Source: Eubacteriaceae bacterium
GTDB lineage: Bacteria > Bacillota > Clostridia > Oscillospirales > Acutalibacteraceae
DNA length: 64,000 nt
Direction of reading: 5' to 3'
Assembly (NCBI GenBank): GCA_021770095.1
Contig: JAETRQ010000004.1
Coordinates: 30,998 to 94,997 of the forward strand
The notes beneath the pieces were generated by a model. That model saw only the letters and a list, made by a program, of their open reading frames with translations, was not told where the DNA came from and made no database searches. The first letter of the stretch is position 1, and each line of letters begins with the position of its first letter. A program made the position numbers and the translations under genes. Shown here piece after piece: positions 1-64,000 of the stretch.

Positions 1-1
1 T

Positions 2-457
2 GCACAAATTTATGAAAATAATTTTGAATTTTTAAAAAAACTTCAGGCACAATTCGGTAATAATATAATTATAAACGGCAAACTCGACAGAAAAGCACTG
101 GCAAACATTGCTTTTTCTTCAAAAGAAAATACACAAAAGCTGAATCATATCGTTCATCCTGAAGTTATGCGTCTGTGCAAAAAAGATGCAGACGGACTTA
201 CCGTACTTGATGCACCGCAATTATTTGAAGCAAACGCACAGGACGAATGTTACAAAATCATTTCTGTCACTGCTCCGTATGAAATGCGGCTTGAAAGAAT
301 TATGAAACGGGATAAAATTTCAAAAGAACAGGCACAGCAGCGAATGAATGCCCAATTGGATGAAGAATATTATATAAACCATTCGGATTTTATAATAAAA
401 AACAACGGCGAGGATATAAAAAACCAAGTCGATAAAATTATTAATGAAATTTTATAA
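2..457 (+). CDS. coaE: dephospho-CoA kinase, C-terminal part (5' end lies outside the window)
   Basis: The frame is open from base 2. The translation ...GKLDRKALANIAFSSKENTQKLNHIVHPEVMRL...VLDAPQLFEA...ERIMKRD... reads like the CoaE C-terminal half. Confidence 0.8.
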   Translation, partial: AQIYENNFEFLKKLQAQFGNNIIINGKLDRKALANIAFSSKENTQKLNHIVHPEVMRLCKKDADGLTVLDAPQLFEANAQDECYKIISVTAPYEMRLERIMKRDKISKEQAQQRMNAQLDEEYYINHSDFIIKNNGEDIKNQVDKIINEIL

Positions 458-471
458 TAAGGAGATATACT

Positions 472-1878
472 ATGAGTGAAAAAACAAAAGCACAGGAACT
501 GAAAGAACTCCTTTTCAATAAAAAAGAAAACGGAGTCGACTTTATGAGTGAAGAAGAAATAAAACTCTGTGACGATTTTTGTGAAGGATACAAAAAATTC
601 CTTTTTGAAAACAAAACCGAACGTGAATTTGCAAAATCTGCACTTGAACTTGCAAAGGCAAACGGCTTTGCCCAATTTGATAAATTCGGCAAGGAACTCA
701 CTGCAGGTGAAAAAGTATATTATTTTAACAGAGGCAAGGCAATCATCCTTTGTGTTAAAGGTAAAAAATCTGTTAAAGAGGGTGTAAGAATCAGTGCTGC
801 CCACATAGATTCACCGCGCCTTGACCTGAAACAATGCCCCGTATATGAGGATGGTTCACTCGGTTTCTTCAAAACACATTATTACGGCGGAATTAAGAAA
901 TATCAATGGACAGCAATTCCGCTTTCTCTCCACGGACGAATCTGTAAAAATGACGGATCATATGTTGATGTCAGAATCGGTGAAGAAGCAGGCGAACCTA
1001 AGTTCTGTATTACTGATATTTTGCCTCATCTCGGTGCTGAACAGATGGCAAGAAAAGCAAATGAAATTGTAAAAGGCGAAGAACTCAATGTGGTTATCGG
1101 TTCACGCCCATTCAAAGATGATAAAGAAAGTGAACGAATCAAACTCAATATTCTCAATATTCTTCATGAAAAGTACGGTATTGTTGAACGTGATTTCCTT
1201 GCAGCGGAATTGGAACTTGTTCCTGCATTTACCGTGGATGACATCGGGTTTGACAGAAGTCTTATCGGCGGATACGGCCACGACGACCGTGTCTGTTCAT
1301 ACCCTGCAATGAAAGCCATTATGGATATGGAAAACACACCGGAATACACAGCAATCACTGTCCTTACCGACAAGGAAGAAACCGGTTCCGACGGCAACAC
1401 AGGTCTTAACTCAAGTTATCTTAAATACTTCATTGAAGATTTGGCAAGACTTGAAGGCTGTGAGGGCAGAGATGTTTTATCAAACTCAAAATGCCTTTCA
1501 GCAGATGTTAATGCTGCATTTGACCCAACATGGCCTACACAGTTTGAAAAGAACAATGCATCGTTCATAAACGAGGGTGTTGTTGTAACCAAATTCACGG
1601 GTGCAAGAGGAAAGAGCGGAACAAGTGACGCATCTGCTGAATATGTAAGTTTTGTTAAAAGCCTTTTGGAATCAAACAATGTTTTGTGGCAGAGCGGAGA
1701 ACTCGGAAAAGTTGATGCAGGCGGCGGCGGAACAGTCGCTATGTATATTGCAAACCTTGATGTTAATGTTATCGATGTTGGTGTACCTGTCCTTTCCATG
1801 CATTCGCCATATGAGATCGTAAGCAAAATTGACACATATATGGCATATAAAGCATTCAAAGTATTTTTTGAAAAATAA
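472..1878 (+). CDS. M18-family aminopeptidase (aminopeptidase 1-like)
   Basis: 468 aa with RBS AGGAGA upstream. AAHIDSPRLDLK, GYGHDDRVCSY and MHSPYE motifs are typical of M18/M42-type metallo-aminopeptidases. Confidence 0.85.
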   Translation: MSEKTKAQELKELLFNKKENGVDFMSEEEIKLCDDFCEGYKKFLFENKTEREFAKSALELAKANGFAQFDKFGKELTAGEKVYYFNRGKAIILCVKGKKSVKEGVRISAAHIDSPRLDLKQCPVYEDGSLGFFKTHYYGGIKKYQWTAIPLSLHGRICKNDGSYVDVRIGEEAGEPKFCITDILPHLGAEQMARKANEIVKGEELNVVIGSRPFKDDKESERIKLNILNILHEKYGIVERDFLAAELELVPAFTVDDIGFDRSLIGGYGHDDRVCSYPAMKAIMDMENTPEYTAITVLTDKEETGSDGNTGLNSSYLKYFIEDLARLEGCEGRDVLSNSKCLSADVNAAFDPTWPTQFEKNNASFINEGVVVTKFTGARGKSGTSDASAEYVSFVKSLLESNNVLWQSGELGKVDAGGGGTVAMYIANLDVNVIDVGVPVLSMHSPYEIVSKIDTYMAYKAFKVFFEK

Positions 1879-1889
1879 TTTGGAATATT

Positions 1890-2681
1890 ATGAAAAAAAT
1901 TCTTGTTATTGCAACAGGCGGAACAATTGCAACAGTAAAAGACAATCATCTTCATCTTGAAAATCCATTGAAGATTATGGATTATATTGAATATAAAGAC
2001 GTTGTATTTGAATGTGTTTCACCATTCTCTGTCCTGTCGGAAAATATGAATATTGACTTATGGAACCAACTCATCGAATATATTGGTCAAATTGATTTCG
2101 ACCAATATGACGGATTGATTGTTCTGCACGGGTCAGATACATTGGCATACACAGGTGCCATACTGGGCAATATTTTTTATGACAAAAAAATAATACTTGT
2201 TGCAAGTGACAAACCTGTTGAGGATGAATCATCCAACGCGATACCGAATTTCAGAACGGCAGTTGACTTTTTGCTTGATGGTGTGACAGGTGTGTATTTG
2301 AGTTATGACAAATTATTCAGAGCAGAAACAACAAACAGTGCAAACGAGAATGATGTGTTTTTTACTTCAGGAAAACAAAACGCACCATTGCAAAATCCTG
2401 TGCTGAAAAAGAAAAATATCCTTGTCATAAATCCATATGTCGGCATAGATTATAATAATTATAACCTTGACACTGTGGATGCAGTTCTGCACTCGATGTA
2501 TCATTCTGCCACAGCACCTGAGAATGTACTTGCATTTATACAAAAATGCAAAGATAAAAAGATTCCCTTTAATTTTGTAACAACAAAGAGTTCTGTTGAA
2601 TATGAAAGTGCAAAAGACTTTGAAAACATCATATTCAACTCTACAATTGAAAACGCATATGCAAGATTGCTGTTAACATAG
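1890..2681 (+). CDS. asparaginase-family protein (short, N-terminal catalytic domain only)
   Basis: KILVIATGGTIA (catalytic Thr motif) and LHGSDTLAYTGA (second asparaginase motif). At 263 aa it is shorter than the usual ~330 aa. Confidence 0.7.
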   Translation: MKKILVIATGGTIATVKDNHLHLENPLKIMDYIEYKDVVFECVSPFSVLSENMNIDLWNQLIEYIGQIDFDQYDGLIVLHGSDTLAYTGAILGNIFYDKKIILVASDKPVEDESSNAIPNFRTAVDFLLDGVTGVYLSYDKLFRAETTNSANENDVFFTSGKQNAPLQNPVLKKKNILVINPYVGIDYNNYNLDTVDAVLHSMYHSATAPENVLAFIQKCKDKKIPFNFVTTKSSVEYESAKDFENIIFNSTIENAYARLLLT

Positions 2682-2692
2682 AGGAAAATATT

Positions 2693-3151
2693 ATGAAGGA
2701 TTATATAAAGCCTGCTGTTTCTCTCATTTTATCTGCAATATCGGCAGAAATTATATATATAATTTTGTTCATGTTAAACATTGTTCATTATTACGAACTG
2801 CCTGATTGGAATGATAATATTCCTGCCGGCTGTACAATTACGATATTATTTTTGTTATTTAACTTTTTATATGGTTATATTTTCAGGTTAAATATTAAAA
2901 AGTGCATAATTGTACAGGGTATATATTTAATCATAAGTACAGTTTTAATGATTCTTTTCCATAATAGTGAAAATTATTTTTTGGTTTTATGCTATCCTAA
3001 CATCATTATAATTTGCTGGTTGGATGTTCTTCTGTACACCAAAAACATCTTTGTTTACGCTGTTTTATGTATTACATCTGTCGGATTGCCTGTTATATCT
3101 TCAATTGCAGGTACAAAAGTAAAATTAAAACATATACAAAAACACAGTTGA
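2693..3151 (+). CDS. hypothetical polytopic membrane protein
   Basis: 152 aa with about 5 hydrophobic helices. No recognisable motif. Confidence 0.5.
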   Translation: MKDYIKPAVSLILSAISAEIIYIILFMLNIVHYYELPDWNDNIPAGCTITILFLLFNFLYGYIFRLNIKKCIIVQGIYLIISTVLMILFHNSENYFLVLCYPNIIIICWLDVLLYTKNIFVYAVLCITSVGLPVISSIAGTKVKLKHIQKHS

Positions 3152-3176
3152 CAAAATAAAAAAATAGTGATATATT
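3148..3176 (+). promoter_or_regulatory. sigma-A type promoter of the trp operon leader
   Basis: TTGACA (3148-3153), 17-nt spacer ending in TGa, then TATATT (3171-3176). It sits about 20 nt upstream of the T-box leader. Confidence 0.55.
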
Positions 3177-3194
3177 ATTTAAAAATTGATAATC

Positions 3195-3470
3195 AAACCG
3201 ATGATGCGGAGATAAAAATAAGATACGCAATTACAGAGAGTTCCTGTTGCTGAAAATGGAGCATTAAACGGCTTATTAAATGGACCGCTGAGGGTGCAGT
3301 GAAAGGCAGTGCCGAGTATCCTGCAACGCTTTGACCGGCGTTATTGGGTCGGAGATATGATAGTATCTTGCTTAAAGTGTGTGGCAAAGCCATAAATCAA
3401 GGTGGCACCGCGGAATGTAGATTTCGTCCTTGGTAGTATATTCATACTACCAAGGACTTTTTATTTTTTC
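3195..3470 (+). promoter_or_regulatory. T-box riboswitch leader, tryptophan specifier (TGG)
   Basis: Stem I AGAGAG element (3235-3240). Specifier-loop context GAAA-TGG-A with TGG at 3257-3259. Conserved T-box sequence AAATCAAGGTGGCACCGCGG at 3394-3413, followed by a terminator hairpin. It lies directly upstream of trpE. Confidence 0.85.
3426..3469 (+). terminator. T-box attenuator terminator
   Basis: 14-bp perfect stem GTCCTTGGTAGTAT/ATACTACCAAGGAC with loop ATTC, followed by TTTTTATTTTTT. Confidence 0.85.
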
Positions 3471-3483
3471 AGGAGATGATGAA

Positions 3484-4944
3484 ATGACAATAAGACCAAA
3501 TTTGAATGAGATAAAAGACAAATATTCATCATACAAAACAGTACCAATCAGCACACAAATACCGCTTTCAATCTCAGCGATTGACGTGCTGAAAAAACTG
3601 AAAAAAATCAGTTCGCATTGCTATATGCTTGAATCTGTTGAAGATACAAATGAAACCGGACGATACACTTTTCTCGGATTTGACCCGAAAATGGAAATCA
3701 GCTGTACAAACAGCAATGTGACTGTCATTGACGAATATGGTGTAAAAAAATACAACGACAATCCAAAAAAGTATATTCAGTCCATACTGGATGAACATAA
3801 GAGCCCACGGCTTGAATTTCTGCCGACTTTTACAGGCGGGCTTGTGGGATACTTCGGATATGATTACATCAAATACAGCGAGCCTAACCTTACACTTGAT
3901 GCCGATGATGACGGCAGTTTCAAAGATGTTGATCTTATGCTGTTTGACAAAGTAATCGCATTTGACAACAAAGAAAAAACCATATTCCTGATTGCAAATA
4001 TGCAGACATCAGATATAGATAACAACTTCCGCACCGCGGAAAAAGAAATAGAAATAATGAAAAACATTATTGAAAATGGTGAATGTTCAGAACCGCCCAG
4101 ACCTGTCCTCAAAACAGACTTCAAACCGATTTTCAATGCACAGCAATACGAAACAATGGTTGAGAAAGCAAAACATTATATCCGTGAGGGTGATATTTTT
4201 CAGGTAGTCTTATCAAACAGGCTTGAGGCTGAAATGGACGGCTCTCTGTTTGCAGCGTATGAAGTGTTAAGAAAACTTAACCCATCGCCATATATGTTCT
4301 ACTTTTCTTCCGATGATATTGAAATTGCAGGAGCTTCTCCGGAAACACTCGTAAAACTTGACAATAAAACGCTGTATACGTATCCGCTTGCAGGCACAAG
4401 ACCAAGAGGAAAAACACCGGCTGAGGACGAAGAACTTGAAGCATCACTTATGTGTGACCCCAAAGAACTTTCAGAACACAATATGCTTGTTGACCTGGGC
4501 AGAAATGATTTGGGTAAAATCAGCAAATTTTCAACAGTTAAGGTTGACAAATATCACCAGATACTCAAGTTCAGCCATGTAATGCACATTGGTTCAACCG
4601 TTAAGGGAGAAATCAGAGATGATAAGAATGCACTTGACGCAGTGGATGCGGTATTGCCTGCAGGTACACTGTCAGGCGCACCGAAAATCAGGGCAATGGA
4701 AATTATCAATGAACTTGAAAATAATAAACGAGGCATATACGGCGGAGCAATCGGTTATATGGATTTGACAGGTAATCTTGACACCTGCATTGCAATACGA
4801 ATTGCATTCAAAAAGAACGGTAAAGTTTATATCCGTTCAGGTGCAGGAATTGTTGCAGATTCTGTCCCTGAAAAAGAGCATCAGGAATGTATCAACAAAG
4901 CGAAAGCGGTAATCAATGCACTTCAAATCAGTCAGGAGGGATAG
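3484..4944 (+). CDS. trpE: anthranilate synthase component I
   Basis: I take the start as ATG 3484 (RBS CAGGAG), because the ORF-track start at 3430 lies inside the terminator hairpin. Chorismate-binding motifs LSNRL, GASPE, PLAGTRPRG, GRNDLGK and GGAIGY are present. Confidence 0.93.
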   Translation: MTIRPNLNEIKDKYSSYKTVPISTQIPLSISAIDVLKKLKKISSHCYMLESVEDTNETGRYTFLGFDPKMEISCTNSNVTVIDEYGVKKYNDNPKKYIQSILDEHKSPRLEFLPTFTGGLVGYFGYDYIKYSEPNLTLDADDDGSFKDVDLMLFDKVIAFDNKEKTIFLIANMQTSDIDNNFRTAEKEIEIMKNIIENGECSEPPRPVLKTDFKPIFNAQQYETMVEKAKHYIREGDIFQVVLSNRLEAEMDGSLFAAYEVLRKLNPSPYMFYFSSDDIEIAGASPETLVKLDNKTLYTYPLAGTRPRGKTPAEDEELEASLMCDPKELSEHNMLVDLGRNDLGKISKFSTVKVDKYHQILKFSHVMHIGSTVKGEIRDDKNALDAVDAVLPAGTLSGAPKIRAMEIINELENNKRGIYGGAIGYMDLTGNLDTCIAIRIAFKKNGKVYIRSGAGIVADSVPEKEHQECINKAKAVINALQISQEG

Positions 4945-4945
4945 T

Positions 4946-5512
4946 GTGATTTTATTAATAGATAACTATGATTCATTTTCATACAACTTATATCAACTTA
5001 TCGGTTCAATCAATCCTGATATAAAAGTAATCAGAAATGATGAGATGACTGTTGACGAAATCAGTGAACTATCACCTGAATACATTATTTTATCCCCCGG
5101 ACCGAAAACACCTGATGATGCAGGTGTATGCGTTGAGGTTGCCAAAACGCTCGGCACAAAATCAAAAATACTCGGCGTCTGCCTCGGTCATCAGTCAATC
5201 TGTCAGGCATTTGGTGCAACAGTAAGTTATGCAAAGGAATTGATGCACGGCAAACAAAGCATTTGCAATATTGCCACATCAGCCAAAATATTCAAGGGAA
5301 TGGAAGATAAAATCCCTGTTGCAAGGTATCATTCACTCGCAGCAATAAAAGATACAATGCCCAATTGCCTTGAAATTATCGGAGAAACCGATGACGGCGA
5401 AATTATGGCAGTAAAACACCGAAACATGGAAATCTACGGACTTCAATTCCATCCGGAATCTATAATGACACCTGACGGAATAAAAATACTGAGAAACTTT
5501 TTGGAAATATAG
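4946..5512 (+). CDS. trpG: anthranilate synthase component II (glutamine amidotransferase)
   Basis: GTG start at 4946, 6 nt after RBS AGGAGGG and 1 nt after the trpE stop. LLIDNYDSFSYNL, GVCLGHQ (catalytic Cys) and YGLQFHPES motifs. Confidence 0.9.
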   Translation: MILLIDNYDSFSYNLYQLIGSINPDIKVIRNDEMTVDEISELSPEYIILSPGPKTPDDAGVCVEVAKTLGTKSKILGVCLGHQSICQAFGATVSYAKELMHGKQSICNIATSAKIFKGMEDKIPVARYHSLAAIKDTMPNCLEIIGETDDGEIMAVKHRNMEIYGLQFHPESIMTPDGIKILRNFLEI

Positions 5513-5525
5513 CGGAGGGGTATCT

Positions 5526-6539
5526 ATGATTAAAGAATTATTAAACAAAGTTGCCGCAAAACAAGACTTAACATTTGACGAGGCAAAACAAGCCGTTGAT
5601 GAAATTATGAGCGGCGAAGTTTCTTCTGTTATCATTTCATCTTTCCTCACTGCACTGGCTGTTAAAGGTGAGACTGATGAGGAAATCGCAGGAGCTGCTG
5701 AGGGTATGCGTTCAAAATGCCTTCCTTTTAACATCGACACACATGCACTTGATATTGTCGGAACAGGCGGAGATAAATCAAATTCATTCAACATATCTAC
5801 TGTTTCATCTTTTGTTGCACGTGCCGCAGGGGTAACGATTGCAAAACACGGAAACAGAGCCGCATCATCCAAGTGCGGAACAGCTGACTGTCTTGAGGCT
5901 CTCGGTGTTAAAATTGACTGTGACCCCGAAGTAATGCAAAAAAGTCTGGCTGATAATAAAATCGTATTTTTCTTTGCACAAAAATACCACAGTGCAATGC
6001 GATATGTGGGTCCTGTCCGTAAAGAACTCGGCATCAGAACTGTATTCAACATACTCGGCCCTTTAACAAATCCCGGTCATGCAGACCAGATGGTGCTCGG
6101 CGTTTTCAGTGAAGATTATGTTGAAAAAATTGCAAAAGCACTTATTAAACTCGGTGTTACAGATGCATTTGTTGTTCACGGAAATGATGGACTTGATGAG
6201 ATCAGTGCAAGTGATTCAACAATGGTTTGCGAGGTACGAAACGGAGAAATAACCAAATATGAAATCAAACCTGAAGATTTCGGATTCAAAAGAGTCAAAA
6301 AAGAGGAATTGCTCGGAGATACGCCTGAAGAAAATGCAAGAATTGCAACAAATATTCTTTTGGGCAAAGGAACCACTGCACAAAATACTGCCGTTATTAT
6401 GAACGCAGGTGCATGTATATATATTGCAGAAAAAAATATAACCCTTGCAGAGTCTATGAAAAAGGCTGAAGAAGTTCTGTTGTCAGGCAAAGGATATGAT
6501 GTACTGAAAGCCTTTATCAACACAACGAATGGTGAATGA
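5526..6539 (+). CDS. trpD: anthranilate phosphoribosyltransferase
   Basis: LDIVGTGGDKSNSFNIST and KHGNRAASSKCGTAD motifs. RBS GGAGGGG. Confidence 0.93.
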   Translation: MIKELLNKVAAKQDLTFDEAKQAVDEIMSGEVSSVIISSFLTALAVKGETDEEIAGAAEGMRSKCLPFNIDTHALDIVGTGGDKSNSFNISTVSSFVARAAGVTIAKHGNRAASSKCGTADCLEALGVKIDCDPEVMQKSLADNKIVFFFAQKYHSAMRYVGPVRKELGIRTVFNILGPLTNPGHADQMVLGVFSEDYVEKIAKALIKLGVTDAFVVHGNDGLDEISASDSTMVCEVRNGEITKYEIKPEDFGFKRVKKEELLGDTPEENARIATNILLGKGTTAQNTAVIMNAGACIYIAEKNITLAESMKKAEEVLLSGKGYDVLKAFINTTNGE

Positions 6540-7330
6540 TTATGCCGGATATATTAAATACAATTGCACAGTACACACAAAAAAGATATGAGAAAATAAT
6601 AGATGAAAAACCGCTTGATGTTGTTAAGGCAGAGGCACTTGCACTGCCGACAGGAAAGTTTGAATTTGAACAGACATTGAAAAGCGATACGCTTTCTTTT
6701 ATATGTGAAGTCAAAAAAGCATCGCCTTCAAAGGGAATTATTGCAGAAGATTTCCCCTATCTGCAAATCGCAAAAGAATACGAACAAGCAGGTGCAAGTT
6801 GTATCAGCTGCCTTACTGAACCAAAATGGTTTATGGGCAAAGATGAATATCTTGACAAAATTACCAAAACAGTATCAATCCCCGTACTGAGAAAAGACTT
6901 CACTGTCTGTGAATACCAGATATATGAATCAAAAATTCTTGGAGCAAAAGCAATACTTTTAATCTGTGCACTGCTCGATACACAAACCATAAAAAAGTAT
7001 ATTCAGATTGCTGACAGTCTCGGTATATCTGCTGTTGTAGAGGCGCACGATGAACAGGAGATAAAATCAGCGATAAAAGCAGGCGCAAGGATAATCGGTG
7101 TTAACAACAGAAATCTAAAAGACTTTACTGTTGATGTTAACAACTCTGCAAAATACAGGCAGATGATACCTGAAGATATAATATTTATATCTGAAAGCGG
7201 AATAAAAACACATCAGGATATTGAAGTGCTGATTAACAACAAAACAGATGCCGTTCTGATAGGCGAAACATTTATGAAAGCAAGCGATAAAAGCAAAATG
7301 CTGAAGGAACTTTTATATGGCAAAGATTAA
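6536..7330 (+). CDS. trpC: indole-3-glycerol-phosphate synthase
   Basis: FICEVKKASPSKG, LTEPKWF and IIGVNNRNLKDF motifs. ATGA overlap with the trpD stop. Confidence 0.93.
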   Translation: MIMPDILNTIAQYTQKRYEKIIDEKPLDVVKAEALALPTGKFEFEQTLKSDTLSFICEVKKASPSKGIIAEDFPYLQIAKEYEQAGASCISCLTEPKWFMGKDEYLDKITKTVSIPVLRKDFTVCEYQIYESKILGAKAILLICALLDTQTIKKYIQIADSLGISAVVEAHDEQEIKSAIKAGARIIGVNNRNLKDFTVDVNNSAKYRQMIPEDIIFISESGIKTHQDIEVLINNKTDAVLIGETFMKASDKSKMLKELLYGKD

Positions 7331-7895
7331 AATATGCGGACTGAAAAGGAAAGAAGATATTTACTATGTTAATGAACTGAAACCTGACTATATCGGCTTC
7401 ATTCTGACAGACGGATTCAGGCGGAGTATTTCCGTATCACTAGCAAGAGAGTTATATTCATTACTTGATAAAGATATAAAAACAGTCGGCGTATTTGTTA
7501 ATGATGATATTGAAAAAATCAACTCCGCAGTAGACGAAGGAATCATTGACATCGTTCAGCTGCACGGACAGGAAAGCCCTGAATACTGCAAAAAAATAAA
7601 GGCTCCTGTGATCAAATATTTTGCGCCTCCGGATTTTGATAATATAACGGACTATGACACTGAATATTATCTTTTTGATTCCGGTACAGGGAGCGGAAAG
7701 ACATTTGACTGGGATAAAATCCCGCAGAGCGAAAAACCATTTTTCCTTGCAGGAGGAATAAATAAAAATAATATTAAAACTGCAATTGACAGAATAAATC
7801 CATACTGCATTGACCTGTCATCCGCAGTTGAAACAAATGGAGTAAAAGATTATAATAAAATAAATGAAATTATGGAGTGTATGAAAAATGAGTAA
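7317..7895 (+). CDS. trpF: phosphoribosylanthranilate isomerase
   Basis: KIKICGL, PDYIGFI, VQLHG and GGINKNN motifs. Overlaps the trpC end. Confidence 0.9.
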
Positions 7896-9072
7896 AGGCA
7901 GATACGGTATACACGGTGGGCAGTATATCCCTGAAACACTGATGAATGAAATCATAAATTTGGAAAAAGCCTATGAATATTATAAAAATGATCCTGAATT
8001 CAATAAAGAACTGACAACTCTGCTCAATGAATATGCAGGCAGACCATCACTTCTCTATTATGCCGAAAAGATGACAAAGGATCTTGGCGGTGCAAAAATA
8101 TATTTCAAACGAGAAGACCTCAATCATACAGGCAGCCACAAAATCAACAATGTACTCGGCCAATGCCTGCTTGCAAAAAAGTTAGGCAAAACCAGAGTTA
8201 TTGCTGAAACAGGCGCAGGACAGCATGGTGTTGCAACCGCAACGGCAGCGGCACTTATGGGTATGGAATGTGAAATATTTATGGGGAAAGAAGATACGGA
8301 CCGACAGGCACTTAATGTTTATCGTATGGAACTGCTCGGTGCAAAAGTGCATCCCGTTACAACAGGAACAATGACACTCAAAGATGCCGTAAACGAGGCA
8401 ATGCGTGAATGGGTATCCAGAGTTGATGATACATTTTATGTTCTTGGCTCCGTTATGGGTCCGCATCCTTATCCGATGATTGTAAGAGATTTCCAATCCG
8501 TTATATCAAAAGAAGCAAGAGAACAAATACTTGAACTTGAGGGTAAATTACCAACTGCTGTAATGGCGTGTGTCGGCGGCGGCTCAAATGCAATGGGAAT
8601 GTTCTACAACTTCATTAATGACAGTGATGTCCGCCTTATCGGATGTGAAGCTGCGGGCAAAGGCATCCATACAGGAGAAACGGCTGCAACCATTGCAACC
8701 GGTACACTTGGCGTTTTCCACGGAATGAAGTCCTATTTCTGCCAGAATGAATACGGTCAGATTGCTCCGGTATATTCAATCAGTGCCGGTCTCGATTATC
8801 CGGGAATCGGTCCTGAGCATGCAAATCTGCATGATACAGGCAGAGCCGAATATGTGCCTGTAACCGATGAAGAGGCAGTCAATGCATTTGAATACATTGC
8901 AAAAACGGAAGGAATTATATGTGCAATTGAATCCGCACATGCTGTGGCTCATTTAATGAAAATTGCACCTGATATGAGCAAAGATGATATTATCATCTGC
9001 TGTCTTTCAGGCAGAGGTGACAAGGATGTTGCCGCAATAGCAAGATACAGGGGGATTGAAATACATGAATAA
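7888..9072 (+). CDS. trpB: tryptophan synthase beta chain
   Basis: [15 protein letters not shown] (PLP lysine), [12 protein letters not shown] and GGGSNAMG motifs. Confidence 0.96.
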
Positions 9073-9835
9073 AATTTCAAAAGCATTTGAAAACGGAAAA
9101 GCATTTATCGGCTTTGTTACAGCAGGAGACCCTGACCTTGCAACAAGCGAACAAATTATGCTCAATATGGCAAAAGCAGGGTGCGACCTTATTGAAATCG
9201 GAATTCCTTTTTCCGATCCTATTGCAGAAGGTCCTGTTATTCAGGAGGCAAATCTGCGTTCACTCAGTCAAGGAACAACGACTGACAAAGTATTTGAATT
9301 AACAAAAAAAGTATCCGCACAGGTGGATATTCCGCTTGTGTATATGACATACCTGAATGTACTTTTCAAATACGGATATGACAGATTTTTGCAAAATGCC
9401 AGTGATGCAGGTATATCAGGTGTTATCATCCCCGATATGCCGTTTGAGGAAAAAGATGAACTCCAGTCTGTTGCAAAAAATTACGGAATTGAAGTTGTGT
9501 CCCTGATTGCACCAACAAGCGAAGACAGAATTAAAATGATTGCAAAAAATGCTGAAGGATTTATATACACAGTCTCATCAATGGGTGTTACGGGAACACG
9601 GAATGAAATCAAAACTGACCTTAATTCAATCACAAGTGCAATCAAAGAAGTTACCGACATGCCTGTGGCAATCGGTTTCGGAATCAACACTCCGGAGCAG
9701 GCGAAAAAATACAGTGCCATTGCAGATGGCGTAATTGTCGGCTCGGCAATTGTAAAAATCATTGAGCAATACGGTACAAACGCACCGGAAAAAGTTTTTG
9801 ACTATGTAAAATCAATGAAAGACGCAATAAGATAA
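9065..9835 (+). CDS. trpA: tryptophan synthase alpha chain
   Basis: ATG 9065 overlaps the trpB stop (ATGAATAA). An in-frame TTG at 9056 is an alternative start. Motifs [22 protein letters not shown] and GFGI. Confidence 0.93.
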
Positions 9836-9848
9836 ATATAGAAAAAAG

Positions 9849-9886
9849 CACCCTCCTGATGAAAAACATCAGGAGGGTGTTATATT
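9849..9886 (+). terminator. rho-independent terminator of the trp operon
   Basis: 13-bp stem CACCCTCCTGATG/CATCAGGAGGGTG with loop AAAAA, followed by TTATATT. Confidence 0.75.
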
Positions 9887-9975
9887 AAAAAACTTAAAGA
9901 ATTATCTACAACAGTTTTATGCAGAATGGGCAGTCAAAAAACAAGTAAAAACATATAAATACTTTTTATTAAATG

Positions 9976-10557
9976 TTATTTTCCATGATTACCTTTCCAC
10001 TGCTTTATTTTTTTACATTGCTTTAGATAACCATAAATATAATAAACAGAAAAAAATAAACAGAAAGTAATGCACAATAATACGAATGCTATTTCTACAA
10101 TGTTTAATGTCGTAAAATTTTTTGTTGTCATAATCCCTGCAAACGTAACAAGAGATAAAAGCAATAGCATAAATAAAGATATGAAAATTTTTTGTAAAAA
10201 CACATGTTTTATAAAATCATCTCGTATACCATAAAGTAAAGCAAGTTCACTTTTTAGTTCAGTAGTTCTGAAAAGTTTATAATAACTGGATTTATTATTG
10301 ACTGGATGACCTTTATGATTAGATGATATAGCATAATCACAACTCATCATATTTTGTCCCCTGGGAGATATGTAAGACAGAAAATAGCTTACTTCTTTAG
10401 GGCTTGATTTCTTAAAATAAAACCAATAAGAATTTTTTACGTAGACTGTTCTGTATCCTTGTTTTTCCATTTCTTCCAGAGTTTTTTCGAGTTCATCTAT
10501 TTTCCATAATGGAAAATAGATGAATTTTTTAGTGTTAGATTCCTTCATATTTTTCAC
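9976..10557 (-). CDS. DUF2812-like membrane protein
   Basis: The N-terminus FIYFPLWKIDELEKTLEEMEKQGYR followed by C-terminal TM helices matches the layout I associate with DUF2812. Assignment is from memory only. Confidence 0.45.
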   Translation of the reverse strand: MKNMKESNTKKFIYFPLWKIDELEKTLEEMEKQGYRTVYVKNSYWFYFKKSSPKEVSYFLSYISPRGQNMMSCDYAISSNHKGHPVNNKSSYYKLFRTTELKSELALLYGIRDDFIKHVFLQKIFISLFMLLLLSLVTFAGIMTTKNFTTLNIVEIAFVLLCITFCLFFSVYYIYGYLKQCKKIKQWKGNHGK

Positions 10558-10616
10558 CTAAATAATTTCTTGATAAACTTTTTCATCAAGAAATTACTAT
10601 GATGCCAATCCTGTGT

Positions 10617-12968
10617 TTACTTTATAAAATCAGGTATGCTTTGGCTTGAGAGGAGCATTGGCTGTTTTGTACCGTTTTCATAGTTGACACAAATCAGGTA
10701 GGCATCATCATCTGCAAAGCCGAAATAATTTGAATGATTAATCAATTCAGCAATCTGTTTTTGGTCCGTAATTTTTTCTGCATCATTAAAATATTCAATT
10801 TCCGGAAGGATATACTCATCGGCATACTCTTCACTTGCATCATAAAGATAAGTTGAATAAAAGATACGCGTCATATTGGTATAATAAAAATCCGTATCCA
10901 TTTTATCAACAATATTGCTTACCTTTTCAACGCTTACGGATTGAATTTCACCGTTATCGGTATGGTCAAAATACTTATACTCCCCTGTACTTTTCAGGTA
11001 GTTAATCGTATTTTCCATATATTCATAAATATAATAACACGGGTCATAACTGATATAGGATACAACATCACCGAGATAATCATCTGAATCTTCATCATAA
11101 TCATAATAAAAATTCACAGCACCGACTGCTTTTTCCTTAGACATAAAACGCTGTTCATAATTACTGTCCAGCAAATCTTTAAGAAGTGCCTGTCTGAATT
11201 CGGGTGTATTTTTTATATTATATTCTGTATAATCATTATTTGCATTTATAACACCAACCCTGCTTTTTTCAAACAGTTTCTTGAGTTGAACCTCATCACT
11301 GTCGCCAAAGAACATAGACGCATCCCAATAATCGTCATTGAATGAATTTGTCACCGGTGCATCATCCGAATCTGACAGGAAGTATACCAGTTCATCTTTA
11401 AACGCATTGCTGTCAGTGAGTGATAGGAGCATTTTCTGCGTTTCAACATCAATTGACGAATAATATCTTTTCACTGATTTTCCGTTTTTCAATTTGTAAT
11501 AAACACCAATCCCCACATCAGATTCAGTGTCAGTCTGAACAATCTTTTCGTTAATTTTTATAACATTCTGAACATCCTGTTCATCACTGAAATAACCAAA
11601 CGGCGGTTCATTATAATTTTCAACAAAGAGTCCGTTTACTCCTATAATACTGCTGGTTTCAGCACATGACATATTAATATTGGCATATGTGAGTGTTGCC
11701 CAATCAACATCATCGGAGTCCGGAACATAAGAAGAATACCCAAGTCCGCCTGTTGTAAGAATAACAAACAGAACAATGGTAGCAACAGAGGTTGCACCCG
11801 CACAAATATAACTTGCTGGCTTGAGTTTGATTGTCCTTTTACTTATCAATATGATTATAAAATAAGAAACAACCAGAAGCACAAGACCTATAATATACAT
11901 TAAAGTATTGCTCAATGACGGAATATATGCATAATACATCCATACATTAAAAACAATAAGGCCCACCTGTATCGCAAAGAATTCACCAATCAGCGGTGTT
12001 GATGCATGAATTCCCGCATTCTCTGCCTTGGATTTGACAAACAAACGCTTTGCAGCAAATAACAAACAGACAGAAACAGCAAACCAAATCATTACAGGAG
12101 CAATAAATTCAATACCGATTTTTTCATAAGAATCCTGAGAAACAGTACCTGCAATTTCCACAAATTCATTATCGTCAGCGTATTTTTGTAAGAAAGAAAA
12201 GAAATTATCATATAACGTACTGTCAGCAATCATCCTTTTACTGAAGTAAACAGGATTGAGGAATGCAAAACGAGCAACCAAATTGTTATCGGCAAAAATG
12301 GAACTATCATCGCCAATCAAAAACGAACTGCCGTTGTATCCCTTCAAAAAACTGACTAAAAAAACATTAATTGTGCTGAAAATGACTGTTGGAAATGAAG
12401 CCAAACTGATACCGAAAAGAAGAGATTCAACAAAAGTATGGCAAAGCGCCATGGCAACCGTCATCAGAACAAATCCAACAAGTTCAAAAGTAAAGCACTC
12501 GGCAAATAAGGTTGCTGAACAGCCGATAATATATCCTGTATGGCCGAAACAAAAAATATTAATAACTGCATCTGTTATAATCGGTAAAATAAGAGATACT
12601 GCCATACCGATTACACTGGCAATTACACGGTTTGAAAACATAGTTTTCCTGCTGACTGCAAGGGAATAGTACACATTCACGGTTTTCCTTTTCATCTTAA
12701 ACGCAAATGAAAAGAATGCAAACAGCATGCCCATTGCCACAAATAATATGCCGAGATTCACACCATTATCCGAAATCATCAGCAATGTATAATTCTTTCT
12801 GACCTGTGCAATATCACCCTCATAAGTTATTGTTCCCAACGGAATAAATACACACACAATTAATGCTGCAATGAAACTGATAATCGCCGGAACAACAGCA
12901 GACAGCAAAGAAATTTTAAAGTCTTTTTTTGACGGCAGTTTACTGTGCAAAGATTGATTTGATGTCAT
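10617..12968 (-). CDS. ABC transporter permease-like protein with a large C-terminal extracytoplasmic domain
   Basis: I chose the start at ATG 12968 (RBS GGAGGA 8 nt upstream); the ORF track extends to 13007. The N-terminal ~400 aa are multi-TM and the C-terminal ~380 aa are acidic and Tyr/Asp-rich. It lies downstream of an ABC ATPase in the same operon. Confidence 0.7.
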   Translation of the reverse strand: MTSNQSLHSKLPSKKDFKISLLSAVVPAIISFIAALIVCVFIPLGTITYEGDIAQVRKNYTLLMISDNGVNLGILFVAMGMLFAFFSFAFKMKRKTVNVYYSLAVSRKTMFSNRVIASVIGMAVSLILPIITDAVINIFCFGHTGYIIGCSATLFAECFTFELVGFVLMTVAMALCHTFVESLLFGISLASFPTVIFSTINVFLVSFLKGYNGSSFLIGDDSSIFADNNLVARFAFLNPVYFSKRMIADSTLYDNFFSFLQKYADDNEFVEIAGTVSQDSYEKIGIEFIAPVMIWFAVSVCLLFAAKRLFVKSKAENAGIHASTPLIGEFFAIQVGLIVFNVWMYYAYIPSLSNTLMYIIGLVLLVVSYFIIILISKRTIKLKPASYICAGATSVATIVLFVILTTGGLGYSSYVPDSDDVDWATLTYANINMSCAETSSIIGVNGLFVENYNEPPFGYFSDEQDVQNVIKINEKIVQTDTESDVGIGVYYKLKNGKSVKRYYSSIDVETQKMLLSLTDSNAFKDELVYFLSDSDDAPVTNSFNDDYWDASMFFGDSDEVQLKKLFEKSRVGVINANNDYTEYNIKNTPEFRQALLKDLLDSNYEQRFMSKEKAVGAVNFYYDYDEDSDDYLGDVVSYISYDPCYYIYEYMENTINYLKSTGEYKYFDHTDNGEIQSVSVEKVSNIVDKMDTDFYYTNMTRIFYSTYLYDASEEYADEYILPEIEYFNDAEKITDQKQIAELINHSNYFGFADDDAYLICVNYENGTKQPMLLSSQSIPDFIK

Positions 12969-13836
12969 ACTTTTTATCCTCCATTTCATTGAGAAGTACT
13001 TCTTCAAGTGACAACATCACGCTGTCTGTATGTATAGGATTAAGATATTCTAAACTGCTGATATCAAAATCACTGCTTACAATAAGAGTTACCAGATTGC
13101 CCTCTATTTCAAGCTTTTTATAATTAATACTGTCAAAATCACTTTCGCTGACAGTTTCTTTAAAAATCATTCTGTATTTTTCAAAAGCACTGCTTATATC
13201 ATCAACAGAAACATTAAGTGCAAGCCTGCTTCCGTTAATCATGGCTACATGGTCACAAATGCCGGCAACATCCTGCAGATTGTGGCTGCTCATAATAATT
13301 GAACAGCCTGTTTCCGCCATATATTCAACAAACAGTTTTTTGCATATATCTTTTTTCTGCGGGTCAATACCATCAAACACTTCATCAAGAATAAGGTATT
13401 TCGGCATTGTTGACATCGCTATAATAATCTGCGCCTGTTTTTGCATTCCTTTTGAAAAGGATGACAGGTTCTTTCTTGTATCAAGCCCCATAATGCCTGT
13501 CAGTTTATAAAATACTTTTTCTGAAAAATCGGGATAATAACCTTTATAAAAATTCTTAAGCCTTTCAAGATTATTATTAATGCCAAAAGACATTTCATCA
13601 GGCAAAAAGAATACTTTTGCTCTTGCTATCGGGTTATCAAAAACATTTTCCCCGTCAATCTCAACAAGTCCCTCGTCAGCCTGATATATCCCTGCACAAA
13701 TTTTTAAGAGCGTTGTTTTGCCTGCACCGTTATAACCGACCAGTCCGTAAATAGATGAGTCATCAATTTGGAAATTGATATTATTCAGTACTGTAAAGTC
13801 TGCAAATTTTTTAGTAACATTTTTAACATTTATCAT
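12940..13836 (-). CDS. ABC transporter ATP-binding protein
   Basis: Start at ATG 13836 (MINVKNVTKKF). Walker A GYNGAGKTT, signature FSKGMQ, Walker B ILDEVFDGID. Confidence 0.9.
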   Translation of the reverse strand: MINVKNVTKKFADFTVLNNINFQIDDSSIYGLVGYNGAGKTTLLKICAGIYQADEGLVEIDGENVFDNPIARAKVFFLPDEMSFGINNNLERLKNFYKGYYPDFSEKVFYKLTGIMGLDTRKNLSSFSKGMQKQAQIIIAMSTMPKYLILDEVFDGIDPQKKDICKKLFVEYMAETGCSIIMSSHNLQDVAGICDHVAMINGSRLALNVSVDDISSAFEKYRMIFKETVSESDFDSINYKKLEIEGNLVTLIVSSDFDISSLEYLNPIHTDSVMLSLEEVLLNEMEDKKYDIKSIFAQ

Positions 13837-14206
13837 AATTCTCACCTGTTTCATAAATTCTGTCAATCAAATCTTTTATCTGTTCTTTTGACACACCTCT
13901 TGCCATGGCGGAGCGAACCATCCGATCCAAATCATCCAGAACCCCTTTAACAATCCGTTCATTTTCCAGCGGATTTTCAGCAATAAATACACCCTTTCCC
14001 TGAACAGAATTTATAACACCTTCGGTTTCTAACTGTGCATAAGAATGTTTAATTGTATTTACATTTATATTGAGTTGGTTAGACAGATTTCTTATTGACG
14101 GCAGACGGTCGCCGGGTTTGTAAATTCCTGTATTTACAAGCATAACAATCTGTTCTTTTATCTGCTCATAAATCGGAACACGGCTTTTATTATCAACAAA
14201 AATCAT
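13823..14206 (-). CDS. GntR-family transcriptional regulator, YtrA subfamily
   Basis: 127 aa. PIYEQIKEQI...GDRLPSIRNLSNQLNINVNTIKHSYAQLETEGVI is a GntR winged-HTH, and the short C-terminus is typical of YtrA. It heads the ABC operon. Confidence 0.88.
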   Translation of the reverse strand: MIFVDNKSRVPIYEQIKEQIVMLVNTGIYKPGDRLPSIRNLSNQLNINVNTIKHSYAQLETEGVINSVQGKGVFIAENPLENERIVKGVLDDLDRMVRSAMARGVSKEQIKDLIDRIYETGENYDKC

Positions 14207-14347
14207 TTTATCATCCCCCCAACAGATTATTACTGTGATACATCATATATTACAGTTGAAATATAACATATATATCCTTTGATTGTCAACAAAACAAAAA
14301 TCCTGTTAAGAATAAATTCATAATCTTAACAGGATAAATTATTATAC

Positions 14348-15163
14348 TTAATTTGCCTTTTTAGTTGTGGTGGTAGTAACCTTTGCCTTATTGTATTTAC
14401 TATTCGTGGTATAGTTTACAGCACCGTTGACTGACCTTGTCAAGACATAGGAATCACCGTCTTTTTTGACATCAATCTTAAGATTAGCGGGCTTTATATC
14501 ACTTGCGGCATATACAGTACAGGTCAATGTTCCGTTCGATGCAGTTACCTTTAACTTAATATCACTTGCCGAATGGTTTTCAAACTGAAAATCCTGTGTA
14601 TTCCACTGAACCGTTGCATCGGCTCCGAGGGGAACATAACTGATTTCAAGCGAATGACATGCACGCACTGTAATATCCATATTGGCACGAAGTACTGCCT
14701 GAAATATCGTGGAACTTACCTGACAGATGCCGCCGCCTAAACCATCAACAAATTCATCACCCTTAACTACCTTTGCCTCCTCATATCCCGCCAGCACAGT
14801 ACGCTTGCCGACTGTCTGGTTAAAAGAAAAAGCAGAACCAACCGGGATTACGAGGTTGTCCAATTTCTGAACAGCATTGTCTATATTGACGGTTCGTGTT
14901 TTATTCTTTGTATCGTAATAAGTTTTGTATGTAGAAATCTCATACGGATAACTGCCGCCGTTATCCTTAGCAAGGGCGGCAAAAACTTTATTCGTATAAT
15001 TTTCCTTGAAAGTTGTGCTTAAATCTTCAGTTGTCCGTGTTGTAGTTGTTGTGGTAGTCGTCTGCGTTTCTGTAGTTGCATTAACATTTGCAGTCTTTTT
15101 GCAACCGGCAAATGTACACAATACTATTGCCGCAACCAAAAAAAGTGCCAAAAGTTTTTTCAA
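14348..15163 (-). CDS. VanW-domain lipoprotein
   Basis: Lipobox LCTFAGC, a Thr-rich linker, and the VanW core GGGICQVSSTIFQAVL. TTG start with RBS GGAGA. Confidence 0.8.
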   Translation of the reverse strand: MKKLLALFLVAAIVLCTFAGCKKTANVNATTETQTTTTTTTTRTTEDLSTTFKENYTNKVFAALAKDNGGSYPYEISTYKTYYDTKNKTRTVNIDNAVQKLDNLVIPVGSAFSFNQTVGKRTVLAGYEEAKVVKGDEFVDGLGGGICQVSSTIFQAVLRANMDITVRACHSLEISYVPLGADATVQWNTQDFQFENHSASDIKLKVTASNGTLTCTVYAASDIKPANLKIDVKKDGDSYVLTRSVNGAVNYTTNSKYNKAKVTTTTTKKAN

Positions 15164-15166
15164 TTA

Positions 15167-16543
15167 TTATTTCTCCTTATAAGGCTTCTTAATATCAACC
15201 CAGCCTTCTTTTATCACTTGTCTTGCACGGGCAATTGAAAGTGCTTTTTCAGGAATACTGTCAGTAATTGTCGAACCTGCTGCTATATAGGCTTTCTCTC
15301 CGACCTCAACAGGAGCAATTAAATTTGTATTGCAGCCGATAAATGCACCATTTCCGATTTTACAGCGTGACTTATTCTTACCGTCATAATTACAGGTAAC
15401 TGTACCGCATCCGAAATTAACATCACTGCCGACATCACTGTCGCCGATATATGTCAGATGAGCACTCTTGGAACCTTCGCCGACGGTTGAATTCTTAACT
15501 TCCACAAAATTGCCGATATGCACGCCTTTTTTGAGTGTTGAATTCGCTCTTACTTTAACAAACGGACCTGCATCGACATCACTTTCAACCGTACTGTCAA
15601 GAATTTTACAGTTATCAAGAATAACATGATTGCCTATAACGGAATTATCAATATATGTGTTCGGACCGATTGTACAATTATCGCCGATTACAGACTCACC
15701 GATGATGATTGTGTTCGGCAAAATCACGGTTGAATTGCCGATTTTGGCATCTTTGCCGATGATAACACCATCTGTGCACGGAATATCAACACCGTTGAGC
15801 ATATGCTTTGTATTAATATTTCTTCTCATAATTGTGTTCAGGTCATTGAGCTGCTTTCTGTCATTTGCACCGAGTACAACCTCACTGTTTTCAACAACAT
15901 ATGCGCCTGCATTTTTACCTGCTGCAATGAGAATTTCAAGACTGTCGGTAAGATAATATTCATGCTGAACATTGTTATTTGTGATATTGCCGAGAGCATA
16001 GAGCAAATCACCGCCGTTGAACCAATAGCATCCTGCATTTGATTCATTGATTTTCTTTTCTTCAGGTGTGGCATCTTTATGCTCAACAATTCTTAAAAGT
16101 GTTCCGTTTTCATCACGCTTGATATGACCGATACCCTCAGTATCCTCAACAATAGCACTGATAAGTGTGATAGAATTCTGATTTTCTTTGTGATAATCGT
16201 ATGCTTTGTTAATTGTTTCTGCATCCATCATCGGACCGTCACCGTTAAGGATAAGGATTTCATCCTCAGTATGAGATTTGATAAAATCCATTGCCTGCAT
16301 AACTGCATGGCCTGTACCCAACTGCGGCTCCTGAAGAGCAGTCTTAATATCTGCTGACAAATATGCCTCAACTTCATCATGTTTGTAACCTGTAATAACA
16401 CAGATGTCCCTGGCACCTGCTTCCTTAACTGCATCAATTACATAACTGAGCATTGGTTTGAATATAACATTGCACATTACCTTTGGGCAATCCGCTTTCA
16501 TTCTTGTACCTTTTCCACCTGCAAGGATAATCGCACACTTCAT
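15167..16543 (-). CDS. glmU: bifunctional UDP-N-acetylglucosamine diphosphorylase / glucosamine-1-phosphate N-acetyltransferase
   Basis: Start at ATG 16543 (MKCAIILAGGKGTRM, RBS AGGAGA); the ORF track extends further 5'. The C-terminal half is a left-handed beta-helix of hexapeptide repeats. Confidence 0.93.
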   Translation of the reverse strand: MKCAIILAGGKGTRMKADCPKVMCNVIFKPMLSYVIDAVKEAGARDICVITGYKHDEVEAYLSADIKTALQEPQLGTGHAVMQAMDFIKSHTEDEILILNGDGPMMDAETINKAYDYHKENQNSITLISAIVEDTEGIGHIKRDENGTLLRIVEHKDATPEEKKINESNAGCYWFNGGDLLYALGNITNNNVQHEYYLTDSLEILIAAGKNAGAYVVENSEVVLGANDRKQLNDLNTIMRRNINTKHMLNGVDIPCTDGVIIGKDAKIGNSTVILPNTIIIGESVIGDNCTIGPNTYIDNSVIGNHVILDNCKILDSTVESDVDAGPFVKVRANSTLKKGVHIGNFVEVKNSTVGEGSKSAHLTYIGDSDVGSDVNFGCGTVTCNYDGKNKSRCKIGNGAFIGCNTNLIAPVEVGEKAYIAAGSTITDSIPEKALSIARARQVIKEGWVDIKKPYKEK

Positions 16544-16678
16544 ATTTTTTTCTCCTGTTTTCTGTCGAATTTTCTGATAAAATTGAACGAGCCAATCTTT
16601 CCCTAATATCATTATGCACCAAAAAAAATAAATTTTCAACCCAAATAGTAAGAAAGGTGAAAAATTAGCAAAAAATGT

Positions 16679-16707
16679 TTGTAATTTGATAAGTATTATG
16701 TTATAAT
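16679..16707 (+). promoter_or_regulatory. candidate promoter for ppdK
   Basis: TTGTAA (16679-16684), 17-nt spacer ending in TGt, then TATAAT (16702-16707). Confidence 0.4.
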
Positions 16708-16781
16708 TCTATCGCATTATACTATCATTAGTATAAATTTCCCAATTTTAAAAGGATATTATTTTTAGGAGGTAATTCCAC

Positions 16782-19412
16782 ATGGCAAAAAAATATTGCT
16801 ATCTTTTCTCAGAAGGCAATGCCAGCATGAGAGAACTTCTCGGTGGTAAAGGTGCAAACCTTGCTGAGATGACAAACATTGGTCTTCCTGTACCTCAGGG
16901 TTTCACAATCTCTACTGAAGCTTGTACTCAGTATTATGAAGACGGACGTGAAATCAATGACGGTATCATGGCTGAAATCAATGAGTACATTGTAAAAATG
17001 GAAGAAATCACCGGCAAAAAGTTCGGCGATAAAGAAAATCCGCTCCTCGTTTCTGTACGTTCAGGTGCAAGAGCATCAATGCCGGGTATGATGGATACTA
17101 TTCTTAACCTTGGTTTAAATGAAGATGTTGTTAACGCAATTGCTGAAAAATCAGGCAATCCAAGATGGGCTTGGGACTGTTACAGAAGATTCATTCAGAT
17201 GTATTCTGATGTAGTTATGGAAGTCGGCAAAAAGTACTTTGAAGAACTCATCGATAAGATGAAGGAAGCAAAGGGTGTTACTCAGGACGTTGATCTTGAT
17301 GCTGATGACCTCAAAGAACTCGCTTCACAGTTCAAGGCTGAATATAAAGAAAAAATCGGCGAAGACTTCCCGACTGATCCTAAAGAGCAGTTGATGGGTG
17401 CTGTTAAAGCCGTTTTCAGATCATGGGACAACCCAAGAGCAAATGTATACCGTCGTGACAACGATATTCCTTATTCATGGGGTACTGCTGTTAACGTACA
17501 GTCAATGGCATTTGGTAACATGGGTGACGACTGCGGTACAGGTGTTGCTTTCACACGTGACCCTGCAACAGGTAAAAAAGGTTTGTTCGGTGAATTCTTA
17601 ACCAACGCACAGGGTGAAGACGTTGTTGCCGGTGTTCGTACACCAATGCACATTTCAGAAATGGAACAGAAATTCCCTGAGGCATTTGCTGAATTCACAA
17701 AAGTTTGTGAAACTCTTGAAAACCACTACAGAGATATGCAGGATATGGAATTTACTGTTGAACACGGTAAACTCTTTATGCTTCAAACTCGTAACGGTAA
17801 GAGAACTGCACAGGCTGCTCTTCAGATTGCATGTGACCTTGTTGATGAAGGTATGAGAACTGAAGAAGAAGCAGTTGAAATGATTGACCCAAGAAACCTT
17901 GACACACTCCTTCATCCTCAGTTTGACGCTGCTGCTCTTAAAGCTGCAACTCCTGCAGGCAAAGGTCTTGGTGCTTCTCCTGGTGCTGCTTGCGGTAAAG
18001 TTGTATTCACTGCTGACGATGCAGTTGAATGGAACGCTAAGGGCGAAAAAGTTGTTCTTGTTCGTCTTGAAACTTCACCTGAAGACATCACCGGTATGAA
18101 AGCTTCTCAGGGTATCCTCACAGTTCGCGGCGGTATGACATCTCACGCTGCTGTTGTTGCTCGTGGTATGGGTACATGCTGTGTATCAGGCTGCGGCGAC
18201 ATCAATATGGATGAAGAAAACAAGAAGTTCACACTTGCCGGTAAAGAATACCACGAAGGTGACTATATCTCAATCGACGGTTCAACAGGTAATATCTATG
18301 ACGGTATTATCCCAACAGTTGACGCTTCAATCTCAGGCACATTCGGAAGAATTATGGGCTGGGCTGATAAATACAGAACTCTTAAAGTTCGTACAAATGC
18401 AGATACTCCTGCTGATGCTAAGAAAGCACGTGAATTAGGTGCTGAAGGTATCGGTCTCTGCCGTACAGAGCATATGTTCTTTGAAGAAGACAGAATTGCT
18501 GCTTTCCGTGAAATGATTTGTTCAGACACAGTTGAAGAAAGAGAAGCAGCTCTTGAAAAGATTTTACCTTATCAGCAGAGCGACTTTGAGGCTCTTTATG
18601 AAGCACTTGAAGGCTGCCCTGTTACAATCCGTTTCTTAGACCCACCTCTTCACGAGTTTGTTCCTACTGAAGAAGAAGATATTAAGAAACTCGCTGATGC
18701 ACAGGGTAAATCAGTTGAAACAATCAAGGCTATCATTTCTTCACTCCACGAATTCAACCCAATGATGGGTCACCGTGGACTCCGTCTTGCAGTTACCTAT
18801 CCGGAAATTGCTAAGATGCAGACAAAGGCTGTTATCCGTGCTGCTATCAATGTTGCTAAGAAGACAGGTACAGCAGTTAAGCCTGAAATCATGATTCCGC
18901 TTGCTTGTGATACTAAAGAACTCAAGTATGTTAAAGATATGGTTGTTGCAACTGCAGATGCAGAAATCGCTGCTGCAGGTGTTGAAATGGAATACGAAGT
19001 TGGTACTATGATTGAAATTCCTCGTGCTGCTCTTACAGCAGGCGACATTGCTAAAGAGGCTGAGTTCTTCTGCTTCGGTACTAACGACCTTACTCAGATG
19101 ACTTACGGCTTCAGCCGTGATGATGCCGGTAAGTTCCTTGATGCTTACTATGATGCAAAGATTTTTGAAAACGATCCATTTGCAAAACTTGACACAACAG
19201 GTGTTGGTATGCTTATGGAAATGGCAGTTAAGAACGGTAAGGCTGCTCGTCCTGAACTTCACTGCGGTATCTGCGGTGAACATGGCGGTGACCCAAGTTC
19301 AGTTGAATTCTGCCACAACATTGGTCTTGATTATGTATCATGCTCACCATTCAGAGTTCCTATTGCTCGTCTTGCTGCTGCACAGGCTGCTATTAAATCC
19401 AGGGAGGACTAA
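16782..19412 (+). CDS. ppdK: pyruvate, phosphate dikinase
   Basis: 876 aa. GGKGANLAEM, the phosphohistidine region GGMTSHAAVVARGMG and the C-terminal PEP-utilising motif FFCFGTNDLTQ. Confidence 0.96.
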   Translation: MAKKYCYLFSEGNASMRELLGGKGANLAEMTNIGLPVPQGFTISTEACTQYYEDGREINDGIMAEINEYIVKMEEITGKKFGDKENPLLVSVRSGARASMPGMMDTILNLGLNEDVVNAIAEKSGNPRWAWDCYRRFIQMYSDVVMEVGKKYFEELIDKMKEAKGVTQDVDLDADDLKELASQFKAEYKEKIGEDFPTDPKEQLMGAVKAVFRSWDNPRANVYRRDNDIPYSWGTAVNVQSMAFGNMGDDCGTGVAFTRDPATGKKGLFGEFLTNAQGEDVVAGVRTPMHISEMEQKFPEAFAEFTKVCETLENHYRDMQDMEFTVEHGKLFMLQTRNGKRTAQAALQIACDLVDEGMRTEEEAVEMIDPRNLDTLLHPQFDAAALKAATPAGKGLGASPGAACGKVVFTADDAVEWNAKGEKVVLVRLETSPEDITGMKASQGILTVRGGMTSHAAVVARGMGTCCVSGCGDINMDEENKKFTLAGKEYHEGDYISIDGSTGNIYDGIIPTVDASISGTFGRIMGWADKYRTLKVRTNADTPADAKKARELGAEGIGLCRTEHMFFEEDRIAAFREMICSDTVEEREAALEKILPYQQSDFEALYEALEGCPVTIRFLDPPLHEFVPTEEEDIKKLADAQGKSVETIKAIISSLHEFNPMMGHRGLRLAVTYPEIAKMQTKAVIRAAINVAKKTGTAVKPEIMIPLACDTKELKYVKDMVVATADAEIAAAGVEMEYEVGTMIEIPRAALTAGDIAKEAEFFCFGTNDLTQMTYGFSRDDAGKFLDAYYDAKIFENDPFAKLDTTGVGMLMEMAVKNGKAARPELHCGICGEHGGDPSSVEFCHNIGLDYVSCSPFRVPIARLAAAQAAIKSRED

Positions 19413-19534
19413 GTTGTACTTCAGTTTCAAGATTTCTTTTGCATCTGCAAAAGAATTTAGGATTATGTCAGGTCAATATGTTCGTCCTTCCCAGTGGAGC
19501 GATTTGAATATAGAAGTGATTATATGAATAAAAA

Positions 19535-19575
19535 CGGAATAGGTATACATTTTTATGTATGCCTATTTCGTTATA
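19535..19575 (+). terminator. hairpin terminator downstream of ppdK
   Basis: 16-bp stem CGGAATAGGTATACAT/ATGTATGCCTATTTCG (two G-U pairs) with loop TTTT. The T-tract after it is weak. Confidence 0.55.
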
Positions 19576-19762
19576 TCTTGAAATTGCTAACAAAAAAGCA
19601 CTGTTTACATAATATGACAATGTATGAAGTTAATGTTTTTGACTAATACTCATATTATTAATGTATTATTAATAGAAATAAAACAGTGCAAAGTGTTTAG
19701 TATTTGAGTACACTGAATGAGGTCTTAAAACACTTTGTGTTACCGTAATTCGTGGAGGATTT

Positions 19763-20272
19763 ATGACATTTTCAGAAAGAGTATGCATAGAAGATCTTGC
19801 TAGTGATGCAAGAAAAGCAGTTGAGAAAGAAGGTATTATATCTTCGGAACAATTAGATTTATCAATAGATAAGCTAAAAGAAATAGTCAAATTTTTCAAT
19901 GGTTCTCTATTAGAGGATAATAGTCAAGATTCAACTTATATCATAAGAAATAGAAATTCATTTACAATTTATTATTCCCAACAATCAACTTATTTAGATA
20001 TTTTACATGAGTTGGGTCACGCCTTTTTTGATATTCAGGAAAAAGCTGTTGGAGAAAAATTAGAATGTGATGGTATTGGAGAAATTCATGAACGTGCTTC
20101 ATTATTTGCAAGAGGCTTTTCTATGCCTAGAGATATATTTGAAACTGTAGTTATAAGACATTCAAGAAAAGGAAAGTTTAATGTTCTTGATATAGCAAAA
20201 GACTATAATACAAATTATTTTACTATAATGACTCGTGGCAAAGAGTTAAAAATTTTTGGAGATAAAAACTAA
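19763..20272 (+). CDS. ImmA/IrrE-family zinc metallopeptidase-like protein
   Basis: 169 aa. HELGH (HExxH) followed by EIHERASLFARGFSMPRDIF, which matches the E..A..FA..LLMP motif of the family. RBS GGAGGA. Confidence 0.8.
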   Translation: MTFSERVCIEDLASDARKAVEKEGIISSEQLDLSIDKLKEIVKFFNGSLLEDNSQDSTYIIRNRNSFTIYYSQQSTYLDILHELGHAFFDIQEKAVGEKLECDGIGEIHERASLFARGFSMPRDIFETVVIRHSRKGKFNVLDIAKDYNTNYFTIMTRGKELKIFGDKN

Positions 20273-20274
20273 AA

Positions 20275-21855
20275 ATGTCAGAAAATATTGATAAAAATTC
20301 TTTCCAAAAAATCAATGAATTGTTATCATCATCGAATTATAAAAAATTTTTTGATTCTAAAGATGATAAAAAAGATATTGATGGCAATAATGACAGAAAT
20401 GCAAACGATAATAGTGAGCAAAGTTCGGATTTAGACAAAAAAGTTAATCTTTATTTATTTGTTTCTTTTGACATTTGCAATTCAACGCAATTAAAGTCCA
20501 AAAGTGAAAATTGGTTTGAAATAATAAATAAATTATTAAATAAACCTTTTGATTGTAGCGATTTTTGGAAATTTAATGGCGATGAAGTTATATATAGGCG
20601 TGATGTTAGAAGTCTTGAGCATATTTGCGATGTAATTAAAGAAGCTTATAAACATTTAGATGAGCTAAACGAAGAATTTAATAGTATATACAACAATGTT
20701 TATGTGACATCAACAATTTGGATAGCTAGAACAAATGAGATTATAAAGCCTGATACTTATAATATCAAATTTTCAGTTAATGGATATAGTGAATATATTG
20801 GTAAAAATATAGATGAAGGTTTTCGCTTAACAAAAGAATCTTCAGCACAAAAAGTTGCCATTGATCCAAAAATTGTTTATTTAATATTAGAAGCTGAGCG
20901 TATCTTCAGTGATAGAACCTTTGATACTAATGTTGATTTTTTTAACAGTGTAAACGAAGTTAAAGAATCAGAAAGAAAAAAAGAAGTTCAAGACAAATTA
21001 GAAAGTATAAGGGACAGAATACATTTCATTGGTAGTACTAAGTGTAAAGGTATTTGGGATAATATGCCATATCCTATTTTTTGGTACTATGAAACTAAAA
21101 AAAGCAATCATAGAACTGAATATAATCAGTTCTTTAATGGATTTCATTTGTGGGATGAAATGAAAAAATTCAAATCTATAGATGACACATTCGTTAATAA
21201 GTTATACGAAGTTTTTAAAGTAGTCGGAATTATTCCTCAAGTTGAACAAATAACCGATTTGATTAGAATGAGTGCACCAGTTCCGAGTTCCTCTGAAACG
21301 AGAGCTAATTTGTATTATATGGTTGCTTGTGTTCACGAAAAGTCGGGAAAAGTTTTAATAGCAAAACGAAGTCAGTCTCGACAACATTTAAAAGGTGTAT
21401 GGGATTTTGGAAATGCCAAACATCAAAGTGTGAATATGGTAGCAACATTAAAGCAAGAATATAAAAATATATTTAATATTGATATTGATATTTTACAAGA
21501 TAAAGATCGAGAGTATAATCCTGTAATTCAAGGATATTGTACTATTTATAGAAATTGTTTACCTCATATAAGTTTACTTTTGGTTGCTAAAATAAATGGT
21601 ACAGACGAATTAACAGAAGAACAACTACTTGAGAGAATAAACAATAATTTAGCTGATGATTATGAAACAGTTAAATTTGTGAAACCCGAAGAAATAGAAT
21701 CTCTTTTTGTTCCTTTGAAAATGGAGGAAATACGACTAGATTCTAGGAATGATGAACTTGCTAATCATAATTTAGGTGAAAATAGGTGCATTATGTATTT
21801 TAAAGATTCTGTCATAAAGGCTTTGAAAGCATATAATTTATATGATGGTACATAA
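20275..21855 (+). CDS. 526-aa fusion protein with a class III nucleotidyl-cyclase-like N-terminal domain and a degenerate Nudix-like C-terminal domain
   Basis: The ATG is 2 nt after the upstream stop. Cyclase-like motifs: LFVSFDICNSTQL, KFNGDEVIY, GKNIDEGFRLTK. Nudix-fold pattern: VLIAKRSQSRQHLKGVWDFGNAK...ATLKQEYKNIFNIDI, with the catalytic Glu positions substituted. The CDS call is solid. The functional call is inference. Confidence 0.55.
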   Translation: MSENIDKNSFQKINELLSSSNYKKFFDSKDDKKDIDGNNDRNANDNSEQSSDLDKKVNLYLFVSFDICNSTQLKSKSENWFEIINKLLNKPFDCSDFWKFNGDEVIYRRDVRSLEHICDVIKEAYKHLDELNEEFNSIYNNVYVTSTIWIARTNEIIKPDTYNIKFSVNGYSEYIGKNIDEGFRLTKESSAQKVAIDPKIVYLILEAERIFSDRTFDTNVDFFNSVNEVKESERKKEVQDKLESIRDRIHFIGSTKCKGIWDNMPYPIFWYYETKKSNHRTEYNQFFNGFHLWDEMKKFKSIDDTFVNKLYEVFKVVGIIPQVEQITDLIRMSAPVPSSSETRANLYYMVACVHEKSGKVLIAKRSQSRQHLKGVWDFGNAKHQSVNMVATLKQEYKNIFNIDIDILQDKDREYNPVIQGYCTIYRNCLPHISLLLVAKINGTDELTEEQLLERINNNLADDYETVKFVKPEEIESLFVPLKMEEIRLDSRNDELANHNLGENRCIMYFKDSVIKALKAYNLYDGT

Positions 21856-21931
21856 AACTATTTTTAAATGATAGGCTACATTTTTAAATTTTTCTTTAGT
21901 TCTTCACAAAGTATTTTCATCCTAACCATTC

Positions 21932-21970
21932 GACCTTAGACAGTCTTATAACTTTCTAAGGTCTTATTTT
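21932..21970 (+). terminator. hairpin downstream of the cyclase-like gene
   Basis: Perfect 9-bp inverted repeat GACCTTAGA/TCTAAGGTC with a 14-nt loop, followed by TTATTTTA. Confidence 0.45.
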
Positions 21971-22137
21971 ATGCCCAAAATGGCTTAAATACAAGGAAAA
22001 TCGGTACTTTTGGCAAGCGCTTTAACTGATACAGACTAATACAAACCTCGCACAAAATTAAAGTTAAGGGGTAGATTTTAGGGGTACTGTTTAGGGTGAT
22101 ATTTTATACAATTTAATATATAAGACTTTTATACATA

Positions 22138-22174
22138 GCCACTTATTCTATTTTAGAATGAGTGGCATTTTTTT
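22138..22174 (+). terminator. strong rho-independent terminator-like hairpin immediately upstream of the ParB-like gene
   Basis: GCCACTTATTCTA/TAGAATGAGTGGC stem with loop TTT, followed by ATTTTTTT. A second small hairpin AGCCGTTA/TAACGGCT lies at 22179-22198. Confidence 0.6.
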
Positions 22175-22222
22175 ACACAGCCGTTACCAATAACGGCTAA
22201 ATCTGAACAAGGAGGTTAAAAG

Positions 22223-23128
22223 ATGAAAATAGAAAAGGAGGTAATAGATAGTGAAAGCAAACAAAAGAAAACATCAGAGTTAAAAAGTATTCCGTTGGAA
22301 CTGCTTGACGATTTCCCAAATCATCCGTTCAAAGTCAGAGATGATGAAGATATGCTTGAACTTATTGAGAGTGTAACAGAGCGTGGTGTGCTTGTTCCTG
22401 CAATGGTAAGACCCAAAGCTAATGGAAGATATGAACTCATATCAGGGCACCGAAGAAAAAGGGCAAGCGAATGTGTGGGTAAAGACACATTACAGTGCTT
22501 TGTTAAGGATTTGGATGATGCAGAAGCTGTTATCATTATGGTAGACAGCAATATCCAAAGGTCACATATTCCGCCGAGTGAAAAAGCCTTTGCGTATAAA
22601 ATGAAATTGGATGCAATGAATATGCAGGGAAAGCGGACTGATTTAACTTCTGTCCCACTGGGACAGAAGTTATCAAGACAAATTCTTTCTGAACAAACAG
22701 GAGAAAGCCAAACACAAATACAAAGGTATATTCGATTGACATTTCTTGTTCCCGAGCTGCTTGAACTTGTTGATGAGGGAAGAATGAAAATGCGCCCTGC
22801 TGTTGAACTTTCATATCTTGATGAAGATTGTCAGCGTGATTTGGTAGATGCAATAGATGAAGAAGATTGTACCCCTACTCACGCTCAGGCTATAAGGCTG
22901 CGAAAGGCTTTCAATGAAAACGCATTGACAAGAGATGCAATATTTATTGTTATGCAGGAAGAAAAACCGAATCAGAAAGACAGAATTATTCTGAAAGCAG
23001 ACACATTGAAAGATCTTATTCCGAATGGTGTATCGGAAAATAAAAGGCTCGAATATATCCGTAGGGCTTTGCAGTATTATGGTAAGTTTCTGCAAAGGCA
23101 AAGAATTAATGCAAAAGAAAGCAGATAA
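22223..23128 (+). CDS. ParB/Srx-like nuclease-domain protein
   Basis: FPNHPFKVRDDEDMLELIESV...GVLVPAMVRP...YELISGHRRKRA is a ParB N-terminal domain. This is typically the first gene of this ICE family. Confidence 0.85.
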   Translation: MKIEKEVIDSESKQKKTSELKSIPLELLDDFPNHPFKVRDDEDMLELIESVTERGVLVPAMVRPKANGRYELISGHRRKRASECVGKDTLQCFVKDLDDAEAVIIMVDSNIQRSHIPPSEKAFAYKMKLDAMNMQGKRTDLTSVPLGQKLSRQILSEQTGESQTQIQRYIRLTFLVPELLELVDEGRMKMRPAVELSYLDEDCQRDLVDAIDEEDCTPTHAQAIRLRKAFNENALTRDAIFIVMQEEKPNQKDRIILKADTLKDLIPNGVSENKRLEYIRRALQYYGKFLQRQRINAKESR

Positions 23129-23192
23129 AAAACAATCGCATTTTTGCAATAAATATATTATGATATATAATGTAGGCAAAGGAGAGATATGT

Positions 23193-23732
23193 ATGAAAAA
23201 ATCAGTTATATCTATTGCATTAATTTTGCTTTTACTGTTTGCCGGTTGCGGAAGAACTGAACAAGCAAAAGATGTAAGTTCAACATTACCCGTAGCAGAA
23301 AATACAACAGTATCAGAAAGCACAACCATATCAGAAGAAAAAACAACAAAATCCGAAACCACCACAAAGAAAAGTGATGATTCAGATACAACCGTAAGAC
23401 CCACTGAGCAAAAATCAGCAGGTCAGACCACACCTAAAAAAGTAACTACAACGCAAAAAAAAGCCACTACCGAAAAGCAGACAACTACCAAAAAAGTAAC
23501 CACCACTCAAAAACCTACAACCACTAAAAAGGTTACTACAACCGAAGAAGAATGGGATTGCAATGTAGACGGTCATTCCTGCAAAGAAGGTCCGATAGGT
23601 TGGTGCAACAGCTATGATGAAGCAGTAAATAAAGCAAAGAATTACATCGACCAAAATGCCGATTCAGGAGGATACCGAATTGAACATTGTTATTGGTGTG
23701 GTAAATATACTGCTGCAATCACTTTAGATTAA
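23193..23732 (+). CDS. lipoprotein with a Thr/Lys-rich tandem-repeat linker and a Cys-containing C-terminal domain
   Basis: Start at ATG 23193 (RBS AAAGGAGAG). Lipobox LLFAGC. Repeats KKVTTTQKKATTEKQTTTKKVTTTQKPTTTKKVTTT. Confidence 0.7.
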   Translation: MKKSVISIALILLLLFAGCGRTEQAKDVSSTLPVAENTTVSESTTISEEKTTKSETTTKKSDDSDTTVRPTEQKSAGQTTPKKVTTTQKKATTEKQTTTKKVTTTQKPTTTKKVTTTEEEWDCNVDGHSCKEGPIGWCNSYDEAVNKAKNYIDQNADSGGYRIEHCYWCGKYTAAITLD

Positions 23733-23815
23733 AAAAATAATATAGTACATTAAAGAGTCGAAAAATATTCGGCTCTTTTTTTGTACCCAAAATTCAAAAC
23801 GAAAGGAAGATTACT

Positions 23816-26800
23816 TTGAAAAATAAAATTAAAAAGTTATCTAAAAGAGCAGTTTCAATGCTCTTAACGCTGCTGATTATTTTATCAGCATTTCCGGCAA
23901 CAGTATTTGCTGCCGATTATATTACCGATATAAACAGCAACGCAAAGTTTGGTGTTATCAGCGGCTCGCTTGATAAATACGGACACGAAATGCACTATTC
24001 TACCTATGACGGTAAAACATATATTGTTTTTTGCGTTCAGTATGGAAAAACATCACCCGATGGAAGTACCTACGAATATGGTAAAGATTTTAAAAAATAT
24101 GTAAACCGTGAGGGTGATACCTACGAAAAAATTGCTGACTATATCGCATTCGGCTACACATTACAGCACGGTGACGGATTGCCGAACACTAAGCAGGAAT
24201 GGATAGACGCTTGCTGTACGCAACAGTTTGTATGGGAAACGCTTGGTGTAAATCCCACTCGTTCATCTTGGAACAGCACATATATGTCTGACAGTTTGTA
24301 TAAAAAGTGGAAAGATGACACCGAAGATTTAATTGATTTGTACTACAACAAACAGATTTCTTTTAACGGAGATACAAAGAAAATCAATCTCGGAGGCTCT
24401 GCTGCCCTTACAGATTCAAACGGTGTTTTGAAATACTATCCATCATTCAGTAAAACGGTTGATAAGGTAACTTTCTCTCATACAAAGGGAGAAAACAAAT
24501 TGAGTATTTCTGTTGCTGATAACTGCACAACACATTCGGTTAAATTCAAATCATCATCTTATGATATTTTTCAGGGACTGCCGACAGGTCAGCAGTATGA
24601 TGATAGCACAATGAATTATGTATATTTTGATTTTGAGAGCGGAAGTGTTCAAAATCTTATGTTTTCAAAATATGTTGATCCCCATTCGTTCAGCATTAAC
24701 ATAAATGTTGAATTTGGAAATTGTGAAATTCTGAAAACAAGTGAAGATGGCAAAGTCGATAATATCAAATTCAACTTTAATGGTAATGGCATTGACAAAG
24801 ATGTTGTGACTGACAGCAAGGGCAGAATATTTATTGGAAATATTCCCGTAGGTGTATATACAGTAACCGAATATCCGATTGATAAATATGTTGCTCCTAA
24901 ATCGCAGACAGTAACAATTAGCAATGGTCAGACTTCAACAGTTAATTTCAGCAATGTATTAAAGAAATTCAGAGTTACCGTTGTTAAATCAGATATTGAA
25001 AAAGGACACGCACAGGGTGATGCAAAACTCAGCGGTGCAAAGTACGGCATTTTTAAGGGCGAACAGTTAATTGACACCTACACCACAGACGATAACGCAT
25101 CTTTTACCACAAAGTATTATGTTTGCGGTAATGATTGGACAATCAGAGAAATTGCATCAAGTGAGGGATACCTTGTTAATGATGAAATTTACAAGGTCGG
25201 TGCAGACCCGAAACTTTATACCGTTGAACTTAATAATATTAATCTTGATGTAGTTGAAATGCCGATTAAAAACCGTATTTCACTTATTAAACATTCAGAT
25301 GACGGCAGTTCCAAGATTGAAACGCCTGAAAAAGACGCAGAGTTTGAGGTCTTTCTCAAATCATCGGGCGGTTATAATAATGCTGATGAAGATGAGAGAG
25401 ATGTTATTATAACGGACAAATACGGTTTTGGTTTTACCAAGTTGCTCCCTTACGGCACATATACTGTGCATCAGATAAAAGGAACGGAAGGCACAGAGTT
25501 TATTGCAGATTTTGATGTCTTTATTGACAGTGAGGAAAAGGAATATAAGTATCTTATCAATGACCCGTATTTCTATTCATTTCTCAAGGTAGTTAAAACT
25601 GATACCGAAACAGGAAAGCAGATTGCGTATACAGGGGCAGGCTTTGAACTTTATGCACCAAACGGTGAAAAGGTTGAAATGACCTACATCTATCCAACTC
25701 CTACTACGATTGACACATTCTATACAAACAGTGAAGGTTATCTTGTAACCCCTGAAAAATTAATCTACGGCGAGGGTTATAAGCTGGTTGAGGTACAGGC
25801 TCCGTATGGATATGTTCTTGATTCAACACCTATTGAATTTGATATAACACAGGAACACAGTACAAAAGAAAATGCACTGACTATTGTTAAGGTAGAAAGA
25901 CCTAATATTGCACAAAAAGGTGTGATTGAAATATCCAAAGAGGGTGACATATTTTCATCGGTTGGTATGCTCGGCGGCGGATATATTGATGAAAACGGCA
26001 ATGAGGTAACATTCCCAATCACTTATTCACCAATCTATGAAACAAGAAATCTTGCCAATGCAGTATTTCAGATTTATGCAGCCGAAGATATAATCACACT
26101 TGACGGAACAGTAAGAGCAGTTAAGGACGAGTTAGTAGACGAGATTACAACAACAGAAAATGGTGCAAAATCAAAAGAACTCTATCTCGGAAAATATACT
26201 GTGATTGAAAAGATTGCACCCGACACATTTGTTAATGCGAATGAACAGTACGATGTGGAATTAACCTACGCAGGACAGAATGTATCTGTAACATCAACAG
26301 CTCTTTCGGTATATAACGAAAGGCAGAAAGTATCTGTTTCACTTGCTAAGATTTTGGAAGAAAACGAAACATTCAAGCTCGGCAACAACGATGAAATCTT
26401 ATCCGTTCAGTTTGGTATTTTTGCCGATGAGGATATTACTGCTGCTGACGGCTCGATAATTCCGAAAGATGCGTTAATCACTTATGGTAACTGTGACGAG
26501 AACGGCAAACTCACATTTAACTGTGATTTACCAATCGGATATAAGTTCTACGCAAAAGAAATGGCAACCGATGAGCATTATATCCTCTCAAACGCCCATT
26601 ATGCCTTTGATACAGAATATCAGGGACAGGATATTGAAACCATCAATATTGACTTAAACGACGGCAAGTCTATTACCAATGAATTGATTTACGGCACAAT
26701 CAAAGGCTTGAAGATTGACCGTGAAACCGAAAAAGCAATCAAAGGTGCATTATTCGGATTATTCAATTCGAATGAAACTGAATATACAAAGGACAATGCC

Positions 26801-27493
26801 ATTCTCACTTGTGAAACAGACGAGAACGGCATTTTTGTTTTTGAGAATATTCCGTTTGGTAATTGGGTAGTTAAAGAATTACAGCCTGCTGAAAATTATC
26901 TGCCGACAGATGATATTCATCATATAACTGTAACGGATAACGAACAGATTATTGAAATCAAGGCAGTTAATGACCGTATCCCTGAACTGAAAACTACTGC
27001 AACAATCAATGGCGAAAAGGAAGTAACGGCAAAATGTGAAATCACCATTGAAGATGTTGTCGAATACAAGCATCTTGTTCCCGGTAAGGAATACAAGATT
27101 GTCGGCACGCTTATGGATAAAGCAACAGGCAAGCCGTTTGAGGTTGACGGAAAACCTGTTACAAGCGAGATAACCTTTACGCCCGAAAAATCAAGCGACA
27201 AGGTTAATGTTTCATTTACCTTTGATTCAAGTGTAATCAAAGAAGATACGGCGCTTGTTGTCTTTGAAACGCTTTACAGAGATAATGTAGAAATTGCAGT
27301 ACACGCAGATTTGAAAGATGATGGTCAGACAGTAAAAATTAATGTGCCTGTTCCGAAAAATCCAATAATTCCTAAAACCGGTGATGACAGCAATATTGCT
27401 TTATGGACTTCACTTGCAGGCTTTTCGGCACTTGGTATTATTGCATTAACCGCATCACTTATTCGCAAAAGAAAGAATAACAAGGAGGACTGA
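23816..27493 (+). CDS. sortase-anchored surface adhesin with Cna-B/SpaA-type and VaFE repeats
   Basis: 1225 aa with a signal peptide. Repeated G.Y.V.E..AP.GY-type modules, the VVFETLY (VaFE) motif, and a C-terminal IPKTGD sorting signal followed by a TM helix and RKRKNNK tail. A possible N-terminal thioester pair is FCVQ...CTQQFVW. Confidence 0.85.
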   Translation: MKNKIKKLSKRAVSMLLTLLIILSAFPATVFAADYITDINSNAKFGVISGSLDKYGHEMHYSTYDGKTYIVFCVQYGKTSPDGSTYEYGKDFKKYVNREGDTYEKIADYIAFGYTLQHGDGLPNTKQEWIDACCTQQFVWETLGVNPTRSSWNSTYMSDSLYKKWKDDTEDLIDLYYNKQISFNGDTKKINLGGSAALTDSNGVLKYYPSFSKTVDKVTFSHTKGENKLSISVADNCTTHSVKFKSSSYDIFQGLPTGQQYDDSTMNYVYFDFESGSVQNLMFSKYVDPHSFSININVEFGNCEILKTSEDGKVDNIKFNFNGNGIDKDVVTDSKGRIFIGNIPVGVYTVTEYPIDKYVAPKSQTVTISNGQTSTVNFSNVLKKFRVTVVKSDIEKGHAQGDAKLSGAKYGIFKGEQLIDTYTTDDNASFTTKYYVCGNDWTIREIASSEGYLVNDEIYKVGADPKLYTVELNNINLDVVEMPIKNRISLIKHSDDGSSKIETPEKDAEFEVFLKSSGGYNNADEDERDVIITDKYGFGFTKLLPYGTYTVHQIKGTEGTEFIADFDVFIDSEEKEYKYLINDPYFYSFLKVVKTDTETGKQIAYTGAGFELYAPNGEKVEMTYIYPTPTTIDTFYTNSEGYLVTPEKLIYGEGYKLVEVQAPYGYVLDSTPIEFDITQEHSTKENALTIVKVERPNIAQKGVIEISKEGDIFSSVGMLGGGYIDENGNEVTFPITYSPIYETRNLANAVFQIYAAEDIITLDGTVRAVKDELVDEITTTENGAKSKELYLGKYTVIEKIAPDTFVNANEQYDVELTYAGQNVSVTSTALSVYNERQKVSVSLAKILEENETFKLGNNDEILSVQFGIFADEDITAADGSIIPKDALITYGNCDENGKLTFNCDLPIGYKFYAKEMATDEHYILSNAHYAFDTEYQGQDIETINIDLNDGKSITNELIYGTIKGLKIDRETEKAIKGALFGLFNSNETEYTKDNAILTCETDENGIFVFENIPFGNWVVKELQPAENYLPTDDIHHITVTDNEQIIEIKAVNDRIPELKTTATINGEKEVTAKCEITIEDVVEYKHLVPGKEYKIVGTLMDKATGKPFEVDGKPVTSEITFTPEKSSDKVNVSFTFDSSVIKEDTALVVFETLYRDNVEIAVHADLKDDGQTVKINVPVPKNPIIPKTGDDSNIALWTSLAGFSALGIIALTASLIRKRKNNKED

Positions 27494-27496
27494 TTT

Positions 27497-27592
27497 ATGA
27501 CAGCAAAAACGATTATTGCAATCTGCTTGGTTGCATTTATTGTAGGCTGCTTTGTTTTCCTGCAGATTAAAAATCGCAAGAAAGACAATTAA
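27497..27592 (+). CDS. small single-TM protein (31 aa)
   Basis: The ATG is 4 nt after the adhesin stop and uses the AAGGAGGA within the adhesin 3' end as its RBS. Sequence MTAKTIIAICLVAFIVGCFVFLQIKNRKKDN. It is below the ORF-track size cutoff. Confidence 0.35.
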   Translation: MTAKTIIAICLVAFIVGCFVFLQIKNRKKDN

Positions 27593-27652
27593 AACTCAAA
27601 ACATCATGGGCAGTATTTAACTGCCCTTTTATTTTATCCAAAGGAGAAATCT

Positions 27653-28006
27653 ATGCTTTATTTTGATAAAAACATCGCAGTCAGATACGGTGTCAGAAGT
27701 GCTGTAATAATGCAGTATGTATGGGAAAACATTTTGAACAATGAGGAAGATGTAATGGAAATGAATGGTGATATATGGTATCGCAGTTCAGCCGTTATAA
27801 CATCAAGCATACTGCCTTTTTATTCAAAAGACCAGATACAGCGTTCTTTCAATTATCTCGTGAAATGCGGTGTATTAAAGAAAAAGAAACTTTCAAAATC
27901 AAAGTTTGATCATACAAATTGGTATGCGTTTACTGAGTATGGAAACGAAATTATGTTAAAAAGTGAGGAGGAAGAAAACGCAAGGAATGAAGAAAAAGAA
28001 ATATGA
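27653..28006 (+). CDS. hypothetical protein (possible winged-helix)
   Basis: 117 aa with RBS AAAGGAGA. No confident motif. Confidence 0.5.
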   Translation: MLYFDKNIAVRYGVRSAVIMQYVWENILNNEEDVMEMNGDIWYRSSAVITSSILPFYSKDQIQRSFNYLVKCGVLKKKKLSKSKFDHTNWYAFTEYGNEIMLKSEEEENARNEEKEI

Positions 28007-28145
28007 TTGCTCAAAGTGTAATTACCGTGACAGAACAATCAATTTCTGCGGATTTTGTACGAAACGATTACTTGACGAAATGAAGGAGGCTAAAGCGAAA
28101 AATGGGAAACAAAGCAACATTTCAGACCAAATCAAGAGTTCTTAA
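27987..28145 (+). CDS. small Cys-rich (zinc-ribbon-like) protein
   Basis: MKKKKYDCSKCNYRDRTINFCGFC contains CxxC...CxxC. The start is inferred. Confidence 0.35.
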   Translation: MKKKKYDCSKCNYRDRTINFCGFCTKRLLDEMKEAKAKNGKQSNISDQIKSS

Positions 28146-28329
28146 CAAACTGTTTGAAAACGGCTACACCACTGAAAAAGATTTACAGTCCTTAACACTT
28201 GAAAATGCACTTGCAATTAATTCAATTACCATTCCCGAACTTACTGTAATTATGGAGTTACAGAAATATGCAAAGGCAGGCAAACTCTTTTCTTATCTGG
28301 GAGGTGATATAGATAATACAGCAAACTGA
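28102..28329 (+). CDS. hypothetical protein
   Basis: 75-aa ORF co-oriented within the ICE. Confidence 0.4.
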   Translation: MGNKATFQTKSRVLNKLFENGYTTEKDLQSLTLENALAINSITIPELTVIMELQKYAKAGKLFSYLGGDIDNTAN

Positions 28330-28339
28330 TACCATTACA

Positions 28340-29305
28340 ATGCGCGTAATGAAAGAAAATGAAATGCGTTACTGTTTGATTCAGAATCAGCAGATAAATA
28401 TGATTACCGGGCGCATAGGATATATGCACAGCGATTTCAACAGTGACGGCGAGAGTTTAAATTCAACTTGGTTTGATGAAGTTGAAAGCCGTAATTCATT
28501 TAAATTTCAGGAAACATTAAACAGCGTGATTGATGTTTTGCAGAATGATCCTCAGTATAGAGGAGTAATCAGAAATGCAGAAGATATGAAACTCTTATGT
28601 TCAACAAGACCGAACAGCAGATTACCAGTAAATCTGCATAGCAATAGTTACGGTTTCAGAGTTGATACAGATAATTATGCTTTTCTTTTATGCTGTAATG
28701 TAAATCCTGAACATTACAGCTTTTCAATTACTGCATATTTGAGAGAAACATTTGACAGTCATATTAAAAATGCAGAAAAAGGCATCAGATTTATCAACAG
28801 TAATTACAAGACACTATTCACAATTCCTGACGGAGATACAATTCAGATTACACTTGATAACGGTGAACAATATACCCGAATTTGCAGATATGTTGATGAT
28901 TATCATTTTCAGACTATAAACGGTTTTGAAGAAAAGTATGTCAATCTGTTTCATATCTGCCAATTTGCCGAGCTTATGGAGAAAAACGGAAACACTGTTG
29001 TTCCCCTTCGCTCATCACTTCCCGATGACTGTTTTGTGTATCTTGAAAGCACGAATGAAATTGCGTTAATCCAAAAAGGTGCTCTGGGATATTTTCAAAC
29101 CGATTATGCCGTAGCAGATGCAGATGAAAATAAGAATAATGTTATTCTTCTGAATAAATCAAGGAAAATCACACCTGCTCAGTATGAAGCCATGAAAGCA
29201 GGCTCAATGTTCGGCTGGGCAGTTCCTGCCGCTGATCCTAAAAATTATGATGATAAAGGAATACCCCTTAAATCTAAAATCAGAGAACTCGGTGACTCAA
29301 GATGA
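28340..29305 (+). CDS. hypothetical ICE protein
   Basis: 321-aa ORF, coupled to the next gene by an ATGA overlap. Confidence 0.6.
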   Translation: MRVMKENEMRYCLIQNQQINMITGRIGYMHSDFNSDGESLNSTWFDEVESRNSFKFQETLNSVIDVLQNDPQYRGVIRNAEDMKLLCSTRPNSRLPVNLHSNSYGFRVDTDNYAFLLCCNVNPEHYSFSITAYLRETFDSHIKNAEKGIRFINSNYKTLFTIPDGDTIQITLDNGEQYTRICRYVDDYHFQTINGFEEKYVNLFHICQFAELMEKNGNTVVPLRSSLPDDCFVYLESTNEIALIQKGALGYFQTDYAVADADENKNNVILLNKSRKITPAQYEAMKAGSMFGWAVPAADPKNYDDKGIPLKSKIRELGDSR

Positions 29306-29847
29306 ATGAAAAAAGACAAATTCTTTGGAGTGATTTGCACATTGATTTTGACGATTGGAAAGATGATTTACAATCTGAATATCCAAATTACAGCGAGAAT
29401 GAATTGATTGATTTGATGTATGATACCAATTCAGATTATCTTAATGATTTACGGGATAATCTGAATATGCAGCTTTCACAGCCAATTATTATTATCGGTG
29501 ATATAGGCAGATGGAACGGCAGAGTAAGCGGATATAAAATAATTCATTCAGGTAATCTGAAAGATTGTTTTTATACCGAATGTGATTATGCAGAATGGTA
29601 TGTTGATAAACTCGGTGATTTGAGATGTGAAGCAGCACATCATGACGGCAATAATTATTATCTTTATCGTGTATTCAAAGATAATGTAACGGAAGAACAG
29701 ATAGAAAACTTGAAATCAAAACTATACTACGGAAAAGCAACAAGGGCAGATATTACACGAGTAACGAAAAGACTTGGTGATGATATTGCAAAGGTATATA
29801 ACATCACTATTCCGAGACAAAGAATTAACGCAATTGCAGAAAGGTAA
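29302..29847 (+). CDS. hypothetical ICE protein (acidic N-terminus)
   Basis: 181-aa ORF that overlaps the upstream stop. Confidence 0.6.
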   Translation: MNEKRQILWSDLHIDFDDWKDDLQSEYPNYSENELIDLMYDTNSDYLNDLRDNLNMQLSQPIIIIGDIGRWNGRVSGYKIIHSGNLKDCFYTECDYAEWYVDKLGDLRCEAAHHDGNNYYLYRVFKDNVTEEQIENLKSKLYYGKATRADITRVTKRLGDDIAKVYNITIPRQRINAIAER

Positions 29848-29853
29848 GATTGT

Positions 29854-30108
29854 ATGAAAGTAAGAATGACAATAGAATTTGAGATGAATCATTCTGTTTC
29901 TGATGAGCCTGAAACAAAGATGAGCAAACAGGAATTAATCAGTGGACTTATCATCAGAAACAGTGATGAAATAGACGGATTTGAACTGACAACTAATTTT
30001 TGTGGTTATGATAACAGCAGTGATTTTTTTATTGTTCCTGATTCACATAAAATAATATCTGCAAAGTGTATAGATAAATCAATCAAAAATATGGATTATG
30101 AAAGGTAA
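29854..30108 (+). CDS. hypothetical protein
   Basis: 84-aa ORF, tightly packed with its neighbours. Confidence 0.5.
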   Translation: MKVRMTIEFEMNHSVSDEPETKMSKQELISGLIIRNSDEIDGFELTTNFCGYDNSSDFFIVPDSHKIISAKCIDKSIKNMDYER

Positions 30109-30113
30109 AATAA

Positions 30114-33100
30114 ATGCCATCAAAATTTGAATTAATTACCGATATATATAAGCAAATCAGTAATGAGGTTGTTCGTTCGCCATATAACTGGCAGAACTTT
30201 TTATCATCCGTATGTCATAATTACCGCCTGCGTTTTGATGAACAGTTGCTTGTATATGCACAAAGACCTGATGCAACCGCTGTTTTGGAAACTGTAAAAT
30301 GGAATAATAAATTTTACAGATGGGTAAATCGTGGAGCAAAAGGCATTGCCGTATTTTCCGAAAGCCGTAATCTGAAATATTATTTTGATATTTCCGATAC
30401 GCACGAAACAAAAAGAGCAAAGCCGGTTCCTGTGTGGCAGTATAATGAAGAATACGAATCTGAAGTAATTGAAACACTTGAAAATTCCTTTGGTGAGCTT
30501 GAAAATAAAGATACTCTATACAATGCCGTTATGTCTGCTGCCGATAATGTTGTTGAAGATAATATATCGGATTATCAGTCTGATTTGTTAATGCTCACAA
30601 AAGACAGTTTTCTTGAAGAACTTGATAACGATATTGTTTCATCACTGTATAAGAATACTGTTAAAAACAGTGTTGCATTTATGCTGCTTTCAAGACTTGG
30701 TATTGATACAGATGAATATTTCAGCAGAGAAGATTTCAAAGATATTGTGAATTTCAATACACCTGATACGCTTAATTCAATCGGCTATGCCACAAGTGAT
30801 ATATCGGAAACCGTGCTTTATGAGATTTCAAAAACAATAAAAGCTCTTGAAAAGGAAAATCGCATAATTGCAGAAAACGCCCACTCTGATTATACTAAAG
30901 CCGTAAATAAAAATATTGAAAGGAGTGCAGATTATGACAGAACTCACTTACAGAACGGAAAACGGCTATCAGATACCCAATATCGTTATGCTAAGTCAGA
31001 AAAATTTGACCTTGAGCTTATATGGGCAGACGAGGAGGAAATTCCTCAAGGAAAATCACAGAGTGATGTACTACAGCCTGATGACATCAGGCAAACTGAA
31101 CAGTCATCTGTCGGAAATCGACCGGAGAGCGAAAGCAATGGAAGAAAAGTTGATGATACAGATGTCCGAGCAGGAAGGTCTGACGGAACAGATGAAAGCC
31201 GACAATCAGATAGCTTGGGTACAGGCAATGAACAATCTGAAAAACCGAGTACAGGAAATCGTGATGACAGAAGTGATTTACAGTCTGTAACAGATGAAAT
31301 ACCGCCGCTGACTGATGATAACCTTGTTCTTGGTATTATCAAGAATACAGATGATGACTTAACTGTATCAAAATCGGATATTTTAGAATATTTCAAATAT
31401 CATTCTGATGTAAATGACAGAACAAATTTCATAATGCAGGCTTACCCTGATGAATATAGGGAATTTGATGTTGACAATATCCGTGTCGGATATAAGCCTG
31501 AAAAAGACGGACTCCTCTTGTGGAAAGGTGCATACCTTTCAAGAACAGAGGAGTCCTTCTTTACTTGGAATATTGTTTCTGAAATCACTGAACAGCTTAT
31601 TGACAGCGGTGAATATGTAACCGAAGATAAGAAAAATAATGAGCCTTTACAGTTTAGTATTTTTGATTTCAGTGACAGCTTACCACAGCAGGAAATTGCA
31701 GAAATCAAAGTTGATGAAAAAACACCGCTTGAAATCAGAAGTGATTTATACAGAGAATATCTGAAAAAGAAAGCAGAATATCCCGATGATATTCTGCTCT
31801 ATCAACACGGAGATTTCTATAATGTTTATGGTGACGATGCAACGAAAACACACGATATTGTTACATTCATAATGACTGATGTCACTATGGATAATGGAGA
31901 AACAATACCGATTTACAGTATTCCGAAAACACAGTCTAAAGTATATATTGACAGACTTGTTGATAACGGCTTTTCCGTTGCAATATCAGACGAAGAAAAC
32001 GGAATAAGGCACGATACAGTTCATTCAAATGAAAATATTGAGAAGCCTTCCACCTCACCTATTTGGGATGAATACAGAGATATTAAACGGATATATAAAG
32101 ACGATATTATTCTGTATCAGGTCGGTGATTTCTTTGAAGTAATGGGTGATGATGCAAAGACCGTTGCAGATAAATTTGACCTTGTATTGACAGGCAGAGA
32201 TGTCGGATATTCCGACAGAATTGCAATGTGCGGTTTCCCTGTCAGAAGCAAAGAAAAATATATCAAAGGGCTTAATGAACTCGGATACGCTGTTGTGGTA
32301 TCTTCACTTGATAATGGTGTAAGGCGAGAAGATTCCTATTTGCCTGATAAGAAACCGACAGACAAAATGCCTGTCGGTGTTATTGATTATCTTGCCAATG
32401 ACGGAACAATCGGATACAGCAGAGAGTTCTATGATGAAAAAGAATTTGTTGAAGAGATTAACGATAACAGTTATTCAGGTGTTCCGACTTCGGTAAAAGT
32501 ATATAACAATCCTGATACGGATGAACACATTTCAACATCATTTTTGAATGACCTCGATCCGCCGATGAATCATTTTGAAATTGCTGAATATGAGCAGCCT
32601 GCGAAAGATGAAACCGAAACCACAGAGCCTGAACAATCAGAGGATAAGGATAAACCTTTAACTGCACCTCAGACACAGCCTAAAGCAAGGGTGCAGACCT
32701 TTGATTTGCACCCTGAAATTCCGCTGTCCGAAAGACACAATTATAACTTTCGTGATAAGGAAATTGAAACTGTCGGCAAAAAAGAGCGTTTCCGCAGGAA
32801 TATGGCAGCTATCAAGGTGCTGAAAGATTGTGAATTTGAAAACCGCTTTGCCACTCCTGAAGAACAGGAAATCCTATCGGGATATGTTGGTTGGGGCGGT
32901 ATACCCGAAGCCTTTGATGAAAACAATGAAGCGTGGGCAGATGAATTTATTGAACTTTATGAAACATTAAGTCCTGATGAATACAAGACAGCAATGGACA
33001 GTGTATTGACTGCCTTTTATACACCTCAGTCCGTTATTTCTGCAATATACAAAGTGCTTGATAATCTCGGCTTTAAACAAGGCAACATCCTTGAGCCTTC

Positions 33101-36100
33101 CTGTGCTATCGGTAACTTTATCGGTATGCTGCCTGACAGTATGAAAGACAGTAAAATGTACGGTGTTGAGATTGACAGCATATCGGCAGGCATTGCACAG
33201 CAGCTTTATCAGACTTCATCCATTATGACATCACCTTTTGAAAATGCAGAAATGCCCGACAGCTTTTTTGATGCAGTAGTCGGCAATGTGCCTTTTGGAG
33301 ATTTAAGGATAACAGACAAAAGGTATGATAAAAACAAATTCCTTATACACGATTACTTCTTTGCGAAATCACTTGATAAGTTAAGACCGGGCGGAATTAT
33401 GTGCCTTGTAACAAGCAAGGGTACAATGGATAAGGAAAACGCCGCAGTCAGAAAATATATTGCTCAAAGAGCCGACTTGCTCGGTGCTGTCAGACTGCCC
33501 GATAACACCTTTAAAGGCAATGCAGGCACAGAGGTAACATCCGATATTCTGATACTGCAAAAGCGTGACAGAATGGTTGACATTGAGCCTGATTGGGTAC
33601 AGCTTGATACTGATGAGAACGGTATCAGAATGAACAAATATTTTGCCACACATCCTGATATGGTGCTCGGTGAAATGGTTATGGAGTCTGGCAGATTCGG
33701 TGAAGATAGTACCTGTAAAGCAAGTGAAACGGAAAGTCTTGAAACTCTGCTTGATAAGGCAGTATCAAATATCAAAGGCGAAATCACCGATTACTATATT
33801 GATGATGCAATCGGTGAGGAGGAAGAAGAATATATCCCTGCCGATCCTGATGTGCGCAACTTTTCCTTTACAGTGGTTGACGATAAAGTATATTACCGTG
33901 AAAATTCACTGATGAGAGCAGTCAACACGAATATGACTGCCGAAAACCGAATTAAAGGTATGGTCGCAATCCGTGATTGTCTGCGTAATCTGATTGAAAT
34001 GCAGACGAAAGATTTTTCGGATTTTGAAATACAGAAAGAACAGGAAAAACTCAATTCTCTTTATGATAATTTCACTAAGAAATACGGTCTGATAAACAGC
34101 AGAGGTAACACATCGGTATTTTGCGATGACAGTTCGTATTATCTGTTATGTTCCCTTGAAATCATCAAGGAAGGTAAACTTGAACGCAAAGCGGATATAT
34201 TTACAAAAAGAACAATTCAGCCGCATATTGCCAAAACGCATGCTGATACTTCAACCGAAGCTCTCGGTATTTGTATCGGTGAAAAAGCAAAGGTTGATAT
34301 GGACTTTATGTGTCAGCTCACAGGCAGAACCGAAGAGCAGATATATGAAGATTTAAAGGGTGTAATTTTTCTCAATCCGATGTATAAATACGGCAGCGGA
34401 AACAAGGATAAGTATCTCACTGCCGATGAATATTTATCAGGCAATGTCCGTGAAAAACTTGATTTTGCAAAGCGTTCTGCAAAACTCTATCCTGACGATT
34501 ATACCGTCAATGTGGAAGCTCTTGAAAAGGTACAGCCCGTTGACTTAACGGCTGCCGAAATCGGCGTACAGCTTGGCGCAAACTGGATACCGATTAAGTA
34601 TATTGAACAGTTTATGTTTGAACTGCTTGAAACACCTGTCAGAAGTCAGTGGAATATTAAAGTAAACTATTTGGAATACACAGGCGAATGGAATGTTGAG
34701 GGTAAATCAAGTGACAGAGGAAATCTGAATGCCACAAGCACCTACGGAACAGACAGAATGAACGCCTACCGAATCATTGAAACTACACTCAATATGCGTG
34801 ATGTTCGTGTGTTTGATTATGTTGAAGATGTTGAGGGTAAGCGAAAAGCAGTTCTCAATCAGCGAGAAACAGCAGCTGCACAGCAAAAACAAAAAATCAT
34901 TAAACAGAAGTTCAAAGAATGGATATGGTCTGATCCCGAACGCAGAGATGAACTCTGCAAATTGTATAATGAAAAGTTTAATTCAATCAGACCGAGAGAA
35001 TACGACGGAAAGCATATTGTTTTCGGCGGAATGAATCCCGAAATAACGCTTACCACACATCAGCGAAATGCGGCAGCAAGGGCAATATACGGCGGTAACA
35101 CTCTTCTTGCTCACTGCGTAGGTGCAGGAAAAACCTTTGAAATGACTGCAATAGCACAGGAATCAAAGCGGCTTGGATTATGCAACAAGTCGCTTTTTGT
35201 TGTGCCGAATCACCTCATATCTCAATGGGCAAGCGAATATCTTACGCTTTATCCTACGGCAAATATACTCGTTGCCACGAAAAAGGATTTTGAGAAAAGA
35301 AACAGAAAAAAGTTCTGTGCAAAGATTGCTACAGGTGATTATGATGCGGTTATCATCGGTCATTCTCAGTTTGAAAAAATACCTGTCAGTATTCAAAGAC
35401 AGATTGCCTGTCTTGAAAATCAGATTAAAGAAATCACGACAGGAATTGCAGTATTAAAAGCGGATAAGGGCGAAAATTTCACTGTTAAACAGCTTGTTGC
35501 AACAAGAAAAAAACTTGAGGAAAAACTGAAAAGGCTGAATGACCAAAGCCGAAAAGATGATGTTGTAACCTTTGAAGAACTCGGTGTTGACAGACTGTTT
35601 GTTGACGAAAGTCATTATTACAAAAACCTTTTCACATACTCTAAAATGCGGAATGTAGGCGGCATTTCACAGGTTGATGCACAGAAATCAAGTGACCTTT
35701 TTATGAAGTGCCAATATCTTGATGAGCTTACGGGAAGTAAGGGTGTTATCTTTGCCACAGGAACGCCGATCAGTAATTCTATGGTTGAACTCTTTACGGT
35801 TCAGCGTTATCTGCAATATGAATTATTGCGAAAGCAAAACCTGTTGTTTTTTGATGCGTGGGCAGCAAATTACGGTGAAACGGTAAACTCTATTGAACTT
35901 AAACCCGAAGGCACAGGCTACAGGGCTAAGACACGATTTGCAAAGTTTAATAATCTGCCTGAACTTATGGCAATGTTCAAGGAATGTGCAGATATACAAA
36001 CCGCCGATATGCTCAAACTTCCTGTTCCGAAAGCAAACTATCATAACATTTCCGTAAAGCCGTCAGAGATTCAGACGGAAATGGTTGAGAACCTTGCAGA

Positions 36101-37523
36101 CAGAGCAGAAACAATCAGATCCGGAGCTGTTGATGCCAATGTTGACAACATGCTCAAGGTAACAAATGACGGCAGAAAGTTAGCACTTGACCAAAGACTT
36201 ATCAATCCTATGCTGCCTGATTTTGAGGACAGTAAAGTTAATATCTGCACGAATAATGTATTTGAAATATGGGAAAAAACTGCTGATAAAAAATCAACAC
36301 AGCTATTATTCTGCGACCTGTCTACACCGAAAAAAGACGGCACTTTTTCTGTTTATAATGACATCTACGATAAGCTGATTGCAAAAGGCATTCCGCCTGA
36401 AGAAATTGCTTTTATACACGATGCAGATACAGACAAAAAGAAAGCTGATTTATTTGCAAAGGTAAGAAGCGGAGATGTTCGTGTACTGCTTGGCTCAACG
36501 CAGAAAATGGGTGCAGGAACTAATGTGCAGGACAAGTTAATTGCAATACACAATCTTGACTGTCCGTGGCGGCCAAGTGATTTGGAACAGCGTGCAGGAA
36601 GAATTGTAAGGCGAGGAAATGAAAACAAAGAGGTTGAGATTTACCGCTATGTTACAGAGGGTACTTTTGACGCATATCTCTATCAGCTTGTTGAAACAAA
36701 GCAAAAATTTATAAGTCAGATTATGACAGGTAAATCCCCTGTTCGTTCAATGGAGGATGCTGATGATTCAGCTCTTTCCTATGCCGAAGTTAAGATGCTC
36801 GCAACAGGCAATCCGATGTTCAAGGAAAAAATGGACTTGGAAATTCAGTTGCAGTTACTCACAATGCTCAAGACAAGTTATTTATCTGAAAAATACAGTT
36901 TGGAAGATAAAATCAACAAGAAATTCCCCAATGAGATTGCTAAATACAAAGAAGAAATATCAGGCCTTGAAAAGGATATGCAAACCGCAAAAGAGCATCC
37001 GAAAACTATGGGTGATAAGTTCGCCGGAATTAAAATCGGTGATGAATTTTTCTCTGAAAAGGAACAGGCAGGCAATGCAATTATTAATCAGTGCAAAGCT
37101 ATTGAGAACAGCAATGAACTGCATCATATTGGTGAGTACAGAGGATTTGAGCTATATATAACCTATGAAAAATTCAAACATAGATTTGAGTTTTATTTAA
37201 AGGGAGAAATCAGTCATTCAGGCACAGTCGGTATAGATGCCATAGGCAACATTACAAGGCTTGACAATGCTATTGAAGGAATAGAAAAACGCAAAACAGC
37301 TTGTGAAAATGCCCTTGCCGAAACAGAAAAGCAGCTTGAAACTGCAAAGAATAATGCTGCCAAACCCTTTGAACAGGAGGAAGAATTGCAGAGTATGCAG
37401 AACAGACTGAATGAGATTAATATTGAACTTAATCTCAATGATAAGAGTATGGAAGTATTTGATGCCGAGCCTGATGAAATAGATACACCGCAGAAATCAA
37501 GAGAACAAGTTGCTGTGCGATAA
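30114..37523 (+). CDS. giant polyvalent protein: ArdC-like N-terminal domain, disordered linker, two MutS-I-like domains, N6-adenine DNA methyltransferase, SNF2-family helicase and a coiled-coil tail
   Basis: 2469 aa.
- ArdC-like N-terminus: LLVYAQRPDATAV...GAKGIAVF.
- MutS domain I-like, twice: DDILLYQHGDFYNVYGDDA (~31785) and DDIILYQVGDFFEVMGDDA (~32100).
- Methyltransferase motif I ILEPSCAIGNF (~33090) and motif IV VGNVPFG (~33285).
- Helicase motifs GAGKTFEM (~35125), VDESHYYKN (~35600) and QRAGRIVRRGN (~36590). Confidence 0.9.
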   Translation: MPSKFELITDIYKQISNEVVRSPYNWQNFLSSVCHNYRLRFDEQLLVYAQRPDATAVLETVKWNNKFYRWVNRGAKGIAVFSESRNLKYYFDISDTHETKRAKPVPVWQYNEEYESEVIETLENSFGELENKDTLYNAVMSAADNVVEDNISDYQSDLLMLTKDSFLEELDNDIVSSLYKNTVKNSVAFMLLSRLGIDTDEYFSREDFKDIVNFNTPDTLNSIGYATSDISETVLYEISKTIKALEKENRIIAENAHSDYTKAVNKNIERSADYDRTHLQNGKRLSDTQYRYAKSEKFDLELIWADEEEIPQGKSQSDVLQPDDIRQTEQSSVGNRPESESNGRKVDDTDVRAGRSDGTDESRQSDSLGTGNEQSEKPSTGNRDDRSDLQSVTDEIPPLTDDNLVLGIIKNTDDDLTVSKSDILEYFKYHSDVNDRTNFIMQAYPDEYREFDVDNIRVGYKPEKDGLLLWKGAYLSRTEESFFTWNIVSEITEQLIDSGEYVTEDKKNNEPLQFSIFDFSDSLPQQEIAEIKVDEKTPLEIRSDLYREYLKKKAEYPDDILLYQHGDFYNVYGDDATKTHDIVTFIMTDVTMDNGETIPIYSIPKTQSKVYIDRLVDNGFSVAISDEENGIRHDTVHSNENIEKPSTSPIWDEYRDIKRIYKDDIILYQVGDFFEVMGDDAKTVADKFDLVLTGRDVGYSDRIAMCGFPVRSKEKYIKGLNELGYAVVVSSLDNGVRREDSYLPDKKPTDKMPVGVIDYLANDGTIGYSREFYDEKEFVEEINDNSYSGVPTSVKVYNNPDTDEHISTSFLNDLDPPMNHFEIAEYEQPAKDETETTEPEQSEDKDKPLTAPQTQPKARVQTFDLHPEIPLSERHNYNFRDKEIETVGKKERFRRNMAAIKVLKDCEFENRFATPEEQEILSGYVGWGGIPEAFDENNEAWADEFIELYETLSPDEYKTAMDSVLTAFYTPQSVISAIYKVLDNLGFKQGNILEPSCAIGNFIGMLPDSMKDSKMYGVEIDSISAGIAQQLYQTSSIMTSPFENAEMPDSFFDAVVGNVPFGDLRITDKRYDKNKFLIHDYFFAKSLDKLRPGGIMCLVTSKGTMDKENAAVRKYIAQRADLLGAVRLPDNTFKGNAGTEVTSDILILQKRDRMVDIEPDWVQLDTDENGIRMNKYFATHPDMVLGEMVMESGRFGEDSTCKASETESLETLLDKAVSNIKGEITDYYIDDAIGEEEEEYIPADPDVRNFSFTVVDDKVYYRENSLMRAVNTNMTAENRIKGMVAIRDCLRNLIEMQTKDFSDFEIQKEQEKLNSLYDNFTKKYGLINSRGNTSVFCDDSSYYLLCSLEIIKEGKLERKADIFTKRTIQPHIAKTHADTSTEALGICIGEKAKVDMDFMCQLTGRTEEQIYEDLKGVIFLNPMYKYGSGNKDKYLTADEYLSGNVREKLDFAKRSAKLYPDDYTVNVEALEKVQPVDLTAAEIGVQLGANWIPIKYIEQFMFELLETPVRSQWNIKVNYLEYTGEWNVEGKSSDRGNLNATSTYGTDRMNAYRIIETTLNMRDVRVFDYVEDVEGKRKAVLNQRETAAAQQKQKIIKQKFKEWIWSDPERRDELCKLYNEKFNSIRPREYDGKHIVFGGMNPEITLTTHQRNAAARAIYGGNTLLAHCVGAGKTFEMTAIAQESKRLGLCNKSLFVVPNHLISQWASEYLTLYPTANILVATKKDFEKRNRKKFCAKIATGDYDAVIIGHSQFEKIPVSIQRQIACLENQIKEITTGIAVLKADKGENFTVKQLVATRKKLEEKLKRLNDQSRKDDVVTFEELGVDRLFVDESHYYKNLFTYSKMRNVGGISQVDAQKSSDLFMKCQYLDELTGSKGVIFATGTPISNSMVELFTVQRYLQYELLRKQNLLFFDAWAANYGETVNSIELKPEGTGYRAKTRFAKFNNLPELMAMFKECADIQTADMLKLPVPKANYHNISVKPSEIQTEMVENLADRAETIRSGAVDANVDNMLKVTNDGRKLALDQRLINPMLPDFEDSKVNICTNNVFEIWEKTADKKSTQLLFCDLSTPKKDGTFSVYNDIYDKLIAKGIPPEEIAFIHDADTDKKKADLFAKVRSGDVRVLLGSTQKMGAGTNVQDKLIAIHNLDCPWRPSDLEQRAGRIVRRGNENKEVEIYRYVTEGTFDAYLYQLVETKQKFISQIMTGKSPVRSMEDADDSALSYAEVKMLATGNPMFKEKMDLEIQLQLLTMLKTSYLSEKYSLEDKINKKFPNEIAKYKEEISGLEKDMQTAKEHPKTMGDKFAGIKIGDEFFSEKEQAGNAIINQCKAIENSNELHHIGEYRGFELYITYEKFKHRFEFYLKGEISHSGTVGIDAIGNITRLDNAIEGIEKRKTACENALAETEKQLETAKNNAAKPFEQEEELQSMQNRLNEINIELNLNDKSMEVFDAEPDEIDTPQKSREQVAVR
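30934..31290 (+). CDS. tnpV: TnpV-like protein gene nested in the +1 frame of the polyvalent-protein ORF
   Basis: It has its own RBS AGGAG (30921-30925) 8 nt before ATG 30934. The 118-aa translation ...YGQTRRKFLKENHRVMYYSLMTSGKLNSHLSEIDRRAKAMEEKLMIQMSEQEGLTEQMKADNQIAWVQAMNNLKNRVQEIVMTEVIYSL matches the TnpV family pattern as I remember it. Confidence 0.55.
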   Translation: MTELTYRTENGYQIPNIVMLSQKNLTLSLYGQTRRKFLKENHRVMYYSLMTSGKLNSHLSEIDRRAKAMEEKLMIQMSEQEGLTEQMKADNQIAWVQAMNNLKNRVQEIVMTEVIYSL

Positions 37524-37524
37524 T

Positions 37525-37561
37525 AAAAAATAGTAGTGGGTATAGACTCACTACTATTTTT
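37525..37561. terminator. bidirectional terminator between the polyvalent gene and the antisense TM gene
   Basis: Stem ATAGTAGTG/CACTACTAT with a 10-nt loop, flanked by an A-run upstream and a T-run downstream. Confidence 0.7.
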
Positions 37562-37572
37562 GTTAATTATAG

Positions 37573-38145
37573 TTAATGCACAAAAATTCTCCATATAACA
37601 AGACATAACGCACTTATTCCGCCGATAGAAAAGATTGCACACTCTATTAATACTGCAATATTAAACAAAGCAAATTTTCTGTATGCTACGTTTGATAAAT
37701 CAATAATTTGACTTGACAGTTGATAGTCTACTGATTTTTTATCTGCATTACTATTATTGTTGAACACATTAGTATAAATATCTTTTAAATATTCACGTGG
37801 ATCTGAATAGTTTGTACTTATATATGAATAAAACATATATTTATTTTGTTTTTTTTCAATTATATGTTTGCTTTTATAATAATTAACTATCTTATTTGTT
37901 ATCCCTTTATCAGAACCTGTGGCTGCTATAAATGAAGAAATAGATAATGACAATGGTATTATTAATGATAAAGTTACTAATGCGATTAAAACTCTCCATA
38001 AAAAAGCAATATTTGCATCAAATACTTTGCTTGAGCAAGCACTAATCAATGCACTATTAAGTGTTACTAACGCGGCATTTTTGGCTTCTGAAAATTTAAT
38101 ATTGTCATTAATTTCAGAATAAGTTTTGGTTAAAAATTCGTTCAT
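37573..38145 (-). CDS. 190-aa three-TM protein resembling Pycsar-TM/SLATT-type membrane effectors
   Basis: Antisense to the ICE backbone and AT-rich. The N-terminus INDNIKFSEAKNAALVTLNSALI is followed by 2 TM helices, a ~70-aa soluble segment and a C-terminal TM helix. The family resemblance is from memory only. Confidence 0.5.
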   Translation of the reverse strand: MNEFLTKTYSEINDNIKFSEAKNAALVTLNSALISACSSKVFDANIAFLWRVLIALVTLSLIIPLSLSISSFIAATGSDKGITNKIVNYYKSKHIIEKKQNKYMFYSYISTNYSDPREYLKDIYTNVFNNNSNADKKSVDYQLSSQIIDLSNVAYRKFALFNIAVLIECAIFSIGGISALCLVIWRIFVH

Positions 38146-38349
38146 AATAAATACTCCTTTGTACTATATTGTTTAAATTTATTTTGACTTCCTACTATCA
38201 TAATTTCTTATTTTAGTCAATACAATTTGCAAAATTGCACATTTTTTCTGCAAAAATGTATATCAATTGCAAAAAATTACCTTCTAATATATAAGTGTGT
38301 AAAATCAGAAAAAGTAACATAAATTCTTAAAATTATTTTATTTTTACAT

Positions 38350-38386
38350 AAGCCGATTGGTTTGTGTAAATCAGTCGGCTTTTTCT
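38350..38386 (+). terminator. terminator-like hairpin just upstream of the DUF3848-like gene
   Basis: Stem AGCCGATTG/CAGTCGGCT followed by TTTTTC. Confidence 0.45.
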
Positions 38387-38399
38387 GTTTTGAAGGGAG

Positions 38400-38771
38400 G
38401 TGATGAATATAGATAAAACAGAATATTACAACGATAAGTTGTATAAGAAAATGCAGGCAGAACTTGACAGTTTTATTGCTGATTGGAAATCAAAACCGTC
38501 AGCGGATACGGTTGAATTAGCCTATGAGCTGACATATAAGGAAGAAATACTGAACAGCTTTAACTTTGATTGGGAAGGCAGAACGCCTGTTCCTACCCCA
38601 CAGGCAAAGGCTTTGCTTGCTATGAAATATCCTCTTGACTATCTCTATCAGGAATGGATAGATTATGATGATTCGCCCCTTGATATGCTGCGTGACAGCA
38701 ATAATCTTGCGATTGAAAAAGCGATAAATCATATGAAATCACGAACAGATATTGATATGGAAAGAGGATAA
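38400..38771 (+). CDS. DUF3848-like protein
   Basis: 123 aa. ...AYELTYKEEIL...QAKALLAMKYPLDYLYQEWIDYDDSPLDMLRD matches my memory of DUF3848, which is common in Firmicutes ICEs. Confidence 0.55.
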   Translation: MMNIDKTEYYNDKLYKKMQAELDSFIADWKSKPSADTVELAYELTYKEEILNSFNFDWEGRTPVPTPQAKALLAMKYPLDYLYQEWIDYDDSPLDMLRDSNNLAIEKAINHMKSRTDIDMERG

Positions 38772-38800
38772 TTTTATGTGTAAAACGAGGAGGAATTGTT

Positions 38801-40192
38801 ATCGAAAACTTAACCTTTATTGATTTTTTCAGCGGTATCGGAGGTTTTCGCAAAGGCTTGGAACTTTGCGGAATGACCTGTAAAGGACATTGTGAAATTG
38901 ACAAGTATGCAGATAAAAGTTACCGTGCAATATTCGATATTAAGGAGGATGAATGGTATGCAGAGGACATCACAAAAGTTAAGGGAGAAGAACTCCCAAG
39001 AGTTAACATATGGACAGCCGGATTTCCGTGTCAGGACATTTCTGTCAGCGGTAAACAGAGAGGGCTTGCAGGAGAAAGAAGCTCTCTCTTTTTTGAAATT
39101 ATTAGACTGCTCAAAAGCAAAAATGCCGAAGATAGACCCGAATGGCTTATCTTTGAAAATGTTAAAAATTTGTTCTCAGTTAATAAAGGATGGGACTTTG
39201 CGACCGTTCTCAATTCACTGGCCGAAGTCGGCTATAATATCGAATACGGACTGCTTAATTCAAAATTCCACTGCGTACCGCAAAACAGAGAACGAGTGTA
39301 TATTGTCGCTTATCGACATTTTAGAGCCGACAGTAGACGAAAAGTATTTCCTGTCCGAGCATCAGACGCGAAGGCTCTTATACAGTTAATCGGCGGCAGA
39401 CAAGGTGACAGAGTATATGACTCAAAAGGTATAAGTTGTACCCTTACCGCAACAGGCGGTGGCTTTGGAGGAAGAACAGGAATGTACTTTATTGACCTGT
39501 GCAAAGGCAAGCCGACATTGACGGAAAATGCTCGATGTATTAAGGCGAGATATGACAACGGAATATCAAACCTATCAGCGGATAAGTCAGGTGTATTGTG
39601 CTTATCCGCTGATTGTTCTGAAAGGACAAATGAGATTTTGCCAATCAAATTTCAGAGAGGCAATCCGAAGATTAATGATAAAGGAATTAGTAATTGTATA
39701 TCGGCAGGATATAACAAAAGCGGTGTGAATAACAGAGGTGAAGCCACAGGAGTGTTCTATGGCTGCCGTGCTGTTTTAACTCCAGACAGAGAGAAAAAAC
39801 GGCAAAACGGCAGACGATTTAAAGAGTGCGGTGAGCCGTCATTTTGCCTTACTGCACAGGATAAACACGGCGTATATCTCTGCTCCTGCAGTGATTGTGA
39901 ACACGCTATGCCGATAAAAGATGCGACAGGTAAGAGTTATGCAGATAGCCACATTTGCGATAAAACTGTTGATATTGCAGGATGCGGCAGAATACGAAAA
40001 CTTACACCGAGAGAATGTTTCAGATTGCAGGGATTTTCTGATGAGATGTTTGACAAAGCCGCCGCTGTAAATTCGGACAGTCAGTTATATAAGCAGGCAG
40101 GAAACGGTGTGACAATCCCTGTTGTCTATGCCGTAGGCAGCCGAATTACAGCAATAGAAAAGGAGCTTATGCTCACGCAGAAAGCAGCATAA
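38801..40192 (+). CDS. dcm: DNA (cytosine-5)-methyltransferase with a long Cys-rich target-recognition region
   Basis: Motif I FFSGIGG is encoded at ~38826-38846, upstream of the first canonical start (TTG 38858). Motif IV GFPCQDIS, then ENVKNL, QNRERVYIV, RKLTPRECFRLQGF and QAGNGVTIPV. The start is tentatively placed at ATC 38801, 7 nt after AGGAGG. Confidence 0.85.
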   Translation: MENLTFIDFFSGIGGFRKGLELCGMTCKGHCEIDKYADKSYRAIFDIKEDEWYAEDITKVKGEELPRVNIWTAGFPCQDISVSGKQRGLAGERSSLFFEIIRLLKSKNAEDRPEWLIFENVKNLFSVNKGWDFATVLNSLAEVGYNIEYGLLNSKFHCVPQNRERVYIVAYRHFRADSRRKVFPVRASDAKALIQLIGGRQGDRVYDSKGISCTLTATGGGFGGRTGMYFIDLCKGKPTLTENARCIKARYDNGISNLSADKSGVLCLSADCSERTNEILPIKFQRGNPKINDKGISNCISAGYNKSGVNNRGEATGVFYGCRAVLTPDREKKRQNGRRFKECGEPSFCLTAQDKHGVYLCSCSDCEHAMPIKDATGKSYADSHICDKTVDIAGCGRIRKLTPRECFRLQGFSDEMFDKAAAVNSDSQLYKQAGNGVTIPVVYAVGSRITAIEKELMLTQKAA

Positions 40193-40378
40193 CAAGAGGG
40201 ATATATGGGCAACCCGTAAGGTGTTGCATCACCTTAGCAAGCAGACCGTTTTTACTCCTATCGTCAAAAAACAATGCTTGTTAGGGAGATGTCCCTAAAA
40301 CCCCTTGAACAAAATATGTTGAGTATTCATTATTTTTGTGATAAAATTATTTTGTGATGAAATATCGGAGGTAAAAAT

Positions 40379-41239
40379 ATGCCTGATAATATTGAATTAT
40401 TTGAAGATAAGGAAATACGAACTGCTTGGGACAATGATAAGGAAGAATGGTATTTTTCCATTGTTGATGTAATAGCGGTTTTAACCGATCAGCCTGATTT
40501 TCAAAAATCAAGAAAATATTGGAATAAATTAAAGCAGCGTCTTGCGGAAGAAGGAAATCAAACGGTGACAAATTGTCACCAGTTGAAAATGACCGCAAGA
40601 GATGGCAAAAAAAGATTTACCGATGTCGCTGATACAGAACAACTTTTGAGAATCATTCAATCTGTTCCGTCAAAAAAAGCAGAGCCGTTTAAGATGTGGC
40701 TTGCACAGGTCGGCAGAGAAAGAATTGAAGAAACGATTGATCCTGAACTTGCCATTGACAGAGCAGTAGAAACTTATCAGAAGAAAGGTTATCCTAATGA
40801 TTGGATTCATCAAAGACTTTTAGCAATTCGTATCAGAAACGAACTGACAGATGAATGGCAAAAGCGTGGTGTTGAAAAAGGCAGAGAATATGCAATTCTT
40901 ACCGATGAGATTACAAAGGCTTGGTCAGGAATGAATACAAGACAATATAAAAATCTTAAAGGTTTGAAAAAGGAAAACCTTAGAGATAATATGAGTAATC
41001 TTGAACTTGTTTTGACTATGCTTGCAGAAGCATCAACAAAAGAAATTTCCGAATCTGAAAACCCACAGACTTTCGAAGAAAACAGAGCGGTTGCAAACAG
41101 AGGAGGAAAGGTTGCAGGTGACGCACGAAAATCTATTGAAACGCAAACAGGCAAGCCTGTAATAACATCACAAAATGCAGCAGAACTGAATGAAGTTGTT
41201 GTAAAGGCTATTGAAGATATTTCAAACAAAAATGAATAA
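40379..41239 (+). CDS. Bro-N / DinD-like DNA-binding protein
   Basis: FEDKEIRTAWDNDKEEWYFSIVDVIAVL (Bro-N-like N-terminus) and KAEPFKMWLAQVGRERIEE. Confidence 0.65.
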   Translation: MPDNIELFEDKEIRTAWDNDKEEWYFSIVDVIAVLTDQPDFQKSRKYWNKLKQRLAEEGNQTVTNCHQLKMTARDGKKRFTDVADTEQLLRIIQSVPSKKAEPFKMWLAQVGRERIEETIDPELAIDRAVETYQKKGYPNDWIHQRLLAIRIRNELTDEWQKRGVEKGREYAILTDEITKAWSGMNTRQYKNLKGLKKENLRDNMSNLELVLTMLAEASTKEISESENPQTFEENRAVANRGGKVAGDARKSIETQTGKPVITSQNAAELNEVVVKAIEDISNKNE

Positions 41240-41297
41240 TGATGGTATAAGCACTTGTTATAAAAATGACAGGTGCTTTTTTATATCAAAAAAGGAG

Positions 41298-41459
41298 ATG
41301 ATTGATTTGGAATTTTTGATTTTTACTGTAGGTGTTATTGTTGGCGGTTTATTCGGAATGACAACTCTCTGCCTTGTTCAAATTAACAGACAAACTGAAA
41401 ATGAATTGAGAAAAGCAGAACACTCTCTTTCGGAGGTTGGAAGTGAAACGGAAAATTAA
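41298..41459 (+). CDS. small single-TM protein (DUF3789-like)
   Basis: MIDLEFLIFTVGVIVGGLFGMTTLCLVQ... The start is either ATG 41298 or TTG 41307. It precedes mobC, as in related ICEs. Confidence 0.45.
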   Translation: MIDLEFLIFTVGVIVGGLFGMTTLCLVQINRQTENELRKAEHSLSEVGSETEN

Positions 41460-41781
41460 AAAGCAATTTTGGTGCAATGAAAAAGAAGATAATACACTGA
41501 AAGATAAAGCGAGCAGATGCGGAATTACCGAAGCTGCTTTTTTGCGATTGGTTATTATGGGTATTGTTCCGAAAGAAAAACCCGATAAAGCGTTCTATGA
41601 TGTAATGAGAAACCTCTCGTCAATGACCAACAGTTTAAATCAGGTTGCTGCCAAAGCAAACTCACTTGATTTTGTTGATGCTCCTCTGCTTATGAAAGCA
41701 ATCGGAAATATTGAAAAAATGCAGGATGATTTGCACGAGTATTTTATCAAGCCTGAACGAGATACGCACCTATGGCAGTAA
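41437..41781 (+). CDS. mobC: MobC-family relaxosome accessory protein
   Basis: ...ASRCGITEAAFLRLVIMG...MRNLSSMTNSLNQVAAKAN is a MobC-like pattern. It lies directly upstream of and overlaps the relaxase gene. Confidence 0.8.
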   Translation: MEVKRKIKKQFWCNEKEDNTLKDKASRCGITEAAFLRLVIMGIVPKEKPDKAFYDVMRNLSSMTNSLNQVAAKANSLDFVDAPLLMKAIGNIEKMQDDLHEYFIKPERDTHLWQ

Positions 41782-43151
41782 CAAAACTTTGGAAAGTTGA
41801 AAGCAATCTGAAAAAAGTTCTTGATTACACTAAAAATCCTGATAAAACACGCAAGTTAAAATACTCACTGAAAGATATTCAGTCTTTGAAAAATGTTCTT
41901 GCTTATGCAAAGGATGAAGAAAAGACGGAACAGGAATTTTATGTGTCAGGAATAAATTGTAATTCAGCCAAAGCGTGTGAACAGTTTGTTGATGTCAAAA
42001 CACAATACGGAAAGACTGGCGGAATACAGGCATATCACGGATATATAAGTTTTAAGGATACGGACAATGTTACACCTGAACTTGCCCACCAAATCGGAAT
42101 GGAATTTGCGAGACGGGTATGGGGTGACAGATTTCAGATTGTAGTGACTACTCATTTGAATACAAAATGTCTGCACTGTCATTTTGTTATCAACTCAGTT
42201 TCATTTTCTGACGGAAAGATGATGCACGGAAAAGAAAAGGCTTGGTTTTATTTCCGTCACATTGCGGATGAGGTTTGCAGAGAATATAACCTGTCTGTCA
42301 TTGATAATCCTGACAGGAACAGACCGCCGAATTTTATTGTTATGCAGGATAGAAATAATGACAGTCAGCCGACAAGGTATAATCTCATTCGTAATGCTAT
42401 TGATGAAGCTATTGCAAACAGTGGCTCAATGGCAGAGTTTAAACACAATCTTTCTAAAATGGGATACAGTTATAAAATCAGTCCTAATTTGAAATATTGG
42501 ACAGTAATTCCAAAGGGATATAAACAGTCTGTAAGACTTTACCGCTTGGGTGATAATTATACCAATATCAGAATACAGGAACGAATTGCAGAAAACGGTT
42601 TATATATCCGATTAAAACCTTTTCAGAAAAATATATCCTATTCCGTACCGAAAGAAATTGATTTGCGTTGTAAAAAAGGCAGTCTGTATAACCGATACTT
42701 GTATTATTGCTACAAGCTCGGCTACCTGCCAAAAAAAGAAAAACCGAAATACAACAATGCAAAGCTCCATTACCTTTTGCGTGAAGATTTAATGAAGCTT
42801 GATAAAATAACGGAAGAAACAAGGCTGCTTGCCAAGTATCAGATTGATACAGACAAGCAGCTTTTTTCTTTTAAGGATTCACTTGAAAATGAAATCAGAA
42901 GTCTTACGGCAGACAGAACACATTTGCGAAATAAAATACGAAGAAAGAATATTGATGATGTTACACTGTCCAAAGCCAAAGATGAGATTTCGGAAATAAG
43001 CAGAAGATTAAAAACTTTGCGCAGGGAAATTGCTCTATGTGATGATATTGCAGTAAGGTCAAAAGTTATGGAAAAGAATATTGAACAGATAGAGCGAGAC
43101 GAAGAAAAATCCAAAGATAAGGAAGTGAGAAATTATGAACAATGGCGGTGA
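41772..43151 (+). CDS. relaxase/mobilisation nuclease
   Basis: N-terminal relaxase domain with the histidine triad context VVTTHLNTKCLHCHFVINSV. The C-terminus is coiled-coil. Confidence 0.88.
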   Translation: MAVTKLWKVESNLKKVLDYTKNPDKTRKLKYSLKDIQSLKNVLAYAKDEEKTEQEFYVSGINCNSAKACEQFVDVKTQYGKTGGIQAYHGYISFKDTDNVTPELAHQIGMEFARRVWGDRFQIVVTTHLNTKCLHCHFVINSVSFSDGKMMHGKEKAWFYFRHIADEVCREYNLSVIDNPDRNRPPNFIVMQDRNNDSQPTRYNLIRNAIDEAIANSGSMAEFKHNLSKMGYSYKISPNLKYWTVIPKGYKQSVRLYRLGDNYTNIRIQERIAENGLYIRLKPFQKNISYSVPKEIDLRCKKGSLYNRYLYYCYKLGYLPKKEKPKYNNAKLHYLLREDLMKLDKITEETRLLAKYQIDTDKQLFSFKDSLENEIRSLTADRTHLRNKIRRKNIDDVTLSKAKDEISEISRRLKTLRREIALCDDIAVRSKVMEKNIEQIERDEEKSKDKEVRNYEQWR

Positions 43152-44034
43152 TGCAGCCGAACAGATAGTAAGGCTGTCACTTGAGGGATTTGAAGTTGCC
43201 GCAAAAATCACAGGCGAAGCCGTCAAAGATATTGCACTCCTTTTAATTTCTGTTCTGAAACAGGAACAAAAAACAAAGGGCAAGGCAAGGCTTACAAATA
43301 TGATTAAGTCCGGCAAGGAACTGAAAGTATTTTCTGTTGAACAAAAGGACTTGAAAAAGTTTACACAGGAAGCGAAAAAGTACGGTGTACTTTATACAGT
43401 TCTGCGCGACAAGTCTAACAAGGATAAAAATGCAGAAGTCGATATTATTGCCCGTGCAGAAGATGCGTCAAAAATTCAAAGAATTGTTGAACGCTTTGAA
43501 CTCGGTACGGTTGATAAGGCTGAAATCGTTACTCAGGCAGAAAAGAATATTGAAAAACGAAGGTCTGATGAAAATGAGCCGACTGCACCAAATGAAAATA
43601 CCGATGAAATTCTTGATGCAATATTTGCAGACAACACAGAGGTATCGACTGAGAGAACATCAATACAGAGTGTTCCTGAGCAGGAAAGAACAGACGCTGA
43701 TTTTCTTTTTGATGCAATCAGGCAGGAGCCTGTGCAGAAAGAAACTGATTATGTAAACCCCTCTTCAGCGAAAACGGAAAAAAGCCCTCCGTCAGAGCTT
43801 TACTCAGGCAAAGAAGGAATGTCTACTGATAAGGGTACTGCAAAAAAATCCGACAGAGAGTCCGTTCATGAAAAGTTAGAAGGCTACAAAGTTCAGATGA
43901 AAAAGCAGAAAGAAGCAGTAAGCATTTCTAAAGAAGCGGATGAAAGACCAAAGGCAGAGTTAAAGTCTGTGGTAACAGAGCATCAGCATCCGAAAATTAA
44001 CATTAAAAAATCTACAATTCAAAAGGAGAAATAA
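43135..44034 (+). CDS. PcfB-family (DUF3801) protein
   Basis: AEQIVRLSLEGFEVAAKITGEAVKDIALLL...KELKVFSVEQKDLKKFTQEAKKYGVLYTVL. Confidence 0.8.
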   Translation: MNNGGDAAEQIVRLSLEGFEVAAKITGEAVKDIALLLISVLKQEQKTKGKARLTNMIKSGKELKVFSVEQKDLKKFTQEAKKYGVLYTVLRDKSNKDKNAEVDIIARAEDASKIQRIVERFELGTVDKAEIVTQAEKNIEKRRSDENEPTAPNENTDEILDAIFADNTEVSTERTSIQSVPEQERTDADFLFDAIRQEPVQKETDYVNPSSAKTEKSPPSELYSGKEGMSTDKGTAKKSDRESVHEKLEGYKVQMKKQKEAVSISKEADERPKAELKSVVTEHQHPKINIKKSTIQKEK

Positions 44035-44039
44035 CAATT

Positions 44040-44906
44040 ATGGTATATAATCCGAAAAGAAGAAATTATGTGATGTCCGGTCCAAAATATGCAAAATTCA
44101 AAGCCGATGAAAAAGATTACGATTACAAACTTATCGACAAAAGGACAGATGAAATTGTATCAAGTCCCGAAAAACTGATTGAATATCTTGAATTTCAGTC
44201 GAGAATGGATCGCTACACGGTTGCAAATGCAATGCTCATTATGTCAAGATGTCCGCAGGCTTCACAGCTTAAGGAAAAGGAAGAATGGAAAAAGCTGAAT
44301 ATTTCATTGAAAAAAGGTGCTAATGAAATTCATGTGCTTAAACCTGAAAAGTATTTTAAGAACGGCAAGGCACAGACAAGCACCAATGTGAAGTATGTAT
44401 ATGACATTTCACAGACCAATGCCCTGCCCGATCCTGAAAAGGCGAAAAGATATGATGAAAGAGCACTTGTATCTGCCCTGCTTGCAACGGCAAAGATTGA
44501 AAAGGTTGTTGCAAAAGAGCTGCCGATTCCTGATACCTGTGCATTTTTCGACTGTGAAAACAATACGCTTGTACTCAAAGAAAAAGGCGGCAGCGGTGCG
44601 AAACTCTTTCAGGATATTGCAAGAGAATTATCTCTCTCCGAGATTGCCTACAACAGTGATGAGTACAACCGCAGTGAGTGTGAATTTCCTGCCGAGTGTT
44701 CGGTATATATGCTTTGCAGAAAATATGGCATTGATACGCAGGGACTTAATATCCATTCTGTTCCTGATGAATGGGCAAATAAAGAGCAAAAGGATGTCCG
44801 CTTAAATCTTACAATGGCAAGAGATTCCCTCAACACCATCGGCTCAAGAATGTATAACGAGCTTAACCGTGAGAAAGAGCCGAAACAGCAGGAACAGTCA
44901 CGCTGA
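44040..44906 (+). CDS. ArdC-N-like (ssDNA-binding / antirestriction-type) protein
   Basis: LEFQSRMDRYTVANAMLIMSRCPQASQLKEKEEWKKLNISLKKGANEIHVL resembles the N-terminus of the polyvalent protein and the ArdC N-domain. Confidence 0.5.
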   Translation: MVYNPKRRNYVMSGPKYAKFKADEKDYDYKLIDKRTDEIVSSPEKLIEYLEFQSRMDRYTVANAMLIMSRCPQASQLKEKEEWKKLNISLKKGANEIHVLKPEKYFKNGKAQTSTNVKYVYDISQTNALPDPEKAKRYDERALVSALLATAKIEKVVAKELPIPDTCAFFDCENNTLVLKEKGGSGAKLFQDIARELSLSEIAYNSDEYNRSECEFPAECSVYMLCRKYGIDTQGLNIHSVPDEWANKEQKDVRLNLTMARDSLNTIGSRMYNELNREKEPKQQEQSR

Positions 44907-44918
44907 CGAGGTGCCTCA

Positions 44919-45116
44919 ATGAAAGAAGAAAGATATTATTTTTCATTTGATAGCTGCGAACAAGGCATATTGCTCCGAACTCTCAATGACAAGAAAACCG
45001 ACCTTATACGAAACGGAAAATCAACCGATGCAGTTGATGAACTCATTGTAAAGGTCGGAACTGCTCCGACAAAGAAATTCAAAGTGGTTGAAAGGTCAAG
45101 TGCCTATGCAAGATAG
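44919..45116 (+). CDS. hypothetical small protein
   Basis: 65-aa ORF preceding and overlapping the coupling-protein gene. Confidence 0.4.
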   Translation: MKEERYYFSFDSCEQGILLRTLNDKKTDLIRNGKSTDAVDELIVKVGTAPTKKFKVVERSSAYAR

Positions 45117-46899
45117 GAATAACAAACAGGCTTTTACTATTCTGTCTGTTTTAGGTATTATTCCTGTTATATGGTTTGGTTTGCTGATTGCCCCGTCAGT
45201 TCACGGCGGTCTACCTGAAATATTATCAACAATGGCAGAAATATCAAATCATCCGTTTCATATCTCAGTTTGTGAGGACAGTGTAAAAACTGTCCTCGTT
45301 TTGCTTTTGTTGTATGCCGTAGCCGTATGTGCCTTTATATCAAGTATACGAAACACACGAAGGGGTGAAGAACACGGCTCAGCCAAGTGGGGCAACAAGT
45401 TCAAGGTGAACAAGAAATATCACCAAAAGCCTGACAACAATAACAAGATTATGACTCAAGAAGTGAGTATCGGTCTGAATGCAAAAAAGCACCGACGAAA
45501 CCTAAATACAATTGTGTGCGGAGGCTCCGGTGCAGGTAAAACCTTTTTCTATGCAAAACCGAACATTATGCAGTGTAACTGTTCGTATGTCATTACTGAT
45601 CCAAAAGGAGATATACTGCGAGATTGCGGTGCAATGCTCAAGGCGGAGGGGTATAAAGTCCTTGCACTTGATTTAATCAATATGGAACAAAGCAACTGCT
45701 ACAATCCTTTTGTATATCTGAAAAATGACAATGACATTCAAAGGCTTGTAACAAACCTTTTTAAAGCAACTACCCCTAAAAACGCACAGAGCAATGATCC
45801 TTTTTGGGACACGGCTGCACAGATACTTTTGCTTGCACTGATATTTTACCTGCACTATGAAGCACCCGAAGAAGAACAGAATTTTGCAATGGTAATGGAA
45901 ATGCTACGAGCTGCCGAGATTGAAGATGAAGAAGACCCATTCAGTCCGCTTGACAGACTTTTCTATGATTTGGAAATGAGAAAACCTGACCATATTGCAC
46001 TCAAGTATTATCATTCCTATCATTCAGGTGCAGCCAAGACACTGAAATCCATTCAAATTACACTTGTTGCAAGGCTTGAAAAATTCAACCTTGAAAGTTT
46101 ATCGGCATTGACTGCCTGTGATGAGCTTGACTTAGGCTCTTTAGGTGAACAGAAAGTTGCCTTATTTGCTGTATTACCCGACAATGATACAAGTTTTAAT
46201 TTTCTCATTTCTATTCTATACACGCAGCTTTTTCAGCAGTTATTCTATTCAGCCGACATCATACACAAAGGCGCACTCCCTATGCCTGTGCATTTCTGTA
46301 TGGATGAATTTGCAAATATCTCTCTGCCTGATGATTTTGACAAGATATTGTCTGTTATGCGTTCAAGGGGTGTATCAGTATCTATCATCATACAGAACTT
46401 AGCACAGCTTAAAGCATTATTTGAAAAGCAATGGGAATCTATTGTCGGTAACTGTGATGAATTTCTCTATCTTGGCGGTAACGAACAAAGCACGCACAAA
46501 TATGTATCGGAACTACTCGGCAAGGAAACAATCGACACAAACACTTACGGCAAAAGCAGAGGTCGAAACGGCAGTTATTCAACAAACTACCAAAACAGTG
46601 GCAGAGAGCTTATGACACCTGATGAAGTGAGAATGCTTGACAACAAGTATGCCATCCTTTTCATTCGTGGTGAAAGACCTATACTTGATTTCAAGTATGA
46701 CATTTTCAAGCATCCTAAATTTCATCTTACAGAAGATGGCGGAGCAAAACCTTATTTGCACAATGAGGTCAACAAAAACATTGCATCTATTTCATTTCTC
46801 AATATTCCTATTGAGGATATTGCAGAAATTGAAACACCTGATTCCGATAACTATGAGCTTTTATCGGAAGAAGAATTACAGAAAGAATTTAACATTTAA
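45106..46899 (+). CDS. type IV coupling protein (VirD4/TraG family)
   Basis: N-terminal TM helices, Walker A VCGGSGAGKTF and Walker B-like HFCMDEFANI. Confidence 0.9.
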   Translation: MQDRNNKQAFTILSVLGIIPVIWFGLLIAPSVHGGLPEILSTMAEISNHPFHISVCEDSVKTVLVLLLLYAVAVCAFISSIRNTRRGEEHGSAKWGNKFKVNKKYHQKPDNNNKIMTQEVSIGLNAKKHRRNLNTIVCGGSGAGKTFFYAKPNIMQCNCSYVITDPKGDILRDCGAMLKAEGYKVLALDLINMEQSNCYNPFVYLKNDNDIQRLVTNLFKATTPKNAQSNDPFWDTAAQILLLALIFYLHYEAPEEEQNFAMVMEMLRAAEIEDEEDPFSPLDRLFYDLEMRKPDHIALKYYHSYHSGAAKTLKSIQITLVARLEKFNLESLSALTACDELDLGSLGEQKVALFAVLPDNDTSFNFLISILYTQLFQQLFYSADIIHKGALPMPVHFCMDEFANISLPDDFDKILSVMRSRGVSVSIIIQNLAQLKALFEKQWESIVGNCDEFLYLGGNEQSTHKYVSELLGKETIDTNTYGKSRGRNGSYSTNYQNSGRELMTPDEVRMLDNKYAILFIRGERPILDFKYDIFKHPKFHLTEDGGAKPYLHNEVNKNIASISFLNIPIEDIAEIETPDSDNYELLSEEELQKEFNI

Positions 46900-46920
46900 C
46901 GGAGGTATTATTCTTAATCT

Positions 46921-47256
46921 ATGAAAAAACTTAACAAGAAAAATCCCATTCTTAAAAAAAGGGATAAAAAATTAAGCAGAATACTTGCTGTTTGTTCGGC
47001 AATCGTATTCTGCTTTTGTTTTGGCATTACTGCTTACGCTGCAGGTGATCCCCTGACTGTTGTAAACAATCTTTCAACCTTTATCTTCGGACTTATCCGT
47101 GCAATCGGCATTATCATTCTTGGTTGGGGTGTTGTGCAGGTCGGATTATCTTTTCAGTCCCACGATCCCTCACAGCGTTCAAACGGTTTCCTTACCCTTG
47201 CAGGCGGTATTGTTGTTACCTTTGCAAAAGAAATCCTTGATTTGATTATAGGTTGA
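46921..47256 (+). CDS. Maff2-family small membrane protein
   Basis: Signal/TM segment, AAGDPL, then two hydrophobic helices (IFGLIRAIGIIILGWGVVQVGLSF...LAGGIVV). Confidence 0.75.
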   Translation: MKKLNKKNPILKKRDKKLSRILAVCSAIVFCFCFGITAYAAGDPLTVVNNLSTFIFGLIRAIGIIILGWGVVQVGLSFQSHDPSQRSNGFLTLAGGIVVTFAKEILDLIIG

Positions 47257-47294
47257 TAAAATAAAAACCAGAGGTTTCTCTGGTTTTTACATAT

Positions 47295-48497
47295 TTATTT
47301 AAACTTGATAATTTCATCATATGATAATTTTTTTCGTTTTGCTTTTAAAGAAAAACTTTTTTTGAATCCTTTTATGTAATTATTAATATCAACGGCATAT
47401 TCGATTGTGTCAATAAGCGTTTCACACAAAATAGTATTGGATATGTTATAATGCTCATTCATTACATTAATTTTATCATCATCACTTATTATTCTACGGT
47501 TATCGAAGTTTATATTATTAAGTTCACTCTCGACAAATTCTTTACAAATTAAATTGTTTTTATCGTTAATTATAAGCAAATATGAAATATCAAATCCTTT
47601 TAATCCATGAATATATTTATTAAGAGCAGAAGTGGTATAAAATGATTCCGAATTTTTGAAATTTTTCATTATGTTTTCAATTTGATTTATATATTCTGAT
47701 ATTCCTTTACAATCGTGTAATCTGCATGGGAGCTCTGTAGTTTTGCTAACTTTTTCAAAAGAATCTTTATCTGTATTATATTCATATTCACCGAATTTAT
47801 CCGATATCATAGAAGCTAATGCATATACTTTTCCGTTATATTTTGATGTACCTAATATAATCTCTATGTTCTCACAAAGACACTTGTATAATTTATTGAA
47901 TACTATACATAACTTTTTATGAGTATTAATAATTTCTTTTAATTCTTCATCATGAATTTCTGTAATTATTTTATTGATAAATTTATCTTTTAAAAATCCA
48001 TATAATAGTAAAAACAAGCTACATATTGACAAAACAAACCACTTATTTTCGTTTAATAGAAACATTATTCTTTTTAAGCTCTCAAAGTTAATATATTTTT
48101 CAAATATTGCCTTTATAGTAGAAAAATTATTTATACTAAATGATATAATAATAGCACTTATCAAACATAAAAAAACTACAAATAAATTTCTTTTTGTTTT
48201 TTCAGAAAAAATTTTTGTATCAAAATAGGAATTATTGAAATCATCTTGCTTTATTCTAAATGGTTTTATAGTTAAAATAAAAATCATAAAGTTTTTATAA
48301 ATGCGATAATTTAGAATAAGCAGTTTGCCAATAACTATTTGATTTTTATGGTTTGAATGTTTAATTAAAAATTTTTGTATTTTTGAATATGTCGATATTG
48401 AAAAAGTAAATATTCCTTCACAAAGTAAAGTTAAAATTAATAAAACAATTAGTAGAATAATAAAAACACCAAAACAATTTTTAATAATTACAATCAT
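47295..48497 (-). CDS. 400-aa protein with N-terminal TM helices and an uncharacterised cytoplasmic C-terminal domain (antisense cargo)
   Basis: Very AT-rich and Lys/Asn/Ile-rich. About 4-5 TM segments in the first ~190 aa. No motif recognised. It is inserted between the Maff2 and MT-A70 genes on the opposite strand. Confidence 0.6.
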   Translation of the reverse strand: MIVIIKNCFGVFIILLIVLLILTLLCEGIFTFSISTYSKIQKFLIKHSNHKNQIVIGKLLILNYRIYKNFMIFILTIKPFRIKQDDFNNSYFDTKIFSEKTKRNLFVVFLCLISAIIISFSINNFSTIKAIFEKYINFESLKRIMFLLNENKWFVLSICSLFLLLYGFLKDKFINKIITEIHDEELKEIINTHKKLCIVFNKLYKCLCENIEIILGTSKYNGKVYALASMISDKFGEYEYNTDKDSFEKVSKTTELPCRLHDCKGISEYINQIENIMKNFKNSESFYTTSALNKYIHGLKGFDISYLLIINDKNNLICKEFVESELNNINFDNRRIISDDDKINVMNEHYNISNTILCETLIDTIEYAVDINNYIKGFKKSFSLKAKRKKLSYDEIIKFK

Positions 48498-48621
48498 GAA
48501 AAAGCTCCCAAATTAGCATCATTAAAGATATAATGAAATTTTCTATATATTAATACTTTGACAGATTTTTCCTAATAAGTCAATACAAATCATGTAATAA
48601 AACTGAATATTGTAATTACAT

Positions 48622-48660
48622 AAGTCCTGAATGACGAGTCGACACCATTCAGGACTTTTC
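48622..48660 (+). terminator. terminator-like hairpin overlapping the annotated ATG of the MT-A70 gene
   Basis: 12-bp stem AAGTCCTGAATG/CATTCAGGACTT. The 12-nt loop contains GTCGAC. It is followed by TTTTC. Confidence 0.55.
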
Positions 48661-49278
48661 ATATATAGTGATTTAATTTTGAAGGGAGCTGATAATATTT
48701 CAGAAAATAAAAAATACAACATAATTCTTTGCGATCCCCCATGGCAATACAAGGTATATTCAAAGAAAGGTTCAGGCAGGTCGGCAGAAAGTTACTATTC
48801 AACTATGAGCCTTGAAGATATACAGTCATTGCCTGTCGGAAATCTGGCAGATAATGATTGTGCTTTGTTTATGTGGACTACCATACCGCTTTTGAAAGAC
48901 TGCTTTTCTGTTATAAAATCGTGGGGATTTGAATATAAGACAGTTGCATTTGTCTGGATTAAACTGAACAAAAAATCAGATACACTTTTTTGGGGTATGG
49001 GACATTGGACAAGAGCTAATGCTGAATTGTGTATTCTTGCCACAAAAGGACGCCCCAAACGGCAATCCGCAAGTGTGCATCAGGTTATTTTGTCACGAAT
49101 TGAAGAACACAGCAAAAAGCCTGACGAAACGAGAAGTCGCATTGTTGAGCTTGTGGGTGATTTACCACGCATTGAATTGTTTGCCCGTCAGAAAAAAGAC
49201 GGTTGGGATACTTGGGGCAATGAGGTTGAGTGTGATATTGATTTAATGAAATACGGAGGTGAAAGTTTTGTCAGATAA
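48631..49278 (+). CDS. MT-A70-family N6-adenine DNA methyltransferase (start uncertain)
   Basis: NIILCDPPWQYK (DPPW catalytic motif) and HSKKPDE. ATG 48631 lies inside the hairpin. GGGAG (48684-48688) precedes only a non-canonical ATT at 48697. Confidence 0.85.
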   Translation: MTSRHHSGLFIYSDLILKGADNISENKKYNIILCDPPWQYKVYSKKGSGRSAESYYSTMSLEDIQSLPVGNLADNDCALFMWTTIPLLKDCFSVIKSWGFEYKTVAFVWIKLNKKSDTLFWGMGHWTRANAELCILATKGRPKRQSASVHQVILSRIEEHSKKPDETRSRIVELVGDLPRIELFARQKKDGWDTWGNEVECDIDLMKYGGESFVR

Positions 49279-50104
49279 CTGGGTAATTCAAAATCTTGAA
49301 AATGCCCTGTCAACTTGGAACGAGAAATTAACGGAAATATGGTCTTTATTAACTACAACACCACAGGAGTTTAAAGGCGGCGGTATATGGGAAATAATCG
49401 TTGATATTAACGGTGCAGTACAGGCAATCGGATTGGCATTGCTTGTGCTGTTTTTTGTTGTTGGTATGGTTAAGACCTGTTCATCATACACAGATGTTAA
49501 GAAGCCTGAACACGCATTGAAACTGTTTGTCCGCTTTGCTATTGCAAAAGGAATGGTAACTTATGGTATGGAACTTATGCTTGCTTTGCTTGAAATTATA
49601 CAAGGTATTATTTCAAACATTATGACTTCGGCAGGTTTTGCATCAGCAGGAACAGCAGCTCTGCCGCCTGAAATGATAACGGCTATTGATAATTGCGGAT
49701 TTTTTGAAAGTATACCGCTGTGGGCGGTAACACTCATAGGCAGTTTATTTATAACCGTACAGTCCTTTATTTTAATTATGACAGTCTATGGCAGATTTTT
49801 CAAACTGTATATGTATTCTGCTCTTGCACCGATACCATTATCAACCTTTGCAGGAGAGCCGACACAGAATGTCGGAAGGTCATTTATTAAAAGCTATTGT
49901 GCTGTGCTGCTTGAGGGTGCAGTCATTGTGCTTGCTTGTATCATATTTTCACTGTTTGCAGGCTCACCGCCTGTTGTGGATACAGACGCATCGGCAGTAA
50001 CTATGGTATGGAAATATATCGGCGAACTTGTGTTTAATATGCTTGTACTTGTAGGCGCAGTAAAGATGTCAGACCGTATTATAAGAGAAATGATGGGACT
50101 ATAA
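49259..50104 (+). CDS. VirB6/TrbL-like polytopic conjugation membrane protein
   Basis: 281 aa with about 6 TM helices. The N-terminus WVIQNLENALSTWNEKLTEIWSLLTTTPQEFKGGGIW is typical of the Firmicutes CD1112-type family. The start is GTG 49259 or TTG 49268. Confidence 0.75.
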   Translation: MKVLSDNWVIQNLENALSTWNEKLTEIWSLLTTTPQEFKGGGIWEIIVDINGAVQAIGLALLVLFFVVGMVKTCSSYTDVKKPEHALKLFVRFAIAKGMVTYGMELMLALLEIIQGIISNIMTSAGFASAGTAALPPEMITAIDNCGFFESIPLWAVTLIGSLFITVQSFILIMTVYGRFFKLYMYSALAPIPLSTFAGEPTQNVGRSFIKSYCAVLLEGAVIVLACIIFSLFAGSPPVVDTDASAVTMVWKYIGELVFNMLVLVGAVKMSDRIIREMMGL

Positions 50105-50133
50105 TTGACTTTTATATAATTTTAATGTATAGT
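50105..50133 (+). promoter_or_regulatory. near-consensus sigma-A promoter internal to the ICE
   Basis: TTGACT (50105-50110), 17-nt spacer, TATAGT (50128-50133). It starts right after the VirB6-like stop. Confidence 0.5.
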
Positions 50134-50338
50134 AATTATGGTTAATTTATTTAGATTATACAAGCATATATCGAAAATAAATTGCTCCTGCCGCAGAGTA
50201 ATTGTATTGCATAAAATTCTTTCTGATATTAAGTTGCTTGTCATCAGTAAGAGAGATTTAAAAAGGGTTCTCGGTAACCGATTATTTTAATGCAAACAAT
50301 AGAAAATAAGTTACAAACTGCGGAGAAAGGAGGAAGTC

Positions 50339-50539
50339 ATGGCTAAAAGAAAAGGTGTGTCAAGCAAGACACATACCGCAAAACAGTTAGATGATTATGC
50401 GAATCAGAATAATCCTAACAACAAAGCGTACAAGTCCAGAACGACTAATGAAAAACAGCAGAAAAATAATAAAGTGGTTAACACTTTTGCTGATTTGGAT
50501 TGGATGTGCTTTAGCAAGGGTATGTACGAGTTTGACTAA
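50339..50539 (+). CDS. small Asn/Lys-rich protein (66 aa)
   Basis: Strong RBS AAAGGAGGAAG. Contains QLDDYANQNNPNNKAYKS. Confidence 0.5.
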   Translation: MAKRKGVSSKTHTAKQLDDYANQNNPNNKAYKSRTTNEKQQKNNKVVNTFADLDWMCFSKGMYEFD

Positions 50540-50616
50540 TATCAAGTATTAAAATATTAGATGGCATCAATCAGAAATGATTGATGCTTTTTTATTTGAA
50601 AATGGAGGTTTAATTC

Positions 50617-50982
50617 TTGGAAGTAAAAATCAATAAAGAGATTCGTGAATACACCGAATCCGTATATTTTGGGCTGAGTTTGCGACAGCTCATTTTTTCT
50701 GCACTTGCCTGTATTGTTGCAGTGGGATTGTACTTTTTATTAAAGCCGTATTTAAGTCTTGAAACTTTATCTTGGCTTTGTATCTTGGGTGCAGTTCCTT
50801 TTGCCGCTTTAGGCTTTGTAACTTATAACGGCATGACAGCAGAAAAACTGCTTGTGTGTTGGTTCAGGAGTGAATTCCTCATTCCCATAAAACTGAAATA
50901 CAAATCAAAAAACACATATTATGAAGCAGTAAAATCAGATATTGACAAAAGAATTAAGGAGGAAATGAAGAATATTGATTAA
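50617..50982 (+). CDS. PrgI-family (VirB3-like) T4SS membrane protein
   Basis: TTG start 8 nt after GGAGG. VYFGLSLRQLIFSALACIVAVGLYF plus a second TM helix. It is immediately upstream of VirB4. Confidence 0.78.
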   Translation: MEVKINKEIREYTESVYFGLSLRQLIFSALACIVAVGLYFLLKPYLSLETLSWLCILGAVPFAALGFVTYNGMTAEKLLVCWFRSEFLIPIKLKYKSKNTYYEAVKSDIDKRIKEEMKNID

Positions 50983-53329
50983 AACACTGAAAACTGTTTT
51001 TCAGAGAGATAAAGAAAAATTTGTAATTCCTAAGTCTGTGCAGGATACAATCCCCGTTCAGACTGTTTATGCAGACGGAATATTTAAAGTCGGCAGTAAC
51101 AAATTCTCAAAGACATTCAAGTTTGCGGATATTAACTATTCCGTTTCAAGCGATGAGGATAAAAAGACAATCTTTCTTGCTTATGAGGAACTGCTCAACA
51201 GCTTTGACAGTGCTGCCACTACGAAAATTACTGTCAACAACCGTAAACTGAATAAAGAAGAATTTGAAAAGGAAATCCTTTTGGAAAATCAGGATGACGG
51301 ACTTGACTATCTTCGTAAAGAATATAACGAGATGTTAAGAACAAAGGTAACGGCATCAAATGCTCTTATTCAGGAAAAATATATTACAGTATCTATTAAC
51401 AAAAAGAGTGTTGATGATGCAAGAACATATTTCAACAGAGTAGACTCGGAGCTTTCATCAAGATTTGCAAGGCTCGGCAGTGTATTTGCCCCTGTTGAAC
51501 TTGATGAAAGACTGAAAATCATTCACGATTTCTATATGCCTGATGATGAATTGCCATTCAGATTTGATTTAAAGGAAGCAATGCAGAAAGGTCACAATTT
51601 TAAGGACACAATCTGCCCTGATTCTATGGAATGCGAAAAGGGATATTTCCGTATCGGTGATAAGTATGCAAGGGTATTATTCCTCCGTGATTATGCATCA
51701 TATATCAAGGATGATTTTCTTGCGAACTTAACAGCACTGAATAAAAATCTTATGGTATCCATTGATGTGATCCCTGTTCCGACAAATGAAGCCGTAAAGG
51801 AAGCGGAAACAAGACTGCTCGGCGTTGAAACAAATATCACAAACTGGCAGAGAAAACAGAACGCAAACAACAATTTCTCTGCAACAATTCCGTATGATAT
51901 GGAACAGCAGAAAAAGGAAATGAAAGAATTCCTTGATGATATTACTACCCGTGACCAGAGAATGATGTTCGGTGTTATTACCATTGTTCATATGGCAGAC
52001 AGCAAGAAACAGCTTGATGAGGATACCGAAGAAATCTGCAACATTGCAAATTCTTCTATGTGCAAAATGACTGTATTCAAGCTCCGTGAGCAGATGTATG
52101 ATGCACTTAAAACCGTTCTGCCCTATGGTGTACGAAAAATTGATACAATGCGTACACTTACCACTGAATCACTTGCAGTATTTATACCTTTCAATGTTCA
52201 GAATATTTATCACAAGAAGGGCATTTACTATGGTGTAAATCCAAGAAACAGAAATCTCATTATTGCAGACAGATTTTTACTGCTTAACGGAAATTCCTTT
52301 ATTCTCGGCGTATCAGGCGGCGGTAAGTCCTTCACTGCAAAAATGGAAATCATATGCAGAGCATTGTCCGATACAAATGCAGATATAATCGTAATTGACC
52401 CTGAGCGTGAGGACAAAAACATCACAAAAGTATTAAACGGTCAGCATATTGTAATCTCGGCAAACTCACAAAATCACATTAATGCTATGGATTTGAACAG
52501 ATACTACGGCGAGGGTGCAGATCCTTTGGTTGACAAAACACAGTTCATTATGTCCTTGTGTGAGCAGATTATGGGAAGCAATGCGATTACACCGCAGCAC
52601 AAGTCTATTGTAGACAGATGCACCTACAATGTTTACCGTGAATATATCAGAGGTAACTATGAGGGTGAACCGCCTACCCTTGTTGACTTATACGAGGAAC
52701 TTTTGAAACAGCCTGAACAGGAAGCGAATCAGCTTGCACTTGCTCTTGAGCTTTTTGCAAAAGGTTCTCTGAATACTTTTTCTAAACAGACAAACATTGA
52801 CCCGAACAACAGATTTATCTGCTATGATATTTTTGAACTTGGCAAACAGTTAATGCCTATCGGTATGCTTGTTATTCTTGACAGTATTCTCAACCGAATA
52901 ACTGCAAACAGAGAAAAAGGCAGAAGGACATATATTTTCATTGACGAAATCTATCTGATGTTTGCACATGAATACAGTGCTGAATTTCTTTACAAACTTT
53001 GGAAAAGAGCAAGAAAGTACGGTGCATGTGTAACAGGTATTACACAGAATGTTGAAGATATTCTGCAAAGCCATACGGCAAGAACAATGCTATCAAATTC
53101 TGAATTTGTTGTAATGCTCAATCAGGCGGCAACCGACAGAGAAGAACTTGCAAGACTGCTTAACATTTCCGATGCAGAGCTTGATTATATTACCAATGCA
53201 GAAGCAGGTCACGGACTTATCAAAATCGGCAGTTCTCTTGTTCCGTTTGAAAACGATTTTCCGAAGAATACGAAATTGTACAAACTGATGTCAACGAAAC
53301 CGGGCGAAGATGAGGGAATGGCTGCATAG
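50975..53329 (+). CDS. VirB4-family T4SS ATPase
   Basis: 784 aa. Walker A GVSGGGKSFTAK and Walker B YIFIDEIYLMF. Confidence 0.92.
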   Translation: MIKTLKTVFQRDKEKFVIPKSVQDTIPVQTVYADGIFKVGSNKFSKTFKFADINYSVSSDEDKKTIFLAYEELLNSFDSAATTKITVNNRKLNKEEFEKEILLENQDDGLDYLRKEYNEMLRTKVTASNALIQEKYITVSINKKSVDDARTYFNRVDSELSSRFARLGSVFAPVELDERLKIIHDFYMPDDELPFRFDLKEAMQKGHNFKDTICPDSMECEKGYFRIGDKYARVLFLRDYASYIKDDFLANLTALNKNLMVSIDVIPVPTNEAVKEAETRLLGVETNITNWQRKQNANNNFSATIPYDMEQQKKEMKEFLDDITTRDQRMMFGVITIVHMADSKKQLDEDTEEICNIANSSMCKMTVFKLREQMYDALKTVLPYGVRKIDTMRTLTTESLAVFIPFNVQNIYHKKGIYYGVNPRNRNLIIADRFLLLNGNSFILGVSGGGKSFTAKMEIICRALSDTNADIIVIDPEREDKNITKVLNGQHIVISANSQNHINAMDLNRYYGEGADPLVDKTQFIMSLCEQIMGSNAITPQHKSIVDRCTYNVYREYIRGNYEGEPPTLVDLYEELLKQPEQEANQLALALELFAKGSLNTFSKQTNIDPNNRFICYDIFELGKQLMPIGMLVILDSILNRITANREKGRRTYIFIDEIYLMFAHEYSAEFLYKLWKRARKYGACVTGITQNVEDILQSHTARTMLSNSEFVVMLNQAATDREELARLLNISDAELDYITNAEAGHGLIKIGSSLVPFENDFPKNTKLYKLMSTKPGEDEGMAA

Positions 53330-53356
53330 CCATTCCTGTTTTCAGAAAGGATAGAT

Positions 53357-54094
53357 ATGAAAAAAATATTATATTTTATAACACTTATGGTGCTGATTGT
53401 TATTCTTGCAGTCAGCACCTATTTTATTGTATCAAATAAAATAGAAAACAAAAAACAGGAAGGTGTATTCAATGACATTGTTTCTGTAGTTGAAACAGAA
53501 AGCAATAACGGTGATAAAGCGTTGAACGGGTATATGGAACTGAAATCACAGAACGCTGATTTTATCGGCTGGATTAAAATTAATGATACCAATATCAATT
53601 ATCCTGTTATGCAGAGCAGTACACCGAATTTTTATCTACGAAAGAATTTTAATAAAGAGTATTCATATTACGGCACGCCATATATCAGTGAATTGTGCAA
53701 TACTGATAAGTCTGATAATTTAATTATCTATGCTCACAATATGAAAAATCATAAGATGTTCGGTGATTTGGAAAAGTACAAGTCAAAAGACTTTTACAAC
53801 AGCCATAGATATATTCAGTTTGATACACTGAACAACAAAGTAACTTATGAAATCATTTCTGTATTCAAAACAACACCTAATGATTTTGATTATCAGAACT
53901 ATACGGATTTTACTAATGAAGAACAATTCAATATCTTTATGGATAAATGCAAGAGCCTGTCCCTTTATGATACTGAAACAAATTCAGCATACGGTGACAG
54001 GCTTATTACTTTATCAACCTGTGAATATTCACAAAAAGATGGCAGACTTGTTGTAGTTGCAAAGCAGACTGAGGTGAGCAATTATGAAGCCTAA
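53357..54094 (+). CDS. srtB: class B sortase
   Basis: N-terminal TM helix, NADFIGWIKINDTNINYPVMQ, YAHNMK (His), LITLSTCEY (TLxTC Cys) and RLVV (Arg). Confidence 0.88.
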   Translation: MKKILYFITLMVLIVILAVSTYFIVSNKIENKKQEGVFNDIVSVVETESNNGDKALNGYMELKSQNADFIGWIKINDTNINYPVMQSSTPNFYLRKNFNKEYSYYGTPYISELCNTDKSDNLIIYAHNMKNHKMFGDLEKYKSKDFYNSHRYIQFDTLNNKVTYEIISVFKTTPNDFDYQNYTDFTNEEQFNIFMDKCKSLSLYDTETNSAYGDRLITLSTCEYSQKDGRLVVVAKQTEVSNYEA

Positions 54095-54848
54095 AAAGTA
54101 TGTTGTATCTCTGTCAGGCGGTAAAGATTCTACGGCTATGCTGTTAAGACTGATTGCAGAAAAAAGACCGATTGACTATATCATTTTTTGCGACACAGGC
54201 TTGGAATTTCCTCAGATGTATGAGCATATTGATAAACTTGAAAAGTATATAGGCAGACCTATTATCAGACTCAAGGCGAAACACGATTTTGAATACTACT
54301 TTTTCGTTTATCACCCTAAACGCAAAAATCCCGAACTTGAAAAGTATGACGGTATGAGTTGGGGCGGTCCGAGAAACCGTTGGTGTACTGCTATGCTTAA
54401 AAAGAGAGTATTAGATGCTTATTTCAAAGACTTAAAGAAGGATTATAAGATTGTTGAATATATCGGCATAGCTGCTGATGAGCCACAACGAATAAAGAAC
54501 GCTTGTTATCCTTTAGTTGAATGGAATATGACAGAGCGTGACTGTCTTGAATATTGCTATGAGCGAGGTTTTGATTGGGGCGGTTTATATAACATATTTC
54601 ATCGTGTTTCCTGTTGGTGTTGTCCTTTGCAGAGTCTTGATGAACTGCGAAAACTTCGCAAGCATTTTCCTGATTTATGGAAACAGCTTGAATTATGGGA
54701 CAGGAATACTTGGCGGACATTTAAGCCCGGTTATTCGGTGCAGGACTTGAATGTTCGTTTTGATTTAGAGGAGCAATGGCAGACTCAAGGTAAAAAACTG
54801 AACACAAAGAAATTCTACAATACCCTAAGAGAAAAATTGGCAAGTTAG
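54084..54848 (+). CDS. PAPS-reductase-family (PP-loop ATP pyrophosphatase) protein
   Basis: VVSLSGGKDSTAM is a PP-loop. There is a C-terminal Cys cluster SCWCCPLQ. Confidence 0.85.
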   Translation: MKPKKYVVSLSGGKDSTAMLLRLIAEKRPIDYIIFCDTGLEFPQMYEHIDKLEKYIGRPIIRLKAKHDFEYYFFVYHPKRKNPELEKYDGMSWGGPRNRWCTAMLKKRVLDAYFKDLKKDYKIVEYIGIAADEPQRIKNACYPLVEWNMTERDCLEYCYERGFDWGGLYNIFHRVSCWCCPLQSLDELRKLRKHFPDLWKQLELWDRNTWRTFKPGYSVQDLNVRFDLEEQWQTQGKKLNTKKFYNTLREKLAS

Positions 54849-54858
54849 CAGGTGAAAA

Positions 54859-56547
54859 ATGAGAGATATTAAAACAAGAGATAAGGTTAATCAGACTGTC
54901 AAAACGCTTGACCGTACTGCCATTGTAGCAGATAAATTCAGAAATACTACAGTAAAATCAAAGGAAACAGCCGAACATACACAGACAACTGATGAAACAT
55001 CACCCGAAGAATATGCCGTAAATCTTGTTTCTGATAAATCAAAAATTGCGGCACACAGAGCTGCCGAAAAATTCAATGAAAAAGGCAAACAAAGTGTTGC
55101 TGAAACCAAACGCAATATTCAGTATTTCAGATCGGAACAAGCTGTTAAATCAATTCGCCGTCAAAGGACTGACAATAAGCCTTCTGCAAGTCCTGATTTG
55201 AACTTTTCCGATAAAGGCAGCAAGTATGACATCAAGACAAGAGAGAGCATTAAAAAGGCAAACACAAAGCCTGTCTGCAAGGATATTAAGGGTGCTGATA
55301 AGACTATTAAAACAGTAAATCATTCTGTTAATCAAACAGTTAAGTTATCATCTGATACAGCACGAAAATCCTATATATCCTCAAAGCAGACTGCAAAGAC
55401 AACAAAGAAAAGTGCCGAAGCTGCTAAGAGAGGTTTTGAGAAATCTGCAAAAACAATGAAAGAAGCGGCAAAGCACACCAAGAAAATTGTTAAAGGTATT
55501 ATTGAGGGTGCAAAAGCAGTAGTCAATGCCATTATTGCAGGTGGTTGGGTTTCCGCTATTGTTATTATCATATTGTGCCTTGTGGGTGCTTTGGCAGGCT
55601 CTTTTTATGGAATATTTTTCTCAACGGAAACCTCTGAAACAGGTATGAACATTTCAAGTGTTATTCAGGACATCAACGCTGATTATGATAACAGAATTGA
55701 TGAACTGAAATCTGATGATTATGACAGGATAGAGATTAACGGCAGTAAAGCGAATTGGAAAGATGTTTTATCTATCTATGCAGTTAAAACTACAACTGAT
55801 TCCGACAATCCTATGGAGATTGCAACCGTTGATGAAAACAAAAAATCAATACTGTCAAATATCTTTTGGGATATGAACAGTATTGATTCTAAAGCAGAAA
55901 CAAGGACAGAAACAAAAGAAACCACCTCAACCGATGAAAACGGCAATGAGGTGATTACAACAGAAGATGTTACTGTTAAAGTGCTTATTATCACAATCAG
56001 CAGCAAAAATGCTGATGAAATGGCAAGTGCATATTCTTTCAATGACAAGCAAAAGGAATATCTTGCAGAACTTATGAACGATAGCAACAATAAATTATGG
56101 GCGTCGATAATATTCAGCACAGGCAATACAAATGATATTGATATAGGCTCAATAGATTTCGGCAATGAAACTGTAAACGATACGCAGAAGAAAATTGTTG
56201 CCGTAGCCACTAATTCAGAGAGTTACGGTATTTCTGCAGGCTCAGGTTATTGTCAAGCGTGGGTAGCTGATGTTTATCAAGCTGTAACAGGCTCACGAGG
56301 TTCAGCTCATTGTGCTTTATGTGCTGCTGATATGTGGGCAGTATCACAGGACTTTAGTAAAATTCAAGTCGGTGCAACAGTTTACGGATACTCAAGCAGT
56401 CAATTTGGTCATGTAGGCATCTACATCGGCAACGGTCAAGTGATACACAATCTATCCGGCACAGTTAAAATCCAATCCCTTAAAAGTTGGGTAAAGGATT
56501 TCAAAGGTTTTGCTTGGGGTTGGGAGAATGGAAAAGTATTAGTCTAA
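54859..56547 (+). CDS. T4SS-associated cell-wall hydrolase (TM anchor plus C-terminal NlpC/P60/CHAP-like domain)
   Basis: A Lys-rich N-terminal region, a TM helix (WVSAIVIIILCLVGALAG), and a C-terminal GSGYCQAWVADVY...GHVGIYIGNGQVIH Cys/His pair. Confidence 0.8.
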   Translation: MRDIKTRDKVNQTVKTLDRTAIVADKFRNTTVKSKETAEHTQTTDETSPEEYAVNLVSDKSKIAAHRAAEKFNEKGKQSVAETKRNIQYFRSEQAVKSIRRQRTDNKPSASPDLNFSDKGSKYDIKTRESIKKANTKPVCKDIKGADKTIKTVNHSVNQTVKLSSDTARKSYISSKQTAKTTKKSAEAAKRGFEKSAKTMKEAAKHTKKIVKGIIEGAKAVVNAIIAGGWVSAIVIIILCLVGALAGSFYGIFFSTETSETGMNISSVIQDINADYDNRIDELKSDDYDRIEINGSKANWKDVLSIYAVKTTTDSDNPMEIATVDENKKSILSNIFWDMNSIDSKAETRTETKETTSTDENGNEVITTEDVTVKVLIITISSKNADEMASAYSFNDKQKEYLAELMNDSNNKLWASIIFSTGNTNDIDIGSIDFGNETVNDTQKKIVAVATNSESYGISAGSGYCQAWVADVYQAVTGSRGSAHCALCAADMWAVSQDFSKIQVGATVYGYSSSQFGHVGIYIGNGQVIHNLSGTVKIQSLKSWVKDFKGFAWGWENGKVLV

Positions 56548-56841
56548 ACGAAATAGAATCGTATAGGTAATATAAAAGCAGATACCTATGGCGAATTTTC
56601 AAAAATTCAGAATGGGAAAGAATACAAAAATTCTAAATTTAAAACGCAAATGGCAGAAAAATAGCAGTTGCTTTAAATTTAGATGTTGAGTAAGTGTTGG
56701 AAATCATATAAATATGGATGTTTTAAAGTCGCAGAATTTCTTAAATTTGACATTAATTATCTTTGGACATATCTTAACCGCTGGAATGATTGAGAATTGA
56801 AATTACGATATGAAGTAATGCTTTAATTGAAAATTGCAGTA

Positions 56842-56874
56842 TAAAAATAATAGGGCTGAGGTAACTCAGCCCTA
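56842..56874 (-). terminator. terminator of the RHS/immunity operon
   Basis: Stem TAGGGCTGAG/CTCAGCCCTA with loop GTAA. On the minus strand it is followed by TTATTTTTAT. Confidence 0.75.
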
Positions 56875-56881
56875 CTTGTTA

Positions 56882-57319
56882 TTATGAAATTTGATTATTT
56901 TTTGTATTAGTAACTTCATCAATATATACTATAGCATTTGATTTTTTTTCATATTTAATAATATAGGTTGTTTTTTTATTGAATTCTTTGTTTGGGAAAA
57001 TTTTTCTTGTGGTAATAGGATCCATAGTTAAACAATAACTTTCTCCTTTTTCATCCAAGAAAAAATATTCTCGCCCAAATATAACACCATTGCTATTCTG
57101 ATAATTGTAGTTCACACTGATTGTTTCAATTTCTGGATTAATAGCATAATTGATATTTTTACAACCTAAAACCAATAAAAAAACACAAACTGCTATTACA
57201 ACTATAAATTCATAGGTTTTCCAATTCATTTTCTTTAAAGCATAAATGCCACAGCCAAGTACAATTATGGACATCGCTAATAATGCAATTGCTTTTATCC
57301 AAATTCCATTAAAATACAT
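56882..57319 (-). CDS. candidate immunity protein for the RHS C-terminal toxin (two-TM membrane protein)
   Basis: 145 aa, starting 12 nt downstream of the RHS stop on the same strand. Two N-terminal TM helices. No recognised family. Confidence 0.5.
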   Translation of the reverse strand: MYFNGIWIKAIALLAMSIIVLGCGIYALKKMNWKTYEFIVVIAVCVFLLVLGCKNINYAINPEIETISVNYNYQNSNGVIFGREYFFLDEKGESYCLTMDPITTRKIFPNKEFNKKTTYIIKYEKKSNAIVYIDEVTNTKNNQIS

Positions 57320-57333
57320 TACTATTATTCTCC

Positions 57334-60300
57334 TTAAAACTTTCTTGATACCGCAGCAGAAGTGGTGCTTATAAAGAAATCAAATACTCCAATAGAAATC
57401 ATAATTTGTTTTGATAGTCGTTTCATGTTATTTTTAATCTGTTTAGGCGTCATTTTAGCATTTTTTAAATACTGTGAATGTGCGAATTGAGAATAGTTTT
57501 TGGGTTTTAAAGAATTTAATTTATTAGCAAAAGCACTTGAAATTACAGAACAACACATTTCTAAAGCAAAATTTTGAAATAGTTTACGGATAATTGTTTT
57601 TAATGAATATCTTTTATTATTTTTAATCGTATTTTCAAAAGTGTCTATTGCTGTAGATATTGTAGCTCTGGCTATTAAACTCGTCAATTTATTACCAGGT
57701 ACTAATGCAGTTAAAGCTGCTGAAACATACGAACCCCACGATGATGAAGGTCTAAATGCAGATTTACCAGTTCTACCAGCACAAATATTATATATAATAT
57801 CACTAACATATTGAGCTAAAATACCTAAAAGCATTTTTGCTAACGCTTTAATAACTACAGTTGCTATAACTTTACCGTTGTTATCTACATTGTTTATGGG
57901 ATTATTATTGCAATATGTATAAAGATTTGTGCCCGCAGGAATTCCTTTAGATAATTGTGCAATTTCAGGAATATCTGCATTAATAAATCTGTAAATAGAT
58001 GCATCGTAGTAACGGGACTGGAGATAATAATAGCCTGTTTCGCTGTCGTAATAGTAACCTCTGTAACGCAGGGGGTTAGCGTTTGCGACCTCAAATTGTT
58101 CTGCATTGTCCTCATTTACAGTATAAACATTTAACAGTTTGCCCCATTCATCATAAACATACTGAGCAATAATATTTCCATTAGACTCAGTGATAGCAAT
58201 AATATCACCCATCTGATTAGTCATATAGAAATACTGAGTGCCGTTATAAATAAATCCAATAGGTGTACCATTCATATCATACTGGAAATACATTGTGTTT
58301 GTGCCGTCTGATTGAGATATAATGACGCCATTTCTTGTATTATAGTATGTAGTAACACCATTTACAGTCTTTGATGTTCTGATACCGTTCTCATCATAAG
58401 TATAACTGTAATTGTTATTTCCGTCAACTATACTTTCAAGATTTCTGCCACTGTTCCAAGTGAATTCTTTATCACCATAGGATAAAATATTACCAATTTC
58501 ATCATAAGTAAGTTCAACATCATTTACTGCAACAAGCAAATCCTTCCAACCAAAGTTTGCATAAGTGAATGTTGTTGTTTCTTTTGGTGATGCGGTTATA
58601 TTTTCATCTGTTGTATGGTCATAAACATTCTTGGATGTAATATTGCCGCGAGCATCGTAAGTATAAGTTGAGGTATACGATTGATCTAATTCACTGTTTA
58701 CACGGACAAGCTGATCGTTATTGTCATAAATATAGAACTGTGATAAACCATTATAACCAAGTGCTGTAACCTTGCCCTTGTCATCATATTGATTCATAAA
58801 ATCAACAGTGTTTTCTGTTCTGCTTTCTTTATATGAATACTTTTTGATAGTGTTATTATCTTTATCATCATAAGTATATTTAGCAGAGATTGCAACAGCA
58901 TTATTGTAACTAACACTGTCAGTATAAATCCTGTCTTCCGTACTTCCGTCAGGTTTAAATTTATTCGTATAATTGTATTCTTAGAATTAGCATTTTCATC
59001 CTTGAATTCTTCTTGGGAATATGACTGAACAAGAGTGTTGTCGGAAGTCTTGTAAACAGATACGTTATTATTCTCGCCATAAACATACTTCAAGCCTGTA
59101 TCTGTATTAACCTTTTCAGCCAATTCATTATCGGCATTGTATGTATAGGTGACATAAGGTTTTGCATTGCTGTTATGATACTGTGCAGTAACATCTCCGT
59201 TATCGTTATAGGTATAACGAATCACTTCATCATTGGCATAGGTTTCAGAAAGCAATAAATGCTTGCCGTCTGTAGAGTAAGAATATGAAACCGTAGTTGT
59301 GTTGGCAACCTTAACCTGATACAACTCACCATGGTTGAGATAGTAGAACTTGTAAATATCAAATTCTTCTCTTATTTTTGAGCCGATGTCATTGTAAAAA
59401 TACTTTGTTGTTTTGCCAAGACGGTTGGTTTCGCTTGTGAGAGTACCATTGGCAGCATACTTATATGTCTGTCCTGCACTTGCATCTGTATAGGTGTTTT
59501 CGGCAGGCAAGCCGTCTTTAGTGCTGTCATAATCCTCAGGGCTGATTTCCTGTATTGTTCTGCCGAGAGAATCGTAGATAGTACGGGTACAATCACCCTT
59601 TTCATTAGCAAGTAATGTTCTGCCTGCCTTGTCATAGATATAGGACGAGGTTTCCTCACCGCTGACAGAAGTCAGGAGATTGCCCATAATATCATATGTG
59701 TTGTCAACAACGCCGACTGTTGAATTGCCGTCTTTTTCGGTAACTGTTGATACCTTAACACTGTTGCCGTACGCATCATAAGTATTTGTTACGGTTTCTT
59801 TGGTTTTGCTGTCAACAGATTTAACAAGTATACCATTTTCATAAGTGTAGGTTACTGTATCAAAGCAATCCAAATCTGCATTGTACTGTTCAGGAATTGT
59901 GCCTGTGTAGTTTTCTTTCAGTGCAGCAGAAATAACGAGCTCGTTATTCTCGTTATACACTGAATAGGTGTAATTCTTGCCTGTCTGCTGACGGATTACA
60001 TTGCCGTTATTATCATATTTGTAATATGTGTTTTCAGCATCTTCGTCATCAGACACTTCTGATAAAACATTGCCTTTTGCATCGTAAGTATAAGTTACTG
60101 TCGTACCGTCTTTTGTTTCTGTTAATGTACGGTAATACTCATCGTAGGTATATTCGGTAGTTTTACCTTCTTCATCCGTTGATGAAACAATCATAAGCGC
60201 ATCATTATATGTCTGTGATGTAGTAGTTTCAACTGAACTTTCTGTTGAAATTGTTTTGTTCTCATCATCATAGGTATAATTGAGATAAGCACCGCTGTCA

Positions 60301-63300
60301 TATTCATAAGATGTTACTCTGCCGTCAGTACCGTATTTGATTGTTTTATCCATACTCTTGGTGAGAACACCGTTGGTGTATGAATACTGACCGAGTGTAA
60401 CGCCTGCTTGATCTACAACTTTAGTCAAAGTATTGCTATCATAAGTGTAGGTGATAACATTATTTGCAGGATCGGTTGCAGAAATGATATTGCCGTTAGT
60501 GTCAAGAGCAAGAGTATATGCTCTGCTTGCACCATCTGTGATTGTGATTGATGATGCTGTTCTTGCAATCGTGATTGTGTCATCATACTTATTGCTTATA
60601 GATACTAATTTACCGTCAGTGCCGTAAGTGTAATTTACATCGTCAATCTGAAGAATATAACCATTTTCAGATTTAGTTAATGTATAGCCATTGATTTCAT
60701 TCGTATAAGTATTGTCAGCAGTTTTGATAAATGTTAGCTCTGTGCTGTCAGGAAGAACAGCAGAAATAACATAATCGTTTACAACTGTTACTTTGCTGTC
60801 TGTTGCAAAGAACCACTTTTTATCAGCACTGTCATAAGACCTTGTAAAATCAAAAGATACATTTTTATATGCAAGAGAAAAATCTGTATTTGATTCGGTA
60901 TATGTGCCGATTGATGAAGTATCAGGTGTAACCGTCTTACTGATTACAGACTCACTTTCACCGACTTTTGCATAAATAGTTGATTCCTGATTAAGCGGCA
61001 CTGCAAACGGAACGGTATATTCTGTCCACTCGCCGTCTTCACCGATTTTATACTGCAATTTTTCTGTACTGTCTGTATTCGGATTAAGAATACCTACTAA
61101 ATTGCCATCCTCATAAAATTCAGGAAGAATAGCTTCGGTAACCTGTGTTGCGATATTTCCTGCGTTGTCCTTTACTGCAATGGAAATGGAATTTGGAACA
61201 CTGTCTAATGTTTTGCTGTTGGAGGTCTGATAAGTTTTTCCGCCATCAAAACTGTAGCCGGAAATGCCTGACAATGCATCTGTTGCTGTGATGGTTACAG
61301 TTGTTTTCTTTGTTTCTGTATCTTTTACAACAGAAACATCTGAAATAACAGGCTTAGCTTTATCTACTTTATCAATTTTAACAGTTGTTACTGCTGAAAT
61401 ATTACCGGCATTGTCTTTAGCATAAACATAAACTGTTCCATTTCCGGGATATTGCTTTGTATTTCCTGTCTGCCATGAATATGTACCTGATTGTGTAGAA
61501 AAACTATATCCGGCAATGCCTGAACCGCTTTCTGTCGTGGAGGCGGTTAATGTATAACTCTGATTAGTCCAAGCAGTAGGTGCTCCGGTAACTTTTGGTG
61601 CTGTAGGAGCAGTTTTGTCTATTTTATTGATTGTCTGTGTTGAAACAAGTCGAATATTACCAAGTGCATCACGAACATAAACATAAACTGTACAGTTTGA
61701 AGTAAACGTCTTTGTTTTACTTGCCTGCCAGCTGTAGTTGCCTTTTGTTGTTGAGAAAGAATATGGTGTTGCGTGTAATCCTGAACCGCCGCTGTTATCC
61801 TTAGCTCCGTTAACTGTAAGTGTTACATTATTCTTAGTCCAAGATGTTGCATTTCCTGTTACGCTTGCTACTGTCGGTGCTGTGGCATCGTTTGTATAGT
61901 TAATTACATAATATGGGCGCATAGAAGATGTTGAATAAGAACGTGATGCAAACGCTCTCCAGTTATAATTCTTATCTGCCTCTTCCGAACTGATAAACAT
62001 CAGACCGTAATTATGTTGAGTTCCGTCTGCCCATGCCTTGATTGCAGGAGCAATATTGAACTTATACCAATTTGAATTGCTTGAATTATCTGTTGATTTG
62101 GCGTTGATTGTTTTACTTGCCATTGATACGGCTTTAGTAAAATTCGGTTTATTGGAATACGTAACCGAGCCTTCCGTCCAACCGCCGATAATAACATATG
62201 GTGTAACTTTTGTGGTTGTTGTTCTGCCCGTTGTTTCACGCTGCCATGAATATGCACTGTTAATTGCAGCACCTTTTTTGATAGCTGTAGGCATCTTAAA
62301 ATAATTTAAGACTCTGCCATATCCATATTCGGAGGCTCTGCCGAAGCAGCAGGTTTGTTCAGAACCATAATTGTTAGATGATTTTGCAGAGTAGACACCT
62401 GCATCTTCTGAATATGAAAGGTTTCCTGTTGTCGGATCAATAGTAACAGGATAAACTGTGCTTTCACTTTCAAGCCATGACTTGTCCACATTCACGGACA
62501 TAATGTATGTATTCTCATCCATTTCATCAAGGGTATATGAACAATCTATATAATGCTCATTTCTGTCACCCTCAACATATTCACTGTCAAATGCAAATGG
62601 AGCTGCAAAGGTTTGTACAGACTCTTTATTATCATTGCTGATAAGCGAAACTGTTCCGTCATCGTTCAGAACAGCAGTACAGTTGCTTGTTGTAAGTTTG
62701 AATGAAAACACATTCTGACCGATATTGGAATTAAGAACAATCTCGTCTTTTACACCGTTAAGCTGAGGATAAAATTTAAGATTTGTTCCTTCACCGTAAA
62801 TATTCGGATATTCAAAATCTTCAAATTGCTCATTCAGTATTTCAGATGTGCTTTCGGTTCCTTCAGCCTTTTTGTCACTCTGTGGGATAATAGAATAACT
62901 GCTTTCGCCGAATTCTATGTATAAGCCTTTGTTTGAATCTTTTGAAAAATTAATGCGGTAATCATTCTGACCGTTTGTATATTCATATCCGTTTGCTTTC
63001 AGTTCTTTGTCAGATTGTTTTTCAACGGATATATCCTTAGTTTTCAAATTACCGTTTTCATCTGTATATGAAATCGGTTCAGAGAACATATATACAGTAT
63101 TTGACCATCTTTATTTTCTAATTCAATAATATTGCTATCCTCAAACATTGATTGTTCGTCGACTGCTATTGCACCTTTTGTATCAACAATTTCAGATGCA
63201 TAAGCTGAAAGCATTGACTGAATACCAAGCCAGTCCTGTAATCTGCTTGAGCCGACCGTTAATGCAACAAATGTGCCAAAGGCAATTATGACTGACAAAA

Positions 63301-63364
63301 GCACACATAATGCCTTTTTCCAAGTTTTGTGTTTTACAGCGTTCATTTCGTAAAAATCTTCCAT
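57334..63364 (-). pseudogene. RHS/YD-repeat polymorphic toxin gene interrupted by two frameshifts
   Basis: Three consecutive minus-strand ORFs (63364-63044, 63089-58794, 58797-57334) join into one ~2000-aa protein.
- N-terminus: TM/signal segment, a DNRLRE-like region and 3 Ig-like repeats.
- Middle: many YD repeats (YTYD..GN).
- C-terminus: RHS core end NLYTYCNNNPINNVDNNGK followed by a ~185-aa tip.
- The frame changes occur at ~63087-63095 and ~58978-58986. Confidence 0.85.
61150..61890 (-). repeat. three tandem ~85-aa Ig-like repeats inside the RHS gene
   Basis: The repeated pattern is APT.. VTG..T.WT....TLT......SG(I/L).GYSFS...G.YSWQ.....T.......VYVY..D..GNI. The third copy is more diverged. 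Confidence 0.6.
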
Positions 63365-63388
63365 TTAAGTCTCCTCTATTAAAAATCA

Positions 63389-63877
63389 TTAAAATAAATC
63401 ATTGATAAAAGATGAATCAGGCATTTTAAAGGCAGCACCTTCAACTTCACTGTTGGCAAATTGAAGATAGCCACAGTCATCTTCACCAATATAAAGTGTT
63501 CCAAAAACATCTTCACTGCCATCATCATATACAGAAACAAGTTCAGCTAAAGACATTTTCATCTTAACATCTGGTACAGTTGCACTATCTTTTGCTTTCA
63601 GTATTTCAGTTATATCATTTTCGTCAAAATCTACATTCATTTTAAATCCACCGTAATTTATATAAAACTTTTCAATTTTTTTATCGGCGTTTTTATCTTG
63701 TTTTGTTGATGTTTCTTGTTCTGATACCATTTGATTGTCATTTTGTGATGATATTTTATTTTCAGACAGTGTATTATTACTGCAAGAGGCAAAAACAATT
63801 GAAATAACAATACACATTATTAATATACATATTTTTTTCAAAGTTCTTCTCTTTTCTAATATATTATTTAATACCAT
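63389..63877 (-). CDS. hypothetical lipoprotein
   Basis: Signal peptide with lipobox IVFASC. 162 aa. Its start overlaps the upstream gene's stop (ATGGTATTAA). Confidence 0.6.
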   Translation of the reverse strand: MVLNNILEKRRTLKKICILIMCIVISIVFASCSNNTLSENKISSQNDNQMVSEQETSTKQDKNADKKIEKFYINYGGFKMNVDFDENDITEILKAKDSATVPDVKMKMSLAELVSVYDDGSEDVFGTLYIGEDDCGYLQFANSEVEGAAFKMPDSSFINDLF

Positions 63878-64000
63878 TTATTTATCCAGCCGTCTTTATC
63901 TGTTGCAAGCTGGGTTTCTTTTTGTGTAGTGGTTGTTGTCGGTTTTTCAGTAGTAGTTGATTTTGTTTCCTCTGTAGGTTTGTCAGGCTTAAAATCAATG
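63868..64000 (-). CDS. 3' end of a gene encoding a Thr/Pro/Lys-rich protein (5' end outside the window)
   Basis: The minus-strand frame is open from the window edge: ...IDFKPDKPTEETKSTTTEKPTTTTTQKETQLATDKDGWINKWY-stop. Confidence 0.35.
   Translation of the reverse strand, partial: IDFKPDKPTEETKSTTTEKPTTTTTQKETQLATDKDGWINKWY

Follow-up and report, generated by a model that had tools for sequence, protein, structure and literature searches.

In Pycsar systems a class III-fold nucleotide cyclase, whose product is cCMP or cUMP, shares its operon with an effector gene, PycTM or PycTIR. The membrane effector PycTM (PF18967), assigned in a preprint to the pJV1-spdB3 3TM family, is known to partner cyclases that make cNMPs. 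Pycsar systems are found in mobile or defence contexts, with a fast-evolving cyclase beside a conserved effector. C-terminal to the cyclase domain they carry either nothing or AGS-C, a non-catalytic domain with a predicted Ig-like fold that is also fused to CD-NTases, and the AGS-C-bearing Pycsar-2 branch, whose cyclases also have a bihelical N-terminal domain, uses TM effectors only. By description, neither a peptidase nor a Nudix domain is reported for the five subclades of the 2026 cNMP-cyclase survey or for clade F. M78 zinc peptidases, with an HExxH motif and a downstream ligand, are known from CapH-CapP, IrrE-DdrO and ImmA-ImmR. [quoted passage not shown] An inactive Nudix domain can act as a ligand sensor, as in NrtR, an ADP-ribose-sensing Nudix-related regulator.

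Here, we analysed a two-gene locus within a window of 64,000 nucleotides, the window being the whole stretch of DNA under study. The locus resembles Pycsar in having a class III-fold cyclase whose family is coupled to PycTM in mobile or defence contexts, and differs from it in an obligate upstream M78 peptidase gene, in a C-terminal dead Nudix domain on the cyclase, in a cyclase that the PADLOC PycC and Pfam cyclase models do not detect, and in an effector that lies outside the operon in this window. Gene 1 (19763-20272, plus strand, 169 aa) and gene 2 (20275-21855, plus strand, 526 aa) form an AT-rich block, with a GC content of 0.25-0.31 across 19500-22000, compared with 0.42-0.46 in ppdK and 0.35-0.39 in the conjugative element to the right. 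The TAA of gene 1 (20270-20272) and the ATG of gene 2 are 2 nt apart, gene 2 has a GGAG 13 nt before its ATG, and chance ORFs are excluded at these lengths in 27%-GC DNA. An earlier sequence-only reading had described two translationally coupled genes in an AT-richer block, and its ORF coordinates proved exact.

The operon leader (19689-19762, plus strand) carries an inverted repeat with the arms CAAAGTGTTT (19689-19698) and AAACACTTTG (19728-19737) and a GGAGG ribosome-binding site (19754-19758). The sister lineage L051 has a nearly identical leader, whereas the coding sequence behind it is just 42-45% identical. A riboswitch or known RNA in the leader was rejected, as the Rfam search returned nothing above noise and the RNA fold was not significant (z=-1.06). 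Downstream, a terminator-like hairpin with a T-run (22138-22176, plus strand) is predicted to end the two-gene transcript just inside the left end of the conjugative element. This end was set by homology at about 22114, the blastn matches to L051 and to L056, an element copy inserted elsewhere, beginning at 22114-22118; a search for an integrase or attachment-site repeats at the element's borders found none. On the other side of the block, a conserved micro-ORF without an NCBIfam match follows ppdK.

The AlphaFold2 model of gene 2 (pLDDT 88.1) was compared with known structures by Foldseek. A class III-fold cyclase domain was found at residues ~55-290 (20437-21144, plus strand), its limits being taken from the model and the Foldseek aligned lengths, and the PDB matches included CyaB (3R5G, 6.7e-8), CyaC (1WC1) and the Pycsar cUMP synthase (7R65, 1.1e-5), with TM scores, normalised to the target, of 0.5-0.72 and with generic cyclases ranked above PycC. 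Against a viral library, gene 2 matched guanylate cyclases as well as Nudix proteins. These results uphold the cyclase fold proposed from sequence. Invariant columns of the family comprise F62, D66, W98, K99, G102, D103, G176, D180, E181, G182, F183 and R184. The predicted metal-binding residues D66 (FVSFDICNST) and D103 (WKFNGDE) are invariant in 66 sequences, and D180 and R184 lie within GKNIDEGFR, R184 being the predicted catalytic arginine. The three motifs named in the earlier reading all fall on invariant columns, except that its transition-state Asn would be reassigned: by the class III spacing (N-x3-R), the predicted Asn position, four residues before R184, is the invariant D180, and N178 is not invariant. 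The motifs are retained in all three ppdK-adjacent lineages at 36-46% overall identity. Most of the middle region of ~130 aa, which had been left unassigned, belongs to the C-terminal end of the cyclase domain and to a helical linker, as judged from secondary structure and from Foldseek alignments spanning ~230-240 columns.

Residues ~341-505 of gene 2 (21295-21789, plus strand) form a Nudix-fold pseudo-enzyme domain. The profile of the C-terminal family matched the MutT proteins 3HHJ (7.5e-5), 5X1X (9e-5) and 3EES (1.4e-4) in the PDB, Foldseek found MutT 3GRN (1.1e-5), and more than 30 viral Nudix proteins were matched in the viral library, in agreement with the Nudix fold and degenerate box suggested earlier. 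The window protein reads G-NAKHQ-S-VNMVATL-KQEYKNIFN where the canonical Nudix box is GX5EX7REUXEEXGU, so that REUxEE is replaced by KQEYKN and the catalytic glutamates are absent; the family alignment shows no conserved Glu at the box, its consensus being xxxYKNxFG. The domain matches the cyclase core in conservation, with conserved R365, W376 and D409 and nearly invariant R369, H371, K382, R426, H431 and N432, and it retains a conserved basic/aromatic pocket despite the loss of the catalytic glutamates. A Nudix fold with a kept ligand pocket and a degenerate box resembles NrtR-type sensors, although the domain is fused here to a cyclase and not to a DNA-binding domain. It also shares with AGS-C the position of a non-catalytic domain at the C-terminus of a signalling enzyme; an assignment to AGS-C itself was rejected, as none of 66 family members matched Pfam AGS_C (PF18134) and a Nudix alpha/beta fold differs from an Ig-like one. 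The domain matched the Nudix-like defence profile of the PADLOC candidate PDC-S07 (window 1.7e-4, Helicobacter relative 1.9e-12, Halobacillus relative 8.8e-12), but PDC-S07 is a single-gene, stand-alone profile of 135 positions that omits the cyclase, the peptidase and the effector. A pseudo-Nudix domain acting as a sensor would be new for Pycsar-type systems.

We then considered the family as a whole. Gene 2 has at least 100 homologues among the matches listed, down to 26% identity, and, clustered at 50% identity, the family comprises at least 1,384 clusters, counted by representatives at E<=1e-10 in an exhaustive search; the identical 526-aa protein occurs on at least 17 contigs. In about 30 distinct loci from several phyla, an M78 gene immediately precedes the cyclase gene; the loci span Clostridia, Sarcina, Halobacillus, Floricoccus, Helicobacter, Leptospira, Fibrobacter, Spirochaetes, Aminicenantes and Planctomycetes, so the pair is co-conserved in other genomes. 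Serine recombinases, OLD/AAA, Fic, ArdA, a retron-like RT and a prophage lysis-integrase junction were found next to relatives, some of which occupy prophage moron positions, a mobile or defence-island context that would suit protection against phage. In line with the earlier reading, no named system was found to match the pair: the PADLOC PycC model did not detect the window protein or five relatives, Pfam Guanylate_cyc matched none of 66 family members, no NCBIfam model detects the cyclase-Nudix family, and no description of the M78 and cyclase-Nudix combination was found in the searchable literature. With the Pfam, NCBIfam and PADLOC PycC models all blind to the family, current surveys of defence systems find too few of the Pycsar type, above all in gut Clostridia.

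The sequence-only reading had taken the pair for a stand-alone module with no canonical effector, which did not hold. A PycTM gene adjoins the pair in 12 of 16 evaluable full-length relatives. The three inspected C. difficile phage records, from phiCD27 (gp36-38) and phiCDHM19 (gp42-44), carry an adjacent PycTM, and a large protein of the gene 2 type is also present in the cultured C. difficile phage phiC2; the complete module in cultured temperate phages of this species is a tractable case and relevant to prophage-mediated superinfection immunity and to phage therapy. In the window, the stretch from 21855 to ParB at 22223 is without a gene, and no effector adjoins the pair; a PycTM remnant beside gene 2 was rejected, tblastn of 21501-22400 returning noise alone. 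The window does contain a lone PycTM-family gene of 190 aa with three hydrophobic segments (37573-38145, minus strand), which lies within the adjacent conjugative element, 15.7 kb from the pair and on the opposite strand, among element genes. It was found by tblastn with the relatives' PycTMs (1.7e-19) and by PADLOC (2TM effector 8.5e-22, PycTM 1.3e-14), and carries a precomputed PF18967 annotation. Moreover, homologues 42-51% identical to it are encoded as the neighbouring effectors in M78 and cyclase-Nudix operons, and its subfamily is the one used by this cyclase family.

The PycTM genes adjacent to relatives, together with the window PycTM, point to a Pycsar-type system of new architecture and not to a new kind of system. 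We therefore think that the pair is probably the half that senses and generates the signal in an abortive-infection system of the Pycsar type, based on cyclic mononucleotides, whose architecture is undescribed and whose mechanism we infer. Weighing against this reading, no link to a characterised PycC was found at the sequence level: besides the negative PADLOC PycC and Pfam Guanylate_cyc results, no PycC was among the PDB sequence matches of gene 2, and in Foldseek generic cyclases ranked above PycC. In the proposed scheme, infection would lead the predicted cyclase to make a 3',5'-cNMP, the enzyme working, in common with other members of class III, as a head-to-tail dimer; since the related Pucsar branch makes cGMP according to a preprint, the base of this product cannot be assumed. 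The dead Nudix domain would serve as an allosteric nucleotide-binding sensor or regulator, similar to AGS-C in role and not in fold, and the cNMP would open PycTM, leading to membrane damage and abortion of the infection. The most likely receiver in this window is the PycTM gene at 37573-38145, and its location in the neighbouring element would make this a split system. If the Pycsar-type reading is true, it adds a large branch of cyclic-mononucleotide immunity that current models miss, and here it would mean a fast-evolving sensor beside the chromosomal ppdK with a conserved effector in a conjugative element.

Alternatively, the pair may be an orphan or in decay, a Pycsar-like module from which the adjacent PycTM has been lost, with the element's PycTM being unrelated cargo. 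For example, this PycTM may serve the element itself, as relatives of pJV1 SpdB3 serve plasmid spread. Consistent with this, the window holds neither an adjacent effector nor a trace of one, the PycTM sits deep within the element on the opposite strand and is flanked by element genes, and its family was placed with pJV1-spdB3 3TM, SpdB3 being treated elsewhere in the context of Streptomyces intramycelial plasmid spreading. In addition, two recent deletion variants of the element, L006 and L007, retain the pair and have lost the PycTM region. However, both ORFs are intact with every invariant residue present, and the window PycTM is of the subfamily specific to this cyclase family. Pair and PycTM also occur together in L048 and L051/L044, two sister lineages, the order ppdK, pair, ParB and, further on, PycTM being conserved in three diverged lineages, and in one decayed element 14 kb between the pair and PycTM are deleted and the conjugation genes are lost, yet both parts are retained. 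Conversely, the element copy inserted elsewhere is without the pair and appears to be without any PycTM homologue as well; an exact-match look-up of DUF3848 for such pair-less copies returned the window's own lineage alone. The three split-layout lineages may share one ancestor, in which case the co-occurrence of pair and PycTM may be a single event. On balance, we consider loss of the effector an unlikely explanation. Between lineages the pair is 33-46% identical, compared with 77-95% for its flanks, a contrast that may be read as an arms-race signature. The split layout would offer a natural experiment in which defence components are shared between the chromosome and a mobile element.

The short members of the family raise the question of whether PycTM is optional. 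No PycTM was found within 5 kb of eight short cyclase-only relatives (273-351 aa) or of one Helicobacter locus, and cyclase-only short forms also occur on Leptospira plasmids with PycTM absent nearby. The pairing of M78 and cyclase persists in short forms without an effector and in non-ICE settings (phages and plasmids), as would be expected of a universal core. These forms, together with the weak likeness of gene 1 to HTH-M78 antitoxin/repressor families (the spr1629 family and RmrA), would fit a self-contained, toxin-antitoxin-like module, in which the cyclase itself is toxic through cNMP overproduction or NTP drain, the M78 protein is the antidote or gate, and PycTM is optional. We find such a module improbable, as PycTM is in the operon of most full-length members and a strongly conserved Nudix-like domain favours regulated signalling. 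Furthermore, class III cyclases are signalling enzymes, and we know of none that acts as an effector through nucleotide depletion.

Returning to the Pycsar-type reading, the role of gene 1 was considered. Its product is a bare M78 (CapP/IrrE/ImmA-type) zinc metallopeptidase domain, with HELGH at residues 82-86 (nt 20006-20020). H82, E83 and H86 are invariant in a family alignment of 21 sequences, and the third-ligand column is mostly E, with D in one member and His109 in the window protein. Single-sequence matches were weak for Pfam Peptidase_M78 (E=0.014) and for the NCBIfam spr1629 family (1e-3), the M78 part of HTH-M78 families, and PADLOC gave RmrA (1.2e-6) and capP (3.4e-4). The family profile found CapP (7T5T) as the best match among PDB sequences (3.6e-10), followed by IrrE (2e-5), which agrees with the ImmA/IrrE-type peptidase first proposed; the match spans residues 76-175 of CapP, namely the peptidase domain alone. 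Gene 1 thus shares with CapP the fold and the association with a nucleotide-signalling operon, but it is shorter and has neither an HTH-like linker nor a GAF domain. The lack of an HTH partner, also stated earlier, was confirmed: no HTH-like ORF is present in either spacer flanking the pair, and a hidden partner was rejected, the small ORFs in both spacers being low-complexity and without conservation as HTH.

In CapP- or ImmA-like transcriptional control, gene 1 would cleave an HTH repressor encoded elsewhere, for example by the conjugative element, upon DNA damage, and its linkage to the cyclase would be regulatory only. The structural-family match to CapP, known for cleaving CapH, would suit this view, the pair abuts a conjugative element of the kind that ImmA/ImmR controls, and the conserved inverted repeat of the leader could be an operator. 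It is nevertheless very improbable, as no HTH ORF is adjacent in the window, no recurrent HTH gene was found beside the pair in the Pfam-annotated neighbourhoods inspected, the HTH-like linker and GAF domain of CapP/IrrE are missing, gene 1 is co-directional with and translationally coupled to the cyclase gene in contrast to the divergent capH and capP, and the pairing also exists in phages and plasmids, outside ICEs. Because no HTH repressor was found beside the pair, the peptidase of the Pycsar-type system would have the cyclase protein or its complex as a post-translational target, serving either to switch it on or as a safety catch, and would not be a CapP-like transcriptional de-repressor. 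The obligate tie of an HTH-less CapP-type peptidase to a cyclase, even without an effector, hints at protease control of a signalling enzyme and not of transcription. A more specific proposal, which we advance only tentatively and regard as rather doubtful, is that the peptidase is a direct proteolytic switch, which by cleaving or holding the cyclase-Nudix protein would confine cNMP synthesis to infected cells, with the dead Nudix domain reading an infection-derived nucleotide. If true, cyclic-nucleotide immunity would gain a new logic of activation, in ~1,400 clusters that detection tools have missed.

As for the chemistry of the cyclase, the invariant D180 at the position that motif spacing assigns to the class III Asn could mean a different reaction or product. 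A palm domain of another nucleotidyltransferase (GGDEF-like or minimal-polymerase-like) making a dinucleotide or linear product, to which D180, the resemblance of WKFNGDE to a GGDEF signature as inferred from sequence, and the absent Guanylate_cyc match could point, is hardly credible, since, of the 50 PDB matches listed by Foldseek, those to the cyclase domain were all class III adenylate, guanylate or uridylate cyclases with no GGDEF or Cas10 protein among the 50, FxDIxxST and GDE are ordered and spaced like the metal sites of class III, and PycTM effectors partner cNMP cyclases. Ahead of the cyclase domain, the family has an unconserved N-terminal extension of 2 to 54 residues, which in the AlphaFold2 model of the window protein begins with helices at residues 7-18 and 20-26.

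The two ORFs of the sequence-only reading were recovered with exact coordinates and coupling: gene 1 (19763-20272, + strand, 169 aa) ends in a TAA separated by 2 nt from the ATG of gene 2 (20275-21855, + strand, 526 aa), a GGAG lies 13 nt 5′ of this ATG, and a terminator scan placed a terminator-like hairpin at 22138-22166, at the end of the two-gene unit. The block is AT-richer, as had been noticed, with 25-31% GC compared with 42-46% in the ppdK gene on the left and 35-39% in the conjugative element on the right. The identical 526-aa protein was found on 17 contigs from independent samples, at least 100 homologues were among the matches listed, and an exhaustive profile search over 1.84 billion representatives yielded 1,891 proteins at E≤1e-3, 1,384 at E≤1e-10 and 420 at E≤1e-30. 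Both ORFs are real genes of a large family.

Single-sequence searches were nearly silent on the pair: the two Pfam matches, Peptidase_M78 (E=0.014) and NUDIX_4 (E=0.035), fell short of the curated cut-offs, NCBIfam gave no meaningful match, and PADLOC assigned gene 1 to RmrA/capP and gene 2 to the Nudix-like candidate PDC-S07, with no PycC match. In contrast, family profiles matched MutT, CapP and IrrE. We then compared an AlphaFold2 model of gene 2 (mean pLDDT 88, built from a 66-sequence alignment) with the PDB using Foldseek. Class III adenylate/guanylate cyclases were retrieved, with CyaB (3R5G, 6.7e-8) first and CyaC (1WC1) also matched, at target-normalised TM-scores of 0.5-0.72, while the Pycsar cUMP synthase (7R65) and a MutT protein (3GRN) both appeared at 1.1e-5; the viral library contributed over 30 Nudix hydrolases in addition to one guanylate cyclase. 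The cyclase fold proposed from motifs was thus borne out by structure. In the 66-sequence alignment, FxSFD66IxxST, WKxxGD103E and G176-x3-D180-E-G-F-R184 were invariant columns, in which D66 and D103 correspond to the class III metal aspartates and R184 probably to the catalytic arginine. Of the Asn/Arg pair read from the sequence, the arginine was invariant, whereas the canonical Asn, judged by the N-x3-R spacing, appears to be replaced by the invariant D180.

When the profile was restricted to the C-terminal domain, it matched PDB entries of MutT proteins at 7.5e-5 to 1.4e-4, and the REUxEE segment of the Nudix box was taken by keYknefg in this alignment. These results indicate that the domain has a Nudix fold with replaced glutamates, as first suspected, and that hydrolysis is very unlikely. 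The majority fraction was 0.50 in the Nudix-like domain, 0.51 in the cyclase core, 0.31 in the inter-domain linker and 0.19 in the N-terminal tail, the latter two being the variable parts of gene 2. That the Nudix-like domain is as well conserved as the cyclase core speaks for a small-molecule ligand that is itself conserved, and against a rapidly evolving surface for protein recognition.

For gene 1, a 21-sequence profile matched CapP (7T5T, 3.6e-10), an HTH-M78 protein (3.6e-7) and IrrE (2e-5) in the PDB, in agreement with its earlier assignment as an ImmA/IrrE-type protein without an HTH partner, and H82, E83 and H86 of the HExxH motif were invariant in all 21 sequences. The third zinc-ligand column carries Glu in most family members and His109 in the window protein. 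The match was limited to the peptidase domain of CapP. Gene 1 has no counterpart of the GAF domain and HTH-like linker found in CapP and is a minimal peptidase.

Homologues at 31-46% identity were organized as M78 gene (164-187 aa), ~520-560-aa protein and PF18967 PycTM, the Pycsar membrane effector (176-220 aa), with stops and starts often overlapping. Across 22 species-level genomes and the metagenomic loci, the M78 gene lay immediately 5′ of the cyclase gene at every locus except two, so the pair is conserved as a neighbourhood, and its hosts include Sarcina, Halobacillus, Floricoccus, Helicobacter, Fibrobacter, Spirochaetes, Aminicenantes and Planctomycetes. On a Leptospira interrogans plasmid, an 'ImmA/IrrE family metallo-endopeptidase' (NCBI) is encoded 4 nt 5′ of a cyclase-only 'hypothetical protein'. 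TM proteins adjoining the relatives matched PADLOC PycTM models at 1e-11 to 1e-29. Among full-length (cyclase plus Nudix-like) systems, with three loci set aside at contig ends, PycTM was adjacent in 12 loci (downstream in L001, L010, L012-L019 and L050; upstream in L028), 1.5 kb from the pair in the sister lineage L048, 15-17 kb away in the window and in the sister lineage L051/L044, and absent within 5 kb in one Helicobacter MAG. The pair had been taken as stand-alone and effector-less, a view that these 12 loci and the PycTM gene within the window itself contradict. Eight short cyclase-only forms (273-351 aa) kept the M78 partner and had no PycTM nearby; peptidase and cyclase thus form the invariant core, with the Nudix-like domain and PycTM as frequent additions.

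Relatives of the pair sit amid other conflict genes. Triple serine recombinases, a Fic protein and an OLD-type AAA/TOPRIM protein flank L001/L003, ArdA and a barnase/barstar-like pair flank L012, and a reverse transcriptase and an SMC/AAA protein flank L050. In Halobacillus litoralis (L024, 2583-4311), a canonical second M78 peptidase (Pfam 4e-12) and then a tyrosine integrase lie directly 3′ of the pair, an arrangement suggesting that the pair borders a prophage or an integrative element.

No PycTM remnant was found beside gene 2 by tblastn. The lone PycTM-like gene detected by tblastn inside the conjugative element at 37573-38145 (- strand) matched the PADLOC 2TM effector (8.5e-22) and PycTM (1.3e-14) models and has a precomputed PF18967 assignment. 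It is flanked by the gene of a 2469-aa MutS_I/Eco57I-methylase/SNF2-helicase protein on one side and by a DUF3848 gene on the other. The homologues closest to it (76-80% identity) are found at this position in other members of the element family, for which the gene seems to be variable cargo. Its homologues at 42-51% identity are operon-adjacent effectors of the same cyclase family; L050 is the direct case (M78 of 216-221 aa, 561-aa protein and PycTM), and five further cases are indicated by contigs of identical length among the homologues of gene 2 and those of PycTM.

In both evaluable cases (L051-55 with L044-47, and L048/49), the M78-cyclase pair is located between ppdK and ParB on the same contig as PycTM. 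L048/49 has lost its conjugation genes and the 14.4 kb that corresponds to window 22846-37209, yet retains the pair and an intact PycTM at a distance of 1.5 kb. Element copies at other chromosomal sites (ParB 97% identical) had no pair 5′ of ParB, and one of these pair-less copies, on a 593.9-kb contig, appears to lack PycTM too, by the indirect argument that none of the PycTM homologues listed is on a contig of that length. Homology to the copies elsewhere begins at window ~22114, which places the pair just beyond the backbone that the copies share. We see roughly even chances that the pair and the element PycTM form a split system with PycTM supplied in trans, and the three split-layout lineages may derive from one ancestral event. 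In two variants of the element, large internal deletions lie 3′ of the identical pair and the PycTM region is missing: in L006, the pair continues directly into a truncated VirB4-like gene, and L007 contains a ParB-SpaA fusion. Either variant could be a genuine deletion or an artefact of assembly.

Between the window and L051, amino acid identity was 95% for ppdK, 85% for ParB and 79.5% for PycTM, compared with 42.5% for M78 and 45.5% for the cyclase; between the window and L048, it was 77% for PycTM, 33% for M78 and 36% for the cyclase. Catalytic motifs were intact in all three. Diversifying pressure or cassette exchange in an immune module would be expected to give this pattern of a hypervariable sensor/generator cassette beside a conserved effector.

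A family member is encoded in nine records of temperate C. difficile phages, which come from phiCD27, phiC2, phiCDHM19, CDKM9 and phiCD508. In the inspected records, the complete module sits at the junction of the lysis genes (endolysin/holin in phiCD27 and phiCDHM19) with the lysogeny region, an integrase being visible in phiCD27; this junction is the usual site of prophage accessory or defence genes. In phiCD27 (NC_011398.1, 28800-31465), the module comprises gp38 ('metallo-protease') and the 528-aa gp37 (YP_002290913.1), with gp36 encoded on the converging strand, and in phiCDHM19 it is annotated as 'metallo-protease', 'putative Nudix hydrolase protein' and 'DUF5706 domain-containing protein', DUF5706 being the former name of PF18967. 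The large phage protein is annotated merely as 'hypothetical' or 'putative Nudix hydrolase'. Family HMMs matched the metallo-protease at 1.5e-40, the large protein at 6e-61 over both domains and the third protein at 4.5e-24.

The closest known system is Pycsar. A 2026 comparative survey of immune cNMP cyclases defined five subclades, none reported with a peptidase or Nudix domain, and the sixth 'clade F' (2026) was likewise described without them; by these descriptions, the M78 partner and the Nudix-like domain set the present family apart. AGS-C is predicted to be Ig-like and none of 66 family members matched Pfam AGS_C, so the C-terminal domain of gene 2 differs from AGS-C. CapH/CapP, reported 5′ of some Pycsar and cyclase operons, is an HTH plus peptidase pair, whereas gene 1 is without HTH. 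Full-text literature searches (Pycsar with M78 or Nudix, spdB3, DUF5706; the survey's accession table was outside their scope) found no description of the architecture, consistent with the initial impression that it is not a named system. Of eight family proteins looked up, one had an NCBI protein accession, annotated 'hypothetical'. The significance lies in an obligate HTH-less protease partner, a large undetected family and cultured phage exemplars.

The folds, invariant catalytic residues, operon coupling and effector association are established here, and we consider the pair to be quite probably a Pycsar-type cNMP defence module. By analogy with Pycsar and Pucsar, the cyclase would make a 3′,5′-cNMP that gates PycTM, and the pseudo-Nudix domain may act as an allosteric nucleotide sensor. 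Gene 1 lacks both an HTH partner and a GAF domain and is strictly coupled in position, so the target of the peptidase would be the cyclase protein or its complex and not a repressor, with either an activating or a restraining effect; direct proteolysis of the cyclase is a tentative and rather doubtful form of this action. Taken together, M78 peptidase plus cyclase-pseudoNudix with or without PycTM is a widespread, unannotated, Pycsar-type architecture, present here in split form beside a conjugative element.

Several smaller features were also noted. Directly 3′ of the ppdK stop, a micro-ORF (19414-19527, + strand) encodes (M)YFSFKISFASAKEFRIMSGQYVRPSQWSDLNIEVII, and its L048 counterpart is LSFNFLIDYETAKKYRQESGRYIRPTQWNDIHVQVII, which differs by conservative substitutions although the spacer around it is unconserved; the L051 form has no internal ATG, so the start codon is uncertain, with TTG at 19414 as a candidate. 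NCBIfam gave no match, and the micro-ORF may be an unannotated small protein. Over the 75-nt operon leader, which contains the ribosome-binding site as well as an inverted repeat, the window and L051 are near-identical, divergence starting at the coding sequence. Almost every base of the inverted repeat, CAAAGTGTTT...AAACACTTTG (19689-19737), is kept in L051; its RNA fold was non-significant and Rfam gave no match, and it could be an operator or a piece of a recombination boundary. Within the element, the full length of a Bro-N domain protein (40379-41239, + strand) was matched by the PADLOC phage-defence candidate PDC-S13 (E=1.5e-137). Two large RHS-repeat proteins (487 and 1431 aa; 57334-63089, - strand) lie just past the right end of the conjugation genes.
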